Origin: an uncultured Gammaproteobacteria bacterium
GTDB lineage: Bacteria > Pseudomonadota > Gammaproteobacteria > JACCXJ01
Reading direction: 5' to 3'
NCBI GenBank assembly: GCA_963764725.1
Contig: CAVXTM010000016.1
Span: 256,001-320,000 of the forward strand
Length of the DNA: 64,000 nucleotides
The position numbers and the translations under genes were made by a program. Under the pieces are notes generated by a model that did not search any database, was not told the DNA's origin, and saw nothing but the letters and a program-made list of their open reading frames with translations. Below, one piece after another: positions 1 through 64,000 of this stretch; the stretch's first letter is position 1; each line of letters opens with the position of its first letter.

Positions 1-639
1 TATGCAGCTTCGCCCACGCTTGAAGCCCGCGATCTGTGTTGCCGCCGCGGTGATCGCCTGCTTCTCACCGAGGTCTCCTTTACGCTTGCGTGCGGGGAAA
101 TCTTGCAGATCACAGGCGCCAACGGCGCCGGTAAAACCACGCTATTGCGGATGATCGCCAGCCTGACGCAACCGGATTCCGGGACGCTCCATTGGCGCGG
201 CCAACCGCTGGAGAAGGTCCGTTGCGCCTATCTCCGAGATCTCATCTACATTGGCCACGCCGATGGCGTGAAGGGCAGTTTGAGCGTCGCGGAAAACCTC
301 TCGCTCGCTTCCGCCTTACATGGGGGCGGGATCCCCATCAACGCGGCCTTGCAGCGTTTGGGTCTTGGCGATCTCGCGCATACGCTAACCCACCGGCTGT
401 CCGCGGGCCAGCGCCGGCGCCTGGCCTTGGCGCGCTTGCTGGTCAACCAAGCCTGCCTGTGGCTTCTGGACGAACCCTTTACCGCCTTGGACAAAACTGC
501 TATAAAAACGGTGGCCTCGATGCTGGAAGAGCGCGCCGCGCGCGGCGGGCTGGTTATCTTCACGAGCCATCACTCCACCGACATCACAATCAGCCGCGCT
601 TTGCACCTAGAGGATCAACGGGAATGGAACGAGGACTAG
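1..639 (+). CDS. ccmA: Heme ABC exporter ATP-binding subunit CcmA (5' end outside window)
   Basis: Frame is open from base 1 (YAASPTLEARDLCCRRGDRLL...). Walker A GANGAGKTT, signature LSAGQRRR, LWLLDEP. First gene of the ccm operon. Confidence 0.95.
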   Translation, partial: YAASPTLEARDLCCRRGDRLLLTEVSFTLACGEILQITGANGAGKTTLLRMIASLTQPDSGTLHWRGQPLEKVRCAYLRDLIYIGHADGVKGSLSVAENLSLASALHGGGIPINAALQRLGLGDLAHTLTHRLSAGQRRRLALARLLVNQACLWLLDEPFTALDKTAIKTVASMLEERAARGGLVIFTSHHSTDITISRALHLEDQREWNED

Positions 640-1304
640 CGCACGCTTGCGCTTGGATCGTGAAGCGCGATTTGCTCTTGTTCTGGCGGCACCGCGCCGA
701 GGCCGCCAATCCCGTTCTGTTCTTTTTCGTGATCGCGCTCACATTTCCGCTCGGCCTGGGGCCAGAACCGCAAATGCTCCAGTCCGTGGGCCCCGGCGTG
801 ATATGGATCGCGGCCTTGCTCGCGACGCTCCTGTCTCTCGAAGCCGTCTTTCGCTCGGACCTCGAGGATGGGAGTCTCGAACAGTTATTGCTGAGCCCGC
901 ATCCGCTGACACTCCTGGTGATGGCCAAGATATTTTCGCATTGGCTGACGGCCGGCTTGCCTTTATTGCTGCTCGCGCCGATCTTGGGACTGCAATTCGG
1001 GATCGCTTGGTACACGCTCGGCGTGTTGCTGCTGACCTTGATACTCGGCACGCCCGCGCTCAGCCTTATGGGCGCGATTGGGGTGGCGCTGACGGCGGGT
1101 TTGCGCGCGGCCGGGATCCTGGCGACCTTGCTACTCTTACCCCTTTATGTGCCAATCTTGATTTTCGCGACCGGTGCGACCGCCGCCGCGAGCCGCGGCT
1201 TAGCCTGGGGGCCTCAACTTTATATGCTGGGCGCCCTGCTGATGCTCGCCATCACGCTGGCGCCGCTGGCCGCGGCCGCCGCGCTGCGGATCCGCGCTAG
1301 CTGA
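624..1304 (+). CDS. ccmB: Heme exporter permease CcmB
   Basis: ATG at 624 inside track ORF 192..1304. Motifs FPLGLGPEP, PGVIW, DLEDGSLEQLLL, LLLPLYVPILIF. Confidence 0.95.
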   Translation: MERGLAHACAWIVKRDLLLFWRHRAEAANPVLFFFVIALTFPLGLGPEPQMLQSVGPGVIWIAALLATLLSLEAVFRSDLEDGSLEQLLLSPHPLTLLVMAKIFSHWLTAGLPLLLLAPILGLQFGIAWYTLGVLLLTLILGTPALSLMGAIGVALTAGLRAAGILATLLLLPLYVPILIFATGATAAASRGLAWGPQLYMLGALLMLAITLAPLAAAAALRIRAS

Positions 1305-1307
1305 AAT

Positions 1308-2030
1308 ATGCAGCAGCTACTCGCTCCGAAAAACTTCTACCTCTGGTGCGGGCGTTGGCTGCGGCCCGTGGCCTGGGCCACCGGCTTATGCACACTCACG
1401 GGTCTCTATTGGGGCCTGGTCGTCGCTCCTCCCGATTATCAGCAAGGCGACAGCTACCGGATCATGTTCGTGCATGTCCCGAGCGCGTGGATGTCGCTGT
1501 TCGTTTATGCGGTTATGGCCGGCGCCGGGGCCGTGGCCTTGATCTGGCGGATCAAGATTGCCGAGGTCGTGGCTTCCGCCAGCGCACCAATCGGAGCGGC
1601 CTTTACCGCCTTGGCGTTGATGACCGGTTCGCTGTGGGGGAAGCCCATGTGGGGCACCTGGTGGGTCTGGGATGCGCGGCTTACCTCGGAATTATTGCTG
1701 TTGTTCTTATACCTCGGCTATATGGCCCTGGAGCAGGCCATCGAGGATCGCAGGACCGCGACCCGGGCCGCCGCGGTGCTGGCGCTCGTGGGCGCCGTCG
1801 ATCTGCCGATCATTCACTATTCCGTGGAGTGGTGGCACACCTTGCACCAAGCACCGACGGTCACGCGCTTCGGCGCGCCCGCGATCCATGGGTCCATGCT
1901 CGCGCCCTTGCTCGTCATGGCGCTCGCCTTTGTCGGCTACTATGTGAGTTTGCTGCTCGTGCGTTCGCGCTGCGAATTGCTCGAACGCGAGCGGACCCAC
2001 CCCTGGGTAGGCGAAGTGTTGCGGAGCTAG
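1308..2030 (+). CDS. ccmC: Heme exporter CcmC
   Basis: WGKPMWGTWWVWDARLTS Trp-rich motif, HVPSAW, SVEWWHTLHQ. Confidence 0.97.
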   Translation: MQQLLAPKNFYLWCGRWLRPVAWATGLCTLTGLYWGLVVAPPDYQQGDSYRIMFVHVPSAWMSLFVYAVMAGAGAVALIWRIKIAEVVASASAPIGAAFTALALMTGSLWGKPMWGTWWVWDARLTSELLLLFLYLGYMALEQAIEDRRTATRAAAVLALVGAVDLPIIHYSVEWWHTLHQAPTVTRFGAPAIHGSMLAPLLVMALAFVGYYVSLLLVRSRCELLERERTHPWVGEVLRS

Positions 2031-2034
2031 CACC

Positions 2035-2235
2035 GTGCGCGAATTCTTTTCGATGGGCGGCTACGAGTTCTATGTCTGGTCCGCGTATGGCGTCGCGGCC
2101 GTCGTTATGCTCGGACTCTTACGGAGCTCCCTGGCCTGGCACCGCCGGCTGACAAGACAACTCAGGAATAAATCACGGCACTCGGTATCCGCACCGCCCG
2201 CCGCGCTCGATAATACCGGCGGGGATTGGAAATGA
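2035..2235 (+). CDS. ccmD: Heme exporter CcmD
   Basis: Small membrane protein with FFSMGGYEFYVWSAYG, between ccmC and ccmE. Confidence 0.9.
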   Translation: MREFFSMGGYEFYVWSAYGVAAVVMLGLLRSSLAWHRRLTRQLRNKSRHSVSAPPAALDNTGGDWK

Positions 2236-2666
2236 CACCCCGCAGGCAGAGGATCATCGCGATCACCCTGATCTTGGCGGGCGTCTCCGCCGCGGCCGCC
2301 TTAGGGCTCACCGCCCTGCGCAGCAATATCTTGTTCTTCTATACGCCGACGCAATTGCTCGCCGGCGAAGTGCCTCCGGCCGCACCGATCCGCCTGGGCG
2401 GGCTGGTGCCTAAGGGCAGCGTGAAGCGGACACCCGATAGCCTCAAGATCAGCTTCGATTTGACCGACCAGCAACACACGGTCAGGGTGCGCTACGAGGG
2501 ACTGCTCCCCGATCTGTTCCGGGAAGGCCAAGGCATCGTGGCCCAGGGGCGTCTCGCGGCGGACCAAGTCTTCAATGCAACCGAGGTGCTCGCCAAACAC
2601 GACGAAAACTACATGCCGCCCGAGCTGGCCGCGCACCTTCCCAAAGCCAAGGACAGCGCGCCGTGA
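2232..2666 (+). CDS. ccmE: Heme chaperone CcmE
   Basis: LPDLFREGQG and LAKHDENYMP heme-binding motif. ATG at 2232 overlaps the ccmD stop. Confidence 0.97.
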   Translation: MTPRRQRIIAITLILAGVSAAAALGLTALRSNILFFYTPTQLLAGEVPPAAPIRLGGLVPKGSVKRTPDSLKISFDLTDQQHTVRVRYEGLLPDLFREGQGIVAQGRLAADQVFNATEVLAKHDENYMPPELAAHLPKAKDSAP

Positions 2667-4645
2667 TTCCGGAGCTCGGTCATTTTGCCTTGATCCTGGC
2701 CTTGGTCATCGCCACCCTGCAATTCGCCTTGCCGCTCGCCGGCGCTCAGCTCGTCCAGGTGCGCTGGATGGCGCTCGCGCGCCCCGCCGCGGCGGCCCAG
2801 TGCTTGTTCTCGGCCCTGGCCTTCGGGTGTCTGATCGCGAGCTTTATCGGCAATGATTTCACCGTTGTCTACGTCGCCAATAACTCCAACACGGCGCTTC
2901 CGCTGGCCTACCGCATCGCTGCGGTCTGGGGCGCGCACGAGGGTTCTCTGCTGCTCTGGAGCCTGATCCTGAGCGTTTGGATGGTCGCCGTCGCGCGCTT
3001 CAGCCACGCCATGCCGCTCGCTTTCGTGGCCCGTGTCCTGGCGGTCATGGGGATCATCAACGTGGGGTTCCTATCGTTCATGCTCTTGACCTCCAATCCC
3101 TTCGCTCGCCAGTTTCCCGCTGCCGCCGAGGGCCGCGATCTCAACCCGCTGTTGCAGGACCCAGGGCTGGTGATGCATCCACCTATGCTGTATATGGGTT
3201 ATGTGGGGTTCTCGGTCGCGTTTAGCTTTGCCATCGCGGCTTTGATCGGCGGGCGGCTCGACGCGCCCTGGGCACGCTGGTCGCGTCCGTGGACGCTCAT
3301 GGCGTGGATCTTTCTTACGGTCGGCATCACGCTCGGTAGCTGGTGGGCTTACTATGAGCTCGGATGGGGAGGATGGTGGTTCTGGGATCCGGTCGAAAAC
3401 GCCTCCTTCATGCCCTGGCTCCTCGGAACGGCGTTGATTCATTCTCTCGCCATCACCGATAAACGCGATGCCTTTAAGCGCTGGACTTGTCTTCTGGCGA
3501 TCTGCGCCTTTTCGTTGAGCCTGCTGGGAACGTTTCTGGTGCGCTCCGGCGTATTGACCTCGGTGCACGCCTTCGCCACCGATCCCGAGCGCGGGGTCTA
3601 CATCCTCGGTATCTTAGGGCTTACCGTGGGCGGATCGCTCTTGCTGTACGCCGTCCGAGCCCCGCGGATCGTGGATACCGGACGCTTCAATCCGCTCTCG
3701 CGCGAGGGCCTTCTGCTCATCAATAATTGCGTGCTTGTGGTCGCGGCGGCCGCGGTATTATTGGGCACCCTGTATCCATTGGCGATCGACGCGCTCGGGC
3801 TCGGGAAGATCTCGGTCGGACCTCCGTACTTCGATACGGTCTTCGTGCCGCTGATGCTGCTCTTGGGGCTGACGCTTGGACTGGGTCCGCTGACGCACTG
3901 GAAAAGCCACGGCGGGCGTGAGCTTGCGAATCGGTTGCGGCCCGTAGCCTTCGCCTGCGCCACCGTCGCGATGACCGTCGCTATCGTGCTCGGCCAAGGG
4001 AAGGTGATCTTCACATTTCTCGGTCTCTTCGTGGCGACCTGGGTCCTGCTGAGCACCGCACTCGCGGTACGGGAGCGTTGGGCGCATCAACACACCTTGA
4101 AAGGGATGATGCGCGCGTTATCACCGGGGTTTTCAGGCATGGCATTGGCTCACCTCGGCTTCGCGTTCACGCTGGCGGGGGTGACGATGACCTCGCTCTA
4201 TGGGGCCGAGCGGGATGTGAAGCTTGCCATTGGGGAAACCGCCGAGCTCGGCGGATACCGTTTTCGCATGGAGCGCTTGCGGAGCGTGCAGGGCCCGAAT
4301 TACGACGCGACCGAGGCTAGGATCGTCGCCCTTCGCGGGGAGTCGGTGGTCGCGGAGCTGCAACCGCAGAAAAGGATCTATCGCGTGCAAACCAGCCCGA
4401 TGACCGAAGCCGCCATTGACGCTGGATTCACCCGCGATCTCTATGTGGCCTTGGGGGAGCCGGTCGGTAAAGAGGCTTGGAGCGTACGCATACAGGTGAA
4501 GCCGTGCGTGCGTTGGATCTGGTTGGGCGGGGTGGTCATGGCGCTCGGGGGGATCCTGGCCGCGAGCGATCGGCGCTACCGCTTTGGTCCGCGGGCTGCT
4601 CCCGTGCCGCTCGCCGGCGCTACGATTGCGGAACGGGCCAGCTAA
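2663..4645 (+). CDS. ccmF: Heme lyase CcmF
   Basis: MIPELGH start, WGAHEGSLLLW, HPPMLY, WGGWWFWDPVENASFMPW, SVHAFA. Confidence 0.98.
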   Translation: MIPELGHFALILALVIATLQFALPLAGAQLVQVRWMALARPAAAAQCLFSALAFGCLIASFIGNDFTVVYVANNSNTALPLAYRIAAVWGAHEGSLLLWSLILSVWMVAVARFSHAMPLAFVARVLAVMGIINVGFLSFMLLTSNPFARQFPAAAEGRDLNPLLQDPGLVMHPPMLYMGYVGFSVAFSFAIAALIGGRLDAPWARWSRPWTLMAWIFLTVGITLGSWWAYYELGWGGWWFWDPVENASFMPWLLGTALIHSLAITDKRDAFKRWTCLLAICAFSLSLLGTFLVRSGVLTSVHAFATDPERGVYILGILGLTVGGSLLLYAVRAPRIVDTGRFNPLSREGLLLINNCVLVVAAAAVLLGTLYPLAIDALGLGKISVGPPYFDTVFVPLMLLLGLTLGLGPLTHWKSHGGRELANRLRPVAFACATVAMTVAIVLGQGKVIFTFLGLFVATWVLLSTALAVRERWAHQHTLKGMMRALSPGFSGMALAHLGFAFTLAGVTMTSLYGAERDVKLAIGETAELGGYRFRMERLRSVQGPNYDATEARIVALRGESVVAELQPQKRIYRVQTSPMTEAAIDAGFTRDLYVALGEPVGKEAWSVRIQVKPCVRWIWLGGVVMALGGILAASDRRYRFGPRAAPVPLAGATIAERAS

Positions 4646-4648
4646 GCC

Positions 4649-5194
4649 ATGTTGCGCTATGCGCTGCCGCTGACGGCGTTTGTCCTCCTTATTGCACTGC
4701 TCGTGGTGGGTCTGCGGCGCGATCCGAGGCTCGTCCCCTCCCCGTTTATCGATAATCCCGCCCCCGAATTCGATCTCCCGCAATTGCGCGATCCGGCAAA
4801 GCGCATCAACACCGAAGACTTAAAAGGCATGGCCACCTTGGTCAACGTGTGGGCGAGCTGGTGCGTGGCCTGCCGCGATGAGCACCCTCTGCTCCTCGAT
4901 CTGGCGCGCACGGGTGGACTGCGGATCATCGGATTGAACTATAAGGATGAACGTGAACAAGCGCTCGCCTGGCTGCGGCGCTTGGGCGATCCGTATGAGA
5001 CGATTGCCTATGACGGCGACGGGCGGGCCGCGATCGAGTGGGGCGTCTACGGCGTCCCGGAAAGCTTCCTGGTCGATGCCGGCGGCGTCATTCGCCTAAA
5101 GCACGTGGGACCGCTGACCCCCGAGGTGGTCGAATCGGATCTGCTGCCGCGGCTGCGGGAGACCGGCCCACGCTCCGCAAACGACGCCGAATAA
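4649..5194 (+). CDS. ccmG: Thiol:disulfide interchange protein CcmG/DsbE
   Basis: NVWASWCVAC (CxxC) and GVYGVPESF, in ccm operon position. Confidence 0.95.
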   Translation: MLRYALPLTAFVLLIALLVVGLRRDPRLVPSPFIDNPAPEFDLPQLRDPAKRINTEDLKGMATLVNVWASWCVACRDEHPLLLDLARTGGLRIIGLNYKDEREQALAWLRRLGDPYETIAYDGDGRAAIEWGVYGVPESFLVDAGGVIRLKHVGPLTPEVVESDLLPRLRETGPRSANDAE

Positions 5195-5197
5195 TCC

Positions 5198-5650
5198 ATG
5201 CGTTGGCTCCTAGTATTGACTTTGACCTATTCGTTTGCCGCGGCGGCCGCCGATCCGGCCGTCTTCGAGTTCAGCGATCCCACGCTCGCGCAACGCTTCC
5301 AAGAGATCACCGGCGAGCTCCGTTGCCTGGTGTGCCAGAATCAATCGCTCGCCGATTCTCACGCGGAACTGGCCGGCGATCTGCGCCGCGAGATCTTCGC
5401 AATGATGCAAGCGGGCCGAACCGATCGGGAGATCCTCGACTTCATGGTAAAACGCTACGGCGAGTTCGTCCTCTATCGGCCTCCCATCACGCTTAAGACC
5501 CTGGCGCTTTGGTTCGGCCCCGCGGTGATTTTATGCGTCGGGATCCTGTTCCTGTTGCGCACCGTGCGCCACCGCCGCGGCCAGTCCCTCACCCTCGCAC
5601 CCGCTGAGCGCGAGCGCGTCGCCAGATTGCTCGGGACGAAAGACCGCTAA
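5198..5650 (+). CDS. ccmH: Cytochrome c biogenesis protein CcmH
   Basis: LRCLVCQNQSLADS and RYGEFVLYRPP. Confidence 0.95.
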   Translation: MRWLLVLTLTYSFAAAAADPAVFEFSDPTLAQRFQEITGELRCLVCQNQSLADSHAELAGDLRREIFAMMQAGRTDREILDFMVKRYGEFVLYRPPITLKTLALWFGPAVILCVGILFLLRTVRHRRGQSLTLAPAERERVARLLGTKDR

Positions 5651-5706
5651 CGCTAGCGCCCGGTACGGCCGCCTTTAATTGTTTTGATTTCACGCGCAAA
5701 GGACCC

Positions 5707-6924
5707 GTGATTCTATTCTGGGGCCTCACGGCCGCGATGGTCACCGTGGCATTGGGATTGATATTGGCGCCGCTAGTGCGCCGGAGCGAGTTACCCGGCC
5801 GTGATCCTCAGGAAGCGGCGCTCTCGGTTTACCGCCAACGCTTCCAGGAGCTAGGCGATGATCTCGGGCGCGGATCGCTGACCCAAGCGCAGTTCGAGGA
5901 GGCCCGGGAAGAACTTGAGACGGCACTCGCGGGGGACCTGCCCGCGGAGACGATCCCGCCGCAGGCACGGGAACTTCCGCGCAATTGGCGCACCGCCCTG
6001 GCCGTTTCCATCGCGGTGCCGATCCTCTCGGCCGGCGGCTATCTGTGGCTCGGCGCTACCGAAGAGCTTGCTACCGCGATGCGCCAGACCGAGGACGAGG
6101 CAAACCGCCGCCAACATTTGCAAGAAGCGATCGCAACGCTCGAGTCGCGGCTTAGCGCCGACCCCGATCTTGGTGAAGGCTGGCTGTTGCTCGGGCGTAC
6201 CTATCTCGCGCTCGCTGAACCCGTGAAAGCAACAGCAGCGCTCGCCCGGGCGCACCGGCTTCTCGGTGATAATGCCGATCTCCTCATCGATTATGCGCGC
6301 GCGGTCGCGATGTCGGACGGCGGCCGGCTGGATGGCCAAGCTGCCGAATTGATCGAACGCGCGCTCAAGCTCGAACCCGAACACCCGGGAGCACTGTGGC
6401 TGGCGGCGGCGGCGAGCATCGACCGTGGCGCTAACGCCGAGGCGCGCAGCTATTTGCAGCGGCTCGCGCAGCAGTTACCTCCGGGGAGTGAGCAGGAGCG
6501 CTTGGTGCGCGTGCAGCTCGAGCAACTAGGCGAAGACGGCGCCCGAACCTCCATGAGCGTAAAAGACGCGGTGCGGCTCGAAGTCCAGGTGGCACTGGAC
6601 AAATCCTTGGCAGAGCAGATTGGTCCCGACACGACAGTCTTCGTGTTCGCCCGTGCAACTCAGGGTCCGCGAATGCCTTTGGCTATCGCACGTATCCGCG
6701 CTCAGGACCTCCCTGCGACGGTCGTCCTCGACGACTCGCAGGCCATGACCCCGGAGATGAAGCTATCGAACTTCGATGAAGTCGTGGTCGGCGCCCGCGC
6801 CTCCCTTTCAGGTGAAGCACGCGCGCAAAGCGGCGACCTCGAGGGATACACGCCGAACGCCATCTCGCTCACGGAACGCCCGAGCGCACCGATCGCTGTG
6901 ACTATTGACCGCATCGTGCCTTAA
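5707..6924 (+). CDS. ccmI: Cytochrome c biogenesis protein CcmI (TPR)
   Basis: Two N-terminal TM segments, TPR repeats (GWLLLGRTY), C-terminal VFVFARA...GPRMPLA...LDDSQAM...GDL. Confidence 0.92.
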   Translation: MILFWGLTAAMVTVALGLILAPLVRRSELPGRDPQEAALSVYRQRFQELGDDLGRGSLTQAQFEEAREELETALAGDLPAETIPPQARELPRNWRTALAVSIAVPILSAGGYLWLGATEELATAMRQTEDEANRRQHLQEAIATLESRLSADPDLGEGWLLLGRTYLALAEPVKATAALARAHRLLGDNADLLIDYARAVAMSDGGRLDGQAAELIERALKLEPEHPGALWLAAAASIDRGANAEARSYLQRLAQQLPPGSEQERLVRVQLEQLGEDGARTSMSVKDAVRLEVQVALDKSLAEQIGPDTTVFVFARATQGPRMPLAIARIRAQDLPATVVLDDSQAMTPEMKLSNFDEVVVGARASLSGEARAQSGDLEGYTPNAISLTERPSAPIAVTIDRIVP

Positions 6925-7200
6925 CGACAAGCATGTGCTTTCCTGACTTCTGTGACAACGGGGCGTGGACCCACCCGTGATCGGCGGGAAAAACGCCACT
7001 TCGTCTCCGTCATGGACCGGCGCCGCGAGAGTCGCATAGTCCTGGTTAACGGCGATCAGAATATTCGCGGGTAGTGGCATACCGTGGCTCACGCGCGTCC
7101 AGACATCTTGGACCGTCATGCCCGGCGCGGCCTGCACGCGTTCCTCATTGCGCCCGAGGCGTTCCCTCAGGCTTGCGAAGAATTTGACTGTGATCGACAC
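6808..7200 (-). CDS. moaD: Molybdopterin synthase sulfur carrier MoaD with atypical 53-aa read-through after the GG
   Basis: VKFFASLRE...AVNQDY...[14 protein letters not shown]. The core ends at 6970 and the next codon is TCC, not a stop. Confidence 0.9.
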
Positions 7201-7312
7201 CTATGCTCTCCTTCTTGCCACTGGCATCACGTCGATCGAGTTCCATGATTTCCAACCACAGGCTCGTGATAACGGCTTCCTCAATGGCCGCCGTAACAGT
7301 ATAGTACGGACC

Positions 7313-7786
7313 ATGTCGAAACTTTCGCATTTTAATCGCCACGGGGAAGCCCAGATGGTAGACATCACGGCTAAAGCGGTGACCCACCGGATCGCCATCG
7401 CCGAAGGGACCATCGCGATGAATCGGGAAACGCTGACGATGGTTCAGGAAGGTCTCCACAAGAAAGGGGACGTGCTCGGCATTGCAAGAATCGCCGGGAT
7501 CATGGCGGCTAAAAAAACCGCCGATCTTATCCCGCTCTGCCACTCGCTTCCTCTGACACACATCGAAATCAGTTTTTTCCTAGATGCCACGGCAAACGCA
7601 GTAAGGTGCGAGTCGAAGGTAGAAACGAGCGCGCAGACTGGCGTTGAGATGGAGGCGTTGACGGCCGTGCAGGTGGCGTTGCTGACCGTCTATGACATGT
7701 GCAAATCCGTGGATCGCGGCATGAGCATCTCGGGCATACGCTTACTTGAAAAAATGGGCGGCAAGTCGGGACACTGGCGCCGCTAA
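7313..7786 (+). CDS. moaC: Cyclic pyranopterin monophosphate synthase MoaC
   Basis: [34 protein letters not shown]. Start placed at ATG 7313. Confidence 0.96.
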
Positions 7787-7799
7787 TTTGCCAACGTAG

Positions 7800-8879
7800 T
7801 TATTCTTTTTCCGCGCCCGTCTGAATCTTTTGCAAGCGCGTTTCCATGAGGACGGGATCGGCTTTCAAACGGCTCTTTTGGGTGTCCAATAGGGCTTTTC
7901 GTAGCATGCTCAATTCTCGTTTGACCATGCTCCCAAGGGATTCCAGCGACGTTTCCAGCACAGCAATCCGGCCCTCTTCATTCGCGCTGCCTAGGTCCGA
8001 TCGCAAAGGTAACATCCTAGCATCCTCCTTACCTTCAGGCGCGGATTGATCATCCGCGGTCATGAGAAGATCTTCTTCGCTGAGATCATCGGTCACCGCT
8101 TTTAACACGTCGACATCAATGAGATGCTTTTCTTCCAGGCAACCGAACAAGAGGATCCGGTCGCAGAGCATATTGATCTTGCGTGGCACGCCTTGAGTGA
8201 TCCGGTGTATCAGCGGAAACGCCTCTTGCGCGAAAACCGGGTCCTGATTCCACCCGACCAAACGCAGTCTGTGCTCGATGTAAGCCTGGGCCTCTTCGGC
8301 ATCCAAGGGTTTCAAATGATACGCGGCGATCACCCGTTGCCGGAGTTGCACGAAACTGGGAGATCGTAGCAATACCCTAAATTCCTTTTGACCGAGCAGA
8401 AAGCTCTGCACCAACGGCCGGCCGTTATGTTGGAAGTTCGACAGCATGCGCAGCTCTTCAACGGAGCGCGACGGCAGATTCTGTGCCTCATCGACCAGGA
8501 GCAATACCCGTTTCTTCTGCTGCGCGCATTCCCGGAAGAACTCCTCCAAGCTTTTCAATAGCACCGCCTTGGACTCGGACTTGTAAGCCAGTCCGAATTC
8601 TGCGGCGGCGACGCGTAACAGATCCTCGGCTTCGACCTGTGTGGAAACGATTCTCGCGACGACGATGTTGTAGCCCTCGAGCATCGCTTCCAACGCCCCC
8701 ACCAATGTGGTCTTACCGGTACCGACATCGCCGGTAATGACGATGAAGCCATCGCCTTGTTTAACTCCGTATAAGAGGTAGGAGAGCGCACGTTTATGAC
8801 TGTGGCTGCTAAAAAACATCTTAGGACTGGGACTTAACCTAAACGGTTTGTCCTTAAGCTTGTAAAATGATTCGTACAT
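7800..8879 (-). CDS. ExeA-like / XrtA PEP-CTERM system-associated AAA ATPase
   Basis: MYESFYKLKDKPFRLSP, GDVGTGKTT, LLVDEAQNL, GVPRKINMLCDR. Confidence 0.85.
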   Translation of the reverse strand: MYESFYKLKDKPFRLSPSPKMFFSSHSHKRALSYLLYGVKQGDGFIVITGDVGTGKTTLVGALEAMLEGYNIVVARIVSTQVEAEDLLRVAAAEFGLAYKSESKAVLLKSLEEFFRECAQQKKRVLLLVDEAQNLPSRSVEELRMLSNFQHNGRPLVQSFLLGQKEFRVLLRSPSFVQLRQRVIAAYHLKPLDAEEAQAYIEHRLRLVGWNQDPVFAQEAFPLIHRITQGVPRKINMLCDRILLFGCLEEKHLIDVDVLKAVTDDLSEEDLLMTADDQSAPEGKEDARMLPLRSDLGSANEEGRIAVLETSLESLGSMVKRELSMLRKALLDTQKSRLKADPVLMETRLQKIQTGAEKE

Positions 8880-8894
8880 TGAGTTTCGATCCTT

Positions 8895-9635
8895 CTAAGC
8901 CATAGGAACCACATGTTCCAGCAGGCGCTGCACTTGCATTATCCCGACTTTGAGGTTTGCCTCAATGACTTTCATCGACAGCGGCTCCCGGCCTCGCCCC
9001 GCGGCCCGGTTAGCGACGACCGCACAGGTTGCATAGCAAAGCTCAAGCTCACGCGCCAACGCGGCTTCGGGCATCCCGGTCATGCCGACCATGTCACAGC
9101 CGTCGCGCTCTAAGCGGTCGATCTCGGCGGCGGTCTCTAGCCGCGGCCCTTGCGTGGCTCCATAGGTCCCGCTGGCCAGTGCCCCTATCCCCGCCTCCCC
9201 CGCGGCGCGGATCAATGCTTGGCGCAACGTCTCACAGTAGGGCCGCGTAAAATCGATATGTGTTACATGGTCAATGCCGTCTTCAAAAAAGGTGTTTGCG
9301 CGCGACCAGGTGTAATCGATAATTTGGTCGGGAAACGCGAGTCGGCTTGGGGCCAATTCGGAAGTTATACCACCGACCGCCGCGATGCTGATGAGCTTTT
9401 CTATACCGATGTCTTTCAAAGCCCAAAGATTGGCACGGTAGTTGACGCGGTGCGGCGGGATTGCGTGAGAAACGCCGTGCCGCATCATAAACACGATCTC
9501 CTTACCGCACAACAGCCCGTGAACGAGCGGGCTCGAGGGCTCGCCGTACGGGGTTTGCTTTACCTCCCGGCGCTGGATTTCCAACCCCTTCAGACTACGC
9601 AGGCCGGTGCCGCCGATGACTGCCAGGCGACTCAT
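8895..9635 (-). CDS. mtaP: S-methyl-5'-thioinosine/thioadenosine phosphorylase
   Basis: AVIGGTG, RHG..H.IPPHRVNYRAN, QGPRLETAAE, GMTGMPEA. Confidence 0.9.
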   Translation of the reverse strand: MSRLAVIGGTGLRSLKGLEIQRREVKQTPYGEPSSPLVHGLLCGKEIVFMMRHGVSHAIPPHRVNYRANLWALKDIGIEKLISIAAVGGITSELAPSRLAFPDQIIDYTWSRANTFFEDGIDHVTHIDFTRPYCETLRQALIRAAGEAGIGALASGTYGATQGPRLETAAEIDRLERDGCDMVGMTGMPEAALARELELCYATCAVVANRAAGRGREPLSMKVIEANLKVGIMQVQRLLEHVVPMA

Positions 9636-10183
9636 GCGCTAACCGCGAAGATGCCGGGCGCGTTGCGCAGGTAGTTTTTATAGTCCATGCCGTAGCCGAA
9701 GAGATAACGCCCATCCGTCTCCAATCCGACAAAGTTCGGGCTTGGGATGCCGGTGCAGCGCTGCAAACGCTTGTTGATTAGAACCGCGGTTAAGGCTTCC
9801 GCCGCGCCGCCCCGTTTACACGCTTCAAGGATCGCGGACAACGTACGTCCTTCATCCAAGACATCATCGACGACGACCACGACGCGGCCGCTGAGCAAGC
9901 AATGAGGACGCCGCAGCCACTCGATTTCACCGCCGGAGGTTTGCCCCCGGTAGCGTGATACGTGCAGGTAATCCAGCTCCAAGGGAAAGCGCAATCGAGG
10001 TAACAACAGGCCCGTCGGCACGACGCCTCCGGTCATCACACATAGCAGCAACGGATCTTTTTCCGCAAGCGCCGCGTTCATTTCCGCGGCCATTCGATCG
10101 ACGGCGACGTCCACATCCTCGGGAGAGAAAAGCCGCTCGGCGTGCGCGAAGACTTTGCGTATTTCGTCCCGACTCGTGCTCAT
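9632..10183 (-). CDS. hpt: Hypoxanthine-guanine phosphoribosyltransferase
   Basis: PRPP-binding motif VVVVDDVLDEGRT and FGYGMDY. Confidence 0.92.
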   Translation of the reverse strand: MSTSRDEIRKVFAHAERLFSPEDVDVAVDRMAAEMNAALAEKDPLLLCVMTGGVVPTGLLLPRLRFPLELDYLHVSRYRGQTSGGEIEWLRRPHCLLSGRVVVVVDDVLDEGRTLSAILEACKRGGAAEALTAVLINKRLQRCTGIPSPNFVGLETDGRYLFGYGMDYKNYLRNAPGIFAVSA

Positions 10184-11097
10184 ACCTTGATGCCCGGCAT
10201 CGCTTTACTCCTTCGTTCAAGACCATACCGTCCGGCCCAATCGCGGGCGAATTGATAACCGGCGCGCCCGCTCCTCGAACCGCGCAGCAGAGCCCACCGC
10301 AAGGCCTCCTGCCGAACCAGCTCGTGGTCCGTGACCTCGGCTCCGTAGCGCGCCAGCCAATAGAACACAATTTTAAGGTATTCCTCTTGCTGAAAAGGAT
10401 GGAACGCCAACCATAATCCGAATCGTTCCGAGAGCGCTATTTTTTGCTCTACTCCTTCCGTCTGATGAATCTCGCCCGCGACGTTATGGGCACTTAGATT
10501 CTCATCCAAGTATTCCGGCATTAAGTGCCGGCGATTGGAGGTGGCATAGATTAACGCATTGTCTGGAACACTACTCATCGATCCATCAATAGCTATCTTA
10601 AGGGTTTTATAGACAGAGTCGTTGGCTTCGAAGGAGAGGTCGTCGCAATATAAGATAAACCTCTCCGGACGATTGAAAATCCGATCATAGATCCGCGGTA
10701 AATCGTCGAGGTCGTGGTTGCCGATCTCGATTAATCGCAGTCCCTTGGACTCGAAAGCATTGAACACCGCTTTAATCAACGACGACTTGCCCGTGCCGCG
10801 CGGGCCCCAAAGCAAGGTGTGATTCGCCGGGAGGTGATCGATAAATTGCCGTGTGTTGCGTTCGATCTCGGTCTTCTGCCGATCGATGCATTGCAGGTCA
10901 TCAAGCCGCACCGAGGAGGCATACCGAACGGCGCTCACAATCCCCCTCGCGCCGAGCTTCCGCCAATGAAACGCCGTGGCGTGATCCCACGCTGTCTCCT
11001 CGGGATCGGCCGGGATGAGCTTTTCGAGCCGCGCGAGGATCCGTTCGGCGCGCCCAAGGACGTTCTCGAAGTCTGGCTGTGGCGAGGATGAGTGCAT
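10180..11097 (-). CDS. DUF815-family AAA+ ATP-binding protein
   Basis: LLWGPRGTGKSS, CDDLSF, YATSNRRHL, LSERFGLW, GSRSGRAG. Start placed at ATG 11097. Confidence 0.88.
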   Translation of the reverse strand: MHSSSPQPDFENVLGRAERILARLEKLIPADPEETAWDHATAFHWRKLGARGIVSAVRYASSVRLDDLQCIDRQKTEIERNTRQFIDHLPANHTLLWGPRGTGKSSLIKAVFNAFESKGLRLIEIGNHDLDDLPRIYDRIFNRPERFILYCDDLSFEANDSVYKTLKIAIDGSMSSVPDNALIYATSNRRHLMPEYLDENLSAHNVAGEIHQTEGVEQKIALSERFGLWLAFHPFQQEEYLKIVFYWLARYGAEVTDHELVRQEALRWALLRGSRSGRAGYQFARDWAGRYGLERRSKAMPGIKV

Positions 11098-11170
11098 CGA
11101 ATGAATGACCCGCTCCGCACGCGGTGTTTGGATGTATCGGCAGGTTGCTTTTGTTAATGCGGGACGTATC

Positions 11171-13234
11171 CTAACAGACCGCCCGGAGCGCGGAAACCAC
11201 ATCCAGGCGGGCGCGGTTCGATGCAAACGATACGTTGTCGATGAATCTTTCCATCGCGCCGGTGGCGGCATTCTCACCCGGACTCGAAACCAGGCAAACC
11301 TTGATTTCGGGCCAGCTCGCATCACCGGACGCTGAACACGCACGCAGGTATTCACGCAGACTATCGAACAGCGCTTTGCCTTGGCGCTGCTCGTCTACAT
11401 AATGATGACAGTACAACTCACCCCAACTCGTAGCGAATACGAGATCGACGGATTCCGGGCCGTGGATTTTGAGGCGCTCTAAATCGTCCGGTCTTTCATG
11501 TGGCAACGCCCGCCCCGGTTCAAGAAAAAAAACAGCACGCGTCACGCGCGGGTTTTCGCGCGCGTCGCCTTCCTCATCGCCATGACAATCAGTGATCGAA
11601 AAATACTTGCCGAGGATTTGTCGAATGGCTTCTACGCGCTGTAACGCGGATTGCGGGTCCGGCGCGACCACGGAGATCTCGGTCTCCGCATCCATGATGC
11701 CGTTGAAGTGGCTCCAGGCGAGTATCTCCACTAACCCCGAAGTGGTTTTGATGGATGTAGCGTCACCGCTCCCGGCCGGCGCACCTCGGAGCAGCGCCCA
11801 TTCGCGCGTATTCTCCCCCGCACGCGCATGCAAGCAGATGTGCCGTTCGCGCAGGTCAGCGCCGGTACCGCGATTGAAGATATCGAGCTTGTTGGCCGTC
11901 CGATCATAGGCCCCATGAAAGCGTTTGCTCAACACCGCTAGGTCGCGCCGCGCGATACCAGCGCCTCCGGCATAAGGCCGCGCGAATTCCGCTAAGACGG
12001 TAAAGCTCGTTGCAAGCGCCTTGAACAACTCGCGCCGTTCGCCGTATATCGTGTCGAGGGAAACGTTATCCCGGTCGCAAAGCCGGCTTACCTGGTCTCC
12101 GTCCCACCCCCATGCGCTGAAGAGGGTCTCGAGACAGCGGCGGCGCCAGCCGCCGACATTCCGTGGGCTCCATGCATCCGCTACTTTCAAGCACATACAA
12201 CGGCGCGCAACCTCCAACCGCTGCCAGTCCTGCCGCTCCATCAAATACCCCTCCACGCGCCGGTACATAAAAAGATAGGGATCTAAGGTGTCCAGATCGA
12301 TCGTCCCGGCGCAAACGGCCCGTTTGTATCGCAGGCTCAGCAAATCATAGGACGGAAAACTGCTCACGTAAGCCTCAAGCAGCAATAGCTTGAGGATGGA
12401 CTTGTAAGGCGAGGTTAGGCTCTTGTACAACTGCCATAGCGTCGCGCCCGAAAATTCCGCGGCGGGAATTTGCGCAACGCTTCCGAAATCCACGTATTGG
12501 CCGCGGCGTTCCGGCGATTGCAGGTATATTCTTTCGATGCAGCGCGCATAATCGCCTTGCTCATCGAGCGGCGTCAACCACCAAACGGGCGATAATCCGG
12601 CCGCGATGACGGCCGAACGGTAAAATTCATCCAGTAGCAAATAGCGTTGCGTGCTGCCGCTGCTGTCAGTGGAAAGCTGCGGACGCTCACCGCCGCGGAA
12701 CCGATCGGGGGAAAAAACGAAGAAGTGAGCGTCGAGACCGAGTTGTTTGGCCCATCGCGAGACGGACTGGGCTTTCCGGAGCAGTTGTTCCACGCGCGGC
12801 TCATCGAGATCGGGAGCATGGCAGATCCAGATATCAAAATCACTGTGCATGGAATGGGCGATCGTACCCGTGCTCCCCAATAGGTAGATTCCGACAATGT
12901 CGAGGGATCCCATGAACACCGGGCGGATGTGATCCGCGCCGGTCATTTGCTCCGCGATGTCGAGCGCAATCCAGGTGGGAGTATATTCACGGATACCCGC
13001 GGGCGTCTGCTTGCTCACAAACCCGGGCAATGCCGGATCATTGAGGTGAAACAACACCGGGAGGGTGTCCACGAAGCGGCTCTGCTCGGGCGACAACAGC
13101 TCTCGAATACGCAGTAAGCGGGCGCGGTTAATCGCAAGGAAGCGCCCCTCGACCGATAAATCCACGGCGGCCGGGGGAGGATGGGACCTGCTGGGCATGG
13201 CAATACATAGCGGCGCGGTCCTCGAAACTTTCAT
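11171..13234 (-). CDS. cyaA: Class I adenylate cyclase
   Basis: LFHLNDP.LPGFV, GIYLLGSTGTIAHSMHSDFDIWICH, LLLDEFYRS, WQLYKSLTSPYKSILK. Confidence 0.9.
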   Translation of the reverse strand: MKVSRTAPLCIAMPSRSHPPPAAVDLSVEGRFLAINRARLLRIRELLSPEQSRFVDTLPVLFHLNDPALPGFVSKQTPAGIREYTPTWIALDIAEQMTGADHIRPVFMGSLDIVGIYLLGSTGTIAHSMHSDFDIWICHAPDLDEPRVEQLLRKAQSVSRWAKQLGLDAHFFVFSPDRFRGGERPQLSTDSSGSTQRYLLLDEFYRSAVIAAGLSPVWWLTPLDEQGDYARCIERIYLQSPERRGQYVDFGSVAQIPAAEFSGATLWQLYKSLTSPYKSILKLLLLEAYVSSFPSYDLLSLRYKRAVCAGTIDLDTLDPYLFMYRRVEGYLMERQDWQRLEVARRCMCLKVADAWSPRNVGGWRRRCLETLFSAWGWDGDQVSRLCDRDNVSLDTIYGERRELFKALATSFTVLAEFARPYAGGAGIARRDLAVLSKRFHGAYDRTANKLDIFNRGTGADLRERHICLHARAGENTREWALLRGAPAGSGDATSIKTTSGLVEILAWSHFNGIMDAETEISVVAPDPQSALQRVEAIRQILGKYFSITDCHGDEEGDARENPRVTRAVFFLEPGRALPHERPDDLERLKIHGPESVDLVFATSWGELYCHHYVDEQRQGKALFDSLREYLRACSASGDASWPEIKVCLVSSPGENAATGAMERFIDNVSFASNRARLDVVSALRAVC

Positions 13235-13282
13235 CGCTCGCCCGGCTAAGCATGGCGGCGCACCCGAGCCGGCCGCCGAGGG

Positions 13283-13840
13283 TCACCACCACCCGTTATA
13301 GATCCCGAAGCGGAAGCGATTCCAGTACGGATAATAGGGATAGTACGGGTAATAGAATGGATCGTAATAATAAGGTCGATTACGCCACTGCTCCCCGTAG
13401 TCCGGCCAAAGAAACACCTTTTGTGCGCGAACCATCGGGTAGGTGTACGGGCGTTCGCCGATAGCGCGGTTCACGGGAGGCTCCAACACGCCGTAGACCG
13501 TCACCTGGCGCCCGGCGCGGTAGACCGCCGGATCGAGAAAACGTCCCGCGCTTGCCAGGAATCGCCCAAACGATTGGTCGGTCCCCTGCGGACGGCCCTC
13601 CTCATCCAATTCCTGATTCAGGATCTCGATCCAGGTATCATTGGATTTATTCTCGACGGCGACAATCGCTCCGCCCCATCGAATAGGCTTGCCCACGTAG
13701 AGCTTGGGATCGGCCTGCACCTCGACGGCGCTCAAAAGCGGGAACGCCGGCTGGCGGATCTCGAGCGGAACACTGCTCTGACACGCGCTCAGCAGCACCG
13801 GAACTAGAGAATACAGAGGTATCATTCGCATGGGCAGCAC
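13283..13840 (-). CDS. Slp family outer-membrane lipoprotein
   Basis: Lipobox LLSAC, RWGGAIV, GRFLA...FLDPAVY..GRQVTV.G, Tyr/Pro-rich tail. Confidence 0.88.
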
Positions 13841-13950
13841 CTATCAAGATCTGGAAGGCTAACCGATTTTTCGACTGGCTTGGTAGTATTTTAGTTCGAT
13901 GCGGCGAAACATGCTTCCGAACAATAATCGAACACCGGGAACGTCCGTTA

Positions 13951-14118
13951 ATGAAAAAATGGCAGTGCATTGTTTGTGGCTTTATCTACGATGAGGCGAA
14001 AGGTTTACCCGAGGGCGGCATCGCGCCCGGCACGCGCTGGAAGGACATACCCGATACCTGGGTTTGCCCGGATTGCGGCGCCGCCAAATCGGACTTCGAG
14101 ATGGTAGAAGCCGCCTGA
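13951..14118 (+). CDS. rubA: Rubredoxin (55 aa; absent from the ORF track)
   Basis: Translated by hand: [55 protein letters not shown], with two CxxCG motifs. Confidence 0.97.
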
Positions 14119-14127
14119 GAGCCCTCG

Positions 14128-15285
14128 ATGAAACCGCTCGTGATCATCGGAACCGGTCTCGGCGGCTATTCGCTTGCCCGTGAGGTTCGCAAGCTGGATC
14201 CGAATCTAGCGCTTGTCCTCATCAGCGCCGATGACGGCCGCTATTATTCCAAACCCATGTTATCGAACGCCTACACCAGCGGCAAGACCCCCGAGACTAT
14301 CGCCAACGCCGACGCGACGACGATGGCCAAGCAATTGAACGCCGAAGTGCGCCCCTGGACGACTGTAACGGCAGTCGATCCGGTTGCCCACACTGTCAGC
14401 ACCGGCGCTCAAGCTCTTGAATACCACAAGCTCGTTTTAGCCCTAGGCGCCGATCCGATTCGGCTCGCCGTCTCGGGAACCGCCCAAGACCGAATCATGT
14501 CCGTCAACGATCTCATCGACTACACCAAGTTTCGTACTGCGGTTCAAGGTGCGCGGCGGGTTGCGATCATGGGTGCGGGATTGATCGGGTGTGAGTTCGC
14601 CAATGATATTCGCCAGGGCGGAATCACGGCAGAGGTGATCGATCCCGCACCCTATCCGCTAAGCCGGTTTCTACCCGCAGCCGCGGGCCGCACGCTACAA
14701 AAAGCTCTCACCGATGCCTTGGGCGTTGCTTGGCATTTGGGTCCGATCGTTACCTCGATTGATCACGCCGCGGAAACGCTCGCGGTGACGCTCTCCGATC
14801 ATCGGGTCCTCAGTGTCGATGCGGTCCTGTCATCGGTCGGCTTGCGGCCGCGTACGGGCCTGGCCGAACGCGCCGGAATCGCGGTCAAGCGAGGCATCGT
14901 CGTCGATCGCTGCCTTGCCACCAACGCACCCGACGTTTACGCCCTCGGTGATTGCGCCGAGGTCGAGGGATTGGTCCTGCCCTTCGTTATGCCCATCATG
15001 CATGCCGCGCGCGCATTGGCCAGGACGCTCTGCGGTGAACCCACACGGCTCACCTATCCGGCAATGCCAATTGTCGTTAAAACCACGGCCTATCCGGTGG
15101 TGGTCGCGCCGCCTGCCGCGGAAGTAGACGGCGTCTGGCAGGTTGAGGATCTGGCAAGCGGCTTGCGCGCCCTATTTCATGGAGCGGATGGATCCTTGGC
15201 CGGCTTTGCCCTCACCGGCACCGCCGTCTCCGAGAAAAATAGCTTGGCCAAGGAACTGCCCCCTGTGCTTGGCGAAATCCCCTGA
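14128..15285 (+). CDS. rubB: Rubredoxin-NAD(+) reductase
   Basis: GTGLGG FAD motif, YSKPMLS, GAGLIGCEFANDI, YALGDCAE. Directly after rubredoxin. Confidence 0.9.
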   Translation: MKPLVIIGTGLGGYSLAREVRKLDPNLALVLISADDGRYYSKPMLSNAYTSGKTPETIANADATTMAKQLNAEVRPWTTVTAVDPVAHTVSTGAQALEYHKLVLALGADPIRLAVSGTAQDRIMSVNDLIDYTKFRTAVQGARRVAIMGAGLIGCEFANDIRQGGITAEVIDPAPYPLSRFLPAAAGRTLQKALTDALGVAWHLGPIVTSIDHAAETLAVTLSDHRVLSVDAVLSSVGLRPRTGLAERAGIAVKRGIVVDRCLATNAPDVYALGDCAEVEGLVLPFVMPIMHAARALARTLCGEPTRLTYPAMPIVVKTTAYPVVVAPPAAEVDGVWQVEDLASGLRALFHGADGSLAGFALTGTAVSEKNSLAKELPPVLGEIP

Positions 15286-15355
15286 GATGATGTGACTAAA
15301 TCGTCGCGAGCAGCCCCGAGCGTTAGGAGCCGCGGTGCGAGCAACGAGACATATC
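15282..15355 (+). repeat. Partial copy of the MITE-like repeat (cf. 43504..43654)
   Basis: GAGCAGCCCCGAGCGTTAGGAGCCGCGGTGCGAGCAACGAGACATATC aligns with the reverse complement of the right part of the 43.5-kb element. It begins on the rubB TGA. Confidence 0.8.
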
Positions 15356-15387
15356 ATAGTTAGCCCTCCTGAGAAACGCGGAGTCAC

Positions 15388-17380
15388 ATGGAACAGGGGC
15401 AACTCAACTGGATCGCCAACTTCATCTGGGGCATCGCCGACGACGTGCTCCGCGACCTCTACGTCCGCGGCAAGTACCGCGACGTCATCCTGCCGATGAC
15501 CGTGCTGCGCCGGCTCGACGCCGTGCTCGAACCGACCAAGCAGGCGGTGCTCGACATGAAGGCGTCGCTCGACAAGGCGGGCATCGCCAACCAGGACCAG
15601 GCCGCTGCGCCAGGCGGCCGGGCAGGCCTTCTACAACACCTCGAAGTTCACGCTGCGCGATCTGCGGCCCGCGCCAGCCAGCAGCAGCTCAAGGCCGACT
15701 TCGAGGCCTACCTGGACGGCTTCTCGCCCAACGTGCAGGAGATCCTCGACAACTTCGAGTTCCGCAACCAGATCCCGCGCCTCTCGAAGGCCGACGCGCT
15801 CGGCACGCTGATCGAGAAGTGCTCTCGACCGGACATCAACCTGAGCCCCAAGCCGGTGCTGAACGGCGACGGCTCGGTGAAGCACCCCGGCCTCGACAAC
15901 CACGCGCATGGGAACGATCTTCGAGGAGCTCGTCCGCCGCTTCAACGAGGAGAACAACGAGGAGGCCGGCGAGCACTGGACGCCGCGCGACGCCGTGAAG
16001 CTCATGGCGAAGCTGATCTTCCTGCCGATCGCCGACCAGATCGAGTCCGGCACCTATCTGCTCTACGACGGCGCCTGCGGCACCGGCGGCATGCTGACCG
16101 TCGCCGAGGAGACGCTGCAGCAGCTCGCCGAGGAGCACGGCAAGCAGGTCGCCACGCACCTCTACGGCCAGGAGATCAACGCCGAGACCTACGCCATCTG
16201 CAAGGCCGACCTGCTGCTCAAGGGCGAGGGCGAGGCGGCGGACAACATCGTCGGCGGGCCGGAGCACTCGACGCTCTCGAACGACGCCTTCCCCTCGCGC
16301 GAGTTCGACTTCATGCTCTCGAATCCGCCCTACGGCAAGAGCTGGAAGAGTGACCTGGAGCGGATGGGCGGCAAGGAGGGCATCAAGGACCCGCGCTTCG
16401 TCATCGAGCACGCCGGCGACCCCGAGTACTCGCTCATCACCCGCTCCAGCGACGGCCAGATGCTGTTCCTGGCCAACATGCTCTCGAAGATGAAGCACGG
16501 CACGAAGCTCGGCAGCCGCATCGCCGAGGTGCACAACGGCTCGCTCGCTCTTCACCGGCGACGCCGGCCAGGGCGAGAGCAACATCCGCCGCTGGATCAT
16601 CGAGAACGACTGGCTCGAGGCCATCGTCGCCCTGCCGCTCAACATGTTCTACAACACCGGCATCGCGACCTACATCTGGGTGCTCACCAACCGCAAGCCC
16701 GACGCACCGCGCGCGGCAAGGTGCAGCTCATCGACGCGACGCAGTGGTTCAAGCCGCTGCGCAAGAACCTCGGCAAGAAGAACTGCGAGCTGTCGGACGA
16801 GGACATCCAGCGCATCTGCGACACGCTTCCTCACGTTCGAGGAGACCGAGCAGTCGAAGATCTTCCCGAACGCCGCCTTCGGCTACTGGAAGGTGACCGT
16901 CGAGCGACCGCTGCGCCTCAAGGGCATCGACCCGGACCGCGCCTACACGCCGAAGGAGATCAAGGCGCTCGAAGGAGACCGGCCGCGCGTCGCCGAGGCA
17001 CGCTCCGCCGGTCATCAGGAAGATCCACAAGACGGGCACGGCGCCCGACCCCTGCGCGGCCTGTTTCGAGGCGACGATCGGCGGCAAGCCCGTGCGTCGT
17101 CGAGTACGAGCCCGACACCGACCTGCGCGACACCGAGCAGGTGCCGCTGCTGGAGGAAGGCGGCATCGAAGCCTTCCTGCGCCGCGAGGTGCTGCCGCAC
17201 GCCGCCGACGCCTGGTATGTCCCGGACAGCGTCAAGACCGGCTACGAGATCAGCTTCACGCGCTACTTCTACAAGCCGCAGCCGCTGCGCACGCTGGAGG
17301 AGATCCGCGCCGACATCCTCGCGCTGGAGAAGGAGACCGAGGGGCTGCTCGGCGAGATCATCGGAAGCGGCGGGCGATGA
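15388..17380 (+). pseudogene. hsdM: Type I R-M methyltransferase HsdM, multiply frameshifted
   Basis: [68 protein letters not shown] spread over several frames. Confidence 0.92.
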
Positions 17381-17829
17381 GCGTGCTTTTCGACCCTGAA
17401 GGCCAGCATCGGCGCTCGCTACGCCTTCAGGGATACGATTACACACAGGCGGGGGCGTACTTCGTGACCATCGTTAGCCAAGATCGTGCCTGCCTGTTGA
17501 CAACCGTTGCCTATACGCACGGGGTCAAAACGCAGCGATGGCCGCCGTTTCGCGGGCGATTGTGGCAGCGCAATTATTTCGAACACATCGTTCGCAACGA
17601 GGATTCCCTGCACCGCATCCGGCAATACATCGCGGACAACCCTGCCCGGTGGACGGACGACCCCGAAAAGCCGCAGCGAATTGTAGGGGCGGTCCCTGGT
17701 GGCCGCCCTGATGCGGAACAGATATTTTGCGGTGCCGGTGCGAACCCGGATTCCGATGATCGCGGACAATCCCATGACGAGGAAGGGCACCCACAAGGGG
17801 TGCCCCTACACGGGGATGAATTACAATGA
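17377..17829 (+). CDS. REP-associated tyrosine transposase (RAYT/Y1)-like protein with in-frame deletion of the HUH region
   Basis: [12 protein letters not shown]...GAYFVTI...DRACL joined directly to TT...[21 protein letters not shown]...[12 protein letters not shown]. No MPNHxH motif. ATGA overlaps with both hsdM and hsdS. Confidence 0.85.
17683..17809. repeat. Inverted pair of GTAG-type REP palindromes
   Basis: GTAGGGGCGGTCCCTGGTGGCCGCCC at 17683..17708 (+) and GTAGGGGCACCCCTTGTGGGTGCCC at 17785..17809 (-). Confidence 0.85.
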
Positions 17830-19273
17830 TCGACGGCCTCAAGCCCTATCCTGCGTACAAGGATTCGGGGGTGCCGTGGTTGGAAAGGGTGCCAGGCGGT
17901 TGGCGGCTGCTACGCGGCAAGAATGTCTTCCGCGTGATGGATGTTCGGTCAGAGAGGGGCGAAGAAGAGCTGCTCACGGTGTCTTCCAAGGACGGAGTGG
18001 TGCCCCGCAGTCAGAAGGCGGTGACGATGTTCAAGGCAGAGTCCTACGTCGGACTACAAGCTCTGTTGGCCCGGCGACCTTGTGATCAATAGTCTCTGGG
18101 CTTGGATGCAAGGCCTCGGGTTTGCCCGCGATCATGGATTGGTGAGTTCTGCGTACAGCGTATACCGACCGCGCCCAGAGTTCCGCGATTATGCAAGCTA
18201 CTTCCACCACATGCTTCGGTCTGCCCCGTACAAGTGGGAGTTGCAGACTCGCTCCAAGGGCGTCTGGTTGTCGCGCTTACAGCTTTCGGATGCGGCATTC
18301 CTTGACATGCCGATTCTTGTTCCTCCGCCTGATGAACAATCCGCCATCGTCCGCTTCCTCGACCACGCGGACCGGCGGATCCGGCGCTACATCCGCGCCA
18401 AGCAGAAGCTGATCAAGCTGCTGGAGGAGCAGAAGCAGGCCATCATCCACCGCGCCGTCACCCGCGGCCTCGACCCCAACGTCCGCCTCAAGCCCTCCGG
18501 CGTGGAGTGGCTCGGGGATGTGCCGGAGCATTGGGAGGTGCTGCCGCTCAAGCGAGCATTCGTCTCGATGGAGTACGTGGATCTCAGAGTCCGCGAGTCG
18601 ACACCGGCACGATCCGTCTCTTGACAATGGCGAACATCCAGAGTGACGGCGAGTAACAATCGCCTAGGATGCGGTCGAGTGTCGCTGACGAGTCGATGCG
18701 TCGCTGCTTCTGGACGCTGGCGATGCTCCTGTTTGATCGGACAGACAGCACCGAACTCGTTGGCAAGGTCGGATCGTTTGCGGGAGCTGACGCGCCTGTG
18801 ACTTCTGCTTCCTGATCATGTTCGGATGCGTCCGTGCGCAGAGCACGAACCGGAATACCTGAGCGCTATCCTCAACGCTGTCTCAGTGCTATCGACAGCC
18901 CGTCGCGATGCGCCAGTACCGAGCCTTCACGCAGTCGAACCTCAATGCCGACGAGATATCGGAAGACTGTCAAGTGTCTGTTACCGCCTCTCGACGAGCA
19001 ACGAGCAATCGTTCGAAGGCTCGAGGTCAGAGACTGCTGATCTCGAAAGGGCGATCGCCGCAGCCGCAGCGCGAAATCTCCCTCCTCCGCGAGTACCGCA
19101 CCCGCCTGATCGCCGACGTGGTCACCGGCAAGCTCGACGTGCGCGAGGCGGCGGCGCGGCTGCCGGACGAGGTCGAAGAGCCCGAGCCGCTCGACGAGGC
19201 CGAGGCTCGACGAGCGACGCGGAAGAAGCAGCCGACGATCGTCGACGCCGCACCCGAGGAGGCCGAGGCGTGA
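17826..19273 (+). pseudogene. hsdS: Type I R-M specificity subunit HsdS, frameshifted, second TRD scrambled
   Basis: LKPYPAYKDSGVPWL, PPPDEQSAIVRFLD...LKPSGVEWLGDVPEHW, EISLLREYRTRLIADVVTGKLDVR. Confidence 0.9.
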
Positions 19274-22200
19274 CCACCGACACCAGCGAACGCGGCCTCG
19301 AAGAGCCTGATCGTGCGCGGCGCTGACCGGCGCGCCGGCGATCCGTGCGCCGCTCGGCGCACGTCGCGACGCGAGCCGCCGCGCCGCTACGGCGGCACCG
19401 GCTGGCTCTGCGGCGACGCCGAGGACTACGACCGCGAGTACTGCGTCGACCTCGTCGCAGCTTCGCGCCTTCCTGCGGGCGACGCAGCCGGACGTCGCCG
19501 ACGCGCTCGACCTCGGCCAGGACGGCCCGACGCGGCGCAAGTTCCTCGCCCGCCTGCAGGGCGAGATCACCAAGCGCGGCACGATCGACGTGCTGCGCCA
19601 CGGGATCAAGCACGGGCCGCACCACCTCGACCTGTTCTACGGCACGCCCTCGCCCGGCAACGCGAAGGCCGCCGAGCGCTACGCGGCCGAACCGCTTCAG
19701 CGTCACGCGCCAGCTCCGCTACAGCCGCGACGAGACGCAGCGCGCGCTCGACCTCGGCCTCTTCATCAACGGCCTGCCGGTCGCCACCTTCGAGCTGAAG
19801 AACAGCCTGACCAAGCAGACGGTCGACGACGCCGTCGAGCAGTACAAGCGCGACCGCGACCCGCGCGAGCAGCTCTTCGAGTTCGGCCGCTGCGTCGTGC
19901 ACTTCGCCGTGGACGACCACGAGGTGCGCTTCTGCACGCACCTGAAGGGCAAGGCGCTCGTGGTTCCTGCCCTTCAACCAGGGCTGGAACGACGGCGCCG
20001 GCAACCCGCCGAACCCGGACGGCCTCAAGACCGACTACCTCTGGAAGCGCATCCTGACCCGCGAGGGCCTGACCGACATCCTCGAGAACTACGCCCAGGT
20101 CGTCGAGACGAAGGACGCGAAGACCGGCAAGAAGAAGCCGGTGCAGATCTGGCCGCGCTACCACCAGCTCGACGTGGTGCGCAAGCTCCTGGCCGACGCG
20201 CGGCCAGCACGGCGCGGGCAGGCGCTACCTGATCCAGCACTCGGCCGGCAGCGGCAAGTCGAACTCCATCGCCTGGCTCGCCCACCAGCTCATCGGCCTG
20301 ACGCAAGGACGACGCGCCGGTCTTCGACTCGATCATCGTCGTCACCGACCGGCGCATCCTCGACCAGCAGATCCGCGACACGATCAAGCAGTTCGCCCAG
20401 GTCGGCGCGACCGTCGGCCACGCCGAGCACTCGGGCGACCTGCGCAAGTTCATCGCCGAGCGGCAAGAAGATCATCATCTCGACGGTGCAGAAGTTCCCG
20501 TTCATCCTCGACGAGATCGGCAACGAGCACCGCGGGCGGCGCTTCGCGATCATCATCGACGAGGCGCACTCGAGCCAGGGCGGGCAGGACCTCGGCGGCG
20601 CTCTCGATGGCGCTGTCGGCGGCCGGCGCCGAGGAGGACGACGAGACCCTCGAGGACCAGATCAACCGGCTGATGGAGGCGCAAGAAGCTGCTGCCGAAC
20701 GCCAGCTACTTCGCCTTCACCGCCACGCCCAAGAACAAGACGCTGGAGATCTTCGGCGAGCCGTATCCGCAGGCGGACGGCACGACGAAGCACCGGCCCT
20801 TCCACAGCTACACGATGAAGCAGGCGATCCAGGAGGGCTTCATCCTGGACGTGCTCAAGCACTACACGCCGGTCGAGAGCTACTACAAGCTGGTGAAGAC
20901 GGTCGAGGGCGATCCGGAGTTCGACACCAAGCGGGCGAAGAAGAAGCTGCGCCGCTACGTCGAGAGCCACGACCACGCGATCCGGCTCAAGGCCGAGATC
21001 ATGGTGGACCACTTCCACGAGCAGGTGCTGGCGCTCAACAAGATCGGCGGCGCAGGCGCGGGCGATGGTGGTGACGAGCGGCATCGAGCGGGCCATCCAG
21101 TACTTCCACGCCATCCGCGACTACCTGGCCGAGCGCAAGAGCCCGCTACCAGGCCATCGTCGCCTTCTCGGGCGAGCACGAGTACGGCGGCGCGAAGGTG
21201 ACCGAGGCGTCGCTCAACGGCTTCCCGTCGAGCCAGATCGCCGACAAGATCCAGGAGGACCCGTACCGCTTCCTGATCTGCGCCGACAAGTTCCAGACCG
21301 GCTACGACGAGCCGCTGCTGCACACGATGTACGTGGACAAGGTGCTCTCCGGCATCAAGGCGGTGCAGACGCTCTCGCGCCTCAACCGCGCGCACCCGCA
21401 GAAGCACGACGTCTTCGTGCTCGACTTCATGAACGACGTCGGACACGATCCAGGAGGCGTTCGCCGACTACTACCGCACGACGATCCTCAGCGAGGAGAC
21501 CGACCCGAACAAGCTGCACGACCTGAAGGCCGACGCTCGACGGCTACCAGGTCTACGCCGACGACGCAGATCGACGAGCTCGTCGCGCTGTACCTCGGCG
21601 GCGCCGACCGCGACAAGCTCGACCCGATCCTCGACGCCTGCGTCGCCGTCTACAAGGAGCAGCTCGACGAGGACGGCCAGGTCGACTTCAAGGGCAAGGC
21701 CAAGGCGTTCATCGCGCACCTACGGCTTCCTCGCCTCGATCCTGCCCTACACCAACGCCGAGTGGGAGAAGCTCTCGATCTTCCTGAACTTCCTCGATCC
21801 CGAAGCTGCCGGCGCCCGATCGAGGAGGACCTGTCGAAGGGCATCCTCGAAGCGATCGACATGGACAGCTACCGGGTCGAGAAGCAGGCGGCGGTGAAGA
21901 TCCAGCTCCCGGACGCGGACGCCGAGATCGAGCCGGTGCCGACGACCGGCGGCGGCCACAAGCCCGAGCCCGAGCTCGACCGGCTCTCGAACATCCTCAA
22001 GACCTTCAACGACCAGTTCGGCAACATCCCGTGGACCGACGCCGACCGCGTGCACAAGCTGATCACCGAGGACATCCCGGACCGCGTCGCCGCCGACACG
22101 GCCTACCAGAACGCCAAGCAGAACTCCGACAAGCAGAACGCCCGCATCGAGCACGACAAGGCGCTGGCGCGCGTGATGACGGCCGTGCTGAAGGACGACA

Positions 22201-22336
22201 CGGAGCTGTTCAAGCAGTTCAGGACAACGAGTCGTTCCGGCGCTGGCTGACGGACACGGTGTTCGGGCTGACCTACGAATCATCGGGGGAAGATCCGCGA
22301 GCGAGCATGCGACGCAGCGATCGGTATCTCCGGTAG
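19270..22336 (+). pseudogene. hsdR: Type I R-M restriction subunit HsdR, multiply frameshifted
   Basis: GTG start TTDTSERGLE. Motifs FELKN, QHSAGSGKS, IIIDEAHSSQ, FAFTATPK, KFQTGYDEP, QTLSRLNR across several frames. Confidence 0.92.
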
Positions 22337-22450
22337 ATTCACGCACAATTTCCTGAGCAGCTCTCAAGAACGACTCGAGCTTGTTGACGTGGCGAGTTTA
22401 CTCGCTAGAATGATGCCTTTGTGCACTGCGGCAATTATTGACTCGAATGC

Positions 22451-22534
22451 GCCCTACCCTACGCCCGACGCGACCGTTCTTCTCGTCGGGGCCTTGCGCC
22501 AAACATCGCCACCGGTGAGCTTGGTCGTTTAGGC
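22451..22534 (+). other. Degenerate integron attC site
   Basis: R''-like GCCCTAC at the end of an ORF remnant. Right end GGTGAGCTTGGTCGTTTAGGC resembles L'/R' with one extra T. Confidence 0.55.
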
Positions 22535-22543
22535 GCCTCAGCG

Positions 22544-23347
22544 TCACACCGCCGGAACGGTGCCGCCGTCGATAACGTATTCGCTACCGTTAATCGAGGC
22601 TGCCCGGTCGGAGACGAGGAAGGCCACCAGTTCTGCGACCTCGTCTGGCTGGCCGGGTCGGCCAATCGGAATGCCGCCGAGCGAATTCATCAAACCCTGG
22701 CGGGCTGCGTCTTCGCCGGTCCCGGCTTTTTCGGCGAGACGGACGATCAGGCGATGTGCGGCCGCGGTTTCGATAAATCCAGGCGCAACCGTGTTGACCC
22801 GGATACCCTTGGGCCCGAGTTCCTTTGACAGCCCCTTGCTGTACGTCGTGAGGGCGGCTTTGGCGGCCGCGTAAGCGAGCGTTGCCTCGAATAGCGGCAG
22901 CCGTCGCTGGATGGAAGAGATGTGCACAATGACGCCGTACCGCTGCTTGAGCATTCCGGGTATGAATGCACGATCCAGCCGAACCGCGGGGAATAGGTTG
23001 AGATTGATCTCCTTCTGCCAGTCCTCATCCGTGAGTGCGAGTGCGCCGCCACTCGGTGCACTGGAACCGCCAACTACGTTGACGAGAATGTCGACGCCTC
23101 CGAAGCGCTGAAGCACTTGCTCGGCCACTTTGTCCGCACCTTGGCGCGTGCTGATGTCGGCCTGAACAAACAGTCCCACCGTTTGCCCCTCCGGCAGGGG
23201 TGAACGCGCAGTCGTAGCCACCATCGCACCGCTGCCGACCAGGCGTTGCACGATGGCCTGCCCCATGCCCTCCGTGCCCCCAGTGACCAGGACACGCTTG
23301 CCCGCGAATTCTGTCGGGTCGAACGAAAACCTTGAAGCGGAGGCCAT
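22544..23347 (-). CDS. SDR family oxidoreductase
   Basis: VLVTGGTEGMG, YAAAK, GIRVNTVAPG, IDGG. Start at ATG 23347. Confidence 0.92.
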   Translation of the reverse strand: MASASRFSFDPTEFAGKRVLVTGGTEGMGQAIVQRLVGSGAMVATTARSPLPEGQTVGLFVQADISTRQGADKVAEQVLQRFGGVDILVNVVGGSSAPSGGALALTDEDWQKEINLNLFPAVRLDRAFIPGMLKQRYGVIVHISSIQRRLPLFEATLAYAAAKAALTTYSKGLSKELGPKGIRVNTVAPGFIETAAAHRLIVRLAEKAGTGEDAARQGLMNSLGGIPIGRPGQPDEVAELVAFLVSDRAASINGSEYVIDGGTVPAV

Positions 23348-23676
23348 CACGAGATCTCCAGGCGCTCGATCTTTCCCCCGGTCAGGGTGAAGACGTAGCG
23401 CAGATCGATCGGGCTGCCCGGGAAGTCGCCCGATACCCGACCCGTGAGAATCGTTTTGCCGCCCGCCTGCGCAACGTCGAGTATTTCGACAGTCGGGCGG
23501 TACTTCTTTCCGACCTCCGTCGCCCACTGTCGGATGGCGGCAATGCCTTGGCGGTCCCGTCCCTCATCCCGGACGACGGCAGCTTCACTGAAACTTGCTG
23601 CCACCGCGTCGACGTCTTGGGCGTTCGCAGCTGCAATGTAGTTTGCAACCGGCTCGGTAAGTGTCGTGATCTTCAT
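23347..23676 (-). CDS. SnoaL/NTF2-like family protein
   Basis: YIAAANAQD...F..AVVRDEG...G..AIRQW...VSGDFPGSP..LRYVFTL.GGKIERLEI. Confidence 0.88.
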   Translation of the reverse strand: MKITTLTEPVANYIAAANAQDVDAVAASFSEAAVVRDEGRDRQGIAAIRQWATEVGKKYRPTVEILDVAQAGGKTILTGRVSGDFPGSPIDLRYVFTLTGGKIERLEIS

Positions 23677-23732
23677 GTCGATTCCTTTTCCGCGTGTTGC
23701 ATTCGATTTATTATTGGCTCTACGCTAACCAA

Positions 23733-24122
23733 ATGACAAGAACGCACGAAAAAGTAAGTCACTCACCTGAAAGTGAGCGCCTTGAATACACAGCAGCTTC
23801 CGCTGCGCAGGGTATCGAGCGGGCTCTCAGTTTTCTCGAAGGCCGCTGGAAACTGCTGATCCTTTTTCATCTCTTCGGCGGCAAAGTTCTGCGGTTCTCA
23901 GACTTGGAACGCGCGATTCCGGCGATCTCTCAAAAGATGCTCGCACAGCAGCTTCGCCAGTTGGAAGCCGACGGAATCGTCCAGCGGATAGTCCACAACC
24001 AAGTGCCGCCAAAGGTGGAATATCACCTCACGACTTGGGGACAATCCCTCTGCCCAGCGCTCGATGCCTTGCTGAAATGGTCAGAGAATCGCGGCCGCCC
24101 TTCTGCGGATGTGGGCGCCTAG
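23733..24122 (+). CDS. HxlR family winged-helix transcriptional regulator
   Basis: LEGRWKLLILFHL, RFSDLERAIPAISQKMLAQQLRQLEADG, PPKVEYHLT. Divergent from SnoaL/SDR. Confidence 0.92.
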   Translation: MTRTHEKVSHSPESERLEYTAASAAQGIERALSFLEGRWKLLILFHLFGGKVLRFSDLERAIPAISQKMLAQQLRQLEADGIVQRIVHNQVPPKVEYHLTTWGQSLCPALDALLKWSENRGRPSADVGA

Positions 24123-24176
24123 CTCAAGGTGGAACGGACGGGCAAGAGCAGCCCGCCGTTCACCACAACGTTAGGC
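24117..24176 (+). other. Integron attC site (60 bp)
   Basis: R'' GCCTAGC, L'' GTG[G]AACGG pairing with CCGTTCAC (one extrahelical base), inner stem CGGGC/GCCCG, R' GTTAGGC. Confidence 0.88.
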
Positions 24177-24219
24177 AGCAACCGGGAGCTAGCATCTAGA
24201 ATGGGACGAGGAAAACTAC

Positions 24220-25455
24220 TTGTTTGCCGAAGGTGACCTGGACGCGACGCTGCGAGCCCACCAAGGCACCATTGGTGCAAAGATTGATGCGATTCCTCGC
24301 GATCAGTTCATGAATGCACAACCTGAAGAGATCACCGACCATATCCTGTCTGCGATGACGGTTGATCCGTTGGTGATCTACGAGGATCGCGCGGAGATGG
24401 ATCAGCGTGAAACGAAGATTGACGTTAGCGGATGGCGCGACAGAAATCCGTTCGGCGACCGTGGGCCGATCCACGTCGCTGGCGTCGCAGTATCTGTGTC
24501 GATCCCTTTCACTGGTGACTCGTCCTTGTGGAAGCTAAGGCCGAATCAGCGGCAGTCAGTTTTTCCGCGCGCCACAATTGTTAGTTCGCGTGGAGAGAAT
24601 GCTGGACATGTCCGCATTGACATGGCGCAACCAACTGACGAGGCGCCAGACCGATTCAAAGCACGCTTAGATGAAGAGGTGAAGACCATCCGTTTCTACG
24701 TTCAGGCGCAAAAACAGCAAATTGAAGGGTTCAACGCCGGGCTTCGCGCACAAGTTCTTGCCGCAGTTGGAGCAAGGCGAGACCGGATAAAGAAACACGA
24801 AGGTTTACAGGACATCATGGGCATCCCCTTGAAGCGCAAGGAGGGGGTGCCAGCGCTCGCGCCCGTGAAGATTGCCAGGAAGCTTGTCCGTCCGTTGCCA
24901 CCGCCCCCCAAGTCCGGATACAAACCGGAGCCTGGGATTACGGAAGAAGACTATTCGCATATCTTGTCGGTGATTCGGCACGAAGGCAGGACTTTCGAGA
25001 CAACTCCGAAGACCTATGCCGTTCACGACGAGGAACAGCTTAGAGACATTCTCCTCGCGCATCTGAATGGCCACTATCAAGGTGACGCTACCGGCGAGGC
25101 GTTTCGACGAAGCGGCAAGACGGATATTCGCATCGAGGATGACGCTCGAGCCGCATTCGTAGCTGAGTGCAAGGTATGGAAGGGACCGAAGGAATTGTCC
25201 CAGGCCATCGACCAGCTTCTTGGCTATCTGACTTGGCGCGACTGCAAGGCCGCCATCGTAGTATTCAACAAGCACAACGCGAAGTTCAGCGGGATCATCG
25301 ACGCCGTCCCTGGGGTCTTCGAGGCTCATCCCCGGTTCCAGCGTGTGCGTGCGGCTGAAGGGGCGGGCGAGTGGCAGTTCGACATGACATCTCGTGAGGA
25401 TGAAGGCCGACAGGTGCGTGTTCATGTGTTCGTCTTCAATCTCTTCGTGGCGTAG
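24220..25455 (+). CDS. Cassette-encoded protein with C-terminal PD-(D/E)XK nuclease-like domain
   Basis: DEEQLRDILL...GEAFRRSGKTDIRI...FVAECKVWKG...QLLGYLTWRD. TTG start with GAGG upstream. Flanked by attC sites. Confidence 0.8.
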   Translation: MFAEGDLDATLRAHQGTIGAKIDAIPRDQFMNAQPEEITDHILSAMTVDPLVIYEDRAEMDQRETKIDVSGWRDRNPFGDRGPIHVAGVAVSVSIPFTGDSSLWKLRPNQRQSVFPRATIVSSRGENAGHVRIDMAQPTDEAPDRFKARLDEEVKTIRFYVQAQKQQIEGFNAGLRAQVLAAVGARRDRIKKHEGLQDIMGIPLKRKEGVPALAPVKIARKLVRPLPPPPKSGYKPEPGITEEDYSHILSVIRHEGRTFETTPKTYAVHDEEQLRDILLAHLNGHYQGDATGEAFRRSGKTDIRIEDDARAAFVAECKVWKGPKELSQAIDQLLGYLTWRDCKAAIVVFNKHNAKFSGIIDAVPGVFEAHPRFQRVRAAEGAGEWQFDMTSREDEGRQVRVHVFVFNLFVA

Positions 25456-25457
25456 CC

Positions 25458-25520
25458 GCCCAACCCTCCGCTCAACGCGGACGCGCCGCAAGCGGCGCGC
25501 CGGTTAACGGCACGTTAGGC
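25458..25520 (+). other. Integron attC site (63 bp)
   Basis: R'' GCCCAAC 2 bp after the stop, inner perfect stem CGCGCCGC-AA-GCGGCGCG, L boxes with extrahelical bases, R' GTTAGGC. Confidence 0.92.
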
Positions 25521-25797
25521 GGCACGGGGGCTTGAAGGCTGCTATCGGCCACCAGACGACCTGAGCCAGCCGCTCGAAGCAGACCTTCAATGGCGCGTCC
25601 CGATGGAATCGGTCACTTCTTGGTGTAGCCGACGTTCACAACAGTTCAAGTCAGACCTGCGGTCTCGGCAGCTCACCACGCTTCACGGCGCCAACGCCTA
25701 CGTTTCAAACCGAGGCTGGAGTAGCATTCTTGATTGCGTTATCGACACGTCGAAGATACGATGCCGCCGGTAGATCGACAGCAGACTGGAGGGAGCC

Positions 25798-25990
25798 ATG
25801 CCGTATATTCACTTGCTCGCCGCCGGGCATGAACTACACGCTAAACCGGCCCTTGCTCGACGGCACGTCGCCGGCGCGCCTGAAGGAAATCGGCGCGGTA
25901 GCCCCTGAGATCAAGGACTACAAGAGCTGGCACACGGTCTGGCTCGGTTTGGCAAAACGCGCAGAACGCGAACAACGGTCGTTGGATGCC
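25798..25990 (+). pseudogene. N-terminal fragment of a probable alpha/beta hydrolase
   Basis: RBS GGAG and ATG, then frameshifted NYTLNRPL...EIKDYKSWHTVWLGLAKRAE, truncated. Confidence 0.35.
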
Positions 25991-26436
25991 GACGAACCCC
26001 CCGCCTTCACGCCATTTTTTGCGGTTAACCGCAGAAATTTATGCAACTGGAAGGTTTATTAAGGGAATTGTTTCGGTGAAGGGTGGGTGATGTGGTGGCT
26101 ATGGGCATCGGGAGAGAGAGAAAGCCAGAGTAGAGGGCGATCGGATCGGGGGGTTGGGTATCGTAATCGGGTTTAGGGAACTGTTAATAATGCCTTTCAG
26201 GGTGGGATTAGGGGTAGCAGGCAAAGGGAGGCCGTGACCCGAAGAAGACACCGGGCGGCAGCGCGGGCGTTTGCAAGTTGAAGGGCTACACAGGGGCTGG
26301 GGATCGTGTCGAGCCGGGTGGTCCGACGTTTGTGGGCATCCATGGGCGGTGGATGCGCCGTGAGCTATGGAAGCGGAGTCGTCTCCACAGGCCTGGCAGG
26401 CCGGCTGCGGCCAAGGGGATAGCTTGAGGAGAGGCA

Positions 26437-26907
26437 ATGGTTACACACTTCGACCACATCACGATTGTTGTCCGCGACCTCGACGCGGCCAAACGGTTCT
26501 TCGGCCTGCTCGGGTTTGAACACGACCGCTCGGTCGTCATCTCGGGCGATGTCTTTTCCGAATACATGGGGATACCCGGCATCGAGGCCGAACACGTGAC
26601 ACTGGTGCTGACGGGTGCGGTGCTGCGCGCCGAGGTTCAATTGCTGGCGTACCGGGCGCCGGACCCAGAGCCCAGCCCGCACATCGAGCACTTGAACACG
26701 GTCGGGTTCAACCACGTGTGCTTCGCGGTCGAGGACCTAGACGGCGAATTGGGTCGGTTGCGAGCGGCGGGGATCGAGACGCGAAACGACGTGCTCAACT
26801 TTCACGGCCGCAAACTGGTGTTTCTGCGCGGTCCGGAAGGGATCACAGTGGAGCTTTCGGAACGCTATGACGCAGCGTCTGTTGACTCCGGGACGCCGCC
26901 GAAGTAA
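26437..26907 (+). CDS. VOC/glyoxalase family protein
   Basis: FDHITIVVRDLDAAKRFF, GFNHVCFAVEDLD, FLRGPEGITVELSE. Confidence 0.9.
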   Translation: MVTHFDHITIVVRDLDAAKRFFGLLGFEHDRSVVISGDVFSEYMGIPGIEAEHVTLVLTGAVLRAEVQLLAYRAPDPEPSPHIEHLNTVGFNHVCFAVEDLDGELGRLRAAGIETRNDVLNFHGRKLVFLRGPEGITVELSERYDAASVDSGTPPK

Positions 26908-26968
26908 CGCATGCACCGGAGCCCGCGCAGCTCTGTTCTTGCGTCCCCCGGTTGGTGCCGTGCGCGGG
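26898..26968 (+). other. Truncated attC (left half and inner stem only)
   Basis: GCCGAAGTAACGCATGCACCGGAG followed by a CCCGCGCA...TGCGCGGG stem. L'/R' half is missing. Confidence 0.5.
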
Positions 26969-26982
26969 GATGCTGTGTTCCG

Positions 26983-27568
26983 AAGAAGCCAACAGACACA
27001 GGCAATTTATATGACAGAATCTCCTCCTGGTGGAACGACCAACAGGACCAATCAACGACTGGCATTCATTTTCTCCAGATGGCTATAAGGCTCGCTGCCA
27101 ACAACGACAACGCCCTCGACGTTGGTTGTGGAAGTGGCGGCAGGATAGTCGCTACGCTGCTCGATGCAAGTTACAGGAATCGATGTCTCTGAAGCAATGC
27201 TTAAGTATGCAAGAACGCGCCATCCAGATTCGGATTTTATACATGCTGACATCTGCGAATGGAAACCTCAGGAGCAGTACGATGCGATAATAGCTCGGGA
27301 TAGTATCTTTCACGTACCTTACTCTGAACAACGCAGAGTTATCGGGAAACTGTGTGATGCTCTCGCAAACGGTGGGATAATTCTGTTTACTGCAGGTGGA
27401 GTAGATGGTGAGATAACTGGACAGATGTGCGGGCAGCATTTCTACTACAGCTCATTGGCATAAGAAAAATACTTGAGGATAATGAAAGAGAATGGGTGTA
27501 AGTGCATTCTCATGGAGCGGGATCAACATCCAGAAGAGCATGTGGTCTTTATCGGCGCAAAGGGCTAA
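26983..27568 (+). pseudogene. Class I SAM-dependent methyltransferase pseudogene (AT-richer cassette gene)
   Basis: ALDVGCGSG motif I, frameshift near 27168, in-frame TAA at 27461..27463, no intact start. Frame continues to TAA 27568 inside an attC R''. Confidence 0.85.
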
Positions 27569-27597
27569 CAATCACATTCACCGGAGGGGCGTTAGAC
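27563..27597 (+). other. Internally collapsed attC (35 bp)
   Basis: Exact R'' GGCTAAC containing the stop codon and exact R' GTTAGAC, too close together for a complete site. Confidence 0.6.
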
Positions 27598-27622
27598 GGA
27601 GCGAAGAACGAGGACTTGATCC

Positions 27623-28369
27623 ATGAGTACCGTGAACGAACTCTGGCCGAAGGCTGTCGAGGACGGGTTGATCCCGACCGACAACGCGATGGGCATCATG
27701 ACCGAGGAACCCTCACCCGCGGCCCAGGCGTTCATCGAACTGGCGGCCAGCGCCGGCCGGCCGCTGCTGGAGATCGGTGCGGCCTACGGCAACGCCACAC
27801 TGCCCGCGCTGCGCGCCGGTGGCACGGTGATCGCGAACGACCTTTCGGCCTCGGAACTCGGCGTGTTGGCATCGACCGCGCCAAATGAGGATCGCAAGCG
27901 GCTCGTGCTGATGCCGGCGCGGTTTCCCGATCAAATTCGCCTCGGCGACGGCAGCTTGAGTGGAATGCTTGCCGCGCAAGTACTGCATTTCTTCGATGGA
28001 CCGACGGTCGACCTGGCCTTCCACAGCGCCCTTCGCTGGCTCGAGCCGGGCGGGGCCTTGTACGTGGTCGTGATGACACCCAGCCTGAGCTTCTACAGCC
28101 AGTTCCGGCCGGAGTATGAGAAGCGAGCCCGCCGTGGCGAACGCTGGCCGGGAATTTTCGATCCTCGCACCGTCGCCACGCCGGATTGGAAGGAGAGACT
28201 CCCGCCGATGGTGCATCTCTTTGAGAAAGAGGTGCTGCGGCGTTGCGCGGAGGAGGCCGGCTTCACCGTGGAGACCTTGAAATACTTCTGCTTCCGCCAT
28301 TTTCCAGCGAAGCACCGCACCGACGGTCACGAGTTCCTTACGCTCACCGCTCGGAAACCTGTTGCTTAG
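27623..28369 (+). CDS. Class I SAM-dependent methyltransferase
   Basis: LLEIGAAYG motif I, VIANDLS, QVLHFFDG, WLEPGGALY. Confidence 0.85.
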   Translation: MSTVNELWPKAVEDGLIPTDNAMGIMTEEPSPAAQAFIELAASAGRPLLEIGAAYGNATLPALRAGGTVIANDLSASELGVLASTAPNEDRKRLVLMPARFPDQIRLGDGSLSGMLAAQVLHFFDGPTVDLAFHSALRWLEPGGALYVVVMTPSLSFYSQFRPEYEKRARRGERWPGIFDPRTVATPDWKERLPPMVHLFEKEVLRRCAEEAGFTVETLKYFCFRHFPAKHRTDGHEFLTLTARKPVA

Positions 28370-28380
28370 CTTCTACAAAC

Positions 28381-29917
28381 TCTTGTGCAAAAAAGCAAAG
28401 AGTGTATGCGGGGCCACGACCTGAGAAGGCATACAACGTACTCCGGATAGCGAGTGCGGTGATGAGCACACGACGACCGAAGGTAGTGAGGTAGTACTTG
28501 TAGCGATGTCCAATCTTTTTGATGAGGCCATGGGTGCGCAAGCGTTTCAACCAGTAGGAGGCACGGCCGGTGGAGAGATCCCGGAGATGGGCTCGGAGAT
28601 CGGAAGCGCGAAAGCCGCTGATGTTCCACTCCCCGCGGGCGAGGGTGATAAAAAGGCTATGATCTTCACGGAGGAAGAGATTGAAGCCCCGATAGGAGCG
28701 GTCGTTCTCTCGTATGGGTTTAGCCATTTTGTCGATGGCGTGCAGAGCTGCATTGGGGTTATCGATGCTGGCCATGAAGCTGAGATAGCGTTCAGTGGCA
28801 GCATGCACCAGCTCTCGCAGATCGGGGAGGCATAGATGTTTTTTCGCAGGGGTGCGAGTTCGAATTGCTTGCGCCCATTGCGTTGTTCCACGAAGCGGTG
28901 GTGTTTGAAGAAGGAGACATCGTTGGCGGTGCATTCCACCCGAGCCATGAGACTGAATTTATCGTAGAGCTTGAGGCTCGCTGGCCCCATATGGTGGCGG
29001 ATGCGTGTACCCTGAATGCGGGTGTGAAAATCGTTACCGGCCTCCCCGCTGAAGGCCGAGGTGAGTTTGCGTCCCAAGAAGGTGGCGACGTGTTCTGCCT
29101 TGAGGGCATGCACGGCGGTACGCACGATGGCTTGATAGAGGGGTTGGAAATCGGCTTGGCGGTGGAAGATGACATCGGTCGAGAACTCCACCTGCATGAA
29201 GCTCCAGTGGTAAGCACTGTGAAAGTGACCCACGATGGGGCAGAAGTGCTTGGCCCATTTATCCAGACGACGATGCAAGCCTTTGGGATCGAGGCTATCG
29301 GCAAGCGACTGAGCACGGCGGGGATCGCCGATGGACAAGAAGGCATTATCGGCGCGCTCAAAGGCGATCCCTGCCTTTGCCAGTCGGTGGGCCAACCAGT
29401 GATGGCCGTTCAAGTAGACTTGCAGGCGAAACGGCGCCCAGGTGGGTACTCGGACATAACAGAGCCCGAAGATCTCATCGATGAAATAGAAGTAATAATG
29501 CAAACACTTGCCCGGGGTAGACTTCAAACGGGTCGTATGCTGAAGCTTGTCATGCCAGGGGCGATACGAAGGACAGGCCTCCATCGCCGAGAAGATATGC
29601 ACCAGCCCCGGGTGCTCACCGCGCAAAGCCAAAATCGCTTTGATCCGTTCTTCTTTGCGAAACGCCTTGTAATGGCGGATGAACTCGATTTCCAAACAAG
29701 CCTCAGCGGCCAGCCCCTCGGCATGGGTCCGAAGCGCCTCGCGCAGCGGTTCCGCCCAGCGGGGGTAGTCAAACAGACGCATACCCCGGACACCCAAATA
29801 CCGGGCCATGGCCTCGGCATGGGCGATCTCCGGAAGCGTGCCAGTGATCACGATGCGGTCAAAGCAACAAAGCACCGCGGCGATCTTCTCTTGATGGCGT
29901 TCGACAAAGGGATTCAT
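28381..29917 (-). pseudogene. Putative transposase with C-terminal winged helix, frameshifted near 28830
   Basis: FDRIVITGTLP, GKCLHYYFYFID, YLNGHHWL, SLKLYDK...RVECTAN. Continues in another frame as LPDLRELVHAATERYL...LKRLRTHGLIKKIGHRYKYYLT. Confidence 0.75.
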
Positions 29918-29999
29918 GGTGACAACTCATCTCAATCTTTATTGCCCATCCGCCAGAATAGTACATTTAACACTTTGGTTCCGGCTCTGCCGGGTTAGG
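28381..29999 (-). mobile_element. Unassigned 1.6-kb insertion element without terminal inverted repeats
   Basis: Flanked by direct repeat TTCTACAAAC (28371..28380 and 30000..30009). One long gene. One end carries hairpin CCGGC-TCT-GCCGG. Confidence 0.8.
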
Positions 30000-30159
30000 T
30001 TCTACAAACGCTTGCCGCGCAGGCCACGCCTAAGCCAGCTCCGAGGCGCTACCGGGTCGCCGTCCTGCGCTTTGACCCCTAGGTCCTGTTTGCAACCGAC
30101 GCGCGTGGGAGTAGAGTGACGGTATCTGCTCAAGAACAACAACGGAGCCCGCCGCTGCC

Positions 30160-30860
30160 ATGCGAGTCCTCGCCGTTCATCCGAGCCCCCTCATGTATAC
30201 CCGGATCTACCTGCGCCTCGAGCCGCTCGGGCTCGAGCTGGTCGCGCAGGCCGTGCGGCGCGCGGGCCATGAGGTGCGGATCATCGACCTACAGGTCGAG
30301 ACCCACCGCGATCTCTTCCGACTAATCGAGGGTTGGGCACCGGAGGTCATAGCCTTCTCGTGCAATTACCTCGCGAATATCCCGGAGATAGTGGACCTCG
30401 CCAAGGTCATCAAGGCGGCCCGGCCCCGCTGCTTCGTCTGCGTCGGCGGGCACAGCGCCTCGTTCGTCGCCGAGGAGCTTATCGAGCATGGTGCCGGAGC
30501 CATCGACTGCGTGCTCCGCGGTGAGGGGGAGGCCGGGATCGGCCGGCTTCTCTTGGCCGTCGAGAACGACCGCCGGGCATTAGCCAAGGTGCCGGGCACG
30601 GTGAGCCCGGAGGGACGCGGCCCGCCGCCGATCTTCGTGCAGAGATGCTATGGAAGTTCAACAGCGTCTATGACCCGCGCTTGCAGATCGCCGATCACGA
30701 GCGGCCGGCCAGCTACGAAATACGGCTGCCGCCGCCACCCCAGGAGCGCGTCGAGCGGGCGCAGCTCTACGTCCACGCGACCCGCGGCCGGCAGGGACGC
30801 GCTACCGACGAGGCCACCGAGCGCTTCGTCGAGGAGACCCGCATGGGGACCGGCGGCTAA
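30160..30860 (+). pseudogene. hpnR: Hopanoid C-3 methylase HpnR remnant lacking the radical-SAM domain
   Basis: N-terminus MRVLAVHPSPLMYTRIYLRLEPLGLELVA (B12-binding domain, CVGGHSASF) abuts, out of frame, C-terminus MLWKFNSVY...LYVH..RGR...ERFVEETRMG. No CxxxCxxC. Confidence 0.8.
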
Positions 30861-31031
30861 GGAGAAAAAGGGGACGATACGGAACAATTCACGGTGTTCT
30901 GCGAGAGACCAGCTAGGAATTTTGCTTGAACCGTGGGTATTTCGCTATTGGGATAGCCTCGTAGGCAGCCTGGCCTGTAATTTTAGCTATACGTGAAAGC
31001 TTCGGGTCAATAGCAAGCCTCGGGCTCAAGG

Positions 31032-31856
31032 TTAAACCATCGTTCCGAGAATGACGCTGGATGCTTTGAAGATCGCAACCGCCCGTTTACCGGCTTCAAG
31101 CCCAAGCGACTGAACGCTTGGATTGGTCACGATCGCGGCGATGCGCCCGCCGCCATCAATATCTAAGACCACCTCCGCGTTTACCGCTCCAGGAATCACA
31201 GAAGCAACGGTTCCATGGAGTTGGTTGCGGGCGGAAAGCTTGGCTCCATCAAAATCGCTAGCGATGATGATGGAAGATGCCTTAATAAGTGCGAACGCTT
31301 GACTGCCGACCCTCAGTCCGAGTGCCTCTGTGCTTTCTCGGGTCACAACGGCCACGATCCGAGTGTTCTTCCCCACTATAAGTTCGATTTCGTCGTTGAC
31401 CGCACCGCTCTTCACGGCAGTGACGACTCCGGAAAACTGGTTTCGGGCACTGCTTTTCATATTCAGGGTTCGCAGCAGATTAAGGTCGGACGTGAGGTCG
31501 ATGGCTTCATTGCTCAGCATTTGCACGAACCGTCGATGGGCCGCTTCGATCTGGCCGAAACGCTCGACGAGTTGAAGGCCTCGCGGTGTCAATTGCGTCC
31601 AGCCTCCGCCTCGGCCGCCGCTGCTTCGTTCAACCAGCGGTTCACCCGCCAGATTGTTCATGGTGTCGACCGCATCCCAGGCGGCCTTGTAGCTCATGCC
31701 AATCGCCTTGGCCGCCTGGGTGATCGAGCCTTTCTCCGCGATGGCGCGCAACAACCCCACGCGGCTACGGCCACCTAGGTTTTCGTCACCGACTTTCATC
31801 CAGACCGCGCCGTCCAGTTGAATGGGATCGTTAGCTTGATTGGCTGTTTTGGCCAT
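31032..31856 (-). CDS. modE: Molybdate-responsive regulator ModE
   Basis: GSITQAAKAIGMSYKAAWD HTH and two SARNQ-initiated TOBE domains. Confidence 0.95.
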   Translation of the reverse strand: MAKTANQANDPIQLDGAVWMKVGDENLGGRSRVGLLRAIAEKGSITQAAKAIGMSYKAAWDAVDTMNNLAGEPLVERSSGGRGGGWTQLTPRGLQLVERFGQIEAAHRRFVQMLSNEAIDLTSDLNLLRTLNMKSSARNQFSGVVTAVKSGAVNDEIELIVGKNTRIVAVVTRESTEALGLRVGSQAFALIKASSIIIASDFDGAKLSARNQLHGTVASVIPGAVNAEVVLDIDGGGRIAAIVTNPSVQSLGLEAGKRAVAIFKASSVILGTMV

Positions 31857-32054
31857 GAGAATTCCGGATAACCGTTACGGCATCTGTTGCTTGCGGGCGA
31901 AAGCAGACTGGGAACTCGTCACAGTTCGCGCATCGACAAGACCTTGCACATGGCATGGTATTCATCAACATTCAAGCCCAGCGTGCGAACCGAGGCCGGT
32001 AGCCTGCCGTCTCGTGCGTGCTGCCGCACTGCATCGATGGCGCGGCGCTCAAGG

Positions 32055-32753
32055 CTATCCTGCTACCAGCGCATCATGATCCACTGTGTCCAGAATCGCT
32101 CGGCCGTCTTGAATGTAAATCACGGCATCTGCAAAGCAGTCAACATCCTCTTCGTCGTGAGAAATCAGAATCAGTGGAATGTTGAGCTTGGCTTGAAGCT
32201 CCGCCAGTTCCTGACGCAAATGCGCTCGTAGCCCGCGATCAAGCGCGGCAAGCGGTTCATCCAGCAGCAGTGCGCGGGGTTCGGCCACAAGACCACGGGC
32301 CAAGGCGGCCCGCTGACGTTGTCCTCCCGACAGCTGCTCGGGGTATTGATGCGCCACGGGCGCAAGGTGGAATGTTTCAAGCCAGCGGGTTACGGAGTCG
32401 TGCCGCACATTGCGTTTCGGATTCAATAGGCCGGGATGCAGCGCGAACGCAATGTTCTGAACCACCGTGAGGTGAGGGAACAGCGCGTAGTCCTGAAATA
32501 CGTAGGCAAGCTCACGCCGCTGTGGCGGCAAGTCGATGCGTGCGCGATGATCAAACAGGGAAAGCCCTTCTAGTCGAACATGTCCATCGTCGGGTGCGCT
32601 TAGACCAGCGATCATCTTCAGCGTCTGACTTTTGCCTGCACCTGACGGCCCAAACAGAACCAGCCGCCGTGCATTGCTGCGAAAGCGCACGTCGAGCTTG
32701 CAGCTGCGTTTGGTGTTCTCAAAGTGCTTGCGCACATCAACATCCCAAATCAT
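32055..32753 (-). CDS. modC: Molybdate ABC transporter ATPase
   Basis: GPSGAGKS, FQDYALFPHL, LSGGQRQR, LLLDEP. Confidence 0.93.
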   Translation of the reverse strand: MIWDVDVRKHFENTKRSCKLDVRFRSNARRLVLFGPSGAGKSQTLKMIAGLSAPDDGHVRLEGLSLFDHRARIDLPPQRRELAYVFQDYALFPHLTVVQNIAFALHPGLLNPKRNVRHDSVTRWLETFHLAPVAHQYPEQLSGGQRQRAALARGLVAEPRALLLDEPLAALDRGLRAHLRQELAELQAKLNIPLILISHDEEDVDCFADAVIYIQDGRAILDTVDHDALVAG

Positions 32754-32763
32754 GGAGTCATCC

Positions 32764-33438
32764 TCATGGCTGACCTGCAATTCGTCCCGGCGCCAGGCGA
32801 CCGGCGGCAAGCAGCACCGTGATGCAGGTCACCGATGTCACCAGCACGAGAAAATTCGCAACGTTGTCCTGCCCTGCTTGAACCGCCTCGTAAACCGCAA
32901 TGGACAAGGTTTGCGTTTTCCCGGGAATGCTTCCTGCTACCATCAACGTTGCACCAAACTCCCCGGTCGCCCGGGCGAAGGCGAGCAATACCCCCGCCAA
33001 AATGCCGCGCCATGCCAAGGGCAATGTCACCCGGAAAAATACCGCTGCCTCGCTGATACGGAGAACGCGCGCAGCCTGTTCAAACTGGGGATCAACGGCT
33101 TCAAACGCCGCCCGTGCCGACTTGAAAACCAGCGGGAAGGCGACGATGGTGGCCGCAATCACGGCTCCCTGCCAGGTAAAAATGAGGTTGATGCCGAAGG
33201 TCTCCTGAAGCCAGCCGCCAATCGGTCCGTGACGTCCGAGTAACACGAGCAGATAGTAGCCGAGCACGGTGGGAGGCATGACCAGGGGCAAGGTCAGAAG
33301 TGCGTCCAATAGGTCGCGACCTGGAAACCGCTTGCGCGCCAGCAAAAAACCGATGGCGACCCCAAATGCCAAGTTGAGAACCGTAGCCCAACCCGCGACT
33401 TTGAGTGTCAGGCTCAACGCGATCCAAGCGTTTTCCAT
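32764..33438 (-). CDS. modB: Molybdate ABC transporter permease
   Basis: LPLVMPPTVLGYYLL and FARATGEFGAT. Confidence 0.95.
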   Translation of the reverse strand: MENAWIALSLTLKVAGWATVLNLAFGVAIGFLLARKRFPGRDLLDALLTLPLVMPPTVLGYYLLVLLGRHGPIGGWLQETFGINLIFTWQGAVIAATIVAFPLVFKSARAAFEAVDPQFEQAARVLRISEAAVFFRVTLPLAWRGILAGVLLAFARATGEFGATLMVAGSIPGKTQTLSIAVYEAVQAGQDNVANFLVLVTSVTCITVLLAAGRLAPGRIAGQP

Positions 33439-33447
33439 CGACAGAGA

Positions 33448-34191
33448 TCAAGGCTTGCCGAAACCGTACTTCGCGAGCACGGCTTGCGCTTGACGGGAAT
33501 TGACGAAGGCGACGAACTTCTGCGCGACTGCGTGGTTGGCGCTGGCGGCGACCGGTGCAATGGGGTAAAGAATCGGGAGATCAGTCGGCACGGTGATAGC
33601 TACTCTGACCTTGTCCGGCATGATGGCGGCGTCGGTCGCGTACACAAAACCGGCGTCCACCTCTGAGCGCGCCACATAGTCAAGTGCCTGTCGCACAGTC
33701 TGCGCGCCGATCATTTTGGGCTCGATGGCCGACCAAAGCCCCGATTTCTCCAGGGCGCTTTTCGCATAACGGCCTACCGGAACACTGGCCGGCAGTCCGA
33801 TAGCGATCCGCTTATAATGCGCCTGCAAGAGGTCGTTCAACGCCTTCAGTGTGTTACCACCATCCGAAGGCACAACAACGACCAGCGTGTTGGAAACGAA
33901 GTTGTGCCTTTCGTCTGCTTTCACAAAACCCTGTGCTTGCGCTTGATTCATCGTTTCTTGATCGGCGCTGGCAAATACATCAGCAGGGGCGCCCTTGGCG
34001 ATCTGTTGTAACAGAGCCCCCGAAGCGCCGAAGTTGAACTGCAGTTTTACCCCTGGATTTTGAGGCTCGAAGAGTGAGGCCAACTCACGAAAGGCGTTGG
34101 TCAGGCTGGCTGCCGCCGACACGATTAGTTCTGCGGCAAGTGCCTGCCAACTGAGAAGTAAACCAAAGAGAGCTACAAGAAGGCGGGACAC
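33448..34191 (-). CDS. modA: Molybdate-binding periplasmic protein
   Basis: Signal peptide, VSAAASL, FGASGAL, ADVFASA, VPVGRYA, VYATDA. Confidence 0.95.
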   Translation of the reverse strand: MSRLLVALFGLLLSWQALAAELIVSAAASLTNAFRELASLFEPQNPGVKLQFNFGASGALLQQIAKGAPADVFASADQETMNQAQAQGFVKADERHNFVSNTLVVVVPSDGGNTLKALNDLLQAHYKRIAIGLPASVPVGRYAKSALEKSGLWSAIEPKMIGAQTVRQALDYVARSEVDAGFVYATDAAIMPDKVRVAITVPTDLPILYPIAPVAASANHAVAQKFVAFVNSRQAQAVLAKYGFGKP

Positions 34192-34214
34192 GAGGAGCTT
34201 TCATTTAGTCGAAA

Positions 34215-34241
34215 ATCGTAATATACGCGTGTATATGACGG
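34215..34241. promoter_or_regulatory. ModE binding box
   Basis: ATCGTAATATA-CGCGTG-TATATGACGG immediately upstream of modA resembles the ModE dyad CGTTATATA-N-TATATAACG. Confidence 0.75.
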
Positions 34242-34439
34242 ATGTCACGGCGACGAGCGCACTACTGGACTCTAAGAAGCCACGGGACAAAGCCGCCCGA
34301 ACGTGCCCGCCCGAGCAGGGCGATCTTCACGCCCAAGATCAGCGTTGGAGTTGCGCTTTGCCAGGCCCTCTCCTCCCGTCTGCAGTGAACGGCGCCAACT
34401 CTACTATCAACTGTTCCACAACCGCACCCTTCACGCCTT

Positions 34440-35573
34440 TCACTCTTTCGCTCCTTCGCCTCTTGCCGTCCCTTCCGGTTCTTGAGGGGGCGAAATGACG
34501 AGACTCTCTTTCGGTTCGCCGTATAGTGCGCTGTCGGTGTATTTCTGGTGCAAATACTTAAACCCAACCACGAGCGCTGCACTCGCGGGCAGCGCCAGCA
34601 GCACACCGAAAAACCCGAACAACTGGCCAAAAGCGAGCAGCGCAAAAATCACCCATACCGGATGCAGCCCGATGCGGTCTCCCACCAACCAAGGTGTGAC
34701 GACCATTCCTTCCAGTAGTTGCCCGAGGAAGAAAACGATCCACACCGGGACCAACCCTCCGAGACTTTGGAATTGAATCAATCCGGCGAGCGTCGCGAGC
34801 ACGAACCCGACGATGGCGCCGAGATAAGGAACAAAAGTGAGCATCCCCGCCAGGATGCCGATCGGCAGGGCAAAGTTCAGACCCACGAGCCAAAGGCCCG
34901 TGACATAAAAAACGCTTTGCAACAGCATGACCGACAATTGGCCGCGTAAAAATTGTCCCAGGACTTTGTCGACATCGCGAGCCATAGAAATGGTTTCGTC
35001 TCGAGCGCGTCTTGGAATCGTCTCACCGATCTGCGCAAGCATGAGGTCCCAGTCGCGCAAGACGTAAAACAACACCACCGGCACGAGCACCAGATTGATC
35101 ACGAGTTCGGCTAATGCGAGGCCGCCGGTTGTCAAACTAGGTATCAGCTTGGCCGCGAAACTTTTGGCGGCGGGAAGATTCTCCATCAGCGCCTGTTTGA
35201 TTCCCTGGATATCCAGTTCGAAATCGATTCCGAAACGATGCAACCAGGGCGTTATGTAAGAGCTTAACGCTTCCAGATATCGCGGATAGTTTTGCATCAA
35301 GGTTGCCGCCTGCTGTTCGAACAAAGGCACCAGAATGACCAGTATCAGGATCATAAGCCCGATCAACAAGAACATGACTATCAATACACTGAGTGTGCGA
35401 GGAATTTTTTTGGCTTCCAGCCGATCCACCAGCGGGTCGCCCATGTAGGCCAGAATCGCAGCTAATAAAAACGGCGTCAGAATCGGGCTCAGGAGGTAAA
35501 TAAGAACGCCAAAGAGCACGGCAAGCGCGAGCCAGAAAAAAGAACGCGCGCTTATAACTTGTTCAGAAGACAT
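34440..35573 (-). CDS. AI-2E family transporter
   Basis: ILTPFLLAAILAY, FLRGQL, FVPYLG, VGDRIGLHPVWVIFALLAFG. Confidence 0.92.
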   Translation of the reverse strand: MSSEQVISARSFFWLALAVLFGVLIYLLSPILTPFLLAAILAYMGDPLVDRLEAKKIPRTLSVLIVMFLLIGLMILILVILVPLFEQQAATLMQNYPRYLEALSSYITPWLHRFGIDFELDIQGIKQALMENLPAAKSFAAKLIPSLTTGGLALAELVINLVLVPVVLFYVLRDWDLMLAQIGETIPRRARDETISMARDVDKVLGQFLRGQLSVMLLQSVFYVTGLWLVGLNFALPIGILAGMLTFVPYLGAIVGFVLATLAGLIQFQSLGGLVPVWIVFFLGQLLEGMVVTPWLVGDRIGLHPVWVIFALLAFGQLFGFFGVLLALPASAALVVGFKYLHQKYTDSALYGEPKESLVISPPQEPEGTARGEGAKE

Positions 35574-35670
35574 TAGTTAAAATCGGCGGCGTGCGGTTGA
35601 TCTTCGAGCGGTAACTTTAGCGGCTGACGATTCAGAACTCAAATGAAATGGGCATGACCGCGGACGTTTT

Positions 35671-36612
<942 letters not shown>

Positions 36613-36656
36613 TTATCTTGAGATATGCTATAAAGTCTTTTTATCGGGGAACCCCC

Positions 36657-37250
36657 ATGAGCCCACGCGCAGCACAGGTACAACGCGATACGCAGGAAAC
36701 CCAGATCGGCGTGACCTTGGATCTCGATGGCGCCGGTCGGTCGGATCTCGATACCGGGATCCCCTTTCTCGACCATATGCTCGATCAGGTGGCGCGGCAC
36801 GGGTTGATCGACCTCAAGATCGAAGCGCGCGGCGATCTCCACATCGACGCGCACCACAGCGTCGAAGACATCGGCATCGCGATCGGTCAGGCGCTCGCGC
36901 AAGCGCTCGGCGACAAGCGCGGGATTAGGCGCTACGGCCATGCATACGTCCCGCTCGATGAGGCGCTGTCGCGGGTGGTCATCGACTGTTCGGGACGGCC
37001 CGGTCTCGAGTTTCACGTGGATTTTCCGCGTGCGCGCGTCGGGGATTTCGATGTCGATCTTTTCTACGAATTCTTCCACGGGTTCGCCAACCACGCGCGC
37101 GTAACGCTTCACATCGACACGTTTCGCGGCCGCAACGCCCATCATATTATCGAGACCGTCTTCAAAGCCTTCGGTCGCGCCTTGCGCATGGCCGTCGAGT
37201 CCGACCCGCGGCTTGAGGGCGCCGTGCCCTCGACCAAGGGCAGCCTCTGA
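36657..37250 (+). CDS. hisB: Imidazoleglycerol-phosphate dehydratase
   Basis: [29 protein letters not shown]. Confidence 0.97.
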
Positions 37251-37276
37251 GAGCTTGTGAATAAATCTACTGCGCA
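37247..37276 (+). repeat. Solo end of the MITE-like repeat
   Basis: CTGAGAGCTTGTGAATAAATCTACTGCGCA overlapping the hisB TGA. Confidence 0.75.
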
Positions 37277-37304
37277 GCCCACGCCGCGCGCCGTTCATCG
37301 CACG

Positions 37305-37955
37305 ATGCAAACCGTCGTTGTTCTCGATTACGGCATGAGCAACCTGCGCTCGGTTGCCAAGGCCATCGAGTACGTGTCGGAAGGCCGGCACCGCGTCCTC
37401 GTGAGCGGCCGCCCGGATGATCTCGTGCGCGCCGATCGCATCGTCTTCCCGGGACAAGGTGCGAGCGGCGACTGCATGGAGCATATCACGGCCATGGGGC
37501 TCGATCGCGTGCTGCGCGAGGTCCTTTCCGCGAAGCCGTTTCTCGGGATCTGCCTGGGGCTGCAATCCCTGATGGAGTGGAGTGAGGAGGGGGGCGGCAC
37601 GCCGGGCCTCGGGGTATACCCGGGACAGGTCGTGCGTTTTCCGCGAGAGCTGCATGCCCCGGACAGTGAGGATATTTTAAAGGTCCCGCACATGGGGTGG
37701 AATCAGGTGTGGCCGACGGATTCTCATCATTTGTGGGCGGGTATTGCTCCGGGCGAGCGCTTTTACTTCGTCCACAGCTATTTCGTGTTGCCCAAGGAAG
37801 AGGACCTTACGGCTGCTTATACGGAGTATGGCGTGCGGTTTACCGCAGCTCTCGCGCGCGGCAATGTATTCGCGGTGCAGTTCCATCCCGAGAAAAGCCA
37901 GCAGCCGGGACTGCGCCTACTCAGAAACTTTCTGCACTGGGACGGCAGCGCTTAA
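37305..37955 (+). CDS. hisH: Imidazole glycerol phosphate synthase subunit HisH
   Basis: LDYGMSNLRSV, PGQG, GICLG, FYFVHSY, QFHPEKS. Confidence 0.96.
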   Translation: MQTVVVLDYGMSNLRSVAKAIEYVSEGRHRVLVSGRPDDLVRADRIVFPGQGASGDCMEHITAMGLDRVLREVLSAKPFLGICLGLQSLMEWSEEGGGTPGLGVYPGQVVRFPRELHAPDSEDILKVPHMGWNQVWPTDSHHLWAGIAPGERFYFVHSYFVLPKEEDLTAAYTEYGVRFTAALARGNVFAVQFHPEKSQQPGLRLLRNFLHWDGSA

Positions 37956-39250
37956 GCCTCCGCTTCCCTCGTCTCCCGCGCCACCGCCCGGAAGCCGATG
38001 TCCGGACGGTAATACATCCCCTGCCATTGGATTTTTTTGATCCGGGCATAGGCGAGCGACTGGGCCTCGCTGACTGTCGCGCCTAGTGCGCACACACACG
38101 CCACGCGGCCGCCGGCCGTGACGATCCGTCCCTCCCTTATCGCAGTGCCGGAATGAAAGACCGTGGTGTCCGCGGGATGTTCGGCATCGAGGCCCGCGAT
38201 CACATCGCCTATGCGAGGGGCGCCGGGATAGCCCGCCGCCGCGAGCACGACACCGAGGGCGGCGCGTTGATCCCAGTGCGGCTGGATTATCTTCAGACGG
38301 CCCGCGAGCCCTGCCTCGATGATCTCGACGAGATCCGAGCGTAATCGCAATAAAATGACCTCGGCCTCCGGATCGCCTAAGCGGCAATTGTACTCAAGCA
38401 CCCGCGGCGTGCCGTCGGGAGCCACCATGACACCGACATACAGGAAACCCCGATAGGGCCGGCCTTCCCGCGCCATCCCGTGTATCGTCGGCAGCAGGAT
38501 TTCGCTCATTACCCGATCGCTCACCTCTTGGGTGAGCACGGGGGCAGGCGAATAAGCTCCCATGCCCCCAGTATTGGGTCCGCGGTCCCCGGCATCGCGC
38601 GCCTTGTGATCCTGTGCGCTCGCGAGAGGCACGACATCGATGCCGTCGCTTACCACGATAAAGCTCGCCTCCTCGCCTTCCAAGAACCCCTCGACGACGA
38701 TTTCCTGCCCGGCGCTGCCGAAGGCGTGGCCCGCGAGCATATCGCTGGCCGCCCGGACGGCCTCATCAGTGGATTGAGCGATAACCACGCCCTTACCCGC
38801 CGCGAGGCCGTTGGCCTTGATGACCAGCGGGAGCGCCTGGGCTCGAATATACGCGCTGGCGGCGTGGAGATCCGAAAAAGATGCGTAAGGCGCCGTGGCT
38901 ACGCCGTGGCGGTCCATAAAGGACTTCGCATAGACTTTGGAGCCCTCGAGCACGGCCGCCGACCGGCTCGGACCAAAGCACCGGAGCCCCGCCTCGTCGA
39001 AGCGGTCCACGATCCCGGCCACCAGTGGCACCTCCGATCCGACCAGAGTGAGGTCAACCCGAGCGCTCCGGGCGAAGGCGAGGAGGGCCGCGAGATCGCC
39101 GGCCGGGATGGCGACGTTTTCAACCTTGTGTTCGCGCGCCGTGCCGACGTTCCCCGGCGCCACGTAGACGCGATCGACGTGTGCGGAGCTCGCCACCTTC
39201 CACGCAAGGGCGTGCTCGCGCCCTCCCCCGCCAACGATTAGAACCTTCAC
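37952..39250 (-). CDS. purD: Phosphoribosylamine-glycine ligase
   Basis: [36 protein letters not shown] start at 39250. Confidence 0.97.
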
Positions 39251-39251
39251 T

Positions 39252-40805
39252 TCATGAATGGCGGAAGTGCCGGATCCCCGTGAAGACCATGGCCATGCCG
39301 TGCTCGTCGGCGGCACCGATCACTTCAGTGTCGCGGATGGAACCGCCGGGCTGGATCACTGCGGTGACGCCGACCGCCGCGGCGGCGTCGATGCTATCGC
39401 GAAACGGGAAGAAGGCGTCCGAGGCCATGACCGAAGCCCGGAGATCGAGGCCCGCGTCGGCGGCTTTCATGACGCCGAGGCGGGCGCTGTAGACCCGGCT
39501 CATCTGGCCGGCGCCGATACCCGCGGTCTGGCCGGCTTTGGCGTAAACGATGGCATTCGATTTGACGAACTTCACCACTCGCCAGGCAAACAGCAGATCG
39601 GCGATTTCGGCTTCGGTCGGGCCACGCTGGGTCACGACTTTCACGTCGGCAAATTCTACCGCGGCCTCATCCCGCTCCTGCACTAAGAGGCCACCCTGCA
39701 CGCGCTTGTAATCGAATGCCTTCCGAGCGTGTGCCTCCGGCTGACCGACGGTGAGCACGCGCACGTCTTGTTTGCGTTGCACTACCGGGAGGGCCTCCGG
39801 CGCGACGCCCAGCGCGGCGATCACCTCTACGAATTGGCGTGCGAGGATGGCCTCGGCGGTGTCCGCGTCAAGGATGCGGTTGAAGGCGATGATCCCGCCG
39901 AAGGCGGAGGTAGGATCGGTCGCGTAAGCGCGTTCGTAGGCCACTCGCGGCGATTCGGCGAGCGCTACCCCACACGGATTGGCGTGCTTGACGATGGCAC
40001 AGGCGGGCGCGGAAAAGGAAAACACGCACTCCAAGGCCACATCGGTGTCGGCGATATTGTTGAAGGAGAGATCTTTGCCTTGCAGTTGTTTGGATGCGGC
40101 GACGCTGCCCGGCGGCGGATCGGTTTCCGCATAGAAGGCGGCGCGTTGGTGAGGGTTTTCGCCGTAACGGAGCTCTTGGCGCTTGGCATAGCACGGGCAA
40201 TACAGGCGCGGGAAACCTTGGTCCGCCGCGTCCATATAAGCGGCAATCAAAGAATCGTAGCGCGCAGTATAAGCGAATGCCTTGGCCGCCAAGCGGTAGC
40301 GCGTTCCGGTGCTGATGCTGGCGTTCGCGGTCCGCATCTCTTCGATGAGCGGGGCATAATCGCCCGGGTCGACCACGACCGTGACTGCGCCATGATTCTT
40401 GGCTGCGGCGCGCACCAAGGCCGGGCCACCGACGTCGATATTCTCAGTGGCCTCGGCGAGGGTGCAATCGGCCCTCGCGACGGTGCTTTCGAACGGATAC
40501 AGGTTGACGACGACCAGATCGATGGGACCGATCCCGTGGGCCTGCATCAGCGGCTCATCGATACCTCGACGGCCGAGGATGCCGCCGTAGACCTTCGGGT
40601 GCAGGGTCTTGACGCGCCCGCCCATGATTTCGGGAAAGCCGGTATAGTCCGACACCTCGATGGCTTGCAGGGCGTGCTCCGCCAGCAACCGCGCCGTACC
40701 TCCCGTCAACAATAGTTGCACGCCCTGCCCGGTTAAAAACCGCGCGAGATCCACGAGGCCGGTCTTATCGGAGACACTCAAAAGCGCACGTCGTATAGAC
40801 CGCAT
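39252..40805 (-). CDS. purH: Bifunctional AICAR transformylase/IMP cyclohydrolase
   Basis: [46 protein letters not shown]. Confidence 0.98.
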
Positions 40806-40830
40806 CGGCTGGGGCCGTTCCTGACCGTGG

Positions 40831-41145
40831 CTAGATCAAGCTGTATTTCTTGAGGCGGGTACGCAGTGTGTTGCGATTCAGGCCCAAGATTTGGGCCGCC
40901 TTCGAAAGGTTGCCCCCGGTCTGCGCCAGCACGGCCTCGAATAACGGCCGCTCGACTTCGCTAAGCACTAGCGCGTAGAGCCCGGCCGGGCTATGGCCGT
41001 TGAGATTGGCAAAGTAGATCTGCAAGGACTGCGTGATGCACTGACGAATCGGTTGATTTCTGCGCTCGACGAATACCGCTGGCCTAGAAAGCTCGTGGTC
41101 TAATATGCGAGTCATGCCGGCGACTTCTCCTACTATCATGTTCAC
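40831..41145 (-). CDS. fis: DNA-binding protein Fis
   Basis: [13 protein letters not shown]...[18 protein letters not shown], upstream of purH. Confidence 0.93.
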
Positions 41146-41331
41146 CCTCCCCTCTGCTACCGGCGGTTATCGTAGTGTTTCGTTCTTAAGAGATTGCGCC
41201 GGCCCCGCCGGTACCCAACGCGTGTTCTCTCGATGATTTCTACGGCGATGTGGTAGGTACCCATGATAACGGGAAACGAGTCGTGATTGAAGCCATTGAC
41301 AACGGCTTTAAGCGATGTCGGGCGAAGCGCG

Positions 41332-42057
41332 TTACAGGAACTTAAACTCGAAACTCACCGGGTTTTTCCGCGGGCCTTGCACTTCCAGGACGATATGAAC
41401 CGGGATCCCAGGCGGCATCGCCAGCGCCGGGTCAACATGTTTTTCGAGGTACTCCTTGGGCACAAACCGGCGAGCGGCGAGGACTTGGCCGTCCGTATCG
41501 TACAAACCGAGCTGCAGCACCGGGTAGGGCTGGGGGAATTCCGCATAATTGGTGAAGAGGGCGTTGATCAACAGTGCGTCTGCGGCACGCGGATGGACGC
41601 GCACATCGCGCGAGACCAGCCGGATGAGGCTCGGATCGCGGTAGTGGGGCAACTGGCAATGCCCGCAAGCCCACTCCAGCGGCGGGCGCGCTACGGGGAA
41701 CAGCGCGAGCAGGCGGGACCCTTGAAACCATGCGATCTGACCCAGCAACAGCATCAAGAGTATGACGGCCGCCGCGCCCCACGCGCTCGGGCGGTGTTTC
41801 GGGACCAGCCCCTCGATGGCGGTCAGATCGAGCGCCTGGGCTAGGGCGCTGTCGGCAGCCTGAGCCACATCGGTGCGGCCCGTCGTGGCGTCCCCGGCCG
41901 CAGCGCGCGTTGGGGGTTCGCTTTGCGCGTCAACCAAAGCCTCCAAGGCATCGAAGACGCTGTGGCAAATCCCGCAGCGCACCTTGCCGTGTGCCGCCTT
42001 GAGCTCGCTCGCGGAAAGGCGAAATAGCGTACGGCATTCCGGACAGCGCGCCAGCAT
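41332..42057 (-). CDS. Zinc-ribbon and DUF3426 domain protein
   Basis: CPEC...GKVRCGIC zinc ribbon, TM segment, QPYPVLQL.L.D...RRF.P.EYL. Confidence 0.88.
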   Translation of the reverse strand: MLARCPECRTLFRLSASELKAAHGKVRCGICHSVFDALEALVDAQSEPPTRAAAGDATTGRTDVAQAADSALAQALDLTAIEGLVPKHRPSAWGAAAVILLMLLLGQIAWFQGSRLLALFPVARPPLEWACGHCQLPHYRDPSLIRLVSRDVRVHPRAADALLINALFTNYAEFPQPYPVLQLGLYDTDGQVLAARRFVPKEYLEKHVDPALAMPPGIPVHIVLEVQGPRKNPVSFEFKFL

Positions 42058-42061
42058 CGTT

Positions 42062-42133
42062 TCAGCGCCCTGGCGCGCCCGCCCCGGTCAGCCGCCTGGC
42101 AGGCACGAGGACCCACTCCTCGATCCGTTCTAC
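42062..42133 (-). pseudogene. Possible 3' remnant of prmA
   Basis: VERIEEWVLVPARR...TGA resembles the PrmA C-terminus and lies at the usual prmA position between accC and the DUF3426 gene. Confidence 0.45.
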
Positions 42134-42161
42134 CGCAGTAGATTTACTCACAAGCTCTCAG
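42133..42161 (-). repeat. Solo end of the MITE-like repeat
   Basis: CTGAGAGCTTGTGAGTAAATCTACTGCGG on the minus strand, overlapping the accC TGA. Confidence 0.75.
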
Positions 42162-43501
42162 GTCAGTCCCAGCTTCTTTTCGAGATAATGGATATCCATA
42201 GCGCCCGCGCGAAATCCTTCGTCATTCATCATATTGCGATGCAAGGGCAGGTTGGTCTTGATCCCGTCGATCACAATCTCAGTGAGGGCGTTAATCATGC
42301 GCGCGAGCGCGATGCTTCGGCTCTCGCCGTGAGCGATGAGCTTGCCGATCAAGGAATCGTAGTAAGGCGGAACCGCATAGCCTTGGTAAATATGCGTATC
42401 CAAGCGGATCCCGGGACCGCCGGGCGGATGAAATAAAGTGATCGTGCCGGGCGAGGGCATGAAGGTTTCGTGATCTTCGGCGTTGATCCGGCACTCGATT
42501 GCATGACCACGGAGGATGATCTGGTCCTGGCGATAACTCAGAGGTTCGCCGCTCGCGATGAGGATCTGTTCTTTGACGAGATCCACCCCAGTGACCATTT
42601 CGGTGACTGGATGCTCCACCTGAATGCGCGTGTTCATTTCGATGAAGTAAAACTGAGCATCTTGATAGAGAAACTCAAACGTGCCGGCGCCGCGGTAGCC
42701 GATTTCCTGGCAGGCTTGCACACATCGCATGCCGATAGCGTCTCTAATTTCCGCGCCGAGACCCGAGGCGGGCGCTTCTTCGATGACCTTTTGGTGGCGC
42801 CGCTGCGTCGAGCAATCGCGTTCCCCGAGGTGTATGGCGTTGCCGAGGGTGTCGGCGAGGACCTGGATCTCGATGTGGCGCGGTGTCTCAAGGTATTTTT
42901 CAAGATAGACGGAACCGTTTCCGAAAGCCGCGCGGGCCTCCCCGCTGGTAAGGGCGATGGCATTGAGCAGCGCGGCTTCGCCATGCACCACTCGCATGCC
43001 GCGCCCTCCCCCGCCTCCCGCGGCCTTGATCATGATCGGATAACCGATCGCGCGTGCGATCCGGAGGTTCTCGTCGACATCGACGCCGAGGGGTCCGTCG
43101 GAACCAGGCACGCAGGAGACTCCTGCTTGTTTCATCACGCGGATGGCGGATACCTTGTCGCCCATCAGCCGGATCGTTTCCGGCCTCGGGCCGATGAAGA
43201 TGAAACCGCTTTGCTCGACGCGCTCGGCGAAGTCGGCGTTTTCCGCGAGGAACCCATAACCCGGGTGGATGGCCACGGCGTCGGTGACCTCGGCGGCGCT
43301 GATCAAGGCTGGGCCGTTCAAATAACTTTCCGCCGAGGGCGCCGGACCGATGCACACCGACTCGTCGGCGAGACGCACCGGTTTTAGATCGCGATCCGCG
43401 GTCGAATGAACCGCAACGGTCTTGATCCCCAACTCGCGGCAGGCGCGTAAAACTCTGAGCGCGATCTCACCCCGGTTGGCTATCACGATTTTGTCAAGCA
43501 T
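42158..43501 (-). CDS. accC: Acetyl-CoA carboxylase biotin carboxylase
   Basis: [44 protein letters not shown]. Confidence 0.98.
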
Positions 43502-43503
43502 GG

Positions 43504-43654
43504 CTCAGAGATTGTGAATTAATCTACTGCGCATCCCGATCGCTGCGGCGCGTGCTCGCTCGCTCCTCGCCTATCTACCGGATATGTCTCGTCGCTTGCT
43601 CCGCGGCTCCTTGCGCTCGGGCTTGCTCGATAAGATTTATTCACAACCTCTTAG
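43504..43654. mobile_element. 151-bp MITE-like element with 22-bp imperfect terminal inverted repeats
   Basis: Left CTCAGAGATTGTGAATTAATCT versus reverse complement of right end CTAAGAGGTTGTGAATAAATCT (19/22). Non-coding, between accB and accC. Confidence 0.8.
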
Positions 43655-43701
43655 TTAACAAATGCCGGACGAAACCGGGAGGCCTCCCTGCGCGCAGGGA
43701 T

Positions 43702-44157
43702 TCAAGTTCGTTTCAGTACGAACAGGGGCTGGTCGTATTCCACCGGTTGGCCGTTGTCGACCAGAATCGCGGCGATCGTGCCGTCGCTATCGGCTTCGAT
43801 CTGATTCATTACCTTCATGGCCTCGATGATACACATAATCTCGCCCCGTTTTACCCGCTGACCCACCTCAACGAACGGTTTGCTGGTCGGAGAGGCGCCG
43901 AGATAAAAGGTGCCGACCATCGGAGCGGTGATGGAATGACCTTCAAAGTCTGGTTTCGGTTTAACATCGGTGGGAGCGACGGCATGCCCGGACGGGGCGG
44001 GGAGCTGCGGATCCGCTAGCTGTAAGAAGGTTTGACCCGCCGGCGGCGCCCGATAGCGGCTGATCCGGACCGATTCCTCTCCCTCGTGGATTTCGAGCTC
44101 GGCAATGCCGGACTCTTCCAGGAGCTCGATTAGCTTTTTTACTTTACGGATGTCCAT
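43702..44157 (-). CDS. accB: Biotin carboxyl carrier protein
   Basis: [32 protein letters not shown]. Confidence 0.97.
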
Positions 44158-44626
44158 CTTTTTCCTGGTCGGGCGAACGTGTGGCATGGGCTCGCAAACG
44201 AGCGATCGCTGCTTGCAAGGCAAGCTCATATCCCTGTGGCCCGAGACCGCTAACTATCCCGACCGCGACTCCGGAAAGGTAGGACGTGTGGCGAAAAGGC
44301 TCGCGCGCGAAGATATTGGATAGATGAACTTCGATAAACGGTATCTTGACTGCTACGAACGCATCGCGTAGCGCGATGCTCGTGTGCGTGAAAGCGCCTG
44401 GGTTGATAATGATGAAGGCGACGTTTTCCGACTGCGCCCGATGAATACGCTCCACCAGCTCGTGTTCGGCATTGCTCTGAAACGAGGACAGCATGTGTCC
44501 CGCCGACAGCGCCAGAGCTTCGAGGCAGGACTCGATCTCGGCGAGCGTCGTGGTACCGTAAATCTCCGGCTCACGTGTTCCTAATAGATTAAGGTTGGGT
44601 CCGTTAATGAGCGCCAGTTGCGACAT
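44144..44626 (-). CDS. aroQ: Type II 3-dehydroquinate dehydratase
   Basis: [34 protein letters not shown]. Confidence 0.97.
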
Positions 44627-44773
44627 ACCCGGTTCTTGAATCGCGGTTAGTTGCCGCTTGTTTCCGACACATTAGCATAAGTTAACGGCGGAAACGAGCA
44701 AACTACCCGCTATTTAGCGGCGTGGCGGAAAGCGCACGGAACCGGCGGCGAGGAATTCAATTTGATTTCGCCA

Positions 44774-44870
44774 CCACGGGGTATGAACCCCGTGGGGCGA
44801 CCAAAGGGGAGAGCTGCGCCTCTCCCCTTTGGAAACCCCATGGCTAAGGATCCCGCGGCAGGACCGCGGG
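44774..44870. repeat. Cluster of three perfect hairpins
   Basis: CCACGGGGT/ACCCCGTGG, CCAAAGGGGAGAG/CTCTCCCCTTTGG, CCCGCGG/CCGCGGG. Confidence 0.7.
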
Positions 44871-44879
44871 GAATAAATT

Positions 44880-45428
44880 TTAGGCGGGAGCGCGGAGTAG
44901 CCGCCGGATGAGATTCTCAATTTCGTCCTTGCGGACTTGGCCGGGCTGGGTGAAGGTGATTCTCTTGTTACGATCAATGATCACCGTGTAGGGTAGCGCG
45001 CCGCTCGTATTACCGTAACTCAGAGCGACTTGGATGGCCTCCCACTCGCCGGTCAGCGTCGGGTAATTGATCCCGGCCTTGTTCGCGAATTCTTGCGTCG
45101 TGCTAAGCTCATCGATCGCGATACCCACGATCTGCAAGCCTTTGACCTTATAGTCTTCTTGAAGCGCGATGAGATCCGGGATTTCTTTTTGGCACGGAGG
45201 ACACCAGGTGGCCCAAAAGTTGAGCAGCAAAACTTTTCCGTTCCACTCGCTGATGGGGCGGCTTTCGCCTCTGAAGTCCTTGAGTGAAAAATCGGGCCGC
45301 GCCTGCCCCACCAGGGTCGAAGATGAGGAGTCCGTCCGTGCGCCCAGGTGTTCGCGGAGAAGATAGCCCCCGCCTCCGGCGACGATCAGAAACAAACAAT
45401 AGAATCCAAAACGGTAAGCCGCGCTCAA
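44880..45428 (-). CDS. TlpA family disulfide reductase
   Basis: LLNFWATWCPPCQKEIP, LPYTVIID, N-terminal TM anchor. Confidence 0.92.
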   Translation of the reverse strand: MSAAYRFGFYCLFLIVAGGGGYLLREHLGARTDSSSSTLVGQARPDFSLKDFRGESRPISEWNGKVLLLNFWATWCPPCQKEIPDLIALQEDYKVKGLQIVGIAIDELSTTQEFANKAGINYPTLTGEWEAIQVALSYGNTSGALPYTVIIDRNKRITFTQPGQVRKDEIENLIRRLLRAPA

Positions 45429-47275
45429 CGGCGCAACACCCGATCGAGGTGCGAGCGAAACGTCTCCGGCTCGACGAACCCGACAAGACGTTTGTTGCGA
45501 AGCTCGGTACCGTCCGGTGTGTAAAAAAGCAAGGCCGGCGGCCCGAAGACTCCGAGGCTCGCAAGCAGCTCGCGGTCCTCCTTATCATTGGCAGTCACGT
45601 CCACTTTGATAAGCGTTAATTTGCTAAGTTGTTGACCGACAATTTGGTCGGCAAAGGTATGTTTTTCAAGCTCTTTGCACTCCACACACCAGTCCGCGTA
45701 AAGGTCTACCATCACCGGCTCGGCACTATCGCGGGCCGCGCGTAACGCCTTTTCCAAATCCGCCGCGCCTTTGACCCGTGCGAAGCTCAGCGTGAGTGGC
45801 GTCGCGGTGGATCCCTGCGCCAAGAGTGTGGCGCCCGCGAATGGACGCAACATATCGGTGGCCCCCGCGGCCGCGCCGACGATTAAGAGACCGCCGTAAG
45901 TCAAAACCAAAAACCCGGCGCCGCGCGTCAGACGGTGACCCCATGACGCGGTTTTATGGAAGAGATCGAGGGCCCCGAAGAAAATCGCCCCGGTCGTCAA
46001 TAACAGCCCCCATAACAATACGGTGAACGCCGGCGGCAGCAAGCGTTCCAGCATTAAGACTGCGACTGCGAGCATCCCAAACCCGAAGAACGCCTTGACC
46101 TGTTGCATCCAGGGCCCGGCTTTGGGCAGTAGCTGCCCGGTCGAGGTACCCACCGCTATCAGCGGCAATCCCATGCCTATGCCCAAGCAAAAGAGCGCCA
46201 TCCCGCCGAGCACCGCGTCACCAGTCTTACCGATATAAATCAAGGCCCCGGCCAGAGGCGGCGCCACGCAAGGTCCGACGATCAGCGCGGAGAACAATCC
46301 CATCGCCGCGGTTCCCTGCAAGGTTCCGCCTGCTTGCGCGTTGCTCGCCCGGGCGAGGCGCGTCTGCCAACTTGGCGGGAGTTGTAGCTCGAACCAACCG
46401 AACATCGACAAGGCGAGGCCGACAAAGACCGCAGCAAAGAACACCAGCACCCACGGATTTTGAAACGTCGCTTGCAAGTTGTGGCCGAAGCGTCCGGCGA
46501 TCACCCCCATGAGCGCGTAGGTCGCGGCCATCACCACGACGAATACGCTCGATAAAATAAATGCCTTGCGCGTAGTTACGTGCTCGCCTTGACCGGCGAT
46601 GATTCCGGAGAGAATCGGGACCATGGGAAACACGCACGGTGTAAACGCGAGGAGGATCCCGAACCCCGCGAACATGGCCAGCGTCGCGAGCACGGCGCCG
46701 CTTTCGAGTTGCCGCGCCAACGCATCGTGCTCGGCAACGGGTTCGCTTGCTTCCCCGGAAGCGGCGCCGGCCGCCACGTGCGCTGGCAATCGCAGGCTGA
46801 GCGTTTTCTGCATCGGAGGGTAGCAGATCCCGTCGTCGGCGCAGCCCTGATACCTAAGGGTTAAACCGACCTCGGCCTCGCCGGGGCCTGGGCGTCTGAG
46901 CGACAGCGGGACCGTGATGGACCCGGTATACACCTCGACGGATCCGAACTCCGGATCTTCCTTGAAGTGCCCCGAGGGAAGATTAACGCGCCCGAGCCGG
47001 ACGTCGCCGTCGGTCAGGTCAAATCCGAATTTATCCTTATATAGGTAATAACCGTCGGCGATGTCCCAGCGCGCGGCAAGGGTCACCGGATCTTTGATGT
47101 CGACCGTGATCCGAAATGCTTCGTCGGGAGGTAAAAACTCCCGGCGGGCCGGTTCGCCCGCGAAACCGCGCTTAAAATCCTCGAATATATTTGCCGCCCC
47201 GCGTTGTTCGTCGGCAAACACAGGTAGCAACGTTCCAAACAACCAAACGAAGCAGACAGCGCTGACGGTCTTCAC
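45425..47275 (-). CDS. dsbD: Thiol:disulfide interchange protein DsbD
   Basis: YQGCADDGICYPP, FTPCVFPM, GPCVAPP, YADWCVECK. Confidence 0.96.
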   Translation of the reverse strand: MKTVSAVCFVWLFGTLLPVFADEQRGAANIFEDFKRGFAGEPARREFLPPDEAFRITVDIKDPVTLAARWDIADGYYLYKDKFGFDLTDGDVRLGRVNLPSGHFKEDPEFGSVEVYTGSITVPLSLRRPGPGEAEVGLTLRYQGCADDGICYPPMQKTLSLRLPAHVAAGAASGEASEPVAEHDALARQLESGAVLATLAMFAGFGILLAFTPCVFPMVPILSGIIAGQGEHVTTRKAFILSSVFVVVMAATYALMGVIAGRFGHNLQATFQNPWVLVFFAAVFVGLALSMFGWFELQLPPSWQTRLARASNAQAGGTLQGTAAMGLFSALIVGPCVAPPLAGALIYIGKTGDAVLGGMALFCLGIGMGLPLIAVGTSTGQLLPKAGPWMQQVKAFFGFGMLAVAVLMLERLLPPAFTVLLWGLLLTTGAIFFGALDLFHKTASWGHRLTRGAGFLVLTYGGLLIVGAAAGATDMLRPFAGATLLAQGSTATPLTLSFARVKGAADLEKALRAARDSAEPVMVDLYADWCVECKELEKHTFADQIVGQQLSKLTLIKVDVTANDKEDRELLASLGVFGPPALLFYTPDGTELRNKRLVGFVEPETFRSHLDRVLRR

Positions 47276-47607
47276 GGGGTTGCGTTCACCATTTCGTTAA
47301 TCCAGCTTAAATACGGGCTCGAGCCTCGCACTATAGGGACCGCGATGATTTCGGGGAGTTCATACGGATGTTCCGATTTTAGCAAGGATTCCACCGCCTC
47401 GTAACGCCATCGGCGGGTTTTGATCAAGAGCAGGACTTCGGCACTCGATTCGAGCTTATCGGCCCAGCGGTAAATCGAGTGCACCGCGGGAAGGATATTG
47501 ACGCAAGCGGCGGCGCGTTGTTCGACCAACCGGGTAGCTATTCGGCCCGCGACCGCGTTGTCGGGGCACGTCGATAGCACGAGGAGGTAGTCTTCGGCAT
47601 CCGTCAT
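47272..47607 (-). CDS. cutA: Divalent-cation tolerance protein CutA
   Basis: [21 protein letters not shown]. Confidence 0.95.
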
Positions 47608-47640
47608 CGCCGGTCCTCGTTTCGGATCAGCGGAAGTCGG

Positions 47641-47668
47641 TTGACAGTAACGGCGCGCCGCCTATAAT
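47641..47668 (+). promoter_or_regulatory. Sigma70-type promoter of groESL
   Basis: Exact TTGACA (47641) and TATAAT (47663) with a 16-bp spacer. Confidence 0.85.
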
Positions 47669-47694
47669 TAGCACTCACAAGAAGCGAGTGCTAA
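47668..47694. promoter_or_regulatory. CIRCE element (HrcA operator)
   Basis: Exact TTAGCACTC-N9-GAGTGCTAA. Confidence 0.97.
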
Positions 47695-47738
47695 TACCGC
47701 TTTGTTTTTCTATCGCACATCGGAGGAGGTTAATCATC

Positions 47739-48029
47739 ATGAATATTCGTCCCTTACACGATCGCGTCATCATCCGCCGCCTAGAGGAAGATCGCAAGAG
47801 CGCCGGGGGTATCGTCATCCCGGACACGGCCGCGGAAAAACCTATGAAAGGAGAAGTCGTTGCCGCGGGTCCAGGTAAGCTCTCGGAAGACGGCAAAGTC
47901 AGACCGCTCGACGTCAAACCCGGTGATAAGGTGCTTTTCGGCAAGTATTCTGGTACCGAAGTCAAAATGAACGGCCAGGACATAGTGGTCATGCGGGAAG
48001 ACGACATCATGGGCGTCATCGAAGGTTGA
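47739..48029 (+). CDS. groES: Co-chaperonin GroES
   Basis: [25 protein letters not shown]. Confidence 0.98.
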
Positions 48030-48056
48030 ATTTAGAATCTTTAATATAAGAGGTGA

Positions 48057-49700
<1,644 letters not shown>

Positions 49701-49727
49701 TCCCGAAGGGAATCCACGCACATCACT

Positions 49728-49758
49728 AAAAACCCCGCGCAACCCGCGGGGTTTTTTT
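49728..49758. terminator. Bidirectional rho-independent terminator
   Basis: AAAAACCCCGCG-CAACC-CGCGGGGTTTTTTT between convergent genes. Confidence 0.9.
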
Positions 49759-51475
49759 ATAGGCGGGAGAGATCGAGCCCTGCGCGATCGCTGGCCCAGG
49801 CCTCTGCCAGTCGTCTCTCGGCGACACGTGCTTGGTCTTTATCACCCCGCCGCTTGTAGACTTGCGTTAAGCCATAGAGCGCCCAACCGTTGTGAGGCGC
49901 CTCGCGCAGGCTCGCCCGGAATGCGTCCTCGGCGCCGGCGAGATCGCCCGAGAGCAGGAGCACGGCGCCGAGCGACTGGCGCACCGGATAGTACCAGTAC
50001 GGCGGCTCCGTGTAGGAAAGCTTATCCTGAATGGCTACCGCCCGCGCGAGCTCGGTACGCGCGGACTTTAGGGCGCCTCCGGCTTGAGCGATGCGAGCGC
50101 GTAGCACGTGGCGGGCGAGTGCCAGCACGTCGCCCGCGGGGATCCCGCCGGCCGTGAGCGCGGAAAAGTCCGCGCGGGCGGCGATCGCCGCGATCGCCGC
50201 CGCCGCGCGCTCGGCGGCCTGGATATCCTTACGGGACGCATGGGCCACGCCGCGAGCGTACTGCCACATCGCCTGCACATAGGGCAGACTGGATCCGGGA
50301 TCCCGCAAGGCCAACACAATCTCGGGCGCGCTGAACTGGGCGTGGGCAAAATAGGGCGCCGCTTTAATGGGCTGCACCCAGGGAATGGCCCGGGCCGCAT
50401 CAGCGGTCACCACGCGCGAGAGCTTCTCAGCCGCGGCGATCGCGGTCTTGCCGTCGCCCGCCATCTGGGCCGCGGCCATGAGCGAGTGCACGTTGTGCGG
50501 ATAATAGGCCTGCGGATAGATGCCCTCGGGCGCCGCCTCGGCGATATAGGCCTCATCGGCCGCTACCCCCGCCTTATTCACGGCAAGCGCGTCCAGATAG
50601 CGGCCCATGCGGAAATAGATGTGAAAGGGCATGTGCACGAGATGGCCGGCGCCGGGCATGAGATCCGCGAGACGCGTGGCATACGGTTCCGCCCGCTCCG
50701 GCCGGTCCGAGGCCTCGACCATGTGGATATAGTAGTGGATCGCCCCCGGATGGTCAGGATGTTTGTCCAGCACCCGTTCCAGGACGGCGAGGATCTCCGC
50801 CGTTCTGCCTTTCGGCCGGCGGCCGTTCGATGCCCAGTAGTCCCAAGGCGTGAGATCCATCAGGGACTCGGCGTAGAGAATCTGGATGTCCGCGTCCTCG
50901 GGATAGCGGGCCGCCACTCGATTCATGGCCGTAGCGTAGGCGGCATCCAAGGTCGCCCGCTCGGCGTTTTCGGAATAGCGCCTGCCGAGCGCCTCGATCA
51001 GCGCTCGTTCACGGCGCGAAGCGTAGCGGGCTTTCTTTTGCGCCTCGCGCAGGGCCGCGAGCGCAGGTTTTACTGCGGCGGAGTCCATCGGCGCGTTGAT
51101 GTTGGGGCCGAGCACGAGTGCCTCACCCCAAGCGCAGAGGGCGCATTTCGGATCGAGCTTCTGCGCCATTCGAAAGGCGCGCCGCGCTTCGGTATGGTTG
51201 AACGCGTAGGTGAGCCGCAGGCCTTGATCGAAGTACTTCTGAGCGCGTGGACTCGTTGTCGTGACCTTGTAGCTCAGCGTGCCGAGGTTGTCCCAAAGCG
51301 GCGGCGCGCTCTCGACGAAGGATTCAGACGGGCGGCGGACTTGATCCGCGAAGCCCCCGACCTCGCCCCGGACCGCGTGGTCGTGCCCAGGGGCTGCTTG
51401 AGCACTGGCCGGCAGTACCGCCGCGATTCCAACGAATATCATCGAGCAAACCGCAACCATATGCATGCAAAACAT
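49757..51475 (-). CDS. Secreted TPR-repeat protein
   Basis: Signal peptide, AQKYFDQGL...AFNH.EA, GPNINAPM, HPGAIHYYIH, GHLVHMP.HIY, EPPYWYYPVRQSLG. Start approximate. Confidence 0.8.
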   Translation of the reverse strand: MFCMHMVAVCSMIFVGIAAVLPASAQAAPGHDHAVRGEVGGFADQVRRPSESFVESAPPLWDNLGTLSYKVTTTSPRAQKYFDQGLRLTYAFNHTEARRAFRMAQKLDPKCALCAWGEALVLGPNINAPMDSAAVKPALAALREAQKKARYASRRERALIEALGRRYSENAERATLDAAYATAMNRVAARYPEDADIQILYAESLMDLTPWDYWASNGRRPKGRTAEILAVLERVLDKHPDHPGAIHYYIHMVEASDRPERAEPYATRLADLMPGAGHLVHMPFHIYFRMGRYLDALAVNKAGVAADEAYIAEAAPEGIYPQAYYPHNVHSLMAAAQMAGDGKTAIAAAEKLSRVVTADAARAIPWVQPIKAAPYFAHAQFSAPEIVLALRDPGSSLPYVQAMWQYARGVAHASRKDIQAAERAAAAIAAIAARADFSALTAGGIPAGDVLALARHVLRARIAQAGGALKSARTELARAVAIQDKLSYTEPPYWYYPVRQSLGAVLLLSGDLAGAEDAFRASLREAPHNGWALYGLTQVYKRRGDKDQARVAERRLAEAWASDRAGLDLSRL

Positions 51476-51625
51476 GGTCATTCCTCCGCAACAGCTACAG
51501 GTTCCGCGATAACAGACCGAGCGTCGCAAACCAGGGGCTGCTCTATGGACCCTACCATCCGAAAAATGGCGCCTTACCGCCATTGATATCGGGCTTTCGG
51601 AGGCGCGCACCGTGCTGGTGGTGGA

Positions 51626-52957
51626 TCAGCCACGCTCCTCCACGGGCAGGAAGGGCCTGGCCGCGGACCCTGTATAGCGCTGGCGCGGACGGCTGATTCT
51701 CTGATCGGTATCCGCGATCATCTCCTTCCACTGCGCGACCCAGCCGACCGTGCGGGCCACGGCAAAGAGCACCGTGAACATGCTGGTCGGAAAGCCCATA
51801 GCCTTAAGGATGATCCCGGAGTAGAAATCTACGTTAGGATACAGCTTGCGCTCCACGAAATAGTCATCCTCAAGCGCGATGCGTTCCAGTTCCATGGCGA
51901 TCTCCAGCAGCGGCTCCCGGATGACGCCAAGTTCCGCGAGCACCTCGTGACAGGATTCACGCAGCACCGCTGCCCGCGGATCATAGTGCTTGTAGACCCG
52001 ATGGCCAAAGCCCATGAGCCGCAGCGCGCTGTTCTTTTCCTTGACCCGCCCGATAAACTCGGGGACGCGATCCTTGGAGCCGATTTCCTGCAACATTGTG
52101 AGCACGGCTTCATTCGCCCCGCCGTGGGCCGGGCCCCAGAGCGAGGCAATACCCGCGGCGACACAGGCAAAGGGGTTGGCACCGCTCGAGCCGGCCGTGC
52201 GCACGGTTGAGGTAGAGGCATTCTGTTCGTGATCGGCATGCAGGATAAAAATCCGGTTCATCGCGCGCGCCATGACCGGGCTGAGCTTGTACGTCTCGCA
52301 CGGCACGGAGAACATCATTTGCAGGAAATTGTCGGCATACCTCAAGTCGTTGCGCGGATAAACGAACGGCTGGCCGATGGAGTATTTGTAGGCCATGGCG
52401 GCGATGGTCGGCATTTTGGCGATGAGCCGCTGCGCGGCGATCTTGCGCTGCTCAGGGTCGGTGATGTCGGTGCTGTCATGATAGAACGCGCTCAGCGCCC
52501 CCACCACGCCCACCATCACGGCCATGGGGTGAGCGTCGCGCCGAAAACCACGGTAAAAGGAAAGCACCTGTTCATTGAGCATGGTGTGATAGGTGATGAT
52601 ATCCTCGAAACCGGTCTTTTGACTGGCGTTTGGCAGTTCGCCGTAAAGAAGCAGGTAGCAGACCTCGAGGAAATCACAATGCTCGGCGAGATCCTTGATC
52701 GGGTAGCCGCGATGCAGAAGCACCCCCTGCTCGCCGTCGATGAAGGTGATCCGTGATTCGCAGCTCGCGGTCGAGGTAAACCCGGGGTCATAGGTGAAAT
52801 AGCCAAGCTCGCTGTAGAGCTTACGGATATCGATGACGCTCGGGCCTAGGGTGCCGCCGAGCAAGGGCAGTTCCACCCGTCTTCCCGAAGCCTCATCGAT
52901 GAGCGCGATGGTCGCGGGCCCGGAGGCCGGATCCGGTATCTCGGGTGTTTGACTCAT
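51626..52957 (-). CDS. gltA: Citrate synthase
   Basis: [46 protein letters not shown]. Confidence 0.98.
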
Positions 52958-52969
52958 AGATAATCCTCC

Positions 52970-52985
52970 ATTCACAACCTCTTAG
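52970..52985 (-). repeat. Short remnant of the MITE-like repeat end
   Basis: ATTCACAACCTCTTAG is identical to 43639..43654. Confidence 0.6.
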
Positions 52986-53302
52986 TCGACCTGGCTAGGG
53001 AATAGCGCGGCTTCGGTCAGCTTGTCCCAGTCTTTCCGCGCCTCCAGGTTGATGCTCAGGCCAGTGTTGTTTTGCCGACCTGACGGGGACCGATCAAGGC
53101 GACGACGGCTTGGCTAGCCAAGGCCTCTCGAACAAGTTTGGCGTTACGACGCAATAACATCCGTGTAAATTATCCATCCTATGGATGATTTACAAGGATC
53201 ACAAGTCCGAAGCGTGTCGCTCGCGTCCTCGTCCTAGAAGAGCTGGAAATCCACGAAGAAAGTCGCTCTGCCGAAGCGGTCGGTCGATGAGTCCGGAGTC
53301 TC

Positions 53303-53674
53303 CTACCCCGCCGTAGACACACGGGCGAGGGCGTCGCGGATATCCACGACGGCTGCGAGCGGATCGACCAGGCAGGCAGGTTCGTGAGCGATCCCGGCCG
53401 CCGATAATCGGTAGGCGATCGCCGGGCATGCATGGACCACGCGCACACGCGCGCCGCTCCGCCGCGCCCACTGACAAAACATAATGAGCCAATTGAGACC
53501 CGAGTCGCGCGTGTCCGTCACATCGGCCAGATCGATGATGTAGTTCTCATGGCGGTTTCGCTCCGGCTCGCAATACTGCCAGAGCGCGAAACCGTGCGAC
53601 AAATCAAAATGACCCATGGCGCTCAGCGTGACCGTCTTGCGATCCGCCGATAACGTAATGGTAAAGGCTGCCAT
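53303..53674 (-). CDS. STAS domain (anti-anti-sigma-like) protein
   Basis: VTLSAMGHFD...YIIDLADVTDTRDSGL.WL pattern. RBS AGGAG. Confidence 0.65.
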   Translation of the reverse strand: MAAFTITLSADRKTVTLSAMGHFDLSHGFALWQYCEPERNRHENYIIDLADVTDTRDSGLNWLIMFCQWARRSGARVRVVHACPAIAYRLSAAGIAHEPACLVDPLAAVVDIRDALARVSTAG

Positions 53675-53740
53675 CGTCGTCTCCTAGCGTTTCGAGATTA
53701 ATAGCACCTGCATTTAACCCTAGGCCCGTACGCCGCGCAA

Positions 53741-53809
53741 TATGACAAATTGCCGCGCGTCAATTCGTCGCAGCTTGAACGCCATGGGGTGCGACAATTT
53801 GTCGCATTT
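53741..53809. promoter_or_regulatory. Three RegA/PrrA-like palindromic operators
   Basis: TGCGACAATTTGTCGCA (53790..53806) plus degenerate TATGACAAATTGCCGCG (53741) and CGCGTCAATTCGTCGCA (53756). Confidence 0.65.
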
Positions 53810-53879
53810 TAAAAGGCGATCGCCATTGCTATGATTGCCGGGGCTGAAGGACAGAAGATGCGAATATCGCAAAACGGAG

Positions 53880-53911
53880 AAGGAAAGAAAGGCCGCGCCA
53901 GAGGCGCGGCC
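53880..53911 (-). terminator. Rho-independent terminator downstream of the csp gene
   Basis: GGCCGCGCC-3nt-GGCGCGGCC followed on the minus strand by TTTCTTTCCTT. Confidence 0.65.
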
Positions 53912-54027
53912 ATAAAGCGCGGTGGTGAGAGACGAGTGTCGAGGCCGCTAAACCTGAAAGACGCTCGAATCTTCCACTACGTGCCGGAGCCCTACGGCCT
54001 TGCTAGGTCGCTGGCCCTATGCACAGC

Positions 54028-54510
54028 TTAGGCTACCTTCTTGACTTCCCGCACCAAGGCGGCGCAGGCCTCGGCACAGTCCGCACAGCTCTGGTGCTTG
54101 GAGGCGTGTTTGCGGCATTCCTTTTCGCAGTCTGCACAGACCGCGGCACACGCGTTGGCGAACGCCTTCGTGTGTGCCGAATTACTTGCGCTCAACTGTG
54201 CCAGGGCATTGCACGCCGCGATGGTCTCTTGTACCGCGACCGCGCAGCTCGCGAGCGACGTGTCGCCGCCCTTGAAGGTGTTGATGCAGTGATTGAGGCA
54301 AGCGTGCCCCTTGGCCATGCAGGTTTCGGCGGCCATCATGAGGCCGCTGTACTGCCAGCTATGGTGATTGGCCGCCGCGAAGGCTCGCCCGGTGCCGGTC
54401 ATGAGCGCGGCCGCGCCCACCGCCGTGGCGCCGGCGAGGAATTTCCTGCGCGCGGACTGACAGGGGGCGTCACCGGTCTCCGGATGGGTATTTGAATGTA
54501 ACTCGGACAT
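54028..54510 (-). CDS. Tat-exported four-helix-bundle copper storage protein (Csp1/2-like)
   Basis: AAGGAG RBS, Tat motif ARRKFL, 12 Cys in CxxxC/CxxC spacing in the mature domain. Confidence 0.88.
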   Translation of the reverse strand: MSELHSNTHPETGDAPCQSARRKFLAGATAVGAAALMTGTGRAFAAANHHSWQYSGLMMAAETCMAKGHACLNHCINTFKGGDTSLASCAVAVQETIAACNALAQLSASNSAHTKAFANACAAVCADCEKECRKHASKHQSCADCAEACAALVREVKKVA

Positions 54511-54772
54511 ATCAGCTCTCCTTTCAATATGGATGGATAAAGGGTTGCGCAGGCGTGTAACCCCAGTGTCGCTAGGGTGTTGCGGCGCTTTCGGTTGATG
54601 GGATGGCGGAGGAGAGCTGATTTTCCTGCCCATCCCGGACGAAAGCGTCGCACCTTCTCGGTACGCGGATCGCACGGAGGCGCAAACCCGCCAGGGATTA
54701 TATCAGACCGCTAGATCTCTGGATACTATTTATCTTCTATCTTCGCCGGGCGGCGTTCTGATGGCGCTGCGC

Positions 54773-56326
54773 TCAACGAACCAACAGATCGGTACCGTAC
54801 CAGCCGACGATGACGTCCCGGTAATGTTCGGCCTTCCGGGTTTGGAGTCGTTCGAGGGGATTGAAATTGTCCGTCAGAGTCACGCCTTGGGTCTCGTTCA
54901 CCGCGACGATCCGGTTCTTCAGCCACGCTGCTTGCTCTGCTCGGAGTCCCGGGGAGTTGAGGTCGATGGGTCGGCCAGCCGCGAGGAAGATGAAGTCGTT
55001 GAAATCCTTGCCGGGTTCGGAAATAAAGACCGAGTGATGGGGAAACACCTGCGCGATGGTGCGCCCGACGGACGCCAGGGCGGCATTCTGGCCGCCCTCC
55101 GAAAAGGCCACGAAATTAAGAGCGAGAATGCCCTGGTCTGACAGGAGCCCGCGCAGTTGAGACAAAGTCTCGACGGTCAAGAGGTGCACCGGTTCCGATC
55201 CTCCGGTGAAGCAATCATGGATGATCAAGTCGTAAGGGCCGGTCAAGCGGCCGATTTCATAACGTGCGTCACCCACCATGGCTTGGCCCGTGGGTTCAAA
55301 CCCAAAGTATTCGGACGCGGCGCTCGCCACTGCCGGATCGATCTCCAAAGTGTCGGTCACGATCCCGTAGCGGTCACGCAGCGTCGTTGCCATATGGCCG
55401 GCGCCCTGGCCGATGAGCAAGGCCCGTGTCATGTTGGGCGCCAAGGCCGGAATCAAATGAACGATCTCCTGGTAGGTGAGCCGGTTGTCGCCACTCGATA
55501 TGCTGGCGGCGCCGATCGTCGAAGCATCCGACATGAGAAGACGAAGATCGCCTTCTCTTTGATCAATCACCCGCACCCAACCGTACAGGCTTTCCCGCTC
55601 GGAACGGATTTGAAAGGGTTCCCCGCCGGTGTAAGCACGCCCCGCGCCGATGGCTTGGGGCAGCAATCCGATCCCGATCGCGGCCAAGAGAACACTGGGC
55701 AGCACGGCGGCGGTTCGCCCCAAGCGCTTTTGCTCATAGATCGCCACGGCCACGGCCAGCGCGAGCAGAGCTATACCCAGACCGATCAGGATCTGGCGTG
55801 AGCCCACCAAGGGAAACAGAAAGAAGCCCAATACCAAGGTGCCGACAACGCTCCCGAGCGTACTGACGGCATAGATCGAGCCGGCGCTGGAACCAACGCC
55901 TTCCAAGCGTGAGGTCGCGAGCTTGATGGCATAGGGCCCAACCATGCCTAGCATAGTCAGACTGGGCGAGAACAACACCAGCGCGCTCACGAAGGCGCCC
56001 GCTCGCAGGCCCAAAGGGTCGGTCGCCATCAAGACCGGCCGGGTTACCCACGGGATTAAGAGTGTAAACAGGGCCGCGAGTGAAATGACGAGTGAAAGTC
56101 CGGTGCGCTTCGCCCGGTCAGCCCACCGGCCGCCGGCAAAATAACCAATGGCAAGCGCGATCAACGCCACGGAAATCAGCGATGACCAGACGTAGAGGCT
56201 CACGCCGTAGAACGGGGCGATGATGCGCGTACCCAGAAGCTCGATTACCATCACCGCCGCTCCGGTCAGGAACACGGTCAGATAAAGCCCGGCACGTTCG
56301 TAGACGTGCAGTGGTTTGTAAGACAT
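54773..56326 (-). CDS. Fused MFS-like membrane / spermidine synthase-like methyltransferase
   Basis: GAAVMVIELLGTRIIAPFYG, AGSIYAVSTLGS, LLIGQGAG, LEIDPAV, GDAR, DLIIHDCF, LTDNFNP. Confidence 0.88.
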   Translation of the reverse strand: MSYKPLHVYERAGLYLTVFLTGAAVMVIELLGTRIIAPFYGVSLYVWSSLISVALIALAIGYFAGGRWADRAKRTGLSLVISLAALFTLLIPWVTRPVLMATDPLGLRAGAFVSALVLFSPSLTMLGMVGPYAIKLATSRLEGVGSSAGSIYAVSTLGSVVGTLVLGFFLFPLVGSRQILIGLGIALLALAVAVAIYEQKRLGRTAAVLPSVLLAAIGIGLLPQAIGAGRAYTGGEPFQIRSERESLYGWVRVIDQREGDLRLLMSDASTIGAASISSGDNRLTYQEIVHLIPALAPNMTRALLIGQGAGHMATTLRDRYGIVTDTLEIDPAVASAASEYFGFEPTGQAMVGDARYEIGRLTGPYDLIIHDCFTGGSEPVHLLTVETLSQLRGLLSDQGILALNFVAFSEGGQNAALASVGRTIAQVFPHHSVFISEPGKDFNDFIFLAAGRPIDLNSPGLRAEQAAWLKNRIVAVNETQGVTLTDNFNPLERLQTRKAEHYRDVIVGWYGTDLLVR

Positions 56327-56353
56327 GTGGATTGAACAGGCCTTTACCGCCCC

Positions 56354-57328
56354 TCAGGGTTCATCGAGCACGGCAAAGGCCGGCGCATCCCGCGCGCGGC
56401 TCGGTGGTGCCACGCATCCTTCGCTACTGGCTGGCGCCGCGAGCGAGCCACCGGCTTCACCGTGCACGTCTACCCAGAAATGCGGCAAACCCATGCCCGC
56501 CAGCCATGCCGGGCCGGCAGCCTCCTTGAGCATGGCAATCGTCGAGGCACTGCCCGCGATGAGACACAGATCGCCAACTACGCTGACCGACGCCAAGTGG
56601 CGCACCGGCCAACCGGTTTTCGGGTTGAGGATATGACCGTAACGCACACCATCGAGCACGATGCAACGCTCGTAGTCACCGCTACTGGCAAGCCCGCCGT
56701 GGTGCAACGAGACCGTTTGTATGAGGGCCCCCGGACGACGGGGATGGCGTATGCCTATCCGCCACGGGTTGCCATCCGGTCGCGGCCCGATGACCTTGAT
56801 GTCGCCGCCTAAATTGACGTGGCCGGATCGGGCGCCGGCCTCGTAGCATAGCGTTGCTGCCCGATCGACGGCGTATTCCTTGACGACACCGCCGAAATCA
56901 ATCTCCATGCCCGGCAGTGGAAATTCGAGAACGGGAGGTGTCCAGCGGAGCCGGTGCCACCCGACCTTGCCGAGTAGGCTTTGGATCTGCGCCCCATCGG
57001 GCAGCGCGCCTCGATCGAAGCGCCACGCGCGACGCAATATACCAGAGCTGATGTCGAAGAGCCCATCGCTCTCACGGTAACAGGTCGCGGCGTAATTGAG
57101 CAGCCCAACAGTCTCTTGGTCTACGGAGATGCTTCCCCCACGGGATGCCACGCGATTGATCTCCGATAGAAAGCTGTCGCTGCGAAAGCGCGAATAACGC
57201 GCTTCCAGCCGGTCGACTTCAGCGATGGCGATGCCCGCAATGCGCTCGGCTTCTGCATGGCTTGTGGCAAAGAGCTGGATCTCACAGGGAGAGCCCATCG
57301 CCTTGAAAGCCAAGCGGTAAGACCTCAT
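56354..57328 (-). CDS. apbE: FAD:protein FMN transferase ApbE
   Basis: FKAMGS, IDFGGVVKEYAVD, VNLGGD, ASSGDYER, HILNPKTG. No lipoprotein signal is visible. Confidence 0.92.
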   Translation of the reverse strand: MRSYRLAFKAMGSPCEIQLFATSHAEAERIAGIAIAEVDRLEARYSRFRSDSFLSEINRVASRGGSISVDQETVGLLNYAATCYRESDGLFDISSGILRRAWRFDRGALPDGAQIQSLLGKVGWHRLRWTPPVLEFPLPGMEIDFGGVVKEYAVDRAATLCYEAGARSGHVNLGGDIKVIGPRPDGNPWRIGIRHPRRPGALIQTVSLHHGGLASSGDYERCIVLDGVRYGHILNPKTGWPVRHLASVSVVGDLCLIAGSASTIAMLKEAAGPAWLAGMGLPHFWVDVHGEAGGSLAAPASSEGCVAPPSRARDAPAFAVLDEP

Positions 57329-57493
57329 GCCGTTCATGTTCAAAACCACGTTCGCGGTCGATGTAGCCCGGGTCGAACGCAGCCCCGCCCCGCCGCGGTG
57401 AGTGCCCGCGACTAGTCCCGGTCGCTCAAGCGGTGGCGGAACGTAGCTACGCCACATATTCTCAGGCACATGACGCACGCTAAACAAGGCCCA

Positions 57494-58498
57494 TCAAAAC
57501 GTCAGGCTGAAGCTCACGAACAGTGAGCCGTCACGTTCGAGCTGGAACCCGTTGAAGTCGTCCTCCACGGGTTGCAGCCACTCGACGCTCAAACGGTTGT
57601 CCTTAAGCCCGGCGATCGGAATCTCGGCGCTGAGCCCGAAGCCCACGTCCCAGAACTGCCCGCCGTAGTTCTGCGGGAAGTCCACCGGGCTCAGTTCCGA
57701 GTGCACGTCGTTGAACTCGCCCGTGATCTCCCCTTGCGTCGTGTAAACGCCGCGCACCGAGGCGGAGAGCCAGTCGAACAGGCCGATGCTTCCCCAGGCG
57801 GTGGCCTGGAACTGATTGCCCAACGCATAGCCCGACTCGTTCGCGTTCTCGAGGCGATCGATGCCGCTCACTTGCCCCCCCCACGACCAGCGCCCCCACG
57901 CGCCCGTGTAGGTGAGGTTCGGCAGCAGATCCCAGGTGCCGCTGCCGAGCTGCATGCCATAGTGATAAAAGCCTTGATCCGTTTGATGGCTGCGTCTGAG
58001 CTGCTCGTCGACGGAGCCGGTCGGTGCGCTCACGCCCAGAGCCAGGTGCAGGTGATGTCCGGGCACATCCAACAGTTTGAAGAGCGCGTACATGGAGGTG
58101 TCACCGACGCCGCCCGTGGCTTCGGAGTGGAGCACATGGTGCTGTTCACTGCTGTCGAGCTGAGCGCCTTCGAGGGCCTGCATCGACATCTCCATGTCCA
58201 CGAACTGCGGCATGAGCATCAGGTTCAGCCAGTCGGTCGGGGCGTACATGATGTCGATCATGTGCATGTTCATGGTGTGGTCGACCGGCTTCACTTTGCA
58301 CGGCACCGAGCCACAGCCATTGCTGGTGATGACGGCATCGCCGACGGCGTCCGAACCGCGCAGGATGTTGCCGTCCTGACTGTGGTACATGTAGCGGTAG
58401 TCGACCATGAAGTCGCCGGCCTCGGGCAGCATGTGGTCGAGCATGACACCCGCCGGCGCGTGGCCGTGGGCGTGCGACGTGGCTATCGTGGGCGTCAT
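57494..58498 (-). CDS. His/Met-rich outer-membrane beta-barrel (probably the C-terminal half of the DUF3570 gene)
   Basis: HGHAPAGVMLDHM, HTMNMHMIDIMYAP, YGMQLGSGTWD, terminal Phe (SFSLTF). Confidence 0.75.
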   Translation of the reverse strand: MTPTIATSHAHGHAPAGVMLDHMLPEAGDFMVDYRYMYHSQDGNILRGSDAVGDAVITSNGCGSVPCKVKPVDHTMNMHMIDIMYAPTDWLNLMLMPQFVDMEMSMQALEGAQLDSSEQHHVLHSEATGGVGDTSMYALFKLLDVPGHHLHLALGVSAPTGSVDEQLRRSHQTDQGFYHYGMQLGSGTWDLLPNLTYTGAWGRWSWGGQVSGIDRLENANESGYALGNQFQATAWGSIGLFDWLSASVRGVYTTQGEITGEFNDVHSELSPVDFPQNYGGQFWDVGFGLSAEIPIAGLKDNRLSVEWLQPVEDDFNGFQLERDGSLFVSFSLTF

Positions 58499-60181
58499 GG
58501 TGCGCCGCCGGCAGCGGACAAGGCTGCGTCGAGGCTGACATTCAACGCCGCATTGACCTGATAGTAGTTGAAATCGGCATAGTCGCCCTCACCACCTCCG
58601 CCGAGCTTGAGCCCGCCCTCATGGGTGTAATACTCGAAACCGGCCTCGAGACTGATCCCCCTAGCGAATTCCTTGCTCACGATCAATCCGCCGCTCAAGG
58701 CCCCATAGCCCGACAGGCGGTGGTCGCTGGAGAAGTTGGCCGGAAGTTTTTTCGGATCGAACGGGATGATTGTGACGTCTCCCGTCAGGTCATCAAAAAT
58801 GAACTGTTTGGTATGCTTGCCTGGAGATGAGAAACGGCTGATAGAAATCGGCGGCGTCTTGCGAGTAATAGCGAATCCAGGGCATCACGGTCCAACCCCG
58901 GCCTAGCGGTTGACCCCAGCTCGACTCGAGGGTGTGGGCATCGATCCCCCAATCATCGGAGTAGAAGCGGTATCCGAGATGCAGGGCCGCATTCAATGGT
59001 TCGACATACTGCACATAGCGCGCGTCCCAAGTCCATTGGTTACGCGTATCGGGCCGCTGTTCCAGGAGGGCCTGAACTTGCCCAAAAAACCCGCCGGGAG
59101 GTGCCAAGAACTGTTGCTCGGGATCGATGAACGCGACCTCCATCACCTTGTAGGGGTTCGCCAGATATCCTGTGCTGCGGGTATAACCGAGGGTGGTCTC
59201 GATGAGCGAGTCATTGGTCAGGACCTGCGTCAGACCAAAACGCGTAGCCCAATCCTGTCGATTGCCCTCCAGGGTGTCGATGCTTAAATCCGTCGTGTTT
59301 GGCACCGGCGTCTTTTCAATCTGGTCCGTGTATGCGGAGGTATCGATGTAGGGAAGAGCGTCGTGATCGAGTATGGCCTCGGTGTCGCTGGCGGTGTAAC
59401 TCAAGCCCAGGTTCAAGGTGGTGCGCTTCTGATTGAGGTCCCAGCGCCCGCCCAGGCTGCCCCATCGCGATTCATAGTCGTTCTCCAGGGAGATGCCACC
59501 GCCCACATCCAGCGCCGCCTCGTTCCACTCGTAGCTCAGCCCGAAGTCCCCCTGCTTGCGCGCCTCGGGTGAGGCGAAGGAGATCGTATCCACCAATTGC
59601 CCGTTTTTTTGAAAGAGCTGGTTACCATCCTCGTCGAAGAGTACTTCGAGCGGGTTGAATTGAGAATCGAAAAACAGATCACCATTGATGAAAGGCGTCG
59701 CCCCGGAGACCCCATCCGGGGCTGTGGGACAATTCCCCCCCGAACAATTAAAGCCACCGGAAACAAGTCCCTGCGGTGCGGTGGCGATCGGCGTGGCCCC
59801 GGACCAGGTGTCCTGGACGTAGTTGGCAAAGAACTTCAGCCGATCGAAGAGCGTGAGGCTAGCGCTGCCATGGAGGCTGTCCACCAGGATAGGATCGAAC
59901 GCGCTCTTCACGCCGAAGAGGTTACGTTCACTCTCTTGGTAGCGGCCATACTGAAAGTTGAAATCGTCACCCTCGGCGGCATGAGCAGGTGAGGGAGTCA
60001 GGCCGGGCAAGGCCAGAGCGGCGGCCGTCAGCGCCCGCGAGGATGCGCTTGCCTGCGTCAATGATTGCGGTCCGGTGGCCGACCGCCGCCCGAAGCGACG
60101 CGGTAAAAGTAGCCCTGCGAGGTGCCGAAATGCGCCGCGCAGGCTAGTAACAGCCACACCCGCCGCCGGCGGTGGACCCAC
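58495..60181 (-). CDS. DUF3570-family outer-membrane protein, frameshifted near 58800
   Basis: LTAAALALPGL, YQES, SLENDYES, GYLANPYK, RPDTR, YRFYSDDWGIDAHT, RYYSQDAADFY. Continues in the next frame as FSSDHRLSGYGALSGG. Confidence 0.85.
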
Positions 60182-60368
60182 CGGCCAATGCGGCCTCGCG
60201 GCTCATGTAGGTGTGCACGCGTAAGGCGCGCAACGCGGGGTTGGGTTCCAAGGCCATGTGCGGCTTGGCGAGATTGCCGCGTTCCCACGGGGCTACCGGC
60301 GCGCAGCCCGGTAGCCCGATAGCCAGCCCAAGTAGAAGCGCCGTCAGCACCCAGTTAGATTTTTTCAT
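60144..60368 (-). CDS. DUF4266 lipoprotein
   Basis: Lipobox LPGC, VAPWERGNLAKPHM, SREAA.GG...GGGCGCY. Confidence 0.9.
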   Translation of the reverse strand: MKKSNWVLTALLLGLAIGLPGCAPVAPWERGNLAKPHMALEPNPALRALRVHTYMSREAALAGGSTAGGGCGCY

Positions 60369-60398
60369 ATAGGGCTTTTCGTCGAACCGACCGAGCGC

Positions 60399-60893
60399 CT
60401 ATCCGCCCTCGGGACGCTCCGCCAACAACTGTTCCACCAGCCCACGGAGCTGCTCAGCCTCTCCGCGCCGAAAGCCTAGGTGCACGTGGCGAATGATACC
60501 CTGGCGGTCCACCAGATAGGACGACGGCATCGCTTGGACGCCGAAGTCTCGGGGACACTGCCCGTCCGCATCGACAGCGACGGTGAAGCTGGCCGGGTGT
60601 TTTTCAAGAAAGGCCTTCGCATCGTCGGGTTTCTCATCCAAGTTGATCCCCAGAACGTGCAAACCCTGTCCCCGCAACTCGCTGTCCAGATCGTTCAAGA
60701 ACGGAAAGGACTGTGCGCAGGGGGAACACCAGGAGGCCCAAAAATCGACATAAACAACCTTGCCGCGCAGTTGCCGCATGTCATAGCGTTGTCCATCGCC
60801 GACCGGGGTCAATGAACAGTTAGGCGCCGCCTGACCAGCTTCGAAACTATAGACGTTCGAATAAACCGCGAGCGCCAGTGCGGTGAGAAGCAC
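60399..60893 (-). CDS. TlpA family disulfide reductase
   Basis: VVYVDFWASWCSPCAQSFP and AMPSSYLVDR. True start uncertain. Confidence 0.9.
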   Translation of the reverse strand: MLLTALALAVYSNVYSFEAGQAAPNCSLTPVGDGQRYDMRQLRGKVVYVDFWASWCSPCAQSFPFLNDLDSELRGQGLHVLGINLDEKPDDAKAFLEKHPASFTVAVDADGQCPRDFGVQAMPSSYLVDRQGIIRHVHLGFRRGEAEQLRGLVEQLLAERPEGG

Positions 60894-61015
60894 CTATGAG
60901 CGGGTTGCACTAATTCGCAACGGCAGGAAGTCATAGTCCTTAGCCATCATCTTCGGATCCAAGTAGCAGCCCGCGACCAAGCGCCGCCAAGCGCCGAGCT
61001 CAGCGAATCACCGGC

Positions 61016-61458
61016 TTACTGATTCTGCGTCTGGTAATTGACGTCCCGGTGTGAACCCCCGTAGCGGTTTCGCAATGGTAATTCGAGCGTGTAATTATTT
61101 ACGCCGCCGCGGATTTATCGACGTTATACGATGTACGCCCCGACGCCACTGTTATTGTAGCACCTTTGAGGACTATACGCTGCGTTTCCACCGATGGGAT
61201 CCGTGCTGGTCGTGGAATGCCGCCCTTGTCGCGTCAACCTGCACCAGTGACGAGCCCGCAGTGTCGTCCTTCACGCGTGATCGTGAAGACGGACAGAGTT
61301 CGTGGAGCACGTGACGGGTAGATCATCGGTCGCGCCCGCCGCGGAAAGGAGCGATCCGATCTTTGAATCGCCAGACGCGATACGGCGTGTGCCTACCGCG
61401 ACCAGCAACGATGCGTGCGAATGCGCTCTTAAAGAAAGTATTTTTCATACATATTCAT
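61016..61458 (-). pseudogene. Small secreted protein ending HC...HTGTSI...QNQ, heavily frameshifted (not in ORF track)
   Basis: AAGGAG RBS and ATG at 61458. Fragments AAGATD, VTCSTNS, STDPIGGNAAYSP, GVGAYIV, NYTLE, YHCETATGVHTGTSIT, QNQ-stop. Confidence 0.65.
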
Positions 61459-61586
61459 AATAGTCTCCTTCAGTCGTTAATCGGGAAAAACGGTGACCTG
61501 GGTATACTAGAGAAGCACTGACGGTCGGGTACGGCGGGAAATCGCCGGCTCGAGGAGAGCGGAGCCTGCCCGTTACGTCCCACTCG

Positions 61587-62561
61587 CTACTCACGTCGCG
61601 GTGCTCGCACGGCGCGATGTCCTATCTCCTCCAGTTTCATGGCGGCCAATACACGCACCGTCTCGTCGGTGTCAGCCAGCGCGTCTTGAAGTAGTGCGGC
61701 GCTCTCCGCATCTGTGCCGGCAGCTGTCCACCGCCATCAGCCTCACCGAAGCGTCGCTATCGCCCAGGGCACTGCGCAGCACATTCATGGCCTCGGTCTC
61801 CGCCATCTTTCGCCAAGGCGTAAACGCCCTGCGCCCGCACGCTCCCGTCCTCGTCCGTCAGCGCGGTCCGAAACACCGCTTGTACCGCAGGATCGTTGCG
61901 TTTGCTGCTCGCAGCCAGGCTGCCCAGCGCCTGCATCCGCGCTTCGGATCATCGGCCGTGCTCAGGTCCATGAGCATATTGAATCGTCATGCTCTGCCGC
62001 CGCGGGATCTTTACTCGTCGCTTGCTGCGGGGCCGCCCGCGAACATTCCGCACCGGTGTCTCCACAACGACCCCATTGCTACTACTGCTACCGTCGGGAG
62101 GTCCGGGCGGCTCCTAAAAGCCACACGTCCGAAGGCAGGGATCGGTCGCAGACTCCGCTCTCTCGGGGGCATAGCGCACTATGCTGCGCGGCGTCACGCC
62201 CAAAAAGACACTCGAGTGCACGCGTGAGGCGTCATGCGCTGGCAGGAGAGCCGTGACCACGCCTTCGGGCGTCACTACGTCATGGAAGCGGGTACCCGTT
62301 TTCTGCCGAATTCGCCGAGCACCTCTGTCCACGGGGCCCGCGTGACATTCAAGCTCATCAGTGCCGCGATGGAGCTCGATTTCCACCGATGCGGAAGGCC
62401 CTGCTTTCAAAAGCGCTCGAGACGGCGTGTCAGGCCCTGCGATAACATGGCTGTTCCACAGCATCATTCCCGGCACCAACGAAAGCAGCCCGACCTCCGC
62501 CAGCCCGTCTCTTACGCCGCGTTCGAGTACTGCTCATCGAATAAACACCCTGCGTGGCCAT
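61587..62561 (-). pseudogene. HEAT-repeat protein, heavily frameshifted
   Basis: Minus-strand fragments LTDEDGSVRAQGVYALAK, LRSALGDSDASVRLMAVDS, LADTDETVRVLAAMKL. Confidence 0.7.
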
Positions 62562-62620
62562 GTCTGCTGTCGTTCTAATTCTCCGACCGTTCGGAGTCTA
62601 TGATTCGTAGCCGCGCTTGT

Positions 62621-62780
62621 AAATGCGACAAATTGTCGCACCCCCACACTCAACATCGAGACCGGGGAGCGGCAAGTCACCGGTACGCTATCCTGCTTTT
62701 GCCTTTCGTTAATCCCGTAGTTTATATAATAGAACTCTGGTCATGGAATCAGTTCCGGGGTGCGACAATTTGTCACATTC
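62621..62780. promoter_or_regulatory. Two RegA/PrrA-like operators in the divergent promoter region
   Basis: TGCGACAAATTGTCGCA (62624..62640) and TGCGACAATTTGTCACA (62761..62777). Confidence 0.7.
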
Positions 62781-62925
62781 ACACGCGATGCTCAGTGAGA
62801 TAGTCTTCTTAGCAGGGAACAGCTAGTGATGCAGGGTACGACCAGTTGTCTCTGGCGTGCTTTTTAGTTGGTAGAAACCAGTTATATCTGTTCTGTGAAT
62901 CCATAAGTCAATACAGGAACCATTT

Positions 62926-63715
62926 ATGCCAAGCTTAAACATAAGAAGACTGACGATGTGCTCGCTGACGACCTTGCTGTGCACCGCAGGGCCGAATGTC
63001 TTTGCCCACACCGGCGTTCAGAATGCGGCTGACCGCAGGGACGACGACCTATAACGGTTTCACGATAACGCACGGCTGTGGCGGCCATGATGAGACGAAG
63101 CCTCCGTTGAAGGTGTTGGGACAGTCGGCGGTGTTTCCGTTCGGAGTCGCCGTGTGGACGAACCTCAACCCACCGGTGAAATCATACCGACGGGTGGCCA
63201 GGGTATCGTCAGCGAGGACAGATGATTTTATCACTCTCAATGTCGGCGGTATTCAGGATAACGATCCCTTCGCAAAAACAGAGGAAGAGACGGATGATCT
63301 TGAAAACGTGCGTGCGCTCAATTGGAAGAATGGCAAACTAGCGACCAACCTGGTCGGTATACCCGAGTGGCGGGCATCGGCGCCGACCATTCTGGATAAT
63401 TGCGTGTCGGCATTGCACGTGCGTATCGCGGTTGCCAACTGGTGCAAAAAGAACGCAAACGAAAAGAACGACCATGCTAACAACCGGGCCGACTGGTGGT
63501 TCACGGGACCGGACCAGACCGGGAGCACGCAGTTCGTCGATCCCGATCTGGTTCAGGAGGACTTCTGGACGACATTGACCGTTAACAACCCGGGCAACCC
63601 GGACGCCCCTGCATGCACCGGGGAGACTCGCGAGGTTGCGGTCCAGCCGACGGGTGCGGACATCGATACCTACCTGCCATACAAGCCGTTCACCAAGAAT
63701 CCGGGACCGTATTGA
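62926..63715 (+). CDS. Secreted YcnI/DUF1775-like putative copper-binding protein (frameshift near 63027)
   Basis: RBS AGGA and ATG 62926 give signal MPSLNIRRLTMCSLTTLLCTAGPNVFA followed by HTG. Shifts into ORF 62996..63715 containing FTITHGC. Confidence 0.65.
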
Positions 63716-63797
63716 TCCCGAGATCGTAGGAGAGTAGGAAAGCGACCGGCAGCCGAAGCCGCCTTCTAACTCGGTGGCCGGTCGTGGTGTAGCCCTT

Positions 63798-63831
63798 GTC
63801 CCAGGACCCTCGCTCGCGAGGGTCCTGGGAC
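63798..63831. terminator. 16-bp perfect hairpin downstream of the YcnI-like gene
   Basis: GTCCCAGGACCCTCGC-TC-GCGAGGGTCCTGGGAC, without a clear U tract. Confidence 0.5.
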
Positions 63832-64000
63832 TTCCGTCAGTCAGGTGACGGCGCCCGCGGTCCGCAGTAGAGAGTCCAGGCACCCTGCCATCTCGGTGGC
63901 CGTGCGGGCGAAGGTCTTGACCCTGACAATAATGGTAGCCATCGCCCCGCAGCTCGCCGATTCGGATAAACACGCGGGAATCGCGCACGGCGCGTGCGCT

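Follow-up and report, generated by a model that had tools for sequence, protein, structure and literature searches.

A recurrent gene cluster encoding a putative flavin- and thiol-linked outer-membrane channel with a probable role in copper supply

What is the role of a gene cluster that sets a flavin transferase beside an outer-membrane protein with a methionine- and histidine-rich barrel? The question is raised by positions 54028-63715 of the window, the whole 64,000-nucleotide stretch of DNA from an uncultured gammaproteobacterium that was analyzed, where the original prediction had placed a co-oriented copper-acquisition and envelope redox system. Apart from one divergent gene, the cluster lies on the minus strand; its coordinates and strand were confirmed, and because its gene order recurs in other genomes (best 78 of 141 related loci) the grouping exceeds chance. 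The cluster probably serves copper supply. The genes for a Csp1-family protein, an MFS/spermidine-synthase fusion, ApbE, a DUF4266 lipoprotein and a TlpA-like redoxin are intact in the window, whereas those for a DUF3570/His-Met-barrel fusion, a small secreted protein, a HEAT protein and the divergent protein with an N-terminal His are split by frameshifts in the assembly and intact in relatives.

The flavin module comprises ApbE, an FAD:protein FMN transferase (56354-57337; PF02424, 239.6 bits), and the DUF3570 domain of the fusion, which occupies 58495-60181 in two frames (58793-60181 and 58495-58800; PF12094, 324.2 and 30.8 bits). The domain has two SGAT flavinylation motifs (59792-59803 and 59696-59707), both conserved across 32 fusions. 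Experiments by Méheust et al. (2021, eLife, PMC8238504) demonstrated that ApbE flavinylates DUF3570 at two [S/T]GA[S/T] sites, so the earlier statement that such clusters have no characterized function understates the literature. The parts of that paper drawn on here left the function of DUF3570 open and pointed to iron, 25 DUF3570 clusters being beside VIT1; copper is never mentioned in its text. The likely start of the cluster ApbE is MNGMRSYR at 57337, within a reading frame open to 57487, and no signal peptide was found. Among 43 homologues, 25 have no room for one, and in the remainder nothing resembling a signal peptide follows the likely start codon; a hydrophobic 12-residue window in three homologues was judged to lie upstream of that codon. 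Because ApbE lacks a signal peptide, flavin loading of a secreted barrel is not accounted for by a periplasmic scheme, and we count this absence against the copper-supply reading.

On the thiol side, the DUF4266 lipoprotein (60144-60368; PF14086, 72.9 bits) has an LPGC lipobox and a C-terminal GGGCGCY, and the TlpA/ResA/DsbE-like periplasmic thioredoxin-fold protein (60399-60893; PF08534, 93 bits) has a CSPC motif; both predicted motifs were thus located, CGC at 60150-60158 and CSPC at 60717-60728. Alignment of 32 DUF4266 homologues gave 19 invariant columns, including C71 and C73. The redoxin matched the NCBIfam ResA (103.3 bits) and TlpA (58.8 bits) models below their cut-offs, and is found at 64 of the 78 loci (best 78 of 141). 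When the DUF3570-DUF4266 part of the proposed multimer was modeled, all three runs placed DUF4266 in the barrel with an ipSAE of 0.85, the best of three controls reaching 0.03; partner pLDDT was at least 66, and at least 71% of contacts were common to the runs. The mark set for such complex scores is attained by 116 of 157 solved complexes but only 2 of 215 mismatched pairs. The predicted DUF4266 contacts are alternating residues of many DUF3570 strands, that is, the lumen, which suggests that the lipoprotein may be a plug inside the barrel. LptD-LptE is a barrel-and-plug complex of this kind, with a lipoprotein inside an outer-membrane β-barrel; the likeness would be one of arrangement, since there is no homology, the cargo differs and the DUF4266 plug ends in a redox-type CXC.

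The predicted order, TlpA to DUF4266 to flavinylated barrel, fits both this modeled complex and the DsbD/thioredoxin/DUF4266/DUF3570/ApbE model as set out in the relevant parts of Méheust et al. (PMC8238504). From that model a link may also be drawn between the cluster and a DsbD gene 7 kb away and non-adjacent (45425-47275, minus strand; DsbD_TM 314.4 bits, DsbD_N 113.2 bits) which, with a second redoxin beside it (44880-45428, minus strand; AhpC-TSA, 92.5 bits), is a possible electron source. As far as the DsbD-type flavinylation clusters are described in those parts of the paper, they have in common with ours ApbE, DUF3570, a thioredoxin-like protein and DUF4266, the two [S/T]GA[S/T] sites, the C-terminal CXC and the proposed thiol-to-flavin electron route. 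They differ in that our DUF3570 has another barrel, lined with Met/His, fused to it, the thioredoxin is of the Redoxin/TlpA type (PF08534) rather than PF13899, DsbD is distant rather than in the cluster, ApbE has no detected signal peptide, the YcnI-like, small β-sandwich, HEAT and MFS/spermidine-synthase accessory genes are its own, and this type of cluster is concentrated in CuMMO bacteria. The core of ApbE, DUF3570, DUF4266 and thioredoxin has been published before. New here are the channel fusion, its taxonomic range, a PCuAC-fused relative, the accessory pair, the modeled DUF4266 plug and the ApbE without a signal peptide.

The C-terminal domain of the fusion (57494-58498) is read from an open frame of 334 residues with 16 His and 16 Met (9.6%), and has no Pfam or NCBIfam match, falling below every Pfam threshold, a shortfall that we count against the copper-supply reading. 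A His-rich N-terminus precedes a Met ladder, HTMNMHMIDIM (58247-58279). The AlphaFold model (pLDDT 91.8) is predicted to be a 12-strand outer-membrane channel, its best Foldseek matches being the amyloid transporter FapF (5o65/5o67) and the COG4313 channel Pput2725 (4rl8), with TM 0.57-0.72 and E 4e-14 to 8e-12. Similarity is confined to the predicted fold: identity is 14-16%, and the solved channels differ from the window domain in its Met ladder, its His-rich N-terminus and its position behind another barrel. In 36 homologues H22, M31, M80, M84 and M104 are invariant, and M19, M74, M76, M78, M94 and M96 at least 90% conserved. A search at E≤1e-3 returned 1920 relatives of the domain. DUF3570 was present in all 16 scanned relatives longer than 580 residues, and P0139, one of the relatives, carries a fused copper chaperone domain, PCuAC (PF04314, 110.8 bits). 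Standalone relatives are widespread; PF13557 is matched by 13 of 16 of them and by some other homologues, and no copper gene lay within 4 kb of any of 16 standalone relatives in other Gammaproteobacteria. Judged by homology and modeling, what appears to be new is the joining of DUF3570 to a 12-strand channel of COG4313/FapF-like type whose Met/His ladder is near-invariant.

Among the best 78 of 141 related loci in species genomes, a tally of record titles gave 40 Methylococcales-type, 19 Nitrosomonas, 9 from the window's own family and 10 others, so that in named species genomes the fused cluster occurs almost only in Methylococcales, Nitrosomonas and the window's pmoA-bearing family. Methylovulum psychrotolerans, Methylotuvimicrobium sp. 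KM1 and Nitrosomonas ureae are among the carriers in culture. The predicted co-occurrence with pmo/amo genes is seen in this split, and PF02461 (PmoA/AmoA) was found in the source genome (G000) and in 14 of 14 family relatives. The fusion occurs in about 40 of 101 genomes of the order Methylococcales, in 35 of 101 Nitrosomonadaceae and in 7 of 401 genomes sampled evenly from the class; those seven are G000, G004, G009 and G011 (window's family), G352 (Methylococcales, identical to G529 of the Methylococcales set), and G217 and G179 (others). It is not universal in the Methylococcales and Nitrosomonadaceae groups, which we count against the copper-supply reading: no fusion was found in 38 of 65 amoA-positive Nitrosomonadaceae or, within the class sample, in 9 of 14 genomes positive for AMO. 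Conversely, pmoA/amoA was not found in the fusion carriers G217 and G179, nor in those from Myxococcota, Flammeovirgaceae, H41-bin200 and SZAS MAGs.

Among the proteins that accompany the cluster are a YcnI-like one (DUF1775 fold) and a new, small β-sandwich protein. The former, the divergent gene (62926-63715, plus strand), was recovered as two tblastn pieces in frames +1 and +2. As predicted, its mature N-terminal residue is His, and H28, T29, H49, C51 and C185 are invariant in 23 homologues; it has no Pfam match, DUF1775 included, and its ESM Atlas structure resembles a DUF1775 cluster (TM 0.63/0.70). Bacillus subtilis YcnI, in the sources consulted in part, is a copper-binding DUF1775 protein of the ycnKJI uptake operon; both proteins are secreted, with a similar fold and an invariant mature N-terminal His, but ours is about 100 residues longer, has HGC and two probable disulfides, and has no YcnJ/CopCD partner in view. 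The gene is present at only 26 of the best 78 loci and at 7 of 36 with full flanks, which weighs against the copper-supply reading. The secreted β-sandwich protein of about 150 residues (61019-61462), a remnant or mis-assembled gene traced by tblastn with intact relatives, has two invariant Cys, near-invariant HC and HTGT His residues (alignment of 64), and in most homologues a mature N-terminal His. Its model (pLDDT 90.2) matched no copper protein, the best hit being a calpain-7 C2-like domain (E 8e-4), and profile searches with both accessory families against PDB sequences gave no match, results that also weigh against the copper-supply reading; the gene occurs at 64 of the best 78 loci. The predicted HC..HTGT..QNQ motif stands in relatives (YHCQTA..HTGTxxxxQNQ), but its parts are in different frames in the window.

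The exported protein of about 300-340 residues with C-terminal HEAT repeats (61590-62561; remnant or mis-assembled, tblastn pieces in three frames) has an intact relative matching HEAT_2 at 7.7e-14 and is present at 36 of the best 78 loci; the fused MFS-like membrane domain/spermidine-synthase-like protein (54773-56326; NF037959, 201.4 bits, cut-off 40) is found at 32 of these and at 16 of the 36 that are flanked on each side by 5 kb or more. Like this protein and ApbE, the predicted Tat-exported Csp matched its profile (54028-54510; TIGR04401, 118.3 bits, cut-off 100): a four-helix-bundle Csp1-family copper storage protein with RRKFL as its twin-arginine motif and 12 Cys beyond the predicted cleavage site, likely starting at MSELH (54510) in a frame open to 54675. 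Csp1 of Methylosinus trichosporium OB3b is a Tat-exported Cu(I) store for pMMO, and the window protein shares its above-cut-off profile match, Tat motif and Cys-lined helices. Adjacency to a DUF3570 cluster is specific to the window's lineage, being seen at 2 of the best 78 loci, both from the window's own family; Csp is thus not the syntenic member that was predicted. No further copper genes were consistent in the flanks of 8 well-assembled fusion loci, and we count both this and the rarity of Csp1 beside the cluster against copper supply.

We suggest that the cluster encodes a machine of the outer membrane, part redox module and part channel, that supplies copper to bacteria with copper membrane monooxygenases. 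A DsbD-fed periplasmic TlpA-like thioredoxin would reduce the CXC tail of the DUF4266 lipoprotein, seated in the lumen of the DUF3570 β-barrel; electrons would pass to two FMN groups attached to DUF3570 by ApbE, and the reduced flavins would convert Cu(II) to Cu(I) at the outer membrane. Cu(I) would then enter through the fused COG4313-type barrel, with its conserved Met and His lining, and periplasmic copper would be handed to the YcnI-like His-brace protein, the small β-sandwich protein and, in the window's lineage, Csp1. Yeast Fre1/Ctr1 performs reductive copper uptake with a haem/NADPH reductase. The proposed logic is analogous, with Cu(II) reduced outside and Cu(I) passing a Met-lined pore, but the proteins are unrelated, the membrane is another and a flavin and thiol relay would replace the haem/NADPH reductase. 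Reduction of Cu(II) coupled to Cu(I) entry is the best reading, although we would put it a little short of an even chance; the electron-transfer steps, copper as substrate and import as direction are what we infer. The Met/His conservation, PCuAC fusion, YcnI-like neighbor, Csp1 adjacency and CuMMO-clade range support copper, while the VIT1 pointer to iron, the copper-free neighborhoods of standalone relatives and the carriers without detected pmoA/amoA count against it.

Those opposing observations suit a general envelope redox module unrelated to copper, serving, for example, iron reduction or uptake, repair of oxidized envelope proteins or electron delivery to another extracellular acceptor, with the Met/His richness and taxonomic range reflecting shared habitat and gene exchange. 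The generic β-sandwich fold of the small protein and the open function and iron pointer in the parts of PMC8238504 drawn on here are compatible with this. We consider it rather unlikely given the conserved Met ladder and His-rich linker, the PCuAC fusion in a channel relative, the YcnI-like neighbor with its invariant N-terminal His, and the strong skew of the fusion towards CuMMO bacteria, with about 40% and 35% of genomes positive in two unrelated clades but 2 of about 390 elsewhere.

Copper may instead be moved outward or buffered. The Met-lined barrel would then release or sequester Cu(I), as PcoB/CusC-type outer-membrane proteins do, while the thiol/flavin module maintains periplasmic copper, or cysteines that bind copper, in the reduced state, protecting cells that hold very large copper pools. 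TlpA-type proteins are reductants of copper-chaperone and CuA cysteines, a storage protein lies next door, and the PCuAC fusion, Met/His conservation, taxonomic range and YcnI-like fold serve this explanation equally, transport direction being fixed by none of the present data. It nonetheless seems clearly unlikely, because neither the window's cluster nor the flanks of 8 loci showed an efflux partner (P-type ATPase, RND, multicopper oxidase), the sources consulted in part connect YcnI-type proteins with copper acquisition in Bacillus, and enrichment in organisms that need much copper is explained no less well by uptake. That the fused barrel conducts a hydrophobic or organic molecule on which the flavin module acts is suggested by its best structural matches (4rl8 and FapF), by PF13557 in 13 of 16 standalone relatives and by the implication of COG4313 proteins in uptake of hydrophobic molecules (PMC4493636, as consulted in part), but is quite improbable, as identity to the solved channels is 14-16%, the subfamily-defining residues are Met and His rather than a hydrophobic lateral path, and the accessory genes point to copper.

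In the source genome itself, the frameshifts in the fusion and three accessory genes imply that the cluster is mis-assembled or decaying. The DUF3570 profile match is split (58793-60181, profile positions 2-354; 58495-58698, positions 372-426), and the fusion changes frame near 58803-58812, 58502 and 58475. The predicted DUF3570 barrel and His/Met-rich barrel are thus one fused gene in relatives, cut three times in the window: in 9 of 10 relatives from the family the frame runs unbroken for 829-854 residues, counted from the conserved ALTAAAL signal-peptide motif, and ends in Phe, and in the tenth the frame enters a masked stretch. The predicted HEAT, small secreted and divergent proteins likewise exist intact in relatives but not as open reading frames in the window, where no frame of at least 60 residues properly covers them; tblastn with intact relatives placed them in two or three frames with stops, four within one frame for the small secreted gene, and put the signal peptide and AHTGVQ of the YcnI-like gene in one frame (62926-63030) and the remainder in another (63032-63715).

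Decay into pseudogenes has nearly even standing against an assembly artefact. Breaks fall three times in the fusion, several times in the small protein and HEAT genes and once in the YcnI-like gene, while rpoB, rpoC and the window's housekeeping genes are intact; another accessory system, the type I R-M genes hsdM/hsdR (15388-22250), is fragmented too, and of 8 further genomes from the genus only 4 were found to have DUF3570, so the cluster is dispensable. On the other hand, the damage consists of about 18 single-base indels and little else, and the fusion keeps 85% amino-acid identity, a pattern more suggestive of consensus errors in a long-read metagenome assembly; ApbE, TlpA, DUF4266, MFS/spermidine-synthase and Csp1 are all intact, and related metagenome contigs differ by exactly one base at 58475, 58499, 61123, 61450 and 63033.

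DUF3570 was present in 10 of the 14 other genomes of the window's family and in 4 of 8 within its genus; it was not found in the genus members G001, G002, G006 and G007. Six of the ten DUF3570-bearing relatives are unpublished (G005, G008, G009, G010, G012 and G014), and the public ones (G003, G004, G011 and G013) alone gave the same picture. In nine of the ten, DUF3570 and the His/Met-rich channel domain formed a single open frame of 829-854 residues, counted from a conserved ALTAAAL signal-peptide motif and ending in a C-terminal Phe; the tenth ran into a masked stretch. Also intact in relatives were the small secreted protein (~150 aa, with C-terminal YHCQTA..HTGTxxxxQNQ), the HEAT-repeat exported protein (~300-340 aa; HEAT_2, 7.7e-14) and the divergent secreted protein (~260-310 aa, with the mature end HTGV...THGCGG). 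An STN domain considered for the N-terminal part of the HEAT protein was dropped, there being no such Pfam match. The original prediction, which saw a copper-acquisition or envelope redox system at 54028-63715, had thus described this gene family correctly, but had read through frame breaks in the window's own DNA.

In the window, the minus strand within 54028-60893 encodes a Csp1-family protein (118.3 bits where TIGR04401 requires 100), a fused MFS/spermidine synthase (201.4 bits to NF037959, whose cut-off is 40, spanning 23-494 of 517), ApbE (56354-57337; PF02424, 239.6 bits), a 334-residue ORF without a family match that has 16 His and 16 Met, DUF3570 (PF12094) in two pieces covering profile positions 2-354 and 372-426, a DUF4266 lipoprotein (PF14086, 72.9 bits; C-terminal GGGCGCY), and a TlpA/ResA-like redoxin with a CSPC motif (Redoxin, 93 bits; NCBIfam ResA, DsbE and TlpA matches all below their cut-offs). 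Profile score, Tat signal (RRKFL) and Cys content (12 residues) all agree with membership of the Csp1 family. No proper ORFs were found at 60900-63050, and the HEAT gene, the small secreted protein gene and the start of the divergent plus-strand gene are scattered in pieces over different frames. The fusion changes frame near 58803-58812, 58502 and 58475, the divergent YcnI-like gene once, near 63031, and the small-protein and HEAT genes several times each.

Assembly error and real decay of the cluster in this genome are about equally probable explanations of these breaks. Single-base indels are numerous and other damage is slight, which points to consensus error in strain-variable DNA; related cave and sediment metagenome contigs show a difference of exactly one base at each of 58475, 58499, 61123, 61450 and 63033. 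That only some members of the genus have the cluster suggests instead that it is decaying here. The genome's rpoB and rpoC are intact, as are housekeeping genes in the window. A search of sequencing runs for this stretch turned up none from the source sample (best word share 0.17). On the plus strand at 15388-22250, a type I restriction-modification system is likewise fragmented into many overlapping ORFs in different frames (HsdM_N, 15388-16353; N6_Mtase, 15908-17380; HSDR_N, 19345-20232; T1R_D3, 21198-22250), with intact housekeeping genes adjoining it.

The core ApbE/DUF3570/thioredoxin/DUF4266 system has been described before. In 2021, Méheust et al. (PMC8238504) reported 543 clusters that combine ApbE and DUF3570 with DUF4266 and a thioredoxin-like protein; DsbD belonged to 227 of them and was missing from the other 316. 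The Chlorobium luteolum DUF3570, the only one for which flavinylation was demonstrated, was flavinylated by its own ApbE in E. coli at two [S/T]GA[S/T] sites. Electrons were proposed to come from DsbD, function was left open, and VIT1 was recorded beside 25 clusters; in that text the word "copper" is absent and the sole mention of "outer membrane" concerns siderophore receptors. The window shares with this system ApbE, DUF3570 with two [S/T]GA[S/T] sites (SGAT twice in the N-terminal piece, at residues 127 and 159), DUF4266 with a C-terminal CXC, and a secreted thioredoxin-like protein. Both GA[ST] sites are kept in an alignment of 32 fusions, and the GGGCGCY tail with its CXC is invariant across aligned DUF4266 homologues. 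Unrelated genes fill the 7 kb between the cluster and a full-length DsbD (45425-47275), which is followed by a second TlpA-like redoxin (44880-47275 in all, minus strand), and the pair is a possible electron source.

The cluster differs from the published system in its thioredoxin, which belongs to the Redoxin family and not to the PF13899 named in the paper (PMC8238504), and in its ApbE, which has neither the signal peptide nor the lipobox expected of an extracytosolic ApbE. This ApbE starts a few residues before the conserved AMG[ST] motif. In 25 of 43 evaluable homologues (from loci L027-L104 in other genomes), the stretch from the upstream stop to that motif is shorter than 25 codons; the remaining homologues showed no signal-peptide-like segment after the likely start codon, and a hydrophobic 12-residue window seen in three homologues was judged to lie upstream of it. 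Either flavinylation takes place in the cytoplasm, ahead of export, or the cluster's ApbE enters the periplasm by some other way.

Gene neighborhoods were compared across related loci. The fusion alignment, run against one genome per species, found 141 relatives; the best 78 were analyzed as loci, and 36 of these had flanks of 5 kb or more on both sides. DUF4266 accompanied the fusion at 71 of the 78 loci (32 of the 36 with full flanks), the small protein and the TlpA-like protein each at 64 (29), ApbE at 57 (27), HEAT at 36 (14), MFS/spermidine synthase at 32 (16) and the YcnI-like gene at 26 (7). A Csp gene was near the fusion at two loci (one with full flanks), so Csp1 was rejected as a core member and is a lineage-specific neighbor; the expectation that the flanking copper genes would be syntenic elsewhere failed for Csp1, and for Csp1 alone. 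Tandem fusion genes, two to four per locus, occurred at L047, L055, L058 and L087 (Methyloglobulus and a related MAG), and the small protein was present in two or three tandem copies at several loci.

The fusion is strongly enriched in bacteria with copper membrane monooxygenases (CuMMO). By record titles, the best 78 of the 141 relatives comprised 40 of Methylococcales type (Methylovulum, Methyloglobulus, Methylomonas, Methylobacter, Methylotuvimicrobium, Methylomicrobium, Crenothrix and others) and 19 Nitrosomonas; the window's own family contributed 9, MAGs from caves and deserts labeled Chromatiales or Gammaproteobacteria, and 10 were others. The PmoA/AmoA marker PF02461 was found at three to four places in the window's genome, in all 14 family relatives and in 1 of 26 other class-level relatives. 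The fusion occurred in about 40 of 101 sampled genomes of the Methylovulum order and in 35 of 101 Nitrosomonadaceae, amoA being found in 27 of those 35. An even class sample gave the fusion in 7 of 401 genomes, AMO in 14 of 400 and both in five, and adds one independent lineage only, because four of the five double carriers are the window's own family. There are exceptions on both sides: the fusion was absent from 38 of 65 amoA-positive Nitrosomonadaceae, and pmoA was looked for and not found in fusion-bearing Myxococcota, Flammeovirgaceae, H41-bin200 and SZAS MAGs. The fusion is therefore neither universal in nor exclusive to CuMMO bacteria, and the association with pmo/amo that the original prediction had proposed to check holds as an enrichment. 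In the window's genome (G000), PmoA/AmoA-like genes lie at G000:C16:488849-489547, on the window's contig ~170 kb past the window, at G000:C18:234387-235094 and at G000:C3:34673-35361, the last in two pieces that resemble the cluster's frameshifted genes.

A phmmer search with the His/Met domain against 1.84 billion representatives returned 1920 relatives at E≤1e-3, of which 341 reached E≤1e-30; among the top 150, about 64 were at least 800 aa long. Of these, 42 were scanned against Pfam. Sixteen exceeded 580 aa, and in every one of them DUF3570 preceded the domain; among the 26 that were shorter, P0139 carries a copper-chaperone PCuAC domain ahead of the channel domain (110.8 bits). The window's own domain had no Pfam match at E≤0.01, PF13557 (Phenol_MetA_deg) included; relatives at 31-40% identity do match PF13557 (6 of the 26 short representatives, above the cut-off, and 13 of 16 genome copies), and the ESM Atlas likewise indicates this family. 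Four giant fusion forms (P0019, P0027, P0029 and P0052; 1639-2800 aa) have 900-2000 extra residues before the main DUF3570 part, and P0019 and P0029 also have an ALTxAAL signal-like start and one SGAT near residue 81-88.

An AlphaFold model of the domain from 36 sequences (pLDDT 91.8, pTM 0.89) predicted a 12-strand barrel like those of FapF and the COG4313 channel 4rl8, which were the best Foldseek matches (TM 0.57-0.72, 14-16% identity). Sequence searches of the PDB gave weak FapF matches only (E 0.59 singly, 0.0017 with a profile). H22, M31, M80, M84 and M104 are invariant in the domain alignment, and M19, M74, M76, M78, M94 and M96 are conserved at 90% or more, the conserved Met residues forming an MxMxMHMxxxM...MxM pattern on neighboring strands. 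On two of the three Met strands the Met face also carries Asp, Asn or Lys and the opposite face Ile, Leu or Tyr, a pattern from which we infer that the Met face may line the channel lumen; the third strand (98-108) is discordant, with Asp/Glu on the face opposite Met.

The complex of DUF3570 (residues 47-530 of the 32-row alignment) with DUF4266 (residues 22-74) scored 0.85 in three of three runs, against 0.03 for the best of three controls; the partner's pLDDT was never below 66, and the runs had 71% or more of their contacts in common. Of 157 solved complexes, 116 reached this level, as did 2 of 215 mismatched pairs; these counts are rough here because custom alignments were used. DUF4266 contacts fall on alternating residues of many DUF3570 strands (53/55/57/59, 355-367, 378-390, 486-494 and 513-521), placing the lipoprotein within the barrel lumen in the model; its GGGCGCY tail is outside the confident contacts. 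The prediction supports binding of DUF4266 to the DUF3570 barrel. A fused double barrel with a lipoprotein plug would be an unusual architecture, and we know of no comparable complex.

The YcnI-like and small proteins would define two new accessory protein families. In 23 sequences of the divergent family, H28 (the first mature residue), T29, H49, C51 (in HGC) and C185 are invariant. An intact relative had no Pfam or NCBIfam match at E≤1, PF07987 included; its ESM Atlas structure resembled the DUF1775 (YcnI) cluster (TM 0.63/0.70, feature score 0.87), a lead only. YcnI is described as a copper-binding protein of a Bacillus uptake operon; the divergent protein may resemble it in fold and in having an N-terminal His after predicted cleavage. 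In 64 sequences of the small-protein family, two Cys are invariant, the His residues of HC and HTGT are nearly so, and an N-terminal His is common but below 90%. Its model (pLDDT 90.2) is a generic β-sandwich whose fold search returned no copper protein, and identification as a recognizable cupredoxin, CopC or PCuAC was dropped. PDB sequence searches with both family profiles gave nothing useful.

Further copper genes were sought around the fusion and its standalone channel relatives. The flanks of eight fusion loci held no consistent one, and none lay within 4 kb of 16 standalone channel genes in other Gammaproteobacteria. SMBP (L063:175-516), 8 kb from the fusion in Nitrosomonas oligotropha Nm75, and an MbnB/TglH/ChrH-family enzyme with DUF2063 and DoxX (L062:20284-22465), 8-10 kb from it in Methylotuvimicrobium sp. 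KM1, were taken as chance neighbors. A PilS-like 6TM histidine kinase and a Fis-type response regulator adjoined the standalone channel in 3 of the 16 genomes (L109, L120 and L123). No literature linking DUF3570, DUF4266, PF13557, COG4313 or ApbE clusters to copper or methanotrophs was found, though the supplementary tables of Méheust et al. may list such clusters; within the searchable literature, the copper-linked, channel-fused, CuMMO-associated form is apparently not described.

The original prediction is thus borne out in part as an observation and supported in part as an interpretation. The cluster probably handles copper in some way. Reductive copper uptake is the preferred reading, at somewhat less than even odds; within it, import, reduction and the electron path are all inferred. 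An explicit scheme, which we consider unlikely in its entirety, is a two-barrel outer-membrane machine of methanotrophs and ammonia oxidizers. In it, flavin would be attached to DUF3570 before export, as an ApbE without a signal peptide would imply; the DUF4266 lipoprotein, threaded through the DUF3570 barrel, would relay reducing power from periplasmic thiols to the covalently bound flavins; these would reduce Cu(II) at the cell surface, and the fused Met-lined barrel would conduct Cu(I) inward. If true, this would parallel, in bacteria, the eukaryotic reductase-plus-Ctr1 route and fill a gap in the picture of copper supply in pMMO/AMO organisms that lack methanobactin.

The oxidation of methane and ammonia in soils, caves, lakes and treatment plants depends on how much copper is supplied. 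The cluster is a concrete, testable candidate for outer-membrane copper passage in methanotrophs and nitrifiers that make no methanobactin, and roughly 40% of the Methylococcales and 35% of the Nitrosomonadaceae sampled have it, cultured strains among them. A copper role would also be the first function for the orphan DUF3570/DUF4266 flavinylation system.

Elsewhere in the window, the plus strand carries cytochrome c maturation genes at 192-6924 (CcmB, CcmC, CcmF, a CcmG-like redoxin, CcmH and CcmI/CycH), and the minus strand at 31032-34191 encodes a ModE-like regulator (HTH_1 and TOBE) with an ABC transporter (binding protein, permease and ATPase) that is probably for molybdate.
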